DNA of 63,433 bases, counting the filler, from Nemertoderma westbladi (Eukaryota > Animalia > Xenacoelomorpha): NCBI GenBank assembly GCA_032718475.1. It is 3 parts of 3 records of this genome, joined end to end, with 100 filler letters (N's around TTAATTAATTAA, not from the genome) between each part and the next. Parts side by side here need not be neighbours in the genome. Positions count along the whole stretch, not along the records: positions 1 to 26,381 come from JAUCBJ010002214.1; 2 more parts are not named here. One strand, 5' to 3'. How positions within the stretch are numbered: the stretch's first letter is position 1; the number at the start of each line of letters is the position of its first letter. Positions 1 through 63,433 of the stretch are shown piece after piece. The notes below the pieces were generated by a model, which saw only the letters and a program-made list of their open reading frames with translations, had not been told where the DNA came from and searched no databases. The position numbers were made by a program, and so were the translations under genes.

Positions 1-1212
1 CTTTTTAGATGTTTGGCATCTTTCCAGTAATTTTTTATTTCGCACCCTGATATTGTTCGACTTCTTTTTGTGCTGTTTCTTGGGTATATATTCATAGGCA
101 GTATCATAAAATATTGCTTTCAGCGAATGACCGTACCAATCTATGTCCCTCTTTGTCCACTTTCGATCAAAACAGGAAACAATGTCCTTTAGCCTATTCA
201 ACTTGTGCTCGGTTTCTTGCATATACTTAGATAGCTTTTCCTTACTGCACTTTTCCCACGCAAAACGATGTATCCTTTGTACATTTTTTGTTGAAATTTT
301 TTCTTTTTCTTCACGTTTTACTTCTAGTTTAAAACAAACGAGGACTGGGACATGATCAGAATTATTGTGAACCTCATCCATACCAAAAACGAAGCCTTGA
401 TGAATACTATTTGCTCCAGACCTAGATGTCACTATGTGATCGATGTATGATTTGTTGCGTCCATGAAAAGTTACAGTTGGACCTTGAAAAGCTGAGAATG
501 TGTCCACTGCATGAATACCTTGTTGCATTAAAAACTCATGAAATATTTTTCCCCTAGCTGATGCATGTTCTCGACTAAAACGCAGTCCCTGCAGAGGCCC
601 AACATCAGCGTTGAAGTCGCCAATTAGTATCGGGAGACTATTTGGGTACGACTTTAGGATGTTTGTCAGGCGACCTAAGAAGTCATAAAATTCACTAACT
701 GGTTTACCAGCATCCGGAGCATATACATTCAGCACTAACAAATCCAAGTTACCCAAAGTAGCCTTGATACCTATGATGTCATTGCTAGATTCGAGCGGCA
801 TAGTGTAGTCAAATAGGTTTTTCCTAATGAGCAAGCCGACTCCCCCACGAACTACTGCACAATGTTTAGTTTGATGGCCAGGAATATATAGGCATTCATA
901 ATTATTTTTAAAGCTTTCACACCAAATTTTTTCACATTCCGTCCCATCCAACCATAGTTCTTGTATTCCACAAATATCTACATTATGTTCATCCAACAAT
1001 TTATCGACGTACATCATATTGCTAAGTGCTCCCCTTACATTAAAAGTCAGGCAGTTCAAATTAGTTTTGGTAACTACAGCAGAATTATTTTCTTTAAAAT
1101 TGGTGCATTTTGCATCCAAGCCGGAGCCATTAGAATTGAGCGCTGTAGCACCATCCTGAGCACCAGATCCATCTTTATTGTTAAACACGAATCCTCTTTC
1201 TTCTCCCTTCAG
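1..1212 (-). CDS. LINE ORF2, N-terminal part (APE endonuclease and start of linker); runs off the window
   Basis: Hand translation is stop-free from 1212 to 1 and shows APE motifs in order: CLTFNVRG, DICGIQELW, RGGVGLL, NVYAP, IGDFNAD, SYIDHI, NSDHVPV. Missing from the ORF track because no stop lies in the window. RT domain not visible, so clade not assigned. Confidence 0.92.
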   Translation of the reverse strand, partial: MKGEERGFVFNNKDGSGAQDGATALNSNGSGLDAKCTNFKENNSAVVTKTNLNCLTFNVRGALSNMMYVDKLLDEHNVDICGIQELWLDGTECEKIWCESFKNNYECLYIPGHQTKHCAVVRGGVGLLIRKNLFDYTMPLESSNDIIGIKATLGNLDLLVLNVYAPDAGKPVSEFYDFLGRLTNILKSYPNSLPILIGDFNADVGPLQGLRFSREHASARGKIFHEFLMQQGIHAVDTFSAFQGPTVTFHGRNKSYIDHIVTSRSGANSIHQGFVFGMDEVHNNSDHVPVLVCFKLEVKREEKEKISTKNVQRIHRFAWEKCSKEKLSKYMQETEHKLNRLKDIVSCFDRKWTKRDIDWYGHSLKAIFYDTAYEYIPKKQHKKKSNNIRVRNKKLLERCQTSKK

Positions 1213-4200
1213 TTACCCTATAATGATATTGCTTGGGGCTGAAATCTCTTTCTACTGGATAAAGGCAGTTATCCAATTCTACATACTCTGACAAGTCTCT
1301 CTCTTTAAAGTCCAATGGAGTATTATAAGCAGTTGCGCGTTCTTCCCATCTAACACAAGTGATACCATCTGGCCAGAAAGATGGCTCCAAAAGATCTTGT
1401 TTACAGTTTCTCTCCATAATGAGCTTCATGTTTTTAATTCCATCAAAGATTCTTGTGGTTATACGGTGAATACGTGCCCCGCGATGTTCTACATAGGCGA
1501 CAATGTCTTCCTCTGTATGTTTGCAGTTGATACCATTTACAAAAAACACCTGTGATTCAAGTTGTTTTCTGCCATTATTTGAATTCCCCTTTTCTCTATG
1601 TGAGTCGTTTTCTTTTCTCTTAACATCATGTTTATCCATATCCCTACATGAAAAGTTGGTCTTTAAGTCTTTGTTCTTTGTTTCCATTTTATTATTCACT
1701 GTGACATTAATTGTGTTCAAATGTTGTTGTTTTGGAAGAGAGCTGGATTTTGTATTTGTAACACTTTCGGTACTTTCAGTCTGTTTTATCTCTGGAAAAG
1801 TGTACCTGTTAGAGACTGGTATCTGAAATGCGTGACTTCCGTTTTGATTAATGAAGTTAACGCGTTTCCTTGTGCAATTCTTTGACTTGACTATGGTATA
1901 TTCCGGTTCTTTCTTCCCAAAGGTATCAAGAACCTCATTATCTGTATCACCTATGGAATCAATCACTATGAAACAGTCATCTTGGGATCCCTTGATTGAT
2001 GCTTGACATACATTCTGAGCAATAGTTACACTTGTAATTGGTTTTTCTTTCATAGGCTGTGTCTGATTGTTATCTTTAGTACTCTCAACTTGTTGTTCAG
2101 CATTCCCTTTGATCAATTTTGTTAATGTTTCCATCTGATACTGAAGGACGTTTCTCAGCCGTCTTTCATGCTCTAATTCTTCACGTAGAAAACCCACTTC
2201 TTGCTTTAATGATGTTATATGAGTCTCTGTCTGGCTGAGTCTACCTTGGAGTACGGCAGAGGAATTTATACATTCCTGATGGACATCCTCCAGAGTTGTG
2301 GACCCATCACTGTTGAGCTCCTTCCTTTTAAGCCGGCGCTTGCAGCATTCTGTGAAATTGTTTGATTCTTTGCATTTGTAGATCTCATAAATGTCAGTGA
2401 CCAGCTCCTTTAGTGCCGCCCTGGATCGTAGCTGCAATGTGACAGAGTTTGTTGGGGACATTAAAGATTTTATGTCAGTAAAAAATTGACTTCTCAAAAC
2501 ATTACATTCTTCAGTTGTGTACGTTTTCATCATCTGTTTAATCGCAAATTGTCGCGGTTGTTGCATGATCTGATGAAAAATTGATCCATCCGAAGTATTA
2601 ATATGATTATTTTTCTGCTTATATCCAGGGTCTTCAGTGGAGTCAAAGGAACTTGTTTCCTGGTTTCCCAATGAATTTTGTAGTCGCTTAGTAGAAACCG
2701 AATCCATACTTAGACAGAAATTCTCCTTATTTTTATCGAAAGTATTTTGATATCTTTTTTCTCCTCGTTGTATCTGAGAAAAACTAAAGATACCTGCAGA
2801 TTCAATTAGTTTGCATTCTGTCAGGCATTCAAGAATCCACTTGCGTGCTTTCGCACTATCAAACACCACATCTGGGAGAACAACAGTATTTAAACCGCAG
2901 GCTAGAGCATAGTAGCACACAAAAACTCCACAATCAATACTGTTTCTTTGTTTCGCGAATTTCCTTGTCGAGACAGCTGAAAACCAAATTTTTTTGTGTC
3001 TTTCTTCCGTTTCAGGAGACAGTTCATCAATTAATGCCAACAGTTTGCAGATTTCCTCAGTAGTGGCTGTAGGTACATTTATATTTAGTGAATCAATACA
3101 TTCAACTTGCCTGGTCAGGGTATCAGCTATATGAAGTATAAAATGATTGCTCTGACATTCCGGGAAGAAAATATATCTTGGTTGAAGACCATCAGTATTA
3201 AATTTTCCATAATAAGCCTTTGCAATATACTTCACAGCACTTAAATTATCGTAGACTCGTGTCCCTTCAACCCAGTCCAAAGATTGTAATTTAGTTGTAA
3301 GACAGCAGCTAACGTAGGAAGTGTGAGGAATGTTTCGTTCAACTAAACTTAGAAACCCCTCAAGTATGGAGTCAGTTAGCCAATCTCGGGTGTTAAGGAG
3401 ATTTAAATCTGCAACTGATTGAAGAACAAGTCCCCTAGTACCAGGCTTAGCATCAGAACAACATTGCAAATAATCCTTAATTGCCTTTGAGTTGTCATGT
3501 CGAAAATTTGATTGACTACAGGGATAGACTTCTACGTGACAGGCTTGATTGAAATTCTTTGATTCCTCTACCAAGGCAGTTTCATGTTTCTCTTGATTTC
3601 CGGGACACTTACCAGCATAATGCGATGGCTGAAATGGAGCCACACCTGGGTCTAGTTGGTGTTGGTTTGATTTGTTTGCGCTCAAATTGGAAATCTCATA
3701 CGAAATCTGATCCAGTGAACCAGAGACCAGCTCCCCATCCGGCTCCACCACAGCCCGATCCAATCCCAGATTTGTCGACCCAGAAGGTGAACCCTCGACC
3801 GGAGGAGAAGGAGGGTTGGATCCCGGAGATGGCGACCCGGAAGGTGAACTCTCAACTGGAGGAGATGGAGAAGGAGGGTTGGATCCCGGAGACGGCGACC
3901 CGGAAGGTGAACCCTCGACTGGAGGGGAAGCAGGGTTGGATCGCGGAGATGGCGACCCGGAAACGGAACCCTCGACTGGAGGAGAATGAGGGTTGGATCC
4001 CGGAGACGGCGACCCGGAAGGTGAACCCTCAACTGGAGGAGAAGGAGGGTTGGATCCCGGAGATGGCGACCCGGAAGGTGAACCCTCGACTGGAGGAGAA
4101 GGAGGGTTGAATCCCGGAGATGGCGACCCGGAAGGTGAACCCTCGACTGGAGGAGATGGAGAGGGAGGGTTGGATCCCGGAGATGGCGACCCGGAAGCTG

Positions 4201-4768
4201 AACCCTCGACTGGAGGAGAAGGAGAATTGGATCCCGGAGATGGCGACCCGGAAGGTGAGCCCTCGACCGGAGGAGAAGGAGGGTTGGATCCCGGAGATGG
4301 CGACCCGGAAGCTGAACCCTCGACTGGAGGAGGAGGGTTGGATACCGGAGTCGGCGACCCGCAAGGTACCGGTATCTTCCTTAAACTCCAAGATCCGTCG
4401 TCTGCCAGATCCTCTATCTTATAGGGGTCAGCGGAGTGATCCTTCTTTACAGTTAACTGGGGAACACTTTCTGTGTTCTTGGGATCTCCGGGTTTACCCA
4501 ATACTGGTAGTCCTACCGTGTGGTTGTACACAGCCGATTTCCTCCTAAGGCCATCTGGTACCGTAACCGGTTGGCCTACCGATAACGATTGTCTCCGCTT
4601 TAAATCCGCCGATTTACTTGAGGTAACAGAGCTGTTTGCTTTTTTACCGGAGTTAGAGCAGAGGCCGCGTTTATTTGGCGCACAGTTTGTACATTTCCTT
4701 TGGTCGTTAACGCAGCTGCATTTATTGCAACGTCCCCTTGTAGCGGAACAGACGCAGCAAGGTGCCAT
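1181..4768 (-). CDS. LINE ORF1, 1195 aa: Cys-rich N-terminus, Pro/Ser repeat, Ulp1/C48 protease domain, coiled coil, RRM-like C-terminus
   Basis: N-terminal CCxC..C..C.C...C..C...C cluster. C48 motifs WLTDSIL, NHFIL, DSL, QRNSIDCGVFVC. Heptad region THITSLKQEVGFLREEL. C-terminal VFFVNGI...FWPDGITCVRW typical of LINE ORF1 ends. Lies directly upstream of the APE ORF2. Confidence 0.85.
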   Translation of the reverse strand: MAPCCVCSATRGRCNKCSCVNDQRKCTNCAPNKRGLCSNSGKKANSSVTSSKSADLKRRQSLSVGQPVTVPDGLRRKSAVYNHTVGLPVLGKPGDPKNTESVPQLTVKKDHSADPYKIEDLADDGSWSLRKIPVPCGSPTPVSNPPPPVEGSASGSPSPGSNPPSPPVEGSPSGSPSPGSNSPSPPVEGSASGSPSPGSNPPSPSPPVEGSPSGSPSPGFNPPSPPVEGSPSGSPSPGSNPPSPPVEGSPSGSPSPGSNPHSPPVEGSVSGSPSPRSNPASPPVEGSPSGSPSPGSNPPSPSPPVESSPSGSPSPGSNPPSPPVEGSPSGSTNLGLDRAVVEPDGELVSGSLDQISYEISNLSANKSNQHQLDPGVAPFQPSHYAGKCPGNQEKHETALVEESKNFNQACHVEVYPCSQSNFRHDNSKAIKDYLQCCSDAKPGTRGLVLQSVADLNLLNTRDWLTDSILEGFLSLVERNIPHTSYVSCCLTTKLQSLDWVEGTRVYDNLSAVKYIAKAYYGKFNTDGLQPRYIFFPECQSNHFILHIADTLTRQVECIDSLNINVPTATTEEICKLLALIDELSPETEERHKKIWFSAVSTRKFAKQRNSIDCGVFVCYYALACGLNTVVLPDVVFDSAKARKWILECLTECKLIESAGIFSFSQIQRGEKRYQNTFDKNKENFCLSMDSVSTKRLQNSLGNQETSSFDSTEDPGYKQKNNHINTSDGSIFHQIMQQPRQFAIKQMMKTYTTEECNVLRSQFFTDIKSLMSPTNSVTLQLRSRAALKELVTDIYEIYKCKESNNFTECCKRRLKRKELNSDGSTTLEDVHQECINSSAVLQGRLSQTETHITSLKQEVGFLREELEHERRLRNVLQYQMETLTKLIKGNAEQQVESTKDNNQTQPMKEKPITSVTIAQNVCQASIKGSQDDCFIVIDSIGDTDNEVLDTFGKKEPEYTIVKSKNCTRKRVNFINQNGSHAFQIPVSNRYTFPEIKQTESTESVTNTKSSSLPKQQHLNTINVTVNNKMETKNKDLKTNFSCRDMDKHDVKRKENDSHREKGNSNNGRKQLESQVFFVNGINCKHTEEDIVAYVEHRGARIHRITTRIFDGIKNMKLIMERNCKQDLLEPSFWPDGITCVRWEERATAYNTPLDFKERDLSEYVELDNCLYPVERDFSPKQYHYRVTEGRRKRIRV
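3780..4345 (-). repeat. Coding minisatellite, about 10 copies of a 57-bp unit (some 54/63 bp) encoding PPSPPVEGSPSGSPSPGSN
   Basis: Repeats of ggatcccggagatggcgacccggaaggtgaaccctcgactggagg; all length variants keep the ORF1 frame. Confidence 0.95.
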
Positions 4769-4866
4769 AATAATCTCACGATATTGATAGGTTATAATAT
4801 TTCAGCAGTATTAGTACAGCAGTATTAGTACATGTGGTGTACCGTCTACCGTATACTACTACGAGT

Positions 4867-5912
4867 ACTATATATAAAGTACACATTATATATAAAGTAC
4901 ACTTTATATATAAAGTACACATTATATATAAAGTACACATTATATATAAAGTACACATTATATATAAAGTACAAATTATATATAAAGTACACATTATATA
5001 TAAAGTACACATTATATATAAAGTACACATTATATATAAGGTACACTTTATATATAAAGTACACTTTATATATAAAGTACACATTATATATAAAGTACAA
5101 ATTATATATAAAGTACACATTATATATAAAGTACACTTTATATATAAAGTACACTTTATATATAAAGTACACTTTATATATAAAGTACACATTATATATA
5201 AAGTACACTTTATATATAAAGTACACATTATATATAAAGTACACTTTATATATAAAGTACAAATTATATATAAAGTACACATTATATATAAAGTACACTT
5301 TATATATAAAGTACACATTATATATAAAGTACACTTTATATATAAAGTACACATTATATATAAAGTACACTTTATATATAAAGTACACTTTATATATAAA
5401 GTACACATTATATATAAAGTACACATTATATATAAAGTACAAATTATATATAAAGTACACATTATATATAAAGTACAAATTATATATAAAGTACACATTA
5501 TATATAAGGTACACTTTATATATAAAGTACACTTTATATATAAGGTACACTTTATATATAAAGTACACTTTATATATAAAGTACACATTATATATAAAGT
5601 ACACATTATATATAAAGTACAAATTATATATAAAGTACACATTATATATAAAGTACACATTATATATAAAGTACACATTATATATAAGGTACACTTTATA
5701 TATAAAGTACACTTTATATATAAAGTACACATTATATATAAAGTACAAATTATATATAAAGTACACATTATATATAAAGTACACTTTATATATAAAGTAC
5801 ACATTATATATAAAGTACACTTTATATATAAAGTACACATTATATATAAAGTACACTTTATATATAAAGTACACATTATATATAAAGTACACTTTATATA
5901 TAAAGTACACAT
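4867..5912 (+). repeat. 18-bp minisatellite (tatatataaagtacacat), about 58 copies with variants
   Basis: Directly visible tandem array with acacat/acactt/acaaat variants. Confidence 0.97.
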
Positions 5913-6630
5913 TAGATTAGATTATCGCGCAAACGCGCGCAGCACCAGTCTAGCTGGCATTTATTCAAACAGTAAAAACTTAAAAATCATCAAAACATTA
6001 AAACCGCATTGAAAGTGAAGGTTAAAATGTACAGTAATAAAATGGTAGGTAAGTTACCGTTAAATGGGGTTACACAGCACGGCATTCTAAATGCACCCAA
6101 AACCAAAAAGCATCACGTCTTTTCCCTACCCTAATTGTGAAATGACATTAAAACCACAAATATCAGGATATATAATAGACCTCGTGTACTAAAATCCTGC
6201 TAGGTTTAAAATTAAACAAATGAAACAAGCAAAATCAAACATAACACGATCAAAATCGAGAAATCTGCACTGGGTACTGGGTAGACTCCTACTAGATTTA
6301 CATTTAGAAACCCGAGAAATCTGCACTGGGTACTGGGTGGGTAGTCTCCTACCGCTAAAATGCACGACATACTGTATAGAACCCAAGATCGCGAAAATAC
6401 AGAGGGTAAATCTCCTTAGATCTAGAAACTGCACAAAGTACAGGGTGATCTACTTGGTTTACATAACAAAATAGGCTACTAAGTGCACGACATAATGCAA
6501 CTTAAAATGGAAAATTAACAGGCTATCATATCTCATAATTCAAATATTCTGAAATATTCTTTTATGTGCTTATGCTTTGAACGAAAAGATACACCTGGTA
6601 TTGAAAAAGTGTTTGAAATAAAATTAGCTG

Positions 6631-7050
6631 ACTTTATATATAATGTGTACTTTATATATAATGTGTACTTTATATATAATGTGTACTTTATATATAATGT
6701 GTACTTTATATATAATGTGTACTTTATATATAATGTGTACTTTATATATAATGTGTACTTTATATATAATGTGTACTTTATATATAATGTGTACTTTATA
6801 TATAATGTGTACTTTATATATAATGTGTACTTTATATATAATGTGTACTTTATATATAATGTGTACTTTATATATAATGTGTACTTTATATATAATGTGT
6901 ACTTTATATATAATGTGTACTTTATATATAATGTGTACTTTATATATAATGTGTACTTTATATATAATGTGTACTTTATATATAATGTGTACCTTATATA
7001 TAATGTGTACTATATATATAATGTGTACCTTATATATAATGTGTACTATA
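6631..7050 (-). repeat. Inverted copy of the same 18-bp minisatellite, about 23 nearly identical copies
   Basis: atgtgtactttatatata is the reverse complement of the 4867-5912 unit. Confidence 0.97.
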
Positions 7051-7350
7051 ATGTATAATTTAAAGTTTTTTTTTACAAGGATTATATTAGAATCGCATTT
7101 TTGTAGCTTACTGTAGTTTTACGAACGCTAAGACTTAGCGAAGTCCTTTTGTTTGCTCAGCATTATAGCCTACTGTAGCTGTTTTCATATAAATTATTTA
7201 GAATTCATTCTGAAATAAAACTCCACTGTTATAATTAACAAAACAATTTATTAGAAACATTTTAAATTACGAGACATACCAGTATGCAACTTTAACTTCC
7301 AGCAGATATGTGGAACATTCAATCAAAATCAAATACTAACAATTCGGTGA

Positions 7351-8312
7351 ACGGACAATTCCGACCCGGACAATTCCGACTCGGACGATTCCGACCCGGA
7401 CAATTCCGACCCGGACTATTTTGACCCGGAAAATTCCGACCCGGACAATTCTGACCGGGCAAATTCCGACCCGGACAATTCCGACCCGGACTATTCCGAC
7501 CTGGACAATTCCGACCGGGCAAATTCCGACCAGGACAATTCCGACCCGGACAATTTCGACCCGGACAATTCCGACCCGGACAATTCCGACCCGGACGATT
7601 CCGACCCGGACAATTCCGACTGGGCAAATTCCGACCCGGACGGACAATTCCAACCCGGACAATTTCGACCCGGACAATTTCGACCTGGACAATTCCGACC
7701 AGGAAAATTTCGACCCGGATAATTTCGACCCGGACAATTCCAAACCGGACAGTTCCGACCCGGACAATTCCGACCCGGACAATTCCGGTCTGGACAATTC
7801 CGACCCGGACAATTCCGACCCAGACAATTCCGACACGGACAATTCCGACCGGGCAAATTCCGACATGGACAATTCCAACCCGGACAATTTCGACCCGGAT
7901 AATTTCGACCCGGACAATTCCAAACCGGACAGTTCCGACCCGGACAATTCCGACCGGGCAAATTCCGACCCGGACAATTCCGACCCGGAAAATTCCGACC
8001 CAGACAATTCCGACACGGACAATTCCGACCTTGACAATTCCGACCTGGACAATTCCGACCTTGACAATTCCGACCTGGACAATTCCGACCTTGACGATTC
8101 CGACACGGACAATTCCAACAAGGACAATTGCGACCCGGACATTCCGAGCCGGACAATTGCGACCCAGACAATTCCGACCCGGACAATTGCGACCTGACAA
8201 TTCCGACCCGGACAATTCCGACCCCGACAATTGCGACCCGGACAATTCCGACCTGGACAATTCCGACCCGGACAATTCTGACCCGGACAATTGCGACCCG
8301 GACAATTACGAC
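7351..8312. repeat. 15-bp GC-rich tandem repeat (cccggacaattccga), about 64 copies
   Basis: Directly visible; unit has partial dyad symmetry (tccg/cgga, gga/tcc). Confidence 0.95.
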
Positions 8313-9003
8313 CCTATTGACTTTTGTTATTGTTTTGGTTACATACTTTCCAATAATTCATAATTTTACACATTGAGACAAAATATTAACTCATCGAGGT
8401 TGGATGTGCGTCAAGTTTCGCACACATTCACCTCCATATACAGACAGTTATAACTTTTTCTAATGAATATTTCACGTTTTGCGTTACTGGACTCGGTTAT
8501 TTTACGTACGATTTTGGTGAATTATTTCATAATTTTTTGTTTCTATTTCTGTTAGTCAGAGTGAATTGTTATTTTTATGTGACAAGATAAATATGATATT
8601 AAATTATTTTATTGTAAACGTTTTTAACACCGTTGATTTTAATATTATATAATAATAAATATTAATAATATATTTTAATATAATATAACTATTATAAATG
8701 GTGATAAATAATTTAATTTTTAAAATTAATTAAATTACAGTGCAGGGCCAAACGATCCGGTTACACGTTGAATTTAGATAAATCTTTATTATTTCGAATT
8801 ATTATAATTATATATTTATTTTATATATAATTAATTATTAAAATTTGATTAATTATTTAGGTACATCCACCTAGGGTTATAATGTATCAACATATTCGGT
8901 TAGATATTGAATAATTACATTGTTCTTATATTTATTATTATTTTATTATAATAAAATGGATATCTTTGAAAGCAATAAATATTTTAATAATATTATTTTA
9001 AAT

Positions 9004-10520
9004 ACCACCACGTTCTAGAACATTTGTGTATGTATGAATATCCACGTACTATTACCACCACGTTCTAGAACATTTGTGTATGTATGAATATCCACGTTCT
9101 AGAACATTTGTGTATGTATGAATATCCACGTTCTAGAACATTTGTGTATGTATGAATATCCACGTTCTATAACATTTGTGTATATATGAATATCCACGTT
9201 CTAGAACATTTGTGTATGTATGAATATCCACGTTCTAGAACATTTGTGTATGTATGAATATCCACGTACTATTACCACCACGTTCTAGAACATTTGTGTA
9301 TGTATGAATATCCACGTACTATTACCACCACGTTCTAGAACATTTGTGTATGTATGAATATCCCACGTTCTAGAACATTTGTGTATGTATGAATATCCAC
9401 GTTCTATAACATATGTGTATATATGAATATCCACGTACTATTACTACCACGTTCTAGAACATTTGTGTATGTATGAATATCCACGTACTATTACCACCAC
9501 GTTCTAGAACATTTGTGTATGTATGAATATCCACGTACTATTACCACCACGTTCTAGAACATTTGTGTATGTATGAATATCCCACGTTCTAAAACATTTG
9601 TGTATGTATGAATATCCACGTTCTAGAACATTTGTGTATGTATGAATATCCACGTTCTATAACATTTGTGTATGTATGAATATCCATGTTCTAGAACATT
9701 TGTGTATGTATGAATATCCACGTACTATTACCACCACGTTCTAGAACATTTGTGTATGTATGAATATCCACGTACTATTACCACCACGTTCTAGAACATT
9801 TGTGTATGTATGAATATCCACGTTCTAGAACATTTGTGTATGTATGAATATCCACGTTCTATAACATATGTGTATATATGAATATCCACGTACTATTACC
9901 ACCACGTTCTAGAACATTTGTGTATGTATGAATATCCACGTACTATTACCACCACGTTCTAGAACATTTGTGTAAGTATGAATATCCACGTACTATTACC
10001 ACCACGTTCTAGAACATTTGTGTATGTATGAATATCCACGTTCTAGAACATTTGTGTATGTATGAATATCCACGTTCTAGAACATTTGTGTATGTATGAA
10101 TATCCACGTTCTATAACATTTGTGTATGTATGAATATCCACGTACTATTACCACCACGTTCTAGAACATTTGTGTATGTATGAATATCCACGTACTATTA
10201 CCACCACGTTCTAGAACATTTGTGTATGTATGAATATCCACGTACTATTACCACCACGTTCTAGAACATTTGTGTATGTATGAATACCCACGTTCTAGAA
10301 CATTTGTGTATGTATGAATATCCACGTACTATTACCACCACGTTCTAGAACATTTGTGTATGTATGAATATCCACGTTCTATAACATTTGTGTATGTATG
10401 AATATCCACGTTCTAGAACATTTGTGTATATATGAATATCCACGTTCTAGAACATTTGTGTATGTATGAATATCCACGTTCTAGAACATTTGTGTATGTA
10501 TGAATATCCACGTACTATTA
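9004..10520. repeat. Minisatellite of 34-bp units (ccacgttctagaacatttgtgtatgtatgaatat) with an optional 16-bp insert (ccacgtactattacca)
   Basis: Directly visible; 34- and 50-bp periods are mixed irregularly; each unit has the palindrome gttctagaac. Confidence 0.95.
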
Positions 10521-10559
10521 TTATGAAAAGGATAGATATATCACAGATCCGTATTGAAT

Positions 10560-11100
10560 TTAGAAAAGCGACCCAATTATATCAAACCATGACCTACTAC
10601 TATAGATAAGTTAGAAAAATTTCCTTAATAAAATATCATTTCCTCATTATATTGAAGTCGTAATATGCGGGATTATCCTGTTGGGAGCCTCCAAAACCAG
10701 GCAGATTAGTAAAGGAACAGGGTAAAGAGACGAGTTGAAAGCAACCAAAACAATAAACGTGAGTTAGGAATGTTGTAGAAGAGAAAACCAAATTTAAAAC
10801 CAAATTTAATTAAGAATCACCAGTCACAATTATAGACCTTCCGGAACTCTGAAAAGGCTGGAGGCCCCCAAGAGGATAGAGCCTAACATTCATTTATCTC
10901 CGCATATCTATTTTATGTATTAATAACATTTGTCTTTAAATCTAATAACCGAACGCTGTTAAGGTGGTCAATTGTCTTACTTGAGATCCACCAAAAGGGG
11001 ATTCAGATAGGAGTCCCGATGGTTTAGGCAGGATAATAACCGTAGCGTGATGGTTCTTAAAGAATAACCGGCCACCCCAACCCCAAGTCCAGCAGTAGCT
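10560..11100 (-). pseudogene. Possible highly decayed LINE endonuclease fragment
   Basis: Only weak remnants on the minus strand (SIIVTGDS resembling the GDFN motif near 10815-10840). Confidence 0.25.
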
Positions 11101-12329
11101 TCATCTCTACATCAGATAAAGAACTACTTTTACTCCCCTTGATGACTTTGGATGGACGATGAACGGACGGTATATTCTTTTTACTGGCGGTCTACGAAGA
11201 GTTTGCGAGACAATCTGCACTCTGAAGTCGGAACAGATTCCGGTTGAATCGTTTAACAGCATCTTTTGATGAAGATGGCCGCGGTTGGATACTGAATGTA
11301 TCGCCCGTCAAAATTTACAAATGTTTGTGGAAGCGGGAGCCCCTGGTGTCATCTGTTCTGTAGAAAAACCCTGACTAGTCGAACTAAGTGCCACTGTAGA
11401 CCAAGCGGAATCCACAGCACTTTCCAACCATAACTGCTAACTGCGCATAATATGCACATAATATGCGCAGTTAGCATAATATCTGTATATTATACAGATA
11501 CTATGTCAGTATGTCCAGACTAATAGAATGCCTAACGTACCAGTAGGCAGTGCAGTGAGCAGGGCACATACGGAATCACTGTATTACTGGACCAGTACTG
11601 TAGTACAGAAGTAGAAAGAATGGACATGTTGCGTCTAATCTTGCTTTCGATTACTAATAATGAATTCAACAAACCAAAAAAGCATAGTATGGTTTAATGG
11701 TTATACATCTTTGAAGGTGATGTTTTTTGAGTAAATTTATCAATCCCAATAGGTCTTGATATGATATGTGTGCAAAGAATTCCTCATATCTCGAAAACTA
11801 CTGGAGCTATTAAATTTTTATTTGTCTTATCTGAAAGAGGAGATAATTTTAGTTAGAGTCAAGTACTTTCGACGCGCTTGAGCTATTGTTTCTGGGATTC
11901 TATCTATGATAAATAACTGGCCCACCAAATTTAAGAGCTTTTCATTTCAGCAGCATGGTAGGTCGTATTTATATCTATATTGCATAGCGGTATTGTATCG
12001 TTTCACAGCTACGAGTTTATGGTCGTCACCTTCTGATTGTGCAACCTTATACTGTAATAGCTTCTATTGTAGGTAGCGAACCGGTAATGATCAGCCAGGG
12101 AATGGTAGGCCTGCGACAAGGCAGAGTACAAAAAATAACTAATGTAATATAGCTGGTTCTGGTAGTGCAGATGATTTAAGTACGTATCTGGGTGTTAAAT
12201 CTCAAGGAAACCCTTGGGTAGATGAAATGGATCCCTCACCAGTTATACTGTAAATACCTGCTTGTCACTATCGGTGCAAGCTTTTGCGACATGCACTCTT
12301 GAGAATGCATGCAATGTATGTCTACGCAG

Positions 12330-12420
12330 TTCAATTCAATTTATTTTTATTTCCATAGATTGCATAATGATTGACGTGGGCCCCATAGCATAGCTAGTGT
12401 AGGGCACCACGTCAATCAGC
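12330..12420 (-). mobile_element. Probable 3' end of a LINE/SINE: stem-loop followed by an AATAAA-(TTGAA)n tail
   Basis: tgattgacgtgg ... ccacgtcaatca inverted repeat next to ttcaattcaatttatt. Confidence 0.4.
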
Positions 12421-12559
12421 ATAATGAATGCACTACGTAAGATACAATACACATTAATTAATTAATGAATACGCCTACCGTAGATACTGCCTCAACAATG
12501 CGCATCCAGCAAGACTAATGATTAAAAGACTAATGAGACTAATGACGCAGATTCACACA

Positions 12560-13675
12560 GGATGAGGTTTTGGTGGCAAAGTCAATGCTGTTCAGTAGAT
12601 GTGGTACCGAGATAGTTAACCAGCGTGACACCGCATATATATCTGCAAATGAGGTGAATTTCAAGAACTTATGGGAGAAACTTAAAGAACTTGATATAAA
12701 CGGTAAACTACCGTGCGTAGCAGTTATGGCTTTAGAGGCCCTATCGCTTCCGTGCCTACAATCGGGAACTGCTTCTGGCGTTGACTAAGATCCAGACTAA
12801 GATGGACATGGTGGATGAAAAATTGATAAACCAATAAACTAAACTTTATAATTAATAAACTCGAGCGGTTGTTTGCAGACAGTTTGAATTCAATGCAAGC
12901 ACATTTTTCTGAACTGTTACTTTGTCTAAAGGATGTTGTTGTACAAATTAGTCCGAATTCCTCATCCCTCAGTTCTACTGCAATCGGTACTAACATGGAT
13001 ACTGATACGGGGAGTGGGTTGCATACCGATATTGGTATGATTATGTCCAGTGAGCAATCCGTCATGCATAATGATGGCAGTTCATCTGCAGATCACATAT
13101 ATGGTGATTTCCCTGATTTGTGTCTTCTTCCACCAGCAACATTGCGGACGCCAGCATGGGAGCGCTCTACTCCAAGAGAAACTGGTAGGCCCTGTAGGCC
13201 TTTATCATTCACAAGACCAGAAAGATAACCACATCTTCGCAATTTGCCGCTAGGGGCAGTGCTAAGAGGCCGAGACACCCGCTACCAGCTGTTCTGGATA
13301 AGAAGGATCAGTTTGGTAGTTCTGGTTTTCAGAGGGTGGAATAAAACCGAGGAGGCGTCCATGCGATTTCATAATTGGGACAAAACAAAGTCCAGTCGGG
13401 GATAATGGAGCTAAGAATACAGGGTTACGGCCGACAGGCGGCACCAGAAGACGTATTCGCCTTTAGACTTTGGCCTACTATAACAGCACAGGTTTTAGTT
13501 GACTGCCTTGCGGTAGGTGTGTGGATTCCTTTATCTTTATTGTGAAAAGAATCTTCCCCCAGGACACAACAAGAGCGAGTTTCAGAGTATCAATGAGTTT
13601 TAAAAGCTTGGAATTAGCATTGTCACCATCCACATGGCCTTCTGGTATATGCGTCCGTAAATGGGTGCAGTATAG
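12560..13675 (+). pseudogene. Decayed ORF1 of a Proto2/Daphne-like LINE
   Basis: AKSMLF...KELDINGKLP N-terminal block and RASFRVS...TWPSGICVRKW C-terminal block, broken by stops and frameshifts. Confidence 0.7.
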
Positions 13676-13679
13676 TTAC

Positions 13680-14100
13680 AGGCCACCTTCTGGGTCATTT
13701 CAGTGGTCCATCACATCGCGGGCCGAAGGACAATTTGACTCCACAGGTAGAAAAAATTTATTGACAGTCTTTAGTTATCACGTATATATTATATATACCG
13801 GTACTAATAATAAATCAGGCCCTAATATATACCGTTATGTGGCGATTTCTTTGATTAGGGGATCTCCAGACGTTAGACTTGAAGGCTGGCCCCAATATAT
13901 ACCCTTGACCTGAGAAGTTATTATCCCTTTCCATTCGAAAATTGCGGTAGAGTTCTAATGTGGCTGGGTTGATAATATTGGGATACTGCTCATGTAAAGG
14001 TTTGGACGTTGTCTTTGTCATGATGAAAATAATATAGTTTTGGTTCTGGTTTTTAATGTCTAACTTTCTACTTATTATTACGGTCTCCAAATATAACTTT
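13680..14100 (-). pseudogene. Decayed RTE-like RT C-terminal fragment
   Basis: Frameshifted remnants AFKSNVWRS and FF..VES..L.G..WT, resembling the RTE C-terminus at 16714-16830. Confidence 0.4.
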
Positions 14101-14165
14101 ACCGGTAATTAAATCTATTCTATGCAAATATTGCGGTAACAGCGCCGAGGACCTTTACCATGTTC

Positions 14166-14271
14166 TAGAATGCTCGAGCTCACCAGAACTGTCATCTCTA
14201 GCGGCACAATAATAGTCTACAATAAAGATAAAGGCCTTAAGAATTGTAAATATAATAAGTCAATAATTTTT
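14166..14271 (+). repeat. Left copy of 106-bp target-site duplication of the RTE
   Basis: Identical by eye to 17196-17301 (tagaatgctcgagctc...caataattttt). Confidence 0.9.
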
Positions 14272-17195
14272 GACCTCAGGTCAGTTCAGTTCCCCAGATC
14301 CTGCTACCACTATGGCAGTAATGTGGTACTACCTGTAGCTGTCAGCCCAGTAGGGCAGGCCCGATAAGCATAGCCTATTCATTATTTTGTTGATCAAGAG
14401 TGGGTTGGTTCAGCCCCGTCAACTAAATAAGTCATTGAGGGCTATAGCGCCTAGGGCACCATTGAAGGCAAAGGCTTGATACGCATCTGCATTAGAGATG
14501 ATACAAGCCCCGCCCTGTCTATACTGGATGCTCCTCTACCAGTGTTAGGTAACCTAACCCAGGAGGCACACTTGGTTCAAGGTGTAACAAATGGACCCCT
14601 ACAGTCGGCAGCAGGGCTGTAGGCCATGGATAGGCGGAAGGTAATCAACCAACGGCTAGACATGCTGACAAGGTCGGCGGAAGGTAATCAACCAACGGCG
14701 ACCTACTGCGAAGACGCTTGTAGGAGTTGCGACCACAAGCAGTTTACTCCCGCAACTGGAGAACCCTCCAGGAGAAATACCGGCTCGGTCGTCACCCGGG
14801 TCAACAAGGACCGCGTCCCTCAGTGGTACACCAGGCTGGGGTCGATAAATTGGCTACTGGAACAGAAGACAGCGAAGAAAGAAGAACCAACCTGTTAAAA
14901 TGTAAAAAGACACTAAAGATTGCTACAATGAACGCACGCACGCTGAAAGCACAGAGCAAACAGGGTGACATAGTCGCTCTGGCAATGGAATATAACATCG
15001 ACATCATCTGTATCCAAGAACATCGGATTTGTCATGAAGACACTGCCATGAAGTACAATGACATTGGAAATGGATGGACGTTAGTAACAAGCTCAGCAGT
15101 AAGAAACTCGGCCAATGCATCAATTGGTGGAGTAGGAATTCTGCTAAGCCCATTTGCACTTAAGACCCTAAACCATATCGAATCTATAAATTCCAGGGTT
15201 ATGATTGCAACATTTGATGGGAATCCCAAGACAACAGTTATATGTTGCTACAGTCCAACCAATGCATCAGAGCCAGAACAAGCAGTCAAGTTTTATGAAG
15301 AACTGACTGGACTTATTAAGGAAATCCCGAAACACAATGTTAAAGTCAATGCTGGTGAACTGAATGCGCAAATTGGCCCAGAAGACATCAAGGGTTACAA
15401 TTATAACACCAGTTCTAACAGAAATGGGTACTTACTTTTAGACCTAATGGAAGAATGTGAATTGATACCAACAAACAACACATTCGAAAAGAGTAAGGGG
15501 AAGCTATGGACCTTTAATACCCTAATGGAACCAAAGCGCAACTGGATTACATCCTTATAAACAAAAAGTGGAGAAATAGCATGATCAACTGCGAGGCATA
15601 CAGCTCGTTCAACCTAATTGGTTCGGATCACAGAATTGTGACTGCAGAGATCAGACTCAGTTTGAGAGCCAGCAAACCCAGGACTAGCAATCAAATCAAC
15701 TATGACTGGGAGAAACTCAGAACTGACAATGCTGTAAAGGCTGCTTATACAGTAGAAGTTCAAAACCGCTTTGAAGCACTTCAGTCAATGGATGAAGACC
15801 AATCCACCGATTCAATATACCAGAATATAATAACAGCCCACAAGGAATTAGCTAAGAGGCATATCCCCCAGAAACCTAAACGAAAACAGTATGTGCCATG
15901 GCAAAACTCTGAGGTTACTTGTAAGAGAGAAGATCTTAAGATAGCCTACAAAGTTAAAACCGAACAACCAACAACCGAAAACATTAACAAGGTTGAGAAA
16001 GCTAAGGACGATCTTAAATTGGCCTACAACATCAGCCAGGAAAAGTACATACAGGATAAAACTGAAGCAATTACAACTGCTCACATACAGCAACAATCAA
16101 GACTTACCTGGCAAACTGTAAATGAGGTATCTGGTCGGAAAAGTTGTGCAAAGGGGCGTCTCAAAGCCGATAGTCCTGAAGAACGTGTTGGGAAGTGGAA
16201 AAATCACTTCAGCAACTTGCTTGGGCAGCCACCAAACATCGAGGTCAGCCCTACAAGGAAAATATATGACAAGACACTACCTATAGAAACAGGGGACTTC
16301 ACACCTGCCGAACTCCAAAGAAGCATTAAAAGCATGTCCAATAATAAAGCGAGTGGATTAGAAAAAATCCCAGCGGAGGTATGGAAAACCGGAGTGCTAA
16401 ATAGACCATTATTGAATGTTTGCAACCGGATGTTAAAAGGGAAAAAGCCACCACCAATTTGGTCTAAGGGTCAACTAAAGCCTCTCCCCAAGAAAGGAGA
16501 CCTCGGCATACCAACAAACTATCGTGGGATCTGTCTGCTTGTGGTAGCTGCCAAAATATACAATAAAATGATTCTATATAGGATTAGGCCTCACATAGAG
16601 AAACTACTGCGTAAGAGCCAAAACGGATTTCGACCAAGTAGATCAACAATAGCTCAGATACTTGCACTATGGAGACTGATTGAAGGAATTAAGTCAAAGA
16701 ATCTCCATCAAAAATGGATACCATCTGGAAATCAGATCTCTCCAGGCACCTGAAGACTAAGTTCTTTCGAGCCACAGTGGAAAGTGTATTTTTATACGGG
16801 GGTGAGACCTGGACACTGACTAAATCACTTGAACAACGAATTGATGGTTGCTACACAAGACTACTAAGGGCAGCCCTAAACATCAGCTGTAGACAACAAT
16901 GACAAACGCCGAGCTTTATGGTACAATAGCACCTGTATCAACCACCCTCCGTGAACGCAGATTAAGATTCAGTGGGCACTGCTGGCGAAGTAAAGACGAG
17001 GTCATACCAGATCTACTTCTCTGGCAACCAACTCATGGAAAGCGTAGTCGTGGACGACCTGCCATAACATATATAGATCAACTTGAAAGGGATACTGAAC
17101 TTGGGAGAAACGAAATTGCGACAACTATGGAGAATAGGGAAGCCTGGAAGGATCTCATTTCCACTGTCCGAGTTCGCTCGACCTAGTAGTAGTAG
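14272..17195 (+). mobile_element. RTE-clade LINE, apparently 5'-complete, internally deleted, (TAG)n tail
   Basis: APE motifs ATMNART, CIQEHR, GGVG, YSPT, LDYIL, SDHR. RT start PLPKKGDL..NYRGI..QNGFR. C-terminal LYGGETWT and RRLRFSGHCWR. Frameshifts near 15515 and 16900. Flanked by a 106-bp direct repeat. Confidence 0.93.
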
Positions 17196-17301
17196 TAGAA
17201 TGCTCGAGCTCACCAGAACTGTCATCTCTAGCGGCACAATAATAGTCTACAATAAAGATAAAGGCCTTAAGAATTGTAAATATAATAAGTCAATAATTTT
17301 T
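17196..17301 (+). repeat. Right copy of 106-bp target-site duplication of the RTE
   Basis: Begins within the (TAG)n tail; identical by eye to 14166-14271. Confidence 0.9.
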
Positions 17302-17624
17302 TAACAGATATTTATATCAATGTATAATATAAATTGTTTTATTTTATTGAGTATCTTATGTAATTATTTGAATGAATCAAAATAAAGGTCTCAATTTGCC
17401 CCGCGTGGGGGCGCAGTTTAAAAAAAAAATATATATATACCGTTAAACTCAAATGGAGAATTATCAATCATCTGTCATTGTATGTTCCGTTGAGGTGAGG
17501 TATGGTTTGGAGGTGAGGTCAGGTGAGGACCTTCGAATACGTAAGGGAAAGGCATGGGCAGCCTAGAATAGGCTTTCCAGGATTTGGAAGTCACAGAGAA
17601 TTAATCGGAAAATTAAGGTCCGAT

Positions 17625-18109
17625 TATTTAGAGCAGGCAGTAGTTCCAGTACTCCTCTATGGGAGTCCATGCTGGGCTCTAACGGCTGAGGACACCAAAT
17701 CTCTGGATGGCACGTTCACAAGAATGCTACGCCGGGTTCATTGTGTCAAGTAAATGCACACATCTCCAACCAGACACTATATAACATTGAAGGTGTCTCA
17801 TTGGGTGTTCTGTTCCCCCAAGCTTTACACTAGAACAAAATCGCCTCCGCTTTGCAGGACATTGCTTTCGCTGTAAGGACCAGCCAGCGCATAATCTTGT
17901 ACTTTGGCAGCCTCATGGAGTGAATAAGCATGGTGGACAGCACATGACTTTCTTGAAACGCATCTTAAAGGACACTGGCCTTGAAGATGCGGATGATCTA
18001 GCAAATGTCATGGGTGATAGGGAGTTGTGGTGGCGCAATTTGTCGACAAGCCGGCACAGCTTTCTTAAAAATGCAGCTGCAATGCAGCATGCCGATCCTA
18101 GTAGTAGTA
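17625..18109 (+). mobile_element. 5'-truncated RTE 3' fragment (different family) with (TAG)n tail
   Basis: VLLYGSPCWAL, LDGTFTRMLR, RLRFAGHCFR, ends tagtagtag. Confidence 0.85.
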
Positions 18110-18825
18110 CTGTATGTTCATATAATTCCACGGATTTTGGTATTGATAAAGTTGAATTCATGAGAACATTGTTGTTAAGAGTTGATATTTTATGTATTCA
18201 AGAACATTTCATTTTGAAGGATAACTGTCACAAATTTAACAAATTATTCACAGAATATGATTTTAATGCTGTGCCTGCCACTTATTTGAACGTGGAAGTG
18301 TGTTGCGGTAAGCGGTGGGCTTGCTATATTCTGGAAGAAATCTATTTCTAAGTATATTTCAGACTTTATCTGACACATTTTTTACTTTGCTTAATTGTAT
18401 TAAAGATACTGTAAACAATTCTCAGTTATATAACATAATATGGACTGGTGATTAGAACGCTGATCTGATTTGTAATTATTTGCATGTACAGACCATTACG
18501 GTATAATATTGAATCACTATCCCTATTTTGTGCTTGGAATGTATTTCCAATCGATTATACTTATTATCATATGTTTAATAATGTGATTCAGCGATCCACA
18601 TTAGATCATTTTATAATCAGCCATAACATACTAAATGTATGTTATGAAGCTGATGTATTTCATTCAGGTGCAAATATGTCTAGTCAATCATAGCCCGGTT
18701 TACATAAATTTAAAGAGGATTTACTGATTACAGATGTTTTAACGGAACCTCCGCTGTCACTGCACAATATAAATATGCCATTCGCAGATTAAAACGAGGC
18801 CATGATAAAATAAAACGTGAACCGA
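18110..18825 (+). pseudogene. Decayed ORF2 (APE part) of the Proto2-like LINE
   Basis: TVCSYNST, DILCIQEHF, STLDHFII motifs with frameshifts. Confidence 0.75.
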
Positions 18826-20086
18826 GTTCTAAAAGCTTGGTGGGATAAATATTTCTCCATTTGACGCAACACCGCCGCGGCCGCTATGAGGGAGGTGAAT
18901 ACTGCGGCCGCTCCTAAAGCCGCAGGCCATCGCTAACTATATAGGTTAACTTGGGATTCTGGGGGACTTTTCGATGAAGGAACTGACCAAATTTTTTTAT
19001 TTTCTCACCAGGGGAGCGGCTCGGAATTCTAAGATATTAGCAACTCTAACATTATTAAATCTAACCCTTCGACGGACAAGGCGGACAAAAAACCGTCATT
19101 TTTTCGACAATTTTAAAATTTTTTTGAAAGGCGCTCTACAGTGGCTCGAAAAAACCCTAGGTTATTGCTTAGCCGACGCCGGGATACAATAGAAGGGATT
19201 AATTAGTGAATTCGTTTTTTTTTTCAAAAAAGATTACCACGCCTTTTTTCCGAAAATGTCCGTCAAAGTTGAAAAAACGGACAAAATGACTTTGCGGGAT
19301 CCGCTATAACTCGGCTAATATTAATCGTACGGGGACGAAAGTAACGCGGTTGGAAAGGGGATGAGTGGTACTACCTTCGTATCGAATGGGGGTAAGATAT
19401 TTATTAAAATTTCGGGTGGAAAAAGGGGCTGTAAATTTGTACGTTTTTGTCCGTCTTTTTTGGAAAACTTATTTCCGAAAAGTTTAATTCGACAACGCGG
19501 GTAGGAATCCACTAATTATTTTATGAAACTCGTAGAAGACCATTGGGGCTACGTTCCTATCGAATGGGGGTACAACAAATATGTCGGCAATAGGGGCCAA
19601 AAAGGGCCAGAATTTGTAAAGTAGTTTTTATCGAATAATTTTTTATTTTTAACTTTAGTTGGTTAAGGTACATTCTATACAGTCCATATCCATACGGGGA
19701 ATTCAAATATGCTATCGGTTTTGCTCCAAGGATGATATTAAAAAAATGAGGGCCAAAATTATAATTTCGCGCTTCAAACTTGCTTCGCGGGAAATCGTCT
19801 AGCTCGAAAACTACTTAACTTACGGGAGATTTGTTTACACAGACTTATAGTGCGTTAAATTATCTATCTAACAGCGTTAATCACAGCGCCGGAGGTATTA
19901 TAAAACTGGAGCGGCAGGTGATCGTGTGAAATATAATATTTATAAAAAGGGACGAAAAATTTTTTTTTTAACATATCGCTATTCCATTATAGTTTAGCGT
20001 ATTGCGCCAAAAGTACCTGTAAAAAGTATCAAATTAACTCCGCTATCTTTTATCTTAACATATATAATTAAAATTACGAATTTTAA

Positions 20087-21648
20087 CCCTATTAAACCCG
20101 GGGAGGGGTCAATATGACCCCCCCGTGGTTTTTTTATTATAATTCTGAAACAAACGCAGTTGGGAGTCTGAAATTTTATGACTTTTCCTAAAAATCTATT
20201 GTCTTCATGGTAGTGAAAACCGTTTTCAAAAATATTGGGTACTTTTCGAGTTATAGCACCATTTTTTAACCCTACTTTTGGCACTTTTTTTGAGACGTTT
20301 TTTGAAAATTACATTTCATTAAATATGAATTGTAACATCTCGGTTTTTGATTTACACCGGTTTTTTGGTGTTAGAAATTGGATGGAATTCATATAAATTG
20401 ATATAGAAATTTCAAACTTGTTTTTTTCGATGGGTGCCAAATTTTGGTGCCAGCACCAAATTTTGAAATAAGTCAATTTTGTAAATTGATTATTTGGAAC
20501 TTGTTTTTTACGCAATTGGGGTTTTTTGAGGTTCTGGATTCGATGAAATATATACGAGTTGAACCAAGCGTATCAAACTTGTATTTTTCGGTGCTGTGTG
20601 CTAATTTTGGTGCTAGCACGAAATTTTGAAAATCCATTCAATATATAAAATTGCTTGTGACAATTTATTTCTTGCGTTTTTGAGGTTTATGGCTGTTCTG
20701 AATTCAATGGAAAATATAATTATCGAACTAGACATCTCAAACTTGTATTTTTCGGATGTGGGTGCAAAATGTGGTGCTAGCACCAAATTCTGAAAACCAT
20801 CAAATATATCAATTGATTGTGTCACCTTGTTTCTTGCGTTATACGGGTTTGTGATGGTTCTGAATTCAATGGAATCAGTAAAAATTTCATAAGAGTTCTC
20901 AAACTTGTATTTTTCGCCGTTGGGTGAAAATTGTTGTGCCAGCACCAAATTTTGGAAAATATGCAAATTGATAAGTAGATAGTATCACCTTGTTTCTTGC
21001 GTTATACGGGTTTATGAGGGTCCTGAATCCGATGGAATCAATAAAAACAGCACTGGACATCGCAAACTTGTACTTTTTGGTGATGGGTACGAAATTTGGT
21101 GCTAGCACCAAAATTTGCTAAATTACGCCGAAAAATACAAGTAACAATGATCTGGCATATTAGAAATGTATTCCATTAGAATCAGCGCCCTCGAAAACCT
21201 GAAAATGTGAATTTATAGCATCGTATAAGTGAATTAAAAATTTTGTGTTCTAACTGAAAAGTGCTGGTTACTTGTTTTTTTCATTTTTTTCCTACGCAGA
21301 GAGGACTAAACAGCCATTTATAGTAATCATATCATTTTTAAATATTTTCCAATGTATTTTGCACCCCAAAAAACCTGTATTGAAAAATAATTAGCCGAAA
21401 ATGTAACTTTCAAATTTTGTGAAAATTGTGCACTACTTGTAATTTTGGTGCTGCAATATAACCACCCCAGTACATTTTTTCGAAAATTTTTTTTTTCGGT
21501 CGGATCCAGACAAGTGATACCTACGTACAAACAAAAAATCAGACGTTTTCGTAAATATTTGTAGATTTTAGAGGGGGGGGGGGGGGGTCAATATGACCCC
21601 CTCCCGGTATTTGTACAACATTTTTTAGCCCGGTACTAATTTTAAGGG
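20087..21648. mobile_element. Non-autonomous piggyBac-like element
   Basis: TTAA on both sides, CCCT...AGGG termini, subterminal palindrome ggggtcaatatgacccc at both ends, internal tandem subrepeats with ggtgctagcacc. Confidence 0.8.
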
Positions 21649-21864
21649 TTAAGGGTCGAAAAATATCGCGTTATTTTGGCCCTTTTTTTTAATTTTTTTG
21701 GGGCCAAAAATAACCCCTTCTCAAAAGATTAAGAAAAAAATTACGGCAAAGAATATACCAATTTTATTGAATTTGGACCACCAGAGCCGAAGTTAGAGCG
21801 ATTTTAGTGAAAAAATAAAAATAATTTTTTTTGCAAAAAAATTAAGAATGGTCAGGTCAATATT

Positions 21865-21927
21865 GGATTTCGAACCCGCGAACTTAGGTTTCATTAACGT
21901 GATTGATAACCACTAGACTATGTGACC
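21865..21927 (-). other. Degenerate tRNA-derived sequence (SINE-head-like)
   Basis: Minus strand has A-box-like TAGTCTAGTGG and B-box-like GGTTCGAAATCC; no good cloverleaf. Confidence 0.45.
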
Positions 21928-23409
21928 AAGAGAATTTGAAATTTTCGAGTGACTATTTTTAAACATAAATAACTTCGGTTCTACTGGGCCGTTTGATCTG
22001 AAACTATTTTCATTGGATAGAGGATAGATTGTAGTGTGTGAAATAGGATAAAACTTGGGAAAAGACTTATGTGCACTTAGTGCAAAATGCACTTAAATAG
22101 TGAACATTTTTTCGATATTTCAAACACTGTTATTTCTATTCATCGTAGAATGTTATTTTTTGGATTAAAATGTAGTTTGGAATGATTTCTAACTATAATC
22201 GTAACATTTGTTTAACTTTTTATGTCTATAAAGTGACTTAAAATGTCCATGAATATGGTCCAAAATCGCAAATCCAGATTTATTAAATTGGATTTTTGAC
22301 ACTTTTAGCGACTGACACTTGATCATACACCATCGTAGATCGGTAGAGGATAAACATAAGTTTGTTAAATAAGAGCCACCATTACGATCTGCTAAAGTGC
22401 ATTTGTACAAATAAGTGTGCAAAAGTGCAAATTTTTTAATAAGGTCAAATTATATAGTATTGGGTTATTTTCTTTGCAGATACTTTATTTTCATATTAAT
22501 ATGTTGTTTGAACCTTACTGAGCGCATTAGGGGATATGCGTACAAATAACCGGCCCTTATGAGGCTTCGATTGGGTAAATTAATAAAACATAAGGTTGTA
22601 TAGTATAATATTCTAAAAACCAGTGTGATATTAAATGCACTTTAAATAATAAATAGAAATCAAATAACAATTGGACCACACAATTAAAAACTCGCACAAT
22701 TTTGTACTTATTATATCGCTTCAAATTAATTCAACAGTGGATATTTGGGGGAAGGGGGAAGTTACAGTGTGCATTCGGGGGAAGTTTGGTGAACTGCATT
22801 TATGCAGTGAATCCAAACTTCCCCCTTTGATATATCATATACTTAAGACATGCTAGGGTGACGGGGAAATATTTGTTACTGTCACACTTTGCTTCCATTT
22901 ATCCTATCCTTTATTATTACCCCAGTCAGATAAGAGATAATAAATCAGTAAAAACCAAACTAAACTGTCTTTCATGCAAACAAATTTCTAACTAAAGACG
23001 GGTGAATGACCATGACCATGGAAATAATTTTAAATATAATCGTATATCAACTATTTGGGGAGGCTTCCAAACCCGAAAACAATTATTTCGTTACATATAA
23101 TATAGTAAATAACGTTGTATGTTCTTCTTCCTCTCATAATAAAATATATATAAAATATCTCTGATCGCTGTGCCCTGAACATTTCACAACCAAAATGTTT
23201 CAGTGTGAAAAGTGTAGGCCTACCACACCCCGCCCAAACAGCCGCAAACGCATAGCCAACAAATTTAACAAAAGGTTACATACATGTTGGGTTCATGACG
23301 AGATGAGTGAAAATTGATCGCGTAATATAAAGTAAAAAATTAAGAGACGGGCTGGCTCTCCTCCACTTTCTTACCCAATGGATATGTTGTTGTAATAATC
23401 TAATATTGG

Positions 23410-24570
23410 GGCGGCTTTCTCTCGTTTGAATGGAAATAACGATATTTTTAATCATATTAAGAAATTCAGAGGAAATTTACATATGTGGTCAAGTTCTATC
23501 ATTGGTGTAACAAATCCGGCTGAGATTACAAATATATTTGCTAATATATATAAAGATTAATATAATCATGGATATTCGAATGATGTAAAGTTGAATGATA
23601 TTGAAGTTTGGCAGAGAGAATTAATGACCTTAACGATTCTAACATAAATAATAGATCGAGTACTAATTGTGCAGGTCTCAGTGAATTAATTTCGAATCGT
23701 ATTTTACATGAAGCACTTTGTCGTTCTTAAAAATTGTAAGGCCGATGTAAGTTTTAGTTTAGTTATTTTTGACATCGATAACATCTGGATGAAACATCGG
23801 CAAAAATACGTAAAATTTGACCTTTCATATTTTCATAAGTTAAATCAACCACAGTAGCCAATGCTAGTGACGTTTTTGACTCGTCCAGATTAGCAAATTT
23901 CAACAATTGGTAAGCAAGAACACAATCTGGTAAACGCATATCATAAGCAGAACATTTATGTACATTTCTCTCAAAGATAACGATCTAAAAGAAAACGTAT
24001 ATTATGCATTTCAGTACAAATATTATCGCGGACAAATGTAAATGTAAATGTATCCCGTTTGGGAGCAAATGTAACCCACCGGTGGTTAAAATACATGTTG
24101 ATAATGTTCTCTACCGTGGGTAACAGAGGCGACTTATTTAGACATTTTACTTGAATTTAAGTACAGTTTGGCTGGTATTTTACGTAAGCGTGGTCAATTC
24201 ATTGGTAAGCTCAATAGTATTAGGCAATAATTTTACTTTGCACACTCAAGTAATATCTTACAAATTCCAAAATTGTATGCTATTTATGTCCTTTTACGGT
24301 TGCTGTGCGTGGAATCTGTGGTCGAATGAATGTAAAGGAAATATGGGCTATATAAGAAATATAATTAAGATCTAATAATAAGAATTATATATATAAGAAA
24401 AATATATTCAAATAGTTCAGAACAGAAAAGGGTCCTTATAAACTTACTAACTCATTGTCTATTATAATTATAATTGTTCGCTAAGATAGCTTGCAGCTTT
24501 TGATGTACGATGTACTCGTGTTTTGTTTTAATTCAATATTAATTTGTAATGTATGTTTGTTTTAATAAAT
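23410..24570 (+). pseudogene. Further decayed pieces and 3' end of the Proto2-like LINE ORF2
   Basis: NGNNDIFNHIKKFRG, IGVTNPAEITNIFAN, and SFYGCCAWNL (typical C-terminal motif). Confidence 0.55.
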
Positions 24571-25074
24571 AAGCAACTTATAATATTAAACCAATTACTT
24601 ATTATTTATATTATTCTATTATTAAATTTTAATGTATAGATACAGCGTATTAAATATTACTAGAACACGTTATAGCTGCTGTGTATATTATTATATTATA
24701 AATTCACCTATACACTCCCTAAAGCTCTTAGTTGTACACGACAATCTGTTCAATATTTTCTAAATTCATAATATTAATAAATATTAGGTAATAATTATAG
24801 AAACTAAAAGACAACTGAGTTTGGAATATCAACATATATATTCATTTGTAAAAGGATGACGCAAGATTGAGTCACGTGATCTATCAATTAGACTACAATG
24901 TAGTTGAACTAGTTGGCAAACGTTTAGCCCTAACTACAATTATTACTTGGTTGGTTTGTTACCATGTCTAACTGCAAACTATTTCTTTTATTTTTAGCTC
25001 AAAATTTGGAATGAATGTGATATAATTAATTATTTAAATAACTTTAGCAACATTTTTCGCAATATAAATGCAAG

Positions 25075-25862
25075 CAACAAAGGCAATATTAATGTGGTAT
25101 ACAGCAACACAAGCAATATTAATGTGGTATACAGCAACACAGGCAATATTAATGTGGTACACAGCAACACAGGCAATATTAATGTGGTACACAGCAACAC
25201 AGAAATATTAATGTGGTACACAGCAAAACAGGCAATATTAATGTGGTATACAGCAACACAGGCAATATTAATGTGGTACACAGCAACACAGGCAATATTA
25301 ATGTGGTACACAGTAAAACAGGCAATATTAATGTGGTATACAGCAACACAGGCAATATTAATGTGGTACACAGCAACACAGGCAATATTAATGTGGTACA
25401 CAGCAACACAGGCAATATTAATGTGGTACACAGCAACACAGGCAATATTAATGTGGTACACAGCAACACTGGTAATATTAATGTGGTACACAGCAAAACA
25501 GGCAATATTAATGCGGTTCACAGCGACACAGGCAATATTAATGTGGTACACAGCGACACAGGCAATATTAATGTGGTACACAGCAAAACAGGCAATATTA
25601 ATGTGGTATACAGCAACACAGGCAATATTAATGTGGTACACAGCAACACAGGCAATATTAATGTGGTACACAGCAAAACAGGCAATATTAATGTGGTATA
25701 CAGCAACACAGGCAATATTAATGTGGTACACAGCAACACAGGCAATATTAATGTGGTACACAGTAAAACAGGCAATATTAATGTGGTATACAGCAACACA
25801 GGCAATATTAATGTGGTACACAGCGACACAGGCAATATTAATGTGGTACACAGCAAAACAGG
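25075..25862. repeat. 30-bp minisatellite (acacaggcaatattaatgtggtacacagca), about 26 copies
   Basis: Directly visible. Confidence 0.97.
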
Positions 25863-27801
25863 TGTAAAAGCTTCTGTGGGATATAACTGGCCCCTTTTGC
25901 TTCGCAATCCAGTTTCCCCCCAAGCGCTGGAATACTCTAAAAAGGTTCTCTAACTGTATATATATTCCCCTCGCCCGCAAGGTACCGTTACAGGTGTTTT
26001 AACGGACATAAAAGTAATTCTGCTATATACGTGTTTTAGCGGACATGGTAAGGCAAAAAACCTGCAATGCACCAAATACCTTTCACAGCTTAGCCGTGAT
26101 GATTCATATTACGACATCTAACAGCTGGTTGCTGACATGGAAACATCCATTGGACGCATAGTTCTTTGTTTGGCTTGAGCCAATCAGAGCGATTTTTCCT
26201 GTCGACGTGTAGCTTTTCGGCCGATCATAAGGAGAGTGTTCAGTCTTACTGTTTTTTTACTTGATACTTTGTTGTTATTGCTGTCTAAGCCAGAAACACC
26301 GGCCTTTTGGGAAGAACTCTAGTAAACTGCTTAAATTATCGAAAGTATAAACTGTTACCTAATTAATCAATCGAATCGAAANNNNNNNNNNNNNNNNNNN
26401 NNNNNNNNNNNNNNNNNNNNNNNNNTTAATTAATTAANNNNNNNNNNNNNNNNNNNNNNNNNNNNNNNNNNNNNNNNNNNNATAAACTGTTACTGTTCGC
26501 CAGAACAGTATTAAACTGTATTTAATACCTACACTGCAATACAAGTAAACTGTTACTGTTCGCGCTTTTGAAGACCTTTAGCAGTTTAACCTGCCAAAAT
26601 TTATATGTCTTCTAGTTAATTAAAACACCTTTAGCATACGACAATATTTTATGCTAATACACAAAACATTACCCGAAGTCAGCCCATGCGCGATCATTCA
26701 CCCGATGGATCTACACCCGGGAGGCTGAATTCGGCTGCTTAAATTGTATTATTGCAGTGTAAGGTTGCAGTGTATACCTAATGTATTATTCGATAGATCG
26801 TTAATAATTAATCTCTGACAGATATTATTGGCTTTCGGGAAATATTAACAGTTCCTTTAGGACGTGGCGCTTTATCTATTTAAACAGAACTAGGACTTAT
26901 ACTAAACGCAACGATACTGCTTATGATTAAAGTATAAAGCGTATTCTTTAGGAAATACTTTGTTACCAATCACAATCATACACACTATTCTGCCGACCGT
27001 CAGTATATTTGATCACACATAAAGAGAGCAGTAATTGACTCATGTAGTGTCTGCTAAATAACATTAGATTCAATACACACCACATTAATATAAATCGCAA
27101 TTGTTATGTATAGCCGGTCTCTCTAACCTGTAGTGTTATCAAGAAAATTGGGAATTTGGGTGATTTATCCGTATTATCCAAAGAGCAATATTTTCATCAA
27201 CAAATAGGTACAATTAATAACTGACGGTAAAATAACAGTACAAACAATATGATTAATGCAATTAAATTAAGTGAGCATGTTAATTAGTGAGTTATTGAGT
27301 AAGTGAGTAGGTAACAGTTTATACTTTCGATAATTTAAGCAGTTTACTAGAGTTCTTCCCAAAAAGCCGGTGTTTCTGGCTTAGACAGCAATAACAACAA
27401 AGTATCAAGTAAAAACAGTAAGACTGAACACTCTCCTTATGATCGGCTGAAAAGCTACACGTCGACAGGAAAAATCGCTCTGATTGGCTCAAGCCAAACA
27501 AAGAACCATGCGTCCAATGGCTGTTTCCATGTCAGCAACCAGCTGTTAGATGTCGTAATATGAATCATCACGGCTAAGCTGTGAAAGGTAGTTGGTGCAT
27601 TACAGGTTTTTTGCCTTACCATGTCCGCCAAAACACGTATATAGCAGAATGATTTTTATGTCCGTTAAAACACCTGTAAAGGTACCTTGCGGGCGAGGGG
27701 AATATATATACAGTTAGAGAACCCTTTTAGAGTATTCCAGCGCCTGGGGGGAACTGGCCAGCAAAGGCAAACGTATCAGTTATCCCACAAAAGCTTTTAC
27801 A
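25863..27801. mobile_element. Non-autonomous foldback element with about 495-bp inverted arms, TGTAAAAGCTT termini
   Basis: 25863-26360 matches the reverse complement of 27308-27801; no TSD found; contains an assembly gap. Confidence 0.75.
26382..26481. other. Assembly gap with artificial TTAATTAATTAA linker
   Basis: 100-bp N run with a central six-frame stop linker. Confidence 0.97.
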
Positions 27802-27859
27802 AATATGATTAGGTGAGTAGGATGGGTAGGCATGAATTGGTATGATAACAGATATACGT

Positions 27860-28291
27860 TTCGATGATCAAGCCTACTAATGTTTTGCTAAAGCCTGAAA
27901 ACAGAGGTTCCAAAGCCGGTCTTCTGGCTGTGGACAAAATACACATACTGACTCAACTGCACGAGTTTCTGTATACAATCTCCAACACAGAGTCAAAAAA
28001 CGCTCTGATTGGTCGACCGAACAATGAAAGAACAGAGAACAAAGGAAAAGCTCCACGTGTACAGATCAGCTGTTAGCCGTCGTCATAGTAACTACACTGT
28101 GTCAAGAGGATTTAGCGTATTGCGACATAAAATTGCTAGTTATGTCCGCTAAAGTACACATACAGAAGAAATGGCTTTTTATGTCCACTAAAACACCAGT
28201 ACAGTAATGAAACGGCTTTTTATGCCCGTTAAACCAACTACAGAGTACTTTGCGGGGAAAATAACCAGCCAATTCCGCAAAAGCTTTTACA
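27860..28291 (-). mobile_element. Solo arm of a related TGTAAAAGCTTTTGCG element
   Basis: Ends cgcaaaagcttttaca; aligns in reverse complement with 44143-44584. Confidence 0.7.
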
Positions 28292-29406
28292 GTTTCTCAA
28301 CGAAATTATTATATTATTACATTTTTGGAATCCTTGCAACGCAAGCTTTCTATTGATATGAAAAAAAATCACCACTAAAGTGAAGAATGGCAATGATACA
28401 GAGGGTGCGATTTCGCAAAAGATACTTTTTTAAAACGCTTATAAAAAAAAATTTAAAAGCGAAATCGAAAATTCCGGCTTCATGGTAACAACCACGGCGA
28501 GTTGAACTCGTGGAGTTTAAAATTTCATGCAATATGATAAAGATTTGTAGAAAAATTTGGGGGGGGGGGGGGGGGGGGATGGCCGTGTCATCAGAAAATG
28601 ACACTATATTATGGGTCATGGTGTATATAATGTATTATATTATTTATTATTGCAAGTTATATTTATTTTATTTTTATTTTGTCTTTGTCTTTGACTACGT
28701 GGTGTGAACGCGGCCTAACAAAGTTATTGCAAATTTGAGGTCCATTATGCACCATTTTCTAATTAAATAATACTAGCTACTATAAACTAGCTTTGTGAGT
28801 GAAGATGATATTCCAGAATTTTAATCAAATCAAATAATCAAACCAAAAATTTGATTAAAGTGCTACCAGAGCAAAATATTCTACAACTTAACATTTGAAT
28901 GCTTAATTTTTAAAATAATAATTACCAACTGATCTAAAATAAATAATGAGAAATCAACAGAATAAACTTCTAGGTCGTTGATTGGATAATTGCTTTATTG
29001 TCCGCACTTTTGCGGAAAATAAAGGGGATATTTTAAAGAAATTAATTAATATACTGTACTGTAAAAACTCAAGTATCAAGAAGTTCATTTATTTTCAAAT
29101 ACTTACGCGTTTCGATCTTACTGGGTCGCTTCAGCGTGCGACCTGTTACATTACAAGACGACCGCCTCTACATGGGAATGTCAGAGGTTCTTGGGATATG
29201 TGGGAATAGATTTAAATTTCATACCGATATGAATGGAATAGAGGGTTAAATTAAAAGAAAGCCATAAATTTGTAACACATCATCAAATTACTATCCTGTT
29301 AAGATTTTACACCTTTTTAACCTTTTTAACCTTGTGAATTATAAATTAATTAATTTATAAATTAATATTAAATATACTATTAAACAATTATTTAATCGTA
29401 TTAATG

Positions 29407-32400
29407 AGCATCAACCATCTGTTACTAACGTTACCTTTCCTAAACGCACTATACTACGATTGTTTCGCATCAACCATCTGTAACTAACGGTACCGTTCCT
29501 AAACGCACTATACTACGATTGTTTCGCATCAACCATCTGTAACTAACGATACCGTTCCTAAACGCACTATACTACGATTGTTTCGCATCAACCATCTCTG
29601 TAACTAACGGTACCATTCCTAAACGCACTATACTTGGATTGTTTCGCATCAACCATATGTAACTAACGTACCGTTACTAAACGCACTATACTACGATTGT
29701 TTCGCATCAACCATCTGTAACTAACGGTACCGTTCCTAAACGCACTAACTACGATTGTTTCGCATCAACCATCTGTAACTAACGGTTCCACCGTTCCTAA
29801 ACGCACTATACTACGATTGTTTCACATCAACCATCTGTAACTAACGGTACCGTTCCTAAACGCAGTATACTACGATTGTTTCGCATCAACCATCTGTAAC
29901 TAACGGTACCGTTCCTAAACGCACTATACTACGATTGTTTAACCAACAGTACCGTTCCTAAAAGCACTATACTACGTTTGTTTCGCATCAACCATCTGTA
30001 ACTAACAGTACCGTTCCTAAACGCACTATACTACGATTGTTTCGCATCAACCATCTGTAACTAACGGTACCGTTCCTAAACGCACTATACTACGATTGTT
30101 TCGCATCAACCATCTATAACTAACGGTACCGTTCCTAAACGCACTATACTAAGATTGTTTCACATCAACCATCTGTAACTAACGGTACCGTTCCTAAACG
30201 CACTATACTACGATTGTTTCGCATCAACCATCTGTAACTAAGGGTACCGTTCCTAAACGCACTATACTACGATTGTTTCGCATCAACCATCTATAACTAA
30301 CGGTACCGTTCCTAAACGCACTATACTAAGATTGTTTCACATCAACCATCTGTAACTAACGATACCGTTCCTAAACGCACTATACTACGATTGTTTCGCA
30401 TCAACCATCTGTAACTAACGGTACCGTTCCTAAACGCACTATACTACGATTGTTTCGCATCAACCATCTATAACTAACGGTACCGTTCCTAAACGCACTA
30501 TACTAAGATTGTTTCACATCAACCATCTGTAACTAACGGTACCGTTCCTAAACGCACTATACTAAGATTGTTTCACATCAACCATCTGTAACTAACGGTA
30601 CCGTTCCTAAACGCACTATACTACGATTGTTTCGCATCAACCATCTGTAACTAACGGTACCGTTCCTAAACGCACTATACTACGATTGTTTCGCATCAAC
30701 CATCTATAACTAACGGTACCGTTCCTAAACGCACTATACTAAGATTGTTTCACATCAACCATCTGTAACTAACGGTACCGTTCCTAAACGCACTATACTA
30801 CGATTGTTTCGCATCAACCATCTATAACTAACGGTACCGTTCCTAAACGCACTATACTAAGATTGTTTCACATCAACCATCTGTAACTAACGATACCGTT
30901 CCTAAACGCACTATACTACGATTGTTTCGCATCAACCATCTGTAACTAACGGTACCGTTCCTAAACGCACTATACTACGATTGTTTCGCATCAACCATCT
31001 ATAACTAACGGTACCGTTCCTAAACGCACTATACTAAGATTGTTTCACATCAACCATCTGTAACTAACGGTACCGTTCCTAAACGCACTATACTAAGATT
31101 GTTTCACATCAACCATCTGTAACTAACGGTACCGTTCCTAAACGCACTATACTACGATTGTTTCGCATCAACCATCTGTAACTAACGGTACCGTTCCTAA
31201 ACGCACTATACTACGATTGTTTCGCATCAACCATCTATAACTAACGGTACCGTTCCTAAACGCACTATACTAAGATTGTTTCACATCAACCATCTGTAAC
31301 TAACGGTACCGTTCCTAAACGCACTATACTACGATTGTTTCGCATCAACCATCTGTAACTAACGGTACCGTTCCTAAACGCACTATACTATGATTGTTTC
31401 ACATCAACCATCTGTAACTAACGGTACCGTTCCTAAACGCAGTATACTACGATTGTTTCGCATCAACCATCTGTAACTAACGGTACCGTTCCTAAACGCA
31501 CTATACTACGATTGTTTATCCAACAGTACCGTTCCTAAACGCACTATACTACGTTTGTTTCGCATCAACCATCTGTAACTAACAGTACCGTTCCTAAACG
31601 CACTATACTACGATTGTTTCGCAATCAACCATCTGTAACTAACGGTACCGTTCCTAAACGCACTATACTACGATTGTTTCGCATCAACCATCTATAACTA
31701 ACGGTACCGTTCCTAAACGCACTATACTAAGATTGTTTCACATCAACCATCTGTAACTAACGGTACCGTTCCTAAACGCACTATACTACGATTGTTTCGC
31801 ATCAACCATCTGTAACTAACGGTACCATTCCTAAACGCACTATACTACGATTGTTTCGCATCAACCATCTGTAACTAACGGTACCGTTCCTAAACGCACT
31901 ATACTACGTTTGTTTCGCATCAACCATCTGTAACTAACGGTATCGTTCCTAAACGCACTATACTAAGTTTGTTTCGCATCAACCATCTGTAACTAACGGT
32001 ATCGTTCCTAAACGCACTATACTAAGTTTATTTCGCATCAACCATCTGCAACTAACGGTACCGTTCCTAAACGCACTATACTATGATTGTTTCGCATCAA
32101 CCATCTGTAACTAACGGTACCGTTCCTAAACGCACTATACTACGATTGTTTCGCATCAACCATCTGTAACTAACGATACCGTTCCTAAACGCACTATACT
32201 ACGTTTGTTTCGCATCAACCATCTGTAACTAACGGTATCGTTCCTAAACGCACTATACTAAGTTTGTTTCGCATCAACCATCTGTAACTAACGGTACCGT
32301 TCCTAAACGCACTATACTATGATTGTTTCGCATCAACCATCTGTAACTAACGGTACCGTTCCTAAACGCACTATACTATGATTGTTTCGCATCAACCATC

Positions 32401-35400
32401 TGTAACTAACGGTACCGTTCCTAAACGCACTATACTACGTTTGTTTCGCATCAACCATCTGTAACTAACAGTACCGTTCCTAAACACACTATACTACGAT
32501 TGTTTCGCATCAACAATCTGTAACTAACGGTACCATTCCTAAACGCACGATACTACGATTGTTTCGCATCCACAATATGTAAATAACGGTACCGTTCCTA
32601 AACGCACTATACTACGATTGTTTCGCAATAACCATCTGTAACTAATGGTACCATTCCTAAACGCACTATACTACGATTGTTTCGCATCAACCATCTGTAA
32701 CTAACGGTACCATTCCTAAACGCACTATACTACGATTGTTTCGCATCAACCATCTGTAACTAACGGTACCGTTCCTAAACGCACTATACTACGATTGTTT
32801 CGCATCAACCATCTGTAACTAACGATACCGTTCCTAAACGCACTATACTACGTTTGTTTCGCATCAACCATCTGTAACTAACGGTACCGTTCCTAAACGC
32901 ACTATACTACGTTTGTTTCGCATCCACAATTTGTAAATAACGGTACCGTTCCTAAACGCACTATACTACGATTGTTTCGCATCAACCATCTGTAACTAAC
33001 GGTATCGTTCCTAAACGCACTATACTACGTTTGTTTCGCATCAACCATCTGTAACTAACGGTATCGTTCCTAAACGCACTATACTAAGTTTGTTTCGCAT
33101 CAACCATCTGTAACTAACGGTATCGTTCCTAAACGCACTATAGTAAGTTTGTTTCGCATCAACCATCTGTAACTAACGGTACCGTTCCTAAACGCACTAT
33201 ACTATGATTGTTTCGCATCAACCATCTGTAACTAACGGTACCGTTTCTAAATGCACTATACTACGATTGTTTCGCATCAACCATCTGTAACTAACGATAC
33301 CGTTCCTAAACGCACTATACTACGTTTGTTTCGCATCAACCATCTGTAACTAACGGTATCGTTTCTAAATGCACTATACTACGATTGTTTCGCATCAACC
33401 ATCTGTAACTAACGGTACCGTTTCTAAATGCACTATACTACGATTGTTTCGCATCAACCATCTGTAACTAACGATACCGTTCCTAAACGCACTATACTAC
33501 GTTTGTTTCGCATCAACCATCTGTAACTAACGGTATCGTTCCTAAACGCACTATACTAAGTTTGTTTCGCATCAACCATCTGTAACTAACGGTACCGTTC
33601 CTAAACGCACTATACTATGATTGTTTCGCATCAACCATCTGTAACTAACGGTACCGTTCCTAAACGCACTATACTATGATTGTTTCGCATCAACCATCTG
33701 TAACTAACGGTACCGTTCCTAAACGCACTATACTACGTTTGTTTCGCATCAACCATCTGTAACTAACAGTACCGTTCCTAAACACACTATACTACGATTG
33801 TTTCGCATCAACAATCTGTAACTAACGGTACCATTCCTAAACGCACGATACTACGATTGTTTCGCATCCACAATATGTAAATAACGGTACCGTTCCTAAA
33901 CGCACTATACTACGATTGTTTCGCAATAACCATCTGTAACTAATGGTACCGTTCCTAAACGCACTATACTACGATTGTTTAACCAACAGTACCGTTCCTA
34001 AACGCACTATACTACAATTGTTTCGCATCAACCATCTGTAACTAACGGTACCGTTCCTAAACGCACTTACTACGATTGTTTCGCATCAACCATCTGCAAC
34101 TAACGGTACCGTTACTAAACGCACTATACTACGATTGTTTCGCATCAACCATCTGTAACTAACGGTACCGTTCCTAAACGCACTATACTACGATTGTTTC
34201 GCATCAACCATCTGTAACTAACAGTACCGTTCCTAAACGCACTATACTACGATTGTTTCGCATCAACCATCTGTAACTAACGGCACCGTTCCTACTATAC
34301 TACGATTGTTTCGCATCAACCAACTGTAACTAACGGTACCGTTACTAAACGCACTATACTACGATTGTTTCGCATCAACCATCTGTAACTAACGGTACCG
34401 TTCCTAAACGCACTATACTACGATTGTTTCGCATCAACCATCTGTAACTAACGGTACCGTTCCTAAACGCACTATACTACGTTTGTTTCGCATCCACAAT
34501 TTGTAAATAACGGTACCGTTTCTAAACACACTATACTACGATTGTTTCGCATCAACCATCTGTAACTAACGATACCGTTCCTAAACGCACTATACTACGT
34601 TTGTTTCGCATCAACCATCTGTAACTAACGGTATCGTTCCTAAACGCACTATACTAAGTTTGTTTCGCATCAACCATCTGTAACTAACGGTACCGTTCCT
34701 AAACGCACTATACTACGATTGTTTCGCATCAACCATCTGTAACTAACGGCACCGTTCCTAAACGCACTATACTACGATTGTTTCGCATCAACCATCTGCA
34801 ACTAACGGTACCGTTCCTAAACGCACTATACTACGATTGTTTCGCATCAACCATCTGTAACTAAAGGTACCGTTCCTAAACGCACTATACTACGATTGTT
34901 TCGCATCAACCATCTGTAACTAACGGCACCGTTCCTAAACGCACTATACTACGATTGTTTCGCATCAACCATCTGTAACTAACGGCACCGTTCCTAAACG
35001 CACTATACTACGATTGTTTCGCATCAACCATCTGCAACTAACGGTACCGTTCCTAAACGCACTATACTACGATTGTTTCGCATCAACCATCTGTAACTAA
35101 AGGTACCGTTCCTAAACGCACTATACTACGTTTGTTTCGCATCCACAATTTGTAAATAACGGTACCGTTCCTAAACGCACTATACTACGATTGTTTCGCA
35201 TCAACCATCTGTAACTAACGGTACCGTTCCTAAACGCACTATACTACGATTGTTTCGCATCAACCATCTGTAACTAACGTTACCGTTCCTAAACGCACTA
35301 TACTACGATTGTTTCGCATCAACCATCTGTAACTAACGGTACCATTCCTAAACGCACTATACTACGATTGTTTCGCATCAACCATCTGAAACTACCGGTA

Positions 35401-37466
35401 CCGTTCCTAAACGCAGTCACTATACTACGATTGTTTCGCATCAATCATCTGTAACTAACGGTACCGTTCTTAAACGCACTATACTACGATTGTTTCGCAT
35501 CAACCATCTGTAACTAACGGTACCGTTCCTAAACGCACTATACTACGTTTGTTTCGCATCAACCATCTGTAACTAACGGTACCATTCCTAAACGCACTAT
35601 ACTACGATTGTTTCGCATCAACCATCTGTAACTAACGGTACCGTTCCTAAACGCACTATACTACGATTGTTTCGCATCAACCATCTGTAACTAACGGTAC
35701 CGTTCCTAAACGCACTATACTACGATTGTTTAACCAACAGTACCGTTCCTAAACGCACTATACTACGATTGTTTCGCATCAACCATCTGTAACTAACGGT
35801 ACCGTTCCTAAACGCACTATACTACGATTGTTTCGCATCAACCATCTGTAACTAACGGTACCGTTCCTAAACGCACTATACTACGATTGTTTCGCATCAA
35901 CCATCTGTAACTAACGGTACCGTTCCTAAACGCACTATACTACGATTGCTTCGCATCAACCATCTGTAACTAACGGTACCGTTCCTAAACGCACTATACT
36001 ACGATTGTTTCGCATTAACCATCTGTAACTAACGGTACCGTTCCTAAACGCACTATACTACGATTGTTTCGCATCAACCATCTGTAACTAACGATACCGT
36101 TCCTAAACGCACTATACTACGATTGTTGCGCATCAACCATCTGTAACTAACGGTACCATTCCTAAACGCACTAACTACGATTGTTTCGCATCAACCATCT
36201 GTAACTAACGGCACCGTTCCTACTATACTACGATTGTTTCGCATCAACCATCTGTAACTAACGGTACCGTTCCTAAACGCACTATACTACGATTGTTTCG
36301 CATCAACCATCTGTAACTAACAGTACCGTTCCTAAACGCACTATACTACGATTGTTTCGCATCAACCATCTGTAACTAACGGCACCGTTCCTACTATACT
36401 ACGATTGTTTCGCATCAACCATCTGTAACTAACGGTACCGTTCCTAAACGCACTATACTACGATTGTTTCGCATCAACCATATGTAACTAACGGTACCGT
36501 TCCTAAACGCACTATACTACGATTGTTTCGCATCAACCATCTGTAACTAACGGTACCGTTCCTAAACGCACTATACTACGATTGTTTCGCATCAACCATC
36601 TATAACTAACGGCACCGTTCCTACTATACTACGATTGTTTCGCATCAACCATCTGTAACTAACGGTACCGTTCCTAAACGCACTATACTACGATTGTTTC
36701 GCATCAACCATCTGTAACTAACGGTACCGTTCCTAAACGCACTATACTACGATTGTTTCGCATCATCCATCTGTAACTAACGATACCGTTCCTAAACGCA
36801 CTATACTACGATTGTTGCGCATCAACCATCTGTAACTAACGGTACCATTCCTAAACGCACTATACTACGATTGTTTCGCATCAACCATCTGTAACTAACG
36901 GTACCGTTCCTAAACGCACTATACTACGTTTGTTTCGCATCCACAATTTGTAAATAACGGTACCGTTTCTAAACACACTATACTACTGTACGATTGTTTC
37001 GCATCAACCATCTGTAACTAACGATACCGTTCCTAAACGCACTATACTACGTTTGTTTCGCATCAACCATCTGTAACTAACGGTACCGTTCCTAAGCGCA
37101 CTATACTACGATTGTTTCGCATCAACCATCTGTAACTAACGGTACCGTTCCTAAACGCACTATACTACGATTGTTTCGCATCAACCATCTGTAACTAACG
37201 GCACCGTTCCTACTATACTACGATTGTTTCGCATCAACCATCTGTAACTAACGGTACCGTTCCTAAACGCACTATACTACGATTGTTTCGCATCAACCAT
37301 CTGTAACTAACGGTACCGTTCCTAAATGCACTATACTACGATTGTTTCGCATCAACCATCTGTAACTAACGGTACTATTCCTAAACGCACTATACTACGA
37401 TTGTTTCGCATCAACCATCTGTAACTACCGGTACCGTTCCTAAACGCACTATACTGCGATTGTTTC
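29407..37466. repeat. 59-bp satellite, about 135 copies (gcatcaaccatctgtaactaacggtaccgttcctaaacgcactatactacgattgtttc)
   Basis: Directly visible; each unit has the 12-bp palindrome aacggtaccgtt. Confidence 0.98.
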
Positions 37467-37769
37467 GGCGACGCTTGTTTTTTTTAAGTTTTCCATACCA
37501 GCTTTATTCCGTTTTCCCTTACAATGATCAGATTCCAGAACATACGGTCGGGTATAGTGTACCTATATAAATATGGAAGCTGCAACGCTTCCTACTGCAC
37601 ATCGCGTGTAGTGTACCTGTGGCTGTGGAAGCTGCAATGCTTCCTACATCGCACGTACAGTACGGTACCTAGCCATACGTGTGAGGAACATACGGGGTTC
37701 AAGTTACAACACCAGTAAATTTCCCTTCCAAAACTAATTCGCAATCATCCCAGCCAATTTATCATCCGA

Positions 37770-38555
37770 GATCTTGCTAATAATATGTTGCTGCAACCAA
37801 CAGTCCAACCAATGCATCGGATAAAGTGGTTAAGTTTTATGAAGATCTGACTGGAATTATACTTCCGAAACACTATATTGTCAAAGTCATTGCGGCTGAC
37901 ATGAAGTCGCAAATAGGACCAGAAGAAAACAAGGTTTACACCAGTAAAACCAGTTCGAATAGAAATGAGCGGGTATTCTTAATCTGGAAGAATGTGAATT
38001 GATACCAACAAACGCGCTAAGTGAACGCCTTTCAATCCCCAAAAGGACCAAAGTGCAGCTCGACTACATCCTTATAACAAAAAGTGGAGGAACATCAAGA
38101 TTAACTGCGAGGCATTCATCAGCTCGTTCAACCTAATTCAATTAATTGGCTTGGACAACAGAAATCGTGACTACATAGGTACGACCCGTCTGTATCTTTG
38201 AGAGCCAGCAAACCCAGAACAAGCAGGTGAATCAAGCATAAGTGTGTGAAACTTAGAACTGATAAGGCAGTAAAAGGAATGCTTTACACAGTAGAAGTTC
38301 AAAACCGCCAGTCAATGGCATGGCCCCGCCAGTCAATACTCCAGTCATTCAGTCATTGGACAAAGACTACTCATCCGATTATATCTACCAGAATATAATA
38401 GCTCACATACAGCAACAATCAAGACTTACATGGAAAACTGTGAATGAGGTATATCTGGTCGGAAAAGTTGTGCTAGGGGGTGCCTCAAAGCTGATAGCCA
38501 CGAAGAACATGTTGGGAAATGGAAAGATATCTTCATCAATTTGATTGGGCAGCTA
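37770..38555 (+). pseudogene. Older decayed copy of the RTE family at 14272-17195
   Basis: Shared strings cagtccaaccaatgcatc, acagtagaagttcaaaaccgc, gctcacatacagcaacaatcaagacttac (corresponds to about 15240-16230). Confidence 0.85.
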
Positions 38556-38829
38556 AAAAAATAAAAATAAATAAAAAAAATGTTCTACGGTTTTTTTCCC
38601 ATGTAATAAGTAATTTTATTCTTAAATTGGTACATTTTTGTTGCTTAATTCTTTAATAAAACGTACAGCGATATAGTGGTACAAAATAAATTGAACTATA
38701 GTATTTTACTATATTGCTTCCATAATTAATGAAATTAAAATTACTGTACTCTTCAACTCCTGACGCTGCCTTACTCAATGTTAAATAATTTAGTGTTCTC
38801 GAATATTTATTACGTTACTAGAGAACCGC

Positions 38830-40060
38830 TTAACAACATAAACCAATATTGAATATTGAGTTCCGTTTTGGAGTACGCCACTACAGACACTATATTTGCC
38901 ATAACTTTAGAGTGCGTGCATGGATTTTGTTCAAATTACGTGCAAACCTTTTCTACGTCAATGCTCTTTGAACACATTTAATAAAATTTAAGAAATTCCA
39001 CCAAAAATATTTTGTTTAACTTTTTTCGCCGGGAAAAAAAGTAAAATCAATGCAATCCTATGGGTTGCTTTTTTTCCCTAGGGAAAAAAGTGCAACTTTT
39101 TCTCCCGATTTTGGTCTAATTTTGAGCGAAAAAGTAACAATTTAAGAATAAAAATATATAGTGCATTGATAAAAGTAAAATAATAGCATGAAATATACAT
39201 CAACTTTTAGGAATTTTTCAGAACTTTTTATAAGACATAATTTTTAAAAAATTCACGTTATCTCGCTACCTGTATCAACAATCTAACTAATTAATAATCG
39301 AACTTTAAAAAATCTCTAAGTTATATTCATTGAATGTCACTCATTCAGAATCAGAACCTACGATGTATTTTGACTACGTTATAGGCCGCCGAAGCCCGAG
39401 GCGACCCGTTCGATAGCTGCCACCAGAAGGTAGCAGGGGTAGGTACTTATAGACCCCAGGGGATGGAAGACTGAATTTGTGTACCAAATTTCATACCTAT
39501 CTTCAGTAGTGGTCAGCTCACATCTACATTACATTACATAATGTCCTGAAGACCAGGTCACCACTACATAATGTACGCGAAAAATGTAAGCGGCAGAAAT
39601 GACGATTAAATAATTAATTTGTCTATCGCTATTGCACATGAACATTTCATGCGATATATATTTCCTGTGAATGAAATAGTTTTCCAAACGTCACCAAACC
39701 TTTTCTAAAACAAAATATGAGTCATTTGGAGTCATAATAAATAACATTTTTTTTTCAAGTTAAGCCAACACTATCTATACAATCCAATATTGGATATTGA
39801 GTTCCGTCTTGGAGTTCGCCTTGCAGACACTAAAGTTGCAATAACTTTTGAGTGTGTCAATGGATTTTGATCAATTTACGTGCAAACCGTTTCTACTTCG
39901 ATGATCTTTCAACACATGTAATAAAATTTAATAGATTCCACCAAAACTATTTTAACATTTTCTTAATTTACCTTTTCGCTGGAAAAGTTAATACAAATGT
40001 AATATGATTATTTTTAATTGGCTACTTTTTCCTTAGGGAAAAGTTCCCCCTTTTCTCCCG
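38830..40060 (+). repeat. Two diverged direct copies (about 38830-39110 and 39760-40060) of a ~280-bp module, probably DNA transposon interior
   Basis: Shared ccaatattg.atattgagttccgt, ttacgtgcaaacc, ataaaatttaa...attccaccaaaa. Confidence 0.6.
39375..39475 (-). mobile_element. SINE body remnant related to the SINE at 50428-52012
   Basis: ttcgatagctgc.acc.gaaggtag and gaccccaggggatggaagactga match both flanks of the 36-bp array. Confidence 0.55.
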
Positions 40061-41556
40061 TTTACGTGGTTTAAAGATAAAGTAACGTTCGTGGGGCCTT
40101 CGCGCAGCACGAGGCTCAGTTATGAGATACAAACTAAATTTGAGCAATTCTTCTAACACAAAATCGGAATATAAGATAGTTAACCAAACCGTCAATAAAT
40201 CAAAGAAGAGCGGAAAGTCCCTCCCCTTCAACCCCTCTTCATCTGCACCACCCCAACCCAATCAAGGCGCAAGAATTATTAAGACATACCTTATGCCGTG
40301 CCGATAGTATTGATACTGAAATATTAATTTCCTATTTTACCACGCCAACACATCAACGAAATTATTTAGCTAATTATTCTACGAATTCTATATAAAGATC
40401 ACAGTAAATACTCAGCCAATAATTTTGCGAGATAAACAATAAGCAAGTTGTCTTATTAGTCTGGCTCATTACATTGCTGCCTTTGTGTAGAGGTGAGATG
40501 CGACTGGTTCCCAGTTAGGCTGGGCAATACCAAGCATGCAATGGAAAGAGGGAGCTGGAAGTATAGAGTGACCGGGGTATTTTAATAACTAAATTACGTC
40601 TAGATCAATTAAAATCACATTTCTTAAAGCAAATCAGTGGAGATAATTAAAAACTATAATGGAATGGGGATTACAGCTGTATGATTTTTAAGTATAATTA
40701 TTTAAATCTTATACTATAAAATAATTAATTTCCATTAAAACGCAGGTTGAAAATGCTGTTTTTTACTGTAATCAACTTAATTAACTAATTAACTGCTTTT
40801 ATCTTAGCTTCTCGAACGCCACACGCAAATTCAATTGGAAAATTTCATAGAGATTTGGCTGTGGTATTAACGTTTAAAATTGGACACGACAGAACAACAG
40901 ACACACCGATTGAGTTAGTGGTACCCGTATGCTAAGCTCGCTTATTTTCGTGGCTCGCCCCACAATTGAAGAATATAGTTATTTCACTAATTTACCAAAA
41001 TGTGTGATCGTCTTTATTCAATTGTTTCTTTAGTTTTAAACAATTTTTGGCGCGGCAATTCTATTGTTGGACTTTAACTGAACTGCCCTTTATACAAAGT
41101 ATAAATTGATGCTGTTTGAATATAGTGGTAGTGGCTATTAATATTAATGCCGACCGACCAAGATGTGGGTAGGGGTATTGATTAAAATGAATTACCACGT
41201 GTAATATGCGTAAGTAGTTCATAGGTGTTTGTTAAATAATTACATCTGAAACACACGATGAAATAATTTAATCCTCAACATCAACAAATTTAAATTAAAA
41301 TACCAAATTAAGAATATTGAGTTGTTTCGAGTGGCTTTAACGAATTCCACCCGACTACACTGTTGGTAAACCTATTTAACATTCTCCTACTATACATTTA
41401 TACCTACTTAACGAATTTAGCACAATGTGAAGATATTAAAAGTAATAATAATGTCACGGAAAAACAAGCGAATATTAATCAGTAAGAAACACCGGCGGAG
41501 AATAGTTGTTAAAATTAAAATCATTACAATATAAAGGAAAGAACTGCTGATTATGA

Positions 41557-41676
41557 GGCTCGCCCCACACGGTGCAGTTGTTGCATTTATGTTACGCAAC
41601 TCTGTTGAGATAGATAGACAAGCTTATATAACATGTAGATAAAAAGCAAATTGACCAGTAACGTGTGAGGCGGGCC
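41557..41676. mobile_element. Small PIF/Harbinger-like MITE
   Basis: 15-bp imperfect TIR ggctcgccccacacg / cgtgtgaggcgggcc, flanked by tga and taa. Confidence 0.5.
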
Positions 41677-42587
41677 TAACTCTATAATAAAAAGTAATAA
41701 ACCCGAAACCTGTGACAGATTACCTAATAATAGAGGAAAAAACTGTAATAAATAAATAAAGTTGTTTCAGAGAAGCAGCTGGGCTGGGCATTTCTGGGAA
41801 ATATTAGCGATTTCAGTTTCACAAAATTAGCGATTTCAGTTTCACAAAATTCAGACTCAAAATCTCCCATATGAAAATAATTTATTCCAACTCACTGCCT
41901 AAATTCTATTGCACAATATTATGTCTTTCAACATAATTTCTTCACTTATTTAACAACTTGTTCCTGTGCGTTTATAAATGCAAAATTACAATATTTTATA
42001 TTATTGAGTTGAGACATTGTTGACCAACAATTCTTAAAAGAAAATGATAACAAACTACCGGTATAAATGTACGGTATTCGTTAGATTAAAATCAATACTC
42101 AAAGGGAAAAACATAAGCAGCCTTCATACGAAACCCACGGGTGTTGTAAACGCCAGCCCAATGTTGGAGACTGGCGTGGGAATGGTGTACCGAATAACGA
42201 ACACCGGGGAATACTCCACAGGTCTAGAGGAACTGCGAAAACAATCGGAAATACTCGTTAGAAAATTGAGAAATCGATTTTCAATTTGTTAGTTTATCCG
42301 ATGAGACTTTATTATCTGTGTCAGTTTGATTGACTTTGTTTTGTAACTTTTTGCCATTAACACCATGCGAACTAACTAGAACATCTTCCACTTCTCTACA
42401 CATCGTAATTGGGGTTAAATCGTACAAACAACTTTACCTGCAGTAAATAATGCTGAAACGAAACTTAAAAATAAATAAATTACAAGTTTCGCTTCATTTA
42501 GTAATAAACTGTTTTTATTTATAATTCATTTCACATTTTTCTGTGGAAATATAACAAACTATTTCGCTACAACTGAGGGCGTTTATT

Positions 42588-43685
42588 TTATAACTTTAAG
42601 CTGTTGAGAGACGCGTGCAAACTGGAAGTATTCCAGAGTATGAGGAGGCCGTCTGTCCCTACCGAACTGACACGGGTTGCTACGCAGTCGCGCCAAGCAA
42701 CCGCGGCCATCTGATTAACCGAGTTCTGATGTTTCGTACCGACGGCGGTGGAGACATCGGCTGCTCCTAGCCGATCCAACGAGTGGAACATCTGCATCGC
42801 GGAGAGATCCCCCTGGTCCTCCTCGTGGGTACTAACGTCCAGCGAACCGGCGTAGACCACGGCGCTGCCGACCGAGTACAGATACGGACGGCAATCGTGT
42901 CCGGCGGCCACTAACGAACTCTCGGACACCCAGAGCACCGAGAGGAAAGGGAGCACACTGGTGGTCAGCGTGTAAACGGTACCGGCGTCGCTGATACCGA
43001 CTACAGAGCCGTGGGAGGCCCACGCTAGGCGGTTCCCGGAAGGAGAGAATCCTACCGAGTGAACCCAACCGTCGCCGCGTCGCCGTTCTTCGTACATCAA
43101 AGCCGCGAACGGCATCTTGGTGCCCCAAACCGTGGGCTCGGGTCGCCGTTCGATCTCCTTAACGAACGCGGAGAAGATCCTAACGGCGAAGTCAGAGGAG
43201 CCGGCTGCGAGGAGGACGTTGTTCGGATGCCAGTCGATAGAGGAGACAGTCGCTCCGATCGGTTTCTTTATGTGTTTGGCGACCCACCAGTCGTTCTCCT
43301 CCTCGTAGTGGCAGACGCAGATGAGACGCGCCCCTGTTCCCACCGCGAATTTGTTCTCCTTCGGGGACCAGCGCACCGTGGTGGCGGCCCGGTTTATCCG
43401 GAGTAGCACGAGCGTCGGCCGCCATCGGCCGTCCTCCGACGGGGTCCACACGTAGGCGTTGCGGTCCGCCCCACACGTTACGATTCGGTTGGTTGTTCGC
43501 CCCCAGTCGATTCCCATCACCCGACCCGAGTGCTCAGCCAGCACCGCGGAACGCTCCCATTGTTTCCCCGACTTCTGGTAGATTCCAACCTCATTGTTGT
43601 TTAACGATAACGCCAGTTGGCTTTGGTTGTTGTTCCAAGTGTGACAGGTTATTGGATCGTATCCAAATCTATGAATCTCTTCCAT
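42588..43685 (-). CDS. ARPC1: Arp2/3 complex subunit 1 (p41, WD40), intronless
   Basis: [74 protein letters not shown] are diagnostic ARPC1 strings; complete 365-aa ORF. Confidence 0.97.
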
Positions 43686-44142
43686 ATTACCAGATTACAG
43701 TTATTATTCTGGTATCTACTGATCTACACAATTACAGTATTAGGCTACCTGATTACCGGTACTGCTGTACTGTATTACTTCTACGTGCCAGATTGCAATT
43801 CTGACTGGGTTTGGTCAAGGATTTGTCTGTCTGTGGAGCGCACCAGCAGCGCGGCGTTACTGCTGTACTGGAGGGTAGGGCTCGATCGGAGCTCCGGCCA
43901 TTTTGGCACCTCCGGCTCCTGCTCCGGCTCCGGTAAAAATATTGCCGGAGTTAATTTTTTAATAAAGTATTATATTTCGTGCTTATTCTAATCTGAACAA
44001 TTATTTACACTATAAGTCAGTAAGTACGGTACTGTAGTACATCTTCAATATCAAGCATAATACTGCAGTAGGCCTATTTACAGATTTACTTAGTCAATGA
44101 CTGGCTGACTGTACTGCAGTACTGGTACTGGCCAGCTGGCTG

Positions 44143-44584
44143 TGTAAAAGCTTTTGCGTCATTAACCGGTTATTTTCCCTTAAAGTCAGAAAGTACTCTG
44201 TAGTTGGTTTGCCAGGCATAAAAAGGCCGTGTCCTTGCTGTACTGGTGTTTTAGAGGACATAAAAGTCATTTCTTCTGTATTTGTACTGTATTTGTACTT
44301 TAGAGGACATAATCCGCAATCTCGTGACGCGATAAGCTAGATACTCTTGAAAACAGTGTCGCTACCATGACGACGGCTAGCAGCTGATATTGCCACGTCG
44401 ACATTTCTTTGTTTCTTTGTTCTCTCGTTGTTCGGTTGACCAATCAGAGCGTTTGTTGTCTCTGTGTTGGAGGTGTATACAGAACTCAGTAGTTCAGTGT
44501 TATGTTTTTGCCCAGAGCCTAAGAACCGGCTTTTGGCACCTCCGTGTTTTCAGTTTTTAGTCTTACATTAGTAGGCTTAATTAT
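44143..44584 (+). mobile_element. Arm of TGTAAAAGCTTTTGCG element, interrupted by the CACTA element
   Basis: Similarity to the reverse complement of 27860-28291 stops at cattagtaggctt.at.at, right before CCCGCACGG. Confidence 0.7.
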
Positions 44585-45237
44585 CCCGCACGGAATTGCC
44601 ATACATGGGAAATACAATGGGTTATATTTGGGTATATATGGCCAAGTATGACCAGTATTTGATATTAACACTGGTATATTACTAAGGTTTTATATGGGTA
44701 ATATTTGACCAGTTATTTTATATGGACAAAGTAAAATATTGGGTAATCTGTAGCCAAACATGACCCAAATATTTTATATGGTAATTTAATAGTATACAGT
44801 GTTTAGTTTCCCTCCCATATATATATTTCATTTAAAATATGTATATACAGTAGGCCTACTGTAATTGGGCCAATAATTGCCAATAACTAAAAATCAATTA
44901 TGTTTATTAACAATTATTATAATTATAGGTACTGTAATTGTACAGTAATAATTAGAATGTGATTGCATGCATAACTCAAATATACAGAGAATTAAAAGTA
45001 AATATTTGGAAAGCGGGAGGGGCACGGCCTTCCCAAACTACAGTACAGTATGTACCTACTACCCTACCTATCTATATCTAAGGACTTTAAAACCTCGGCA
45101 GTTGATATCCTTAAAACCGCAATTTCTTGTCTATGTACAAGGTCAACTTACAATAGGCTAAAAAAATAAATGGGAGGTGGGGGGGGGGGGGGGGGGGGGT
45201 ATGGTGTATTGCGGCCTACTTTATATAAACGAATTTA

Positions 45238-45763
45238 CTGTGGCAGTATTCTGTCATAATTATATCTCTGTTTTTTTCTTGCATAATTTTTGGCCGTCCA
45301 GAAATTAATTTATGGACGTCCAATAATGAGTCATATTACAGTACTATTCTGATTGGTTGATAGTTGAAAGTTTGCGTGTTTAGTATTAATTTTTACTCTC
45401 AACTATGCTGACCTTTTGGTAACTATCAAGGGTCTGTTTTTCACTCATTTTGTTTCACCATTTCTAGGTCATATTGAAAACTATAAAAGCATCAAAGCAA
45501 AGCCACCAAAGCGTTCGATACACTGAGTACATAAATGAGATAAAATAAAAGGGTCTTTGTTGCTATGTGTTGCTTCTAGCCAAAGCAGTACTGCTATTAG
45601 CCATCTACACACCACCCGTGCGTTGGGGGGGGGGGGGGGGGTACATGGCTTTAATTTATCCCCCATCCAGTAGTACCGGTAATGGGTGACTAATTTTGGG
45701 ACGTCCATAAATTATGCAAGATAAAAAAAACAGAGATCTAATTATGGCAGAATTCTGCCACAG
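45238..45763. mobile_element. Tc1/mariner-type MITE
   Basis: About 50-bp TIRs ctgtggcag.attctg.cataatta.atctctgtttttt and TA on both sides. Confidence 0.8.
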
Positions 45764-47577
45764 TACGACTTTGTATCAACTGTATAAAGGTTATAAGACA
45801 GAAATGAGCGCTATAATACTATATTTAAAAAAGTATAAATTTTTCATACAAAGTTACAATTAAATTTCTACGAAATATTGAAATCTAATCTAAACAATCA
45901 ATTGAATTGATATAAAACAATCAATGAATTTAGTTGCGTATGGAGTCCTCCCAACCCAACCCCCCCCCCCCCCCCTCCCTTCGCCCCGCTTCCACCTCTT
46001 TCTAATGTACTAACTGTAACTGAAGGTCTACGGTACTCGGTACTTCGCCATTTATAATATTGGAAATACGAGGCGTTTGTCGGGTTATACTGTAGCTAGG
46101 CCTATAGATTTATCTCACTATCATTTGGTGGGATGCAGCCAATTAATTTACCTTCATACCGCATTGTTATAATACAGTAGGTACCCTTAATATATTAATA
46201 GGTACGAGTTTGTATTTATTGGAGAGGGATAATTGTACTACATTAGATTGTGAAAATCCAAATTTAGTATGGAAGAACAAAGGTTGTCTGATGAGTTCTC
46301 TGACTACACATTGTGTTTCTCCTGCTATATTTAGAATTGATATTATTGAATATATCGACTTTGTATCTGTACTTGTTACGTATGAATTGCAACGATTCAT
46401 GGATTTCTTCCTTTCAATAGAGTCGTAGTGGTAACCATTACATAAATATCGTTGATATATTGATACATCACCAGCTTGAGTGTTGTTTAGTAAATCACGT
46501 TCCAACTGTGTTAAATCCCTATGTATTCTATGTTTGCAACCATAAAAGCCTTTCGCGTGGTCCTTAAATATTAGAAAATGTTCGGATAGACCTTTTTTAA
46601 GTTCATTTATTCCAACGAATAATTTAATTCGTTCTGTCATCTGCAACAGTAGTTGCTGTGAACCATTAAGCATATTCTTTATGTTCTGTAAATATAAAAA
46701 TATAAATTAATGATAGGATATGATATTTGAATATCGGATTTTTTTTATTTGACTTATTGCAGATAAACTCATGGAGAGTGCGACACCGTTACATCTACAT
46801 GCTAAAGCGTACAGTAGATACAGTATATGTTGTTATTTACTCTTCTTTATGAACTTACCTGCGACTTTATGTCCTACAAAAAACGTTACTTTTTTTATTG
46901 CGAAGTACAGTAGCTTACATACGATTCACGACCAATAATTTATGTACTGTATATACGGTACATAACCAAATATAGTACAGTACATTAAAACTTGTGTGCG
47001 TATACCTGCATATTTGACTCAAATGTAAATGTTGAGTAATTCTGTATGGGTCCCCAATAATGAGCAAACTCCGGCAAATGTAACATAAGGTGTACATTGT
47101 AAACACAGTTCTCTATGCCATATAGGTGACGAGTTCCTTCAACAAATGCACACAATAATTTTGTCACATATTTAATTTCTTCTTCAATTAGGCTTTGTGA
47201 CAGTAACTTGTAAATACTCTCAACGAATAATTGCCAATGTTGAAAATATACAACTGGTAAAATACCATCCAAACATGGCAGCCAATAATACAATATCCAA
47301 CTCCTCCATTCATGGGCCTTCCAAAATTTACCTTTCGTCACCGATCGTGTTAAACGTGATATTATTGAAGAAGGATGTATAATTGATAGGCGACTGTCAA
47401 TTTTTTTAACGTTTTCGGGTGTAATATAATATTGTTCTTTATTGTTTTTTGAGTTTGTCCAGATGTCCAGTAAAAATTTTCTACCTGTTCCGAGACAAAC
47501 GCTATGCTGGTACTCTGGGGGAAAACCTTTAGCTAAGTCTAAAGCAGGTTGATCAGACAATACGGAGGCACCCTTAA

Positions 47578-48423
47578 CCCTATTCCACCTGGGGTTGGGC
47601 AGAATCTGCCCAACACTTTTTATTTTTAGAAATTCATCATGATGATTTTTATGTATTATTATGAAATTCATTGACTTTTCCTAGAATTTAATTGGCTTTC
47701 TGATGGTAACAAAATATTTTTTTCATAATTTATACTTTTTGTGCTATGGTGTATTTTTCATATCATAGTCACATTTTTTTATTATAATATCTTTATTAGC
47801 CTAACTGGTAGAAAAGATAATCCCTGGTTGGATAGTTCCCCTGGTCAACAAGCTAGAATACAACCAATTACGGTCCAGGACATTCATGGCTGGGTTGTAA
47901 AGTTAAATTCAAACACGAGATTGTCTACTGCTTGGATTAGTACACATCAATCACATTATTTTTTAATAACAAAATACTAAACTGACAGATAAGCAAGCAA
48001 TAAGTCTACTAGGATAAAACAACAACCACCATTGAAACCAGTATATTCCTAATGTAATACAGCAGACATAAACAGAGGTGAATAAATCGATTCAATAACA
48101 GCACCCCTGCAAGCAAAATTTTCACTTGGGATGTCTGGCAGAGTTAGGCAGACAGTGGTGTTGGGAGGAGTATGTATAGTATTATCTCATCTTTTTACTA
48201 TAATGGGTTATCTTCATGATAATTAATTTATATGGATATATTATTTAAAATTATGAATATATAAAACTCAGAACAGATGCATTATATATTTTTCTATAAA
48301 CCTGCGAAAATTTGGAAAGTTTTGATAAAATTATCATTACTTTTTAGTGTATAATAAACTGTTGGGCATATTATGCCCAACCCCAGGTGGAATCTCGGAC
48401 AAAAGAGCCCAGGTGGAATAGGG
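47578..48423. mobile_element. piggyBac-like MITE inserted in the transposase exon
   Basis: Perfect 16-bp TIR CCCTATTCCACCTGGG with TTAA on both sides; excision restores MRG-IKG-ASVL in frame. Confidence 0.93.
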
Positions 48424-50427
48424 TTAATCCCTCTCATAGGATGCTTAGGTGTAGCAATACTTGCCAGAGCACGTATAACACTATCATTGCGTTTGATTAC
48501 CTTAGAGATATCTGATTGTGGATAGACATGTATATGTCCCCTTCCTTTTGGCACCTGTACACCTTCCTCTTCACAAATTCCACAACCAAATTTTCCATTA
48601 AATTGCACCATATTTTGTACTATGCACCGTGCTACAGTATCATCGGGGGATAGTATTACATAGAAACGAGTTGTTATTTCACCTTTGGAAGGGTGATCCC
48701 ACTCAATACCATTTTTGGCCAGTTGGGAGAGGGACTCTGCTATTGGTCGTACAAATGAATTGAGTGGAGGCTTCTTGTATCCCATCCATACTCCTAAAAT
48801 TCCTATGGATTGATTTCTAATTGGCAATGGCAACTCATTGATTAAAAATTGAATGGGAATAATTTGAAATTCGGAGGATTTGAAATAAGGTGTTCCGTCA
48901 ATATTTATCTGCAATGATAAATCCAAATCTCCTATAGTCCTATTTAGCCGAAGTTTACGGTATTCAGATCCAGACATAATATTTCTTAGTATATTTGTAT
49001 TGTTTTCTACATCCCTGCGATAATTTATAGCTTTATCATATAGATATGCCTTGTTGTTTTCCATGAAGCATCTTAAACTGGTGAATATATCTACTTCAAA
49101 AAACTGCCCATCTAAGACTTGAATGGGTTGAGAACATTGATGACATAATTCAGAGTCTATACCAATACCTAAATATATAAAACATTTTGTACAAAATCTG
49201 TGTATTTTCACAATACAATTGCCACTAACATCAGCTTCTTGTCGAGGAAATTTTAATAGTGTCTCTACACATAAAGGTAGATTATTCGGCTTGGGTAGTA
49301 ACATATTAATAATCTTCAAAATGCTATCTAAACATTTTTTTGATGCATTGTTTGTTATTGACCAAGTACACAGAGCAACAACGGAGTCTAAAACAGTGCA
49401 TGGCGCATCTCTATAAAGAGGTTTTAACATTGTTTGCATTAAATATGACAGCTGAGTTGTTTCTTGTGGGTTTGGTTTACCATGCTCAAAATCGTTTGAT
49501 TCACCAGGACCAGTGCTATCATCCAAAAAACTGCTGAATGAATCATCTGATTTTGTTTCATGTTCATCATCTGAATAATTATTGTATGATGAATTCATAA
49601 TTGGAAAATGACCTACTAAAGAAATGTCTTCTTCGTCTTCAACCAGAGGCGAATCAAGTTGATTCTGGTTGAAATGCCAATCACCAGCAATAATTTCATC
49701 GTTGTCACCCAACAGGAATCCAGATGCATCATCTTGGAAACTGGTTGATTCATTATGAATACTGGTTGATTCTTCATGCAAACTAGTTGTTCCCGTGTAA
49801 TCCTTACGTTTGAGACTCGATCGTGATATCTATGGAAACACAAAAAATGATGTAAATATTGAAATGAGAACCTCCAAACATTTCTTACTTACATTTCACC
49901 TATATTATAGTTGTTTAATGCGTAAATTCATGTAATTTTACCCCCCCCCCCCCCTTCACTCCTGATATATCACACTCTTTATACCCAGTCATAAATATCA
50001 CACTCTCGTGTATTATATGTCATGAGACTTTTCCTGATTTTGTTTCATGTAACTAATTTTGAATTTCATTTAGTTGTTTAATTCAAAAATGTTTAGCAAA
50101 TAAATTGCCAGCAAAAAATAGGGAAGATTATAGGATAATGTAATTTCATTGGTTGTGTACTTTAAATGTTAGCTACTACCAGGCATCTTACCTTCTACAA
50201 TACAAGGAATAGCAGGCCCCTCATTGGTCTATAACTGTATTACCAGGCCCTAGCAGTGGCAGTTATTAGATGCAGGAGTTGGTGTGTCATATAGATTTAG
50301 CTGATAAAATGGCGGTAAGATTACAGCAAGTTTAAAATTCAACAACATTTGCGCCAAATTATATTCATTTAATCAACTGTATATTATTCTGCAGAAATTC
50401 CTACAGCTTTAATTTTAGTGTACCGTG

Positions 50428-52012
50428 GCAAGCAAGCAAACAGTCGCCCGAAGCTAGAAACGCCCCGAAGGTTCCTCTTTCGATAGCTGCTATCCGAGGG
50501 TAGGGGTGGGCGCTGCTCCTATATCTGCTACCCGAAAGTAGGGGTAGACGCTACTCCTATCTGTTACCCGAGGGTAGGAGTGGGCGCTACTCCTATCTGC
50601 TACCCGAAGGTAGGGGGTGGGTGCTACTCCTATCTGCTACCCGAAGGTAGGTGGGCGCTACTCCTATCTGCTACCCGAAGGTAGGGGTGGGCGCCACTCC
50701 TATATCTGCTACCCGAGGGTAGGGGTGGGCGCTACTCCTATCTGCTACCCGAGGGTAGGGGTGGGCGCTACTCCTATCTGTTACCCGAGGGTAGGAGTGG
50801 GCGCTACTCCTATCTGCTACCCGAAGGTAGGGGTGGGCGCTACTCCTATCTGTTACCCGAGGGTAGGAGTGGGCGCTACTCCTATCTGCTACCCGAAGGT
50901 AGGGGGTGGGTGCTACTCCTATCTGCTACCCGAAGGTAGGTGGGCGCTACTCCTATCTGCTACCCGAAGGTAGGGGTGGGCGCCACTCCTATATCTGCTA
51001 CCCGAGGGTAGGGGTGGGCGCTACTCCTATCTGCTACCCGAGGGTAGGGGTGGGCGCTACTCCTATCTGCTACCCGATGGTAGGGGTGGGCGCTACTCCT
51101 ATCTGCTACCCGAAGGTAGGTGGGCGCTACTCCTATCTGCTACCCGAAGGTAGTGGTGGGCGCTACTCCCATCTGCTACCCGAAGGTAGGGGTGGGCGCT
51201 ACTCATATCTGCTACCCAAAGGTAGGGGTGGGCGCTACTCCTTTCTGCTACCCGAAGGTAGGGATGGGCGCTACTCATATCTGCTACCCGAAGGTAGGGG
51301 TGGGCGCTACTCCTTTCTGCTACCCTAAGGTAGGGGCGAGCGCTACTCCTTTCTGCTACCTGAAGGTTGGGGTGGGCGCTACTCCCATCTGCTACCCGAA
51401 GGTAGGGGTGGGCGCTACTCATATCTGCTACCCAAAGGTAGGGGTGGGCGCTACTCCTTTCTGCTACCCGAAGGTAGGGATGGGCGCTACTCATATCTGC
51501 TACCCGAAGGTAGGGGTGGGCGCTACTCCTTTCTGCTACCCTAAGGTAGGGGCGAGCGCTACTCCCATCTGCTACCTGAAGGTAGGGGCGGGCGCTACTC
51601 CTTTCTGCTACCCGAAGGAAGGGGTGGGCGCTACTCCTATCTGCTACCCGACCGAAAGTAGGGGTGGGCGCTACTCATATCTGCTGTCCGAAGGTAGGGG
51701 TGGGCGCTACTCCTATCTGCTACCCGAAAGTAGGGGTGGGCCGCCGTGGGCGCTACTCATATCAGCATATCTGCCACCCGAAGGTAGGGGTGGGCGCTAA
51801 CTCCTATCTGCTACCCGAAGGAAGGGGTGAGCGCTACTCCTATACCAAGTTTTGTTTCCAGTAATTAAACTGTTCTCATTTTCTCGACACGAGGGGATGA
51901 AAGGCTGAGCACTATGCAGGGTGCAGCTATGTGGACCCTGGAGGTGGGAGGGGCTCGAACCTACAACCAATAGATTGTAAGCGCCCAGAGCTCAATAAAC
52001 CGAGCTAGCCCC
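50428..52012 (-). mobile_element. tRNA-derived SINE with internal minisatellite expansion
   Basis: Head with A-box TAGCTCGG and B-box GGTTCGAGCCC (52012-51950), central CTCAGCCTTTCATCCCCTCG..TCGAGAAAATGAG block, (TTGC)n tail near 50428. Confidence 0.75.
50486..51843. repeat. 36-bp GC-rich minisatellite (gtaggggtgggcgctactcctatctgctacccgaag), about 37 copies
   Basis: Directly visible. Confidence 0.96.
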
Positions 52013-52723
52013 ATAGTAAAGTAGCGTAGAAGTACCTACATTATCCATCACAGAGTGTAGGCCTAGAGAAGAACGAGATACACACACTCACATATGATTT
52101 GTTTAATATTAATTAAATTATTTATTACAAGATAAATATGTAAAATTAGGATGATAGAATAATTTACTTACCCCTTGTATGCTTCTTTTCTTTCGTTGTT
52201 GATTATACATATTTTATGTACGATTGTATAGTTACAGTAGGCTTACGCAAAGTGCAAAGAGTTACGGTACCGTACGCAAACTTCTTTAAGCGCCGACGTC
52301 ACAATACTGTAATAGGGCTACCATACCATCTACATCTACCAAAGCTACTGTACAATGTACTAAGATACGATTTATAAATATAGTTCCTAAATATAGAATT
52401 GATATCTTTAGGATGGTGTAATTTTAGGAAAAAATTATTATTATTTAAAATTTATAATAATAAATGACTATTATTCGTTAAAAAAAAGTAAGCGGAACTC
52501 ACCCGCTTTTTTCATTGATTTTAAATTTAGCGAAATTCAATTATTTCTGTCTATAGTGTTTTCCATTACGTTTTTATATCGAATATATTTATTGTTTTAT
52601 TTGAAAAAAATATAGAGTAGTACCATGTGCCTTATTGACACTACTTGTAACGGTAAAAAATCACGCTGATGCTGCTCTGAGTTTTAGTTTGAATCTTATG
52701 ACTGAATGACAAATCTGGAAATA

Positions 52724-55286
52724 ATGTCTGCCACCAGTGAATACCCCGGCAATTATGCCTGTATTTATTTCAAGTTGGATAAATCGTTCGACGTTCGCCC
52801 AGTAACTGATTTACATCAGCAATCTTTAAACGTAAATGGAGAATATCAATATGTTCCCATGGAAGGACATCTAAACTCAGTTGAACTAATGATATATTAG
52901 ACAAATGGATTATATACTCACTACCGAATGAGATTAGGGAATAAGAGGAAGTGGTACCAAATTACAGCGGTATTCAATGTCAGCAAGGGTAAGTTTATTC
53001 TTTCATTAGGCCTAATTATACAATTCAACTATATTATTCAATTCAATTCAATTTAATTTATTTCATTTTAATTATTAATTAACAATAAAATCTCGGGTCG
53101 TAACTATAGAATTTGTATATTTATTTCCAATTAAATCCAATTTATATTTTTTATTGTAATTAATTTAATAAATAATAAGATTTAATAAAATGTAATTTAA
53201 TGTAATCAACTGTACTTAAAACATTAATATATTTGCCGTAGCAGCTAAGCAGAAAACAGCAGCCTATCACTCTCCCAACATACTTACACAGAAAATATCC
53301 CCCTTCGTAGTTGTACAGTAGGCCTACATACATACAATGTAAATATCGTCTGTCTTGCCGCTTTCCTATTGGAGGTATACTTTAACCTCATTAAAATGAC
53401 CTACTTAATTTTACATGTTTGGTCTAAAAAATTTAAAAGAATACATTGAGCCGATAATTATTCAATTTTCATTCAATAATTATTATTTTTCCTTACAGAT
53501 TACAAAGAAATAGAATTAATTGCATCACAAAAGAGTGCGCAATTGACGGAGCTGAGCCTATTTGATGTGGGGGATGATGATGAGAGTGACGTAGTTTCAG
53601 AATCAATTGGACAATCACCATCGCCAGTGACGCAGATTGAACCAGAGATTTCTGGTCGGCACAGCGTGGAACTACAGGGCCCTTCTTCTACTACTACTCA
53701 GTACGATGCGCTACAAACTATTAATTTACAGGAGCTAATTAACGCGTCAGCAAGACTTAAGGAGTTAGGCGAAGCCCACAAGAAGCTCCAGGACAAGTTA
53801 AAAAAGAAAAAGAGGGCGTTTTCGGAGCTCTATAATGAGCACGAAAAATTGAAGATCACACACAGTTCTTGTAGGAAACTTGAAGAAGTGTCTACATTTC
53901 TACAAGAACTTGTGCGCAAAGCGCCAGCCAATGCTGTTGTTGTCGAAAAAGTTGTCCAACCACAACAGACTCAAACTCAACCATTATCCCCACAGTTTTC
54001 TGTTGCGCCATCAGATTCTGGATCGGTTAAAGTTCACCGCGATTGGGATGTTTATATACTCAAAGAAAACCTTCGTAAGTAAATTGTCGCCTATATTATT
54101 CGAAAATTGATAATATTATTAAAGTATTTATATAACATGATGTTCATTATTGTATAATACTGTATATGCCAAACTTAACAAAGATTTAAACTTTTAGCTG
54201 CGCTTGTTAATTACAATACAAACATAAAGTTAAATTATCACTGAATGAGAAACAGAAACAACGGAGGTAACCCAAAGACCAGTTTTATCTGTAACTTTAG
54301 GGCAGGGAGGGCGCACTCCATAAACATTGCTTGGCTAAACATTCCACGGCACCGCTGGGTATGATAACCCACGAGAAAGTCTTCTTGTTTATAGAGACTC
54401 TAATCGCATAAAGCATTATCACCCGCAGTGTGAAGTTACATTACAGCAATGAATCCCAGTTCCACCTTGAGGCCCACAAAGTAATTTCCAGTTTCGAATA
54501 AAAATACGTGTTATTACAAGTAAAATGCATTCTCCCGAATATTGAATTGTAGCCTCCATACTTCCTTTCTATACTACATTAATTCGGATAGGTGAAGCGA
54601 ACATTTTTACTGTTTTACTCCTTCTTCCCTGTCCAAATCTTTTGCCGTAGTTAATACTTGTTACTTTTTGCATAGGAAATGTTCCAGAACATGTTAACTA
54701 TTTATTTTGAAAAAAATAATGTTCTGGAACAAATATTTTTTGTTCTAGAATATTTTTTAGAAAAAATCTGGATTCTATTTAAAACGCATGGAATCGTTCT
54801 AAAACGTGTTTAAAATCAATAAAAAAATTGTGTAAAAAAATTTTGAAATTTTTTGAATGGATGAACATTATTTTTTTCTAATTAAGCCTATATAAATTAG
54901 GCCTATATATTTTTTGGATAATCTAAATATTTTGATCTCAATATAAATAATTTCGGAAGAAAATATGTATTTTTATAGTGCCAAAATATGTTATACAACA
55001 TAAATTTAGTGCAGAAAGTATTTATCTTGCTCTGGGTAGGAACTAATTAGCATTGTATAGAGCAATAAGCGACCCCCCCCCCCCCCCGAAGGATTCAATT
55101 AACGATACATTTCACGGTGGCAATAAATATAGGGCTAAGTGTTAAATATATAAACTATTTTTAAATGTTGCAGATACGTACTGCGCTAGTGCCAGAACTG
55201 GTACATCATTTGCAAGACGCCTCATGTGCTGTATATACACAGATGAAGCATTGATGTCGTGCTCAGTTGGGGGTCAAGAAGCCAGA
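52724..55286 (+). CDS. CACTA accessory gene: coiled coil plus BEN-like domain, 3' end lost in gap; possibly a pseudogene
   Basis: Exons 52724-52988, 53499-54074, 55174-55286 join in phase 1 at GTAAGT/CAG sites; exon 3 reads FARRLMCCIYTDEALMSCSVGG. In-frame TAG at 52898-52900 in exon 1. Confidence 0.65.
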
Positions 55287-55386
55287 NNNNNNNNNNNNNN
55301 NNNNNNNNNNNNNNNNNNNNNNNNNNNNNNTTAATTAATTAANNNNNNNNNNNNNNNNNNNNNNNNNNNNNNNNNNNNNNNNNNNN
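55287..55386. other. Assembly gap with artificial TTAATTAATTAA linker
   Basis: 100-bp N run with central linker. Confidence 0.97.
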
Positions 55387-56532
55387 GGAGTAAATCACAA
55401 TAGAAGAATGCAAACATTCGGCGTTAGATGGTGCTGTGCTATCAACCTCCTCTATTGACAATATTCCTTTCCTCCAGGCAGAGAGAATGCTCTTGAAGGC
55501 CTCGGTAGGCAGTTCTGTGTAAATTCCAGGGTAGAGTTTCTCAGAATGTCCCCCATAGTGTCTGTTAGACCACACCCTCCAGACACCAGTAACTACAATC
55601 GCCGTGATCGTGTCTTCCTTGAGGTCTAATACTTCCCTTCCGCTTCTATAGTAGTAAGGATGGCTGTGCTGATCTTTTGAATCTTTATTGAGGATAACAA
55701 CGCCGTCCGAAGGGAGAGCCACGACGTGACAGAAATAATCCCCAGTTATAGCGCATCCGGTATCGAATGCGGGGTCCAACTTGGATCGGGGTCTAGGGTA
55801 GTCGCCGGGATGCAGCGTGGTCCAGAACCCGCCGTTATTGGCGATCAACCAACTTCCGCAGACCACTCGGATAGATTTGTAAAAGAAACTAACACGATCG
55901 TGCGAGGTGAATGAAAGTGTTATCGACTCCCCTTGAAACATCTCATCTTTGTAAAAAGTAATAGCCGGTGTGCCGCAAGCTAAAGTTATTCCATCATCGT
56001 AACGCGTGCCTTCATTTGAGCTGATATTAAATGACTTTACCAACTCTTCTAAGTCCTGCATTCCAGCTTCCAACTTCTTGTCAATTGTCAGAATGTAATC
56101 ACCCTTCGCGTTCAAGTGATCCGCGATTTCCTTCAGATGGCTATTACTCTGGATTTGGTTGGAGTCGAAGGAGTATTTCGTCCAGATTTGTAAGCCAATC
56201 ACAATGAAGAGAAGCACTATGAAAGCCACTCGTATTATCGTTATTTTCTTTCTAGGTCGTTCATTAAAGTCTGTTCGAGGTGTTGGGGCGGATATGGCTC
56301 CTACGTTCGCATATGTTCCCACAGTGCACCCATAAGTTCCAGCCGTGTTTATAGAAGTTTCATTCACATAAGGTGGAGGATTTCGTGATTGCTCTATAAT
56401 ATCGTCTGGGTTTTCGTAGTGGTTAATATCATCTTGTAGGTCACCCCCGGCGTTATCAATGCCAATGCGACTAGTGGATGAAGCGTCGGGAGTACTTATT
56501 TTGTTGATGTAATCCGTGGAGGTCATCTCCAT
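55387..56532 (-). CDS. Type II membrane protein with beta/gamma-crystallin-like domains; C-terminus truncated by gap
   Basis: Basic RPRKK followed by hydrophobic IIRVAFIVLLFIVIGLQIW, helical stalk, then ITFYKDEMFQGE...SIRVVCGSWLI...LHPGDYP and VTGVWRVWSNRHYGG...LYPGIY. First ATG at 56532; the ORF track stop is the linker. Confidence 0.75.
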
Positions 56533-57329
56533 TTTATACAATTTTCTACACAATTAGTACTCTGAAATATACTTAACTCTGTGATATCAACTTTATGCGG
56601 TTTTAATAGCTGTGGGGCGAGCCACGAAGTCTAGATGAGCCTTTGTATAGCGGTAGAATAGTGAACAGTCCATCGGCTTTGTTGCCGTTGGAAATCAATC
56701 ATTAATGAAATGGAACAAACTTCCCTACAAATGTATCAAAAGTTTAGCAATTCTGGCGTCGACCGCTAGGCGGTGAATGGCCAGGTCCACTACTTATTGT
56801 ACCGCTATGCTTCATCTAGAGTTCGTGGTGCGAGAAGTCCCCATGTACATTGTACGTGTTTACTGCTGATTGTTATGCTGCACTACTATTGGTGGACTGC
56901 ACTTATTTTTGCTATTTTGTATGATTATTAAATAAAATTTAAATTCTCTATTTTCAAACAACGATTTACTATTAAGTAAAAGCACTAGCAACCATAGTTA
57001 TCGCCATAGTCAGAGATGGAATACACTGTATCTTAATATTCGAACAACAATAAAATAAAAATATTAAAATAAATGATTATGATAAAATACGCAAATTATT
57101 TTCTAATAATAATGCAGTGCAGAGGAATATCAGCCGAAACATAATATTTCTTCTATTAGACATTATTTAATATTACTGACCTTTAAATTAGATTTATAAT
57201 ATAATTAATTAAATTTGGCAACAGTTGATTTCCACGCGTGACTTCTACTTTTATACTGTATCTTAACACGTTGGCCTACAGTAGACCAATTATACTGTAC
57301 GTGCGGATCCTGAATATAACACCCCCCCC

Positions 57330-57374
<45 letters not shown>

Positions 57375-57609
57375 TATATTAAATAGTAATCTCTCTATAT
57401 ACTGTAGGCATGCATACTGTACCTGTAGGTCAGTATACCCACCCAATGTAATATCAGCTAAGTTTCAAACGACAGTAGTTTGTGAAGAAGGTGAAAATAA
57501 ATTGTCCAGATAAGATATCGGATTGTTTTCTTATCTCAATGCGACTATTCAATGTCATCGTAACATTTAAAACCTTATTTCATGACTTTGGAGGGGGGGG
57601 GGGGGGGGT

Positions 57610-57641
<32 letters not shown>

Positions 57642-59080
57642 ATTATTATTTATTTAATGGTGATATGTAATGGAATATAATATTAATATATTTATTTATA
57701 AATGTGAACTTTTATAACTTTTCCCTAGTTAGTGTTTTAGTTTAGGCGTTTTAGTAGTTGAAAGCACTCTTTGAAATATCATGTAATTTCCTTGATATTG
57801 TCCGTCGTAGGCATGCTGTTGTTTCTTTTAAACGCGTTTTTGAATTCGATGGAATGAATATAAATTGGAACTAAACATCTCTAACTTTAATTATTCGATG
57901 AACCTCGAAAATTTTAAATATCTATGAAATATTTATAAGCGATGAACAGGACCAATTTGTTAGCCCGTACAAAATTCAAACAACAATAGAAGACAGTCTT
58001 TGCGCGGCGTATGACCCACCCTGTGTGGGAGACTGAATTCTATCAGCATGAAAAGTAGGTTAATTTGTATCGTTCGATTGATCTCTACTATATACTGTAA
58101 TCTCCAAAAATACGTTCAGTTTCAGGGTAGTATCAACAGTTCCTTTCATATGCTGCGCTTTAAATACCGACAGAGGTATGACTTACAATAATTACAACGG
58201 CTTCTTTAATCGAGCCACTATGATTTACATTCTTTAGGGATGTACAGTAGTATTATGTACTCGCACTCACTCCACTGAGAATAATACGGAAACACGCTGA
58301 TTTGCTACTATTACCAATTTTGTTCATGTATAAGGAGAAGTTTAGCTCACTTACGTTGGTGTTATGAAATAGTATAAATACAGTACCATACCACTGTAAT
58401 TTGAGCCAAATCGTTACTCGTACTTCCCTTCTGCTTACCTCTCCATAATAAGAAAGTTATTGTAGTTGAGATTATCGGTTCCCCTATGTACTGTACGTAT
58501 TCTCCAAATATAAACATCCAGCAATTTTTTTTCTATCGAAACCAATCCTCATTTTATTTACAATGGTTAAAAAACTTTCAAACGAACAATAGGATATGAC
58601 ATCGATATACACACGGATAAAATAAACCCACCACCAGCTGGCTTGCCAATAGATAGTTTAAATATATATATTTTACGGTTCCACCTCCGCATTCGCCATC
58701 ACGATGGCTGCCTCAGCCCAAGTCACTTTGATTGACCGCCTGGCTGCAGAGCGGCACCCACGTAAAGATAAACATCCAGCAATAATACTACCAAACAACA
58801 ATGAACAACAGTACAAAATAGTAAAATAACAGCGGTGGTGGTAGTTAATTAAGAAAGAAAGAACGAGGCAACAAAGAAACCAGGGTTCAGTTTTTGTGTG
58901 ATTTCGTCAACAGAGTCATATACCAAAAGTAAACGCAACAACGCATAAGTTTATATTTTCTCAACTACCTTGAGATTTTGTTGCGTTTAGAGTAGTTCGC
59001 GTATTGCCCAAAAGATACATTTTTGCCGCAAAAGCTTTTACAGCTTTAATAGTTACTGTTATGTAGTTGGTTCGGTTTAA

Positions 59081-59112
<32 letters not shown>

Positions 59113-60262
59113 ATCATCCCCAAAATCTGGACCATAAAATTGGGTGAAAATTATTTTTTCTTCTACTAAAGATCGTCATCGTAAACATTGTCTGAGAATA
59201 ACCAAACCAAATATTTTTAAAATTGGTCCCAAAATGGTTCCGTAATGGCCAAAAGTGCTTTTTTGCGCCAAGGGCTATTTCTCCACCAATATTTGTTGAA
59301 AATTGTCGAAATTTGGATTATAGGTTCAGAAGAACCCTGCATCCAATTTTTCTTAACTAATTTTGCCTCAAATGCTCTGGAGCCTTTTTAGAACAAAAAG
59401 GCCCCAAAAAGGGCTTTTTTTGGGCCTTTTTGATATAAAAAGGCTCCAGGGCATTTCCAACCAAATTTGTTCAGAAGAAGTATGGAGAAGGGTATTCTTA
59501 ACAAGTGTACCAAATTTCAACTCATTTCAGATAAAATTGGCGGAGAAATAGTTTCTTTCATGAAAAAACGTCATTCTGAGATATTATAATATTTTGTTGG
59601 GCACAGCTTTTGCAAAGTCGGTAATGACGTCCAGGTGGGATCGTACTGGTGACCTCCGAGTTGGAAGTCTGACGGTCTAACCATTCAGCTAGCGGCTCAG
59701 GTAAAAGATAGACCTGGAAATACTATCTGATACCTCGTACTGTATGTCCATAATTTACCTCTGGCCTCCCAACTGTCAATACCATCATATGCTGCCACTG
59801 TACTCAACCCTACCGTACTTGGCCGTCTTTAACCACTCGCTACAAAGATTCTGATTCTGAGATATGGATGTTTAAAGTTTAAGGAACAATATAAACCTTC
59901 CCGCTATTTTAGATAATTCAAATTTTCTATGTTCATCAATAACTTTGTCAAAAATGAATGAAATTCAACGAAAATTTTCATACTTGCTAAACAGATAACT
60001 ATTAAAACAACGTTTTAGCAATTTTATTCATTTCTGTACCGTGAGAGCCATTTATATGAAAAGTGCCCCGCACAATTGTAAAATATAGTGATGCTCGAAG
60101 GATTTACAAAAATCAGGCTAGCTCTTAAGTTTTGGGTAATAACTTGAGTTTGAAAAAAGATATGAGAAAACTGCTTGCAGATTTGAAATCTCCATTAAAT
60201 TTGGCACATGATAGAATAAATAAACTTTTTTGTCAATTTCCAAAATCCCCCCCCCCCCCCCC
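59081..60262. mobile_element. Possible Kolobok-like non-autonomous element(s)
   Basis: TTAA-G(n) ... C(n)-TTAA ends; TIR match does not extend beyond the homopolymers. Confidence 0.35.
59625..59698 (-). other. Degenerate tRNA-like / SINE head
   Basis: GCTAGCTGAATGGTTAGA A-box region, decayed B-box GTACGATCCC; acceptor stem does not pair. Confidence 0.45.
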
Positions 60263-60639
60263 TTAAACAACTTTATCCTTCAGCTGCCGTTACAGCAGCA
60301 TGGAGTGAGGGAGGGGATGGGGTTAGTTATCAGCTATTAACATTCTTCATCATTATTCTAAACTACTGTAGTCAACCTGTTACCAGTACAATACGTTGTA
60401 ATGATAACACAATATGTTCAGTGTTGCTAAGATACCGCCAAGACCTGAATTCTGGTGGATGGAATTAAATTCGCATGATCTCATTCTGTCATGGCATTCC
60501 TCAAATTCATTCACGTTGATCTCGAACGCAAAGTTTACTGTTAACGATAAAAATTCTTTCACAATTCTCAGATAGGATGATTAGTGAGAAGGAGCACATT
60601 ATCCAACAATTACACCCCACAATTAACTCTATTTTACAC

Positions 60640-61532
60640 GAGGTGGGGTCAATATGACCCCCCATGCATTTTTTGTCTCTGTGACTCTGTGACTCTGAAA
60701 CAAACGCAGTTGGGAATAAGACATTTTATGACTTTTCCAAAACATCTATTGTCATACTAATATTGTCTTCCGTTTTTTAAAAAATATTTGGAAAATTTTA
60801 CAGTTGGCCTAGCACCATTTGTTAACCCTACTGTAGGCTACTTTTGGCACTATTTTTGAGACTTTTTGAAAATTACTTTTCATGAAATATGATTTGTGTA
60901 CGCAATTCGACTGAATACATTAAAATGTGCTAAAAATTTTAAACTTGTTTTTTGTCGGGTGCCAAAATTTGTTGCTAGCACCAAACTTTGATCATCAAAA
61001 ATATATTTCAATATTGTAAATTGATTGTGTGAACCAGTTCTTTGCATATTAGGGTTATTTGGTGTCCTGAATTCGATGGAATATTTACGAATTGCACCAG
61101 ACACATTGGACCAGGTATTTTTCGATGCTGTATTTAATGGTGACAGCACCAATTTTTGAAAATATGGATCAATAGATAAATATCATCTTGTCCTCTTGGG
61201 TTATATGGTTTATGAGGGTACTGAATCTGATGGAATAAAATAAAAGCAACACTGAACATCTCAAACTTGTACTTTTCGGAAGTGGGTGCGAAATTTAGTA
61301 CTAGCACCAATAATTATCATTTGACGCCGAATACGAGTTATACTTATCTACAGTCCCTATCTCATTTTGAATATCATTTCTCAAACTGGGTTTCATTTCA
61401 CATACCTTTTACTAATGATAGTTAATGGAGAATTTCAGGAAGTAAAGGCAGGTAAGAGTTGAAAAATAAGAAAGACGAGGCCAGCTCATGAAATAGAAAT
61501 GTATTCCATTAGAATCAGCGCCACAGAAAACC
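60640..61532 (+). mobile_element. Decayed copy of the piggyBac-like element at 20087-21648
   Basis: Shared ggggtcaatatgacccccc, gaaacaaacgcagttggga, tagaaatgtattccattagaatcagcgcc. Confidence 0.8.
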
Positions 61533-61988
61533 TAAGCATGGTATAAGTAAAGTACATGTTTGGGTTTCTGTTCAAAATATACAGTGCTGGTTAGCCTACA
61601 TATAGAACTAAAACTGCCATTTAGTATCCGGATAATTTTTAAACAATAGATTCCGGTGTCATTGGTGAGAGTTCCTTCTCCCTGACCCACAGTGACCTCC
61701 AGTTTACCTTCCATGTACTTGTGGTCGATGGTCTCAATGTTCCACTCCTGCCCCGTTGTACTCCCCCGTTGTTCTGCACTAATCTCTCCACACGAGATCC
61801 TCATTACCCCCAAGGCCAGCGATCCAGTGGCACTACAGTCATGCAGGTTCAGTCATGATCCCGTGGCCCACTGACGAGCTCTTCCTTGTCACCATTGCCG
61901 CCTCGTCTGTCCATGGACTGGGTGCCGTTCTCTACACCAAACATTCCCAGGAATTGCTTCTCGCCAGGTTTACTCCTGTCAACTTAAT

Positions 61989-63433
61989 TTACAAAAGGAA
62001 CAGTAACGGTGATAGAACGCCTCCCTGAGGTACGCCGCAAGTTAAGGGCAGTAGTGGTGATGAGTGGCCAGATATGGAGACAAATTGAAATCTAGAAGTC
62101 AGAAAACTTGATATAAGATCCAAAGGAGATCCTCGGATACCGTAACATTCTAACTTGTTTAATAAAATTTTATGATTAATGGTATCGAATGCCTTTTTGA
62201 GATCTATATAGATGGTACAGGTTGAATTTTTTTCTTCAAGGGCTTGATGGATTCTTTCTGTAACTGAGAGTAAAGCATGCGATGTCGAGGTTTTTGGGCG
62301 AAATCCGTATTGGCACGTAGAGAGGATTGAATATTTAGTAAGGTAAGAGTGAAGCTGTGAGTTAATTAATTGCTCAAAAATTTTACTTAACACTGGTAAG
62401 AGGGAGATAGGCCGATAATTATTTGGGTCTTTTGGATTGTCAGATTTAAAAACAGGAATAATTTTTGCTATTTTAAGGGCGCTAGGGAAAAAACCATGAG
62501 TAATCGACAGATTAATTATGTAGTTTAGATGGATAGAGAGAGGCTTAGCTGCAAGTTGAATTAGTTTAATTGGGAGCGAGTCATTTGTGGCGGACTTAGG
62601 ATTCAATTGAAGAATCAAGTATTCTATTTCAACAGGAGAAATCTCTGTAAGAACAAAGGAGTTAGGGCGGAGGTTGAATCGTGGAATATTACGAAGAGGT
62701 GAACGACTTGATAATGGAATTTGTTTATCTAATTTTGGTCCTACTGTAGCAAAATGACTATTAAAAATAGTGGCAATTTTAGTGGGGTCCGTAATAACTT
62801 CTACAGAATTATCTGTTTTTATTGTTAATTGATTTGGGATATTTGATTTCTTATTTCTATGTAGAGCGGAATTTATAATTACCCAGGTTTTTTTAATATT
62901 ATTTCTATTTTCTTCAAATTTTATTTGATAGTAGTTTTTTTCCACGACACGCAAGGTAGAAGTTAATTTGTTACGGTATTTTTTATAGATGTCATGATTA
63001 ACTTCAGTTGGAGATTTTAAGTAATTGCGGTATAGTTTATTTTTCTGGAGAGTACAAGTTATAAGAGAATCTGTCATCCATGGCTTGTCGGGAATTTTTC
63101 GTTGAGACGTTATAATTTTTGTTGGGACGTGTTTATGACAAATTCTCTCGAGATCTTTATAAAAAACATTAAATTTTTCAAAATTGTCAACGTTTTTATC
63201 TGTATAAGACCAGTTGGATGTGAGTTTGACATCGTGAAGAAAGTTAGTTGTGTTAAATTTTTAAAAATCAAATGCACTATGTTGATCGGGTTTTTTTAAA
63301 TAGCAGGAATAATTTTGTAGACAGATGAAGGTTGGTTGATGGTCTGATGTACCGATTTTTACTTTAAATGTTCCGGATGTTGATACGCAAGAAGTAATAT
63401 TTGTAAGTATGTGGTCGATAATAGATTCAGTTC
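61989..63433 (-). pseudogene. L2/CR1/Crack-group LINE ORF2 fragment (end of APE to RT motif 4), 3'-truncated
   Basis: IDHILTN, SDHQP, KPWMT, NYRPISLLPVLSKIFE, QYGFR, DLKKAFDTINH, GVPQGGVLSPLLFL, then stop; no YADD. Confidence 0.92.

Follow-up and report, generated by a model that had tools for sequence, protein, structure and literature searches.

A C48 (Ulp1/SENP-like) protease domain within the ORF1 of a two-ORF APE-type LINE from Nemertoderma westbladi

A two-ORF LINE of the AP endonuclease (APE) type from Nemertoderma westbladi carries a predicted C48 (Ulp1/SENP-like) protease domain within its separate ORF1. Capture of C48 domains by transposons is known; a position inside a separate LINE ORF1 was not found described. 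The element lies at the start of the analysed DNA (the window), a stretch of 63,433 nt, filler included, which consists of three parts of three records from assembly GCA_032718475.1. All positions refer to the window, and the features of the element are listed in Table 1.

Table 1. Features of the LINE and their positions in the window.
Feature	Position	Strand	Remarks
ORF1	1181..4768	minus	1195 aa, uninterrupted, stop included; ATG at 4768
N-terminal nine-Cys cluster, aa 4-37	4658..4759	minus	
57-bp tandem repeat, 10.2 copies, in frame	3776..4367	minus	Pro/Ser/Gly linker, aa ~135-331
C48 (Ulp1/SENP-like) protease domain, predicted, aa ~449-654	2807..3424	minus	
C48 active-site codons (by alignment)	W463 3382-3380; H542 3145-3143; D559 3094-3092; Q607 2950-2948; C613 2932-2930	minus	
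Possible helical domain, aa 737-807	2348..2560	minus	resembles the N-terminal domain of protease-less relatives, same position
Predicted coiled coil, aa ~830-890	2099..2281	minus	hydrophobic 11/18 a/d positions, best register
Hydrophobic-acidic motif FIVIDSIG, aa 933-940	1949..1972	minus	
RRM-like domain ending FWPxGIxCxxW, aa 1075-1141	1346..1546	minus	ORF1 marker of the related LINE group
Basic ORF1 C-terminus RRKRIRV	1184..1204	minus	
ORF2 start with AP endonuclease	1..1212	minus	Pfam match aa 55-290; stops at the window edge ahead of any RT
Non-repetitive sequence 5' of the ATG, ~100 nt	4769..4868	minus	followed by an 18-bp minisatellite (4869-5914)

The long uninterrupted frame described in an earlier note on this DNA was confirmed, and contigs from four public sequencing runs are free of indels relative to the ORF1 region over positions 1-3740. 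The motifs quoted in that note were all found in place: WLTDSIL at aa 463 (3382-3362), NHFIL at aa 541, IDSL at aa 558, QRNSIDCG at aa 607 (2950-2927) and the C-terminal WPDGITCVRW at aa 1132. From the N-terminus, ORF1 is composed of the Cys cluster, the Pro/Ser repeat, the C48 domain, the possible helical domain, the coiled coil (predicted downstream of the protease, as had been claimed), a linker with the hydrophobic-acidic motif, the RRM-like domain and the basic tail. The Cys cluster matched neither Pfam nor PDB, and only Atlas returned a score (0.80); we take its spacing to be reminiscent of CXC zinc domains, an assumption backed by no search. The likeness of aa 737-807 to the relatives is not significant (HHalign E 0.053, probability 1%; profile score no better than shuffles). 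The coiled-coil region has a weak Pfam leucine-zipper match (E 0.011). The motif FIVIDSIG, presumably SIM-like by its pattern, has a counterpart in one relative (L004), where the distance to the ORF1 end motif is 204 aa as compared to 198 aa here; this similarity score was reached by 1 of 2000 shuffles, and the motif type was absent from nine other stretches scanned. The tail RRKRIRV is likewise presumed to be NLS-like by its pattern.

ORF2 follows directly, as had been noted; it is in the +1 frame and shares 32 nt with ORF1. Its start matches two AP endonuclease families in Pfam (PF03372, E 1.7e-10; PF14529, E 1.8e-9), and its first Met (aa 66) is located downstream of the first APE motif (aa 58). 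Contigs from the public runs extend 1.9-2.7 kb farther than the ORF2 edge in the window. By its predicted coding content, the element is thus classified as a two-ORF APE-type LINE. There were no Rfam matches within window positions 1-20000. Just upstream of ORF1, one 18-bp minisatellite forms two inverted arrays (4869-5914 and 6631-7059; 93-96% complementary), which are ~700 nt apart and possibly represent a foldback-type element.

Assignment of aa ~449-654 to family C48 is based on several searches. Pfam Peptidase_C48 scored 24.1 bits with the whole ORF and 28.7 bits with the domain alone (match aa 529-621), above its curated cut-off of 20.7 bits. The best PDB sequence match is yeast Ulp1 (1euv, E 4.6e-6), followed by SENP5 (5e-4) and SENP1 (0.017), with SENP2 also ranked; NEDP1/SENP8 was not among the 14 PDB sequence matches at E up to 1. 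Atlas features scored 0.96 for C48, which was found in 28 of 30 matches. In the alignment to Ulp1, W463, H542, D559, Q607 and C613 fall on active-site residues, in the triad order His-Asp-Cys plus the oxyanion Gln, and the His, Gln and Cys are invariant across the 17 rows of the C48 alignment. Two candidates had been offered for the catalytic Asp (IAD and DSL). The Ulp1 alignment places D559 (IDSL) on the active-site Asp, so that D559 is considered catalytic and the IAD residue was rejected.

A structural model was built from an alignment with 16 C48 homologues, so that its ranking leans towards C48; the pLDDT is 80.8 with the homologues but only 35.7 for a single-sequence model. Foldseek placed SENP5 (E 2.8e-9), SENP3 and Ulp1 on top. 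VIA-align to SENP5 gave Z 21.6 (rmsd 2.5, 183 residues aligned), and Z was 19.0 for Ulp1, 16.8 for NEDP1 and 12-13 for viral processing proteases. The sequence-only searches (PDB, Atlas) concur with this ranking. Sequence and predicted structure thus support a C48 domain with the Ulp1/SENP fold. Its core is 18-37% identical to the best matches among 1.84 billion representatives, and 10 of the 14 branches remained open in a tree of 17 C48 domains; because this tree does not resolve, no donor can be named.

The earlier note had proposed a deSUMOylase or deNEDDylase; SUMO is favoured as the tag of the putative protease by sequence and model, and NEDD8 less so. W463, D466 and E470 correspond to residues in the WLNDxxxE segment of Ulp1. 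In Ulp1, this segment presumably contacts SUMO, and we take the N, FF and W positions to be SUMO-facing as well. These putative SUMO-facing segments have diverged (NSFFY to VSCCL, WLND to WLTD, HW to HF). SUMO is therefore the likeliest tag yet uncertain, since WLxDxxxE is kept but NSFFY and HW are altered.

That the frame is indeed a LINE ORF1 is supported by its C-terminal domain. Residues aa 1075-1141 matched four proteins (HMMER, 1.84 billion representatives) and four real metagenome loci; two further loci of the six obtained (L005, L006) were dropped as chance matches of 13-15 residues. The same domain closes a frame immediately before an APE in L001, L003 and L004, the last of which encodes both APE and RT. 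L007 is the same element as L001 and has an intact ORF1 of 1030 codons, devoid of C48, followed by an APE-RT ORF2; its APE is 28% identical to that of the window ORF2 over 309 aa (E 1e-28). This intact animal-type two-ORF LINE (L007, 1-6264) resides within a contig assigned to a bacterial MAG; it is likely host DNA inside the MAG assembly. A family profile of the C-terminal domain retrieves hnRNP-type RRMs first (best E 1e-5); Pfam RRM_1 is found in two of six family members, and the window copy has no Pfam match. The window frame is thus a separate ORF1 with a predicted coiled coil and an RRM-like domain, the RRM label resting on the family profile.

Ten relatives share the C-terminal domain, and five of them are long enough upstream for C48 to be judged (L001/L007, L002, P0021, P0023 and a relic within the window). 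C48 is absent from all five. The other five (L003, L004, P0006, P0016, P0022) are outside this count, their upstream part being too short. A lineage-specific gain of the protease, as had been suggested, is supported by these comparisons. The suggestion had been based on the relic at 12560-13675. This shares the WPxG end but has another type of N-terminal domain (P0021-like) and is broken; because of these two differences, it can serve only as a distant comparator.

A second family with the C48-ORF1 fusion was not found in these protein and metagenome searches. HMMER against the 1.84 billion representatives returned 20 matches (best E 2.8e-6), 16 with C48 only, four with the C-terminal domain only and none with both. 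Three further searches count as weak evidence: a word-based search with aa 430-1170 (0 of 6834 candidates, covering only proteins of 657-2092 aa), a search of 554-2000 aa proteins with the C-terminal profile (1 of 3753, namely P0023, without C48) and an ORF2 search of 708-2020 aa proteins (0 of 2656). Exact look-up of three proteins found none of them, and the viral contigs scanned yielded no usable locus.

The window holds several other repetitive elements. The relic belongs to a decayed ORF1 (12546-13700; P0021-like N-terminal domain, E 7e-5), and a possible APE remnant is found at 18091-18351 (E 0.012), which suggests that later insertions separated the two ORFs of one decayed element. At 14166-17301 is an APE-RT element, presumably RTE-like, with broken frames (14724-15560 and 15518-16753); it ends in TAG repeats, and the perfect direct repeat of 106 nt on its two sides (14166-14271, 17196-17301) represents a very long target-site duplication. 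Broken transposase-like frames, which we take to be CACTA-like, are present at 46167-49829 (minus strand; weak DUF4218, E 0.025) and are interrupted by a high-depth insert (47574-48423) that contigs from two of the public runs (X1 and X3) skip. An RT-bearing frame of another LINE is located at 61989-63260 (minus strand; Pfam RVT_1, E 4e-26). An 8-kb satellite with a 59-bp unit covers 29408-37467, and more satellites are found at 7352-8314, 9003-10517, 25073-25862 and 50487-51741.

DNA of the element is present in four public sequencing runs (X1 to X4) from three studies, with two flagged as possible source of the window; no RNA run is listed among them, and X1 and X3 are one sample. Positions 1-3740 are covered by one contig each in X1 and X3 and by pieces in X2, while X4 covers 325-3740. 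The contigs show 4, 12, about 3 and 19 differences to the window copy and no indels or joints. The fusion is present in those of X1 to X3 as well. The element has a depth of 210, 187 and 332 in X1, X2 and X3, as compared to 24.5, 21.9 and 17.5 for the ARPC1 gene, which corresponds to ratios of 8.6, 8.5 and 19 (5.9-23.6 over all control contigs tried). Three differences separate the window copy from all four runs, a minor variant is present in X2 (60 against 164), and X1 and X3 represent two slightly different forms from one sample. Depth and sequence homogeneity indicate that this is probably a family of young age with several nearly identical copies, very roughly 8-19 per control-gene equivalent, a very rough estimate because contig depth is no copy number. 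In X1 to X3, the catalytic triad is intact and four of seven ORF1 differences are synonymous, including both differences inside the protease; the three replacements are all in linkers. This synonymous excess is weak (P about 0.05 if the neutral share is 0.225).

The control gene itself, ARPC1 (Arp2/3 subunit 1), is encoded without introns at 42588-43694 (minus strand; E 2e-128 to ARPC1A) and is possibly a retrogene; a contig from X4 (41182-43834) covers it at very high depth and is transcript-like.

Run X4 is catalogued as DNA by guess. Its ARPC1 contig has a depth of 1284, 9 of 30 bins are empty in a control stretch, and the element contig has a poly-A-like end ahead of an A-rich stretch; these features point to an RNA library that was primed internally. 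The X4 variant has three changes within five bases, resulting in H542N and N541I, with ORF1 otherwise open. There is thus a protease-dead form, which may be the one expressed in X4. Because X4 looks like RNA and carries H542N, the sole likely transcript among these runs is of this form.

Regarding function, our leading proposal, to which we assign a little less than an even chance, is that the C48 domain acts as a putative SUMO isopeptidase in trans against silencing. Extrapolating from known ORF1 proteins, many ORF1p molecules would multimerise on the element RNA. They would enter the nucleus via the basic C-terminus, with the protease attached to every molecule by a long flexible tether. Acting in trans, the predicted protease would cleave SUMO conjugates behind their Gly-Gly, possibly assisted by the SIM-like motif, and SUMO would be taken off host silencing proteins or off the element's own particle. 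This would weaken the SUMO-dependent repression that acts on the element or on a new insertion. C48 enzymes cleave after Gly-Gly. ORF1 has no Gly-Gly, and the sequenced part of ORF2 has a single one, within a conserved endonuclease motif, so that there is no canonical self-cleavage site; the absence from ORF1 is by itself not significant (0 seen, 1.8 expected outside the repeat). In the fly germline, loss of SUMO derepresses transposons according to the available text of 10.1101/2022.08.15.504007. Knockdown of the host Ulp1 in flies raises R1/R2 expression (accessible part of PMC7676866), and SUMO-protease activity is thus not a plain opponent of silencing. Against the trans-acting proposal stand the H542N variant of X4, the diverged SUMO-facing segments, and the fact that related LINEs do without a C48 domain; the SIM-like motif also occurs in L004, a relative too short upstream for C48 to be judged. 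A more far-reaching version, which we consider doubtful, is that a working deSUMOylase was added independently to the packaging protein of a LINE lineage, between a SUMO-binding motif and a zinc cluster that binds DNA, and that the particles of this lineage deliver many erasers to chromatin, stripping SUMO from the silencing machinery at the element's own loci. If true, the ORF1 of a LINE would encode an enzymatic counter-defence.

Two other explanations are both improbable in our judgement. The predicted protease may target NEDD8 or ubiquitin, or SUMO in DNA repair; it would then shield ORF1p and ORF2p from degradation or direct how the insertion site is repaired, instead of counteracting silencing. 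The divergence of the putative SUMO-facing segments fits this, CE-clan deneddylases and deubiquitinases reach Z 12-17 to the model, and transposon Ulp1 and OTU domains have been proposed to function in DNA repair (PMC2836005, text available in part). However, the sequence search ranks Ulp1, SENP5, SENP1 and SENP2 and lacks NEDP1, and the model scores SENP/Ulp1 2-5 Z units over NEDP1. The other explanation, given the same weight, is a recent passenger: a captured fragment that happens to be in frame and is tolerated or decaying without benefit to the element. The missing second fusion family in the protein and metagenome searches, the five informative relatives without C48 and the lost catalytic His in X4 are consistent with this, and divergence within so young a family cannot reveal selection. 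Yet the core, although far from known donors, has kept all five active-site residues, its base composition equals that of ORF2 (GC 0.39 both), and the differences inside it are synonymous in the three DNA-like runs.

Still less probable is that the protease processes proteins of its own element, excising itself from ORF1p or releasing ORF2p from an ORF1-ORF2 frameshift product, comparable to polyprotein maturation by viral CE-clan proteases. The earlier note had considered self-processing; it is disfavoured by the lack of Gly-Gly in ORF1, which is also devoid of an adenain-type site, and by the position of viral processing proteases far below the SENPs in the model ranking. Cleavage at Ala-Gly is the poxvirus rule. 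ORF1 has just two Ala-Gly sites (aa 385, 658), one on either side of the C48 domain, but their number is at chance level (2.7 expected). This explanation stays alive because ORF2 has no Met before its first APE motif and is in the +1 frame, a layout like that of Paramecium LINEs, where +1 frameshifting or re-initiation is thought to be used (PMC5405496, available portion). Finally, a one-off chimera or an assembly error that fused a LINE with a protease from a DNA transposon or from the host is largely refuted and very improbable: the window has a single copy and X1 to X3 may include its own source, but contigs of three studies span the protease-to-ORF2 junctions without joints or indels, the element depth is several-fold that of the control gene, and the three window-specific differences together with the X2 minor variant are as expected of collapsed copies.

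Among known systems, cellular Ulp1, SENP5 and SENP3 are similar in predicted fold, the W/H/D/Q/C active site and the WLxDxxxE segment; in contrast to these, the window domain is only 21-24% identical, has NSFFY and HW altered, and is intronless within a mobile element. In the literature that could be covered in full text, no description of C48 in the ORF1 of an APE LINE was found; most subscription journals were outside this scope, and a Repbase/Dfam entry may exist. A survey of 448 Jockey-group ORF1s makes no mention of protease, peptidase, Ulp1, SUMO or ubiquitin in its available text (PMC4120745; no motif match in the supplement text), and the accessible text of PMC5753468, PMC10175614, PMC5718144, PMC6431247 and PMC10318531 mentions no protease in a LINE ORF1. 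The ORF1s of CR1, L2 and RTEX LINEs are modular (types I-V), with RRM, CCHC, PHD and esterase modules (available text of PMC4120745 and PMC3905857). The window ORF1 resembles them in its shuffled modules and its core of coiled coil and RRM. Their esterase is a precedent for a catalytic add-on; the esterase ORF1s, however, lack an RRM as far as described in the accessible part of PMC3905857, whereas the window ORF1 has an RRM-like domain beside its enzyme domain. A further likeness in architecture is to the unnamed FWPxG APE-RT LINEs (L001/L007, L002, L003, L004, P0021, P0023), which have the RRM-like C-terminal domain (25-36% identity) before a related APE and a short ORF overlap; unlike the window ORF1, those long enough to judge are without C48.

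Ulp1-like domains have been described in NeSL from nematodes and in Utopia-1_TSP, which are target-specific and whose single protein combines RT and a restriction-like endonuclease (PMC4640811, available text). The window element, in contrast, has the protease in a separate ORF1, together with a coiled coil and an RRM-like domain, before an AP-endonuclease ORF2. With two ORFs and an AP endonuclease, it was not assigned to NeSL/Utopia. Ginger1 and Mutator DNA transposons carry Ulp1, and Helitrons carry OTU (PMC2836005, as far as accessible). The window element is like these in that a transposon protein has acquired a C48 or OTU domain, for which a role in the SUMO/ubiquitin pathway has been proposed; they have it on the transposase or RepHel protein, whereas the window element has it on an RNA-packaging protein. 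The protease of NeSL, Utopia, Ginger1 and Mutator is joined to the replicative enzyme, and self-processing and host manipulation are therefore hard to tell apart. Ulp1-like domains have been captured many times by transposons, and their function is only proposed in the text of the literature covered. The window element extends the recognised repertoire of LINE ORF1 modules by a protease and, with this domain in a separate ORF1 without Gly-Gly and in a family of young and intact appearance, makes its function unusually testable.
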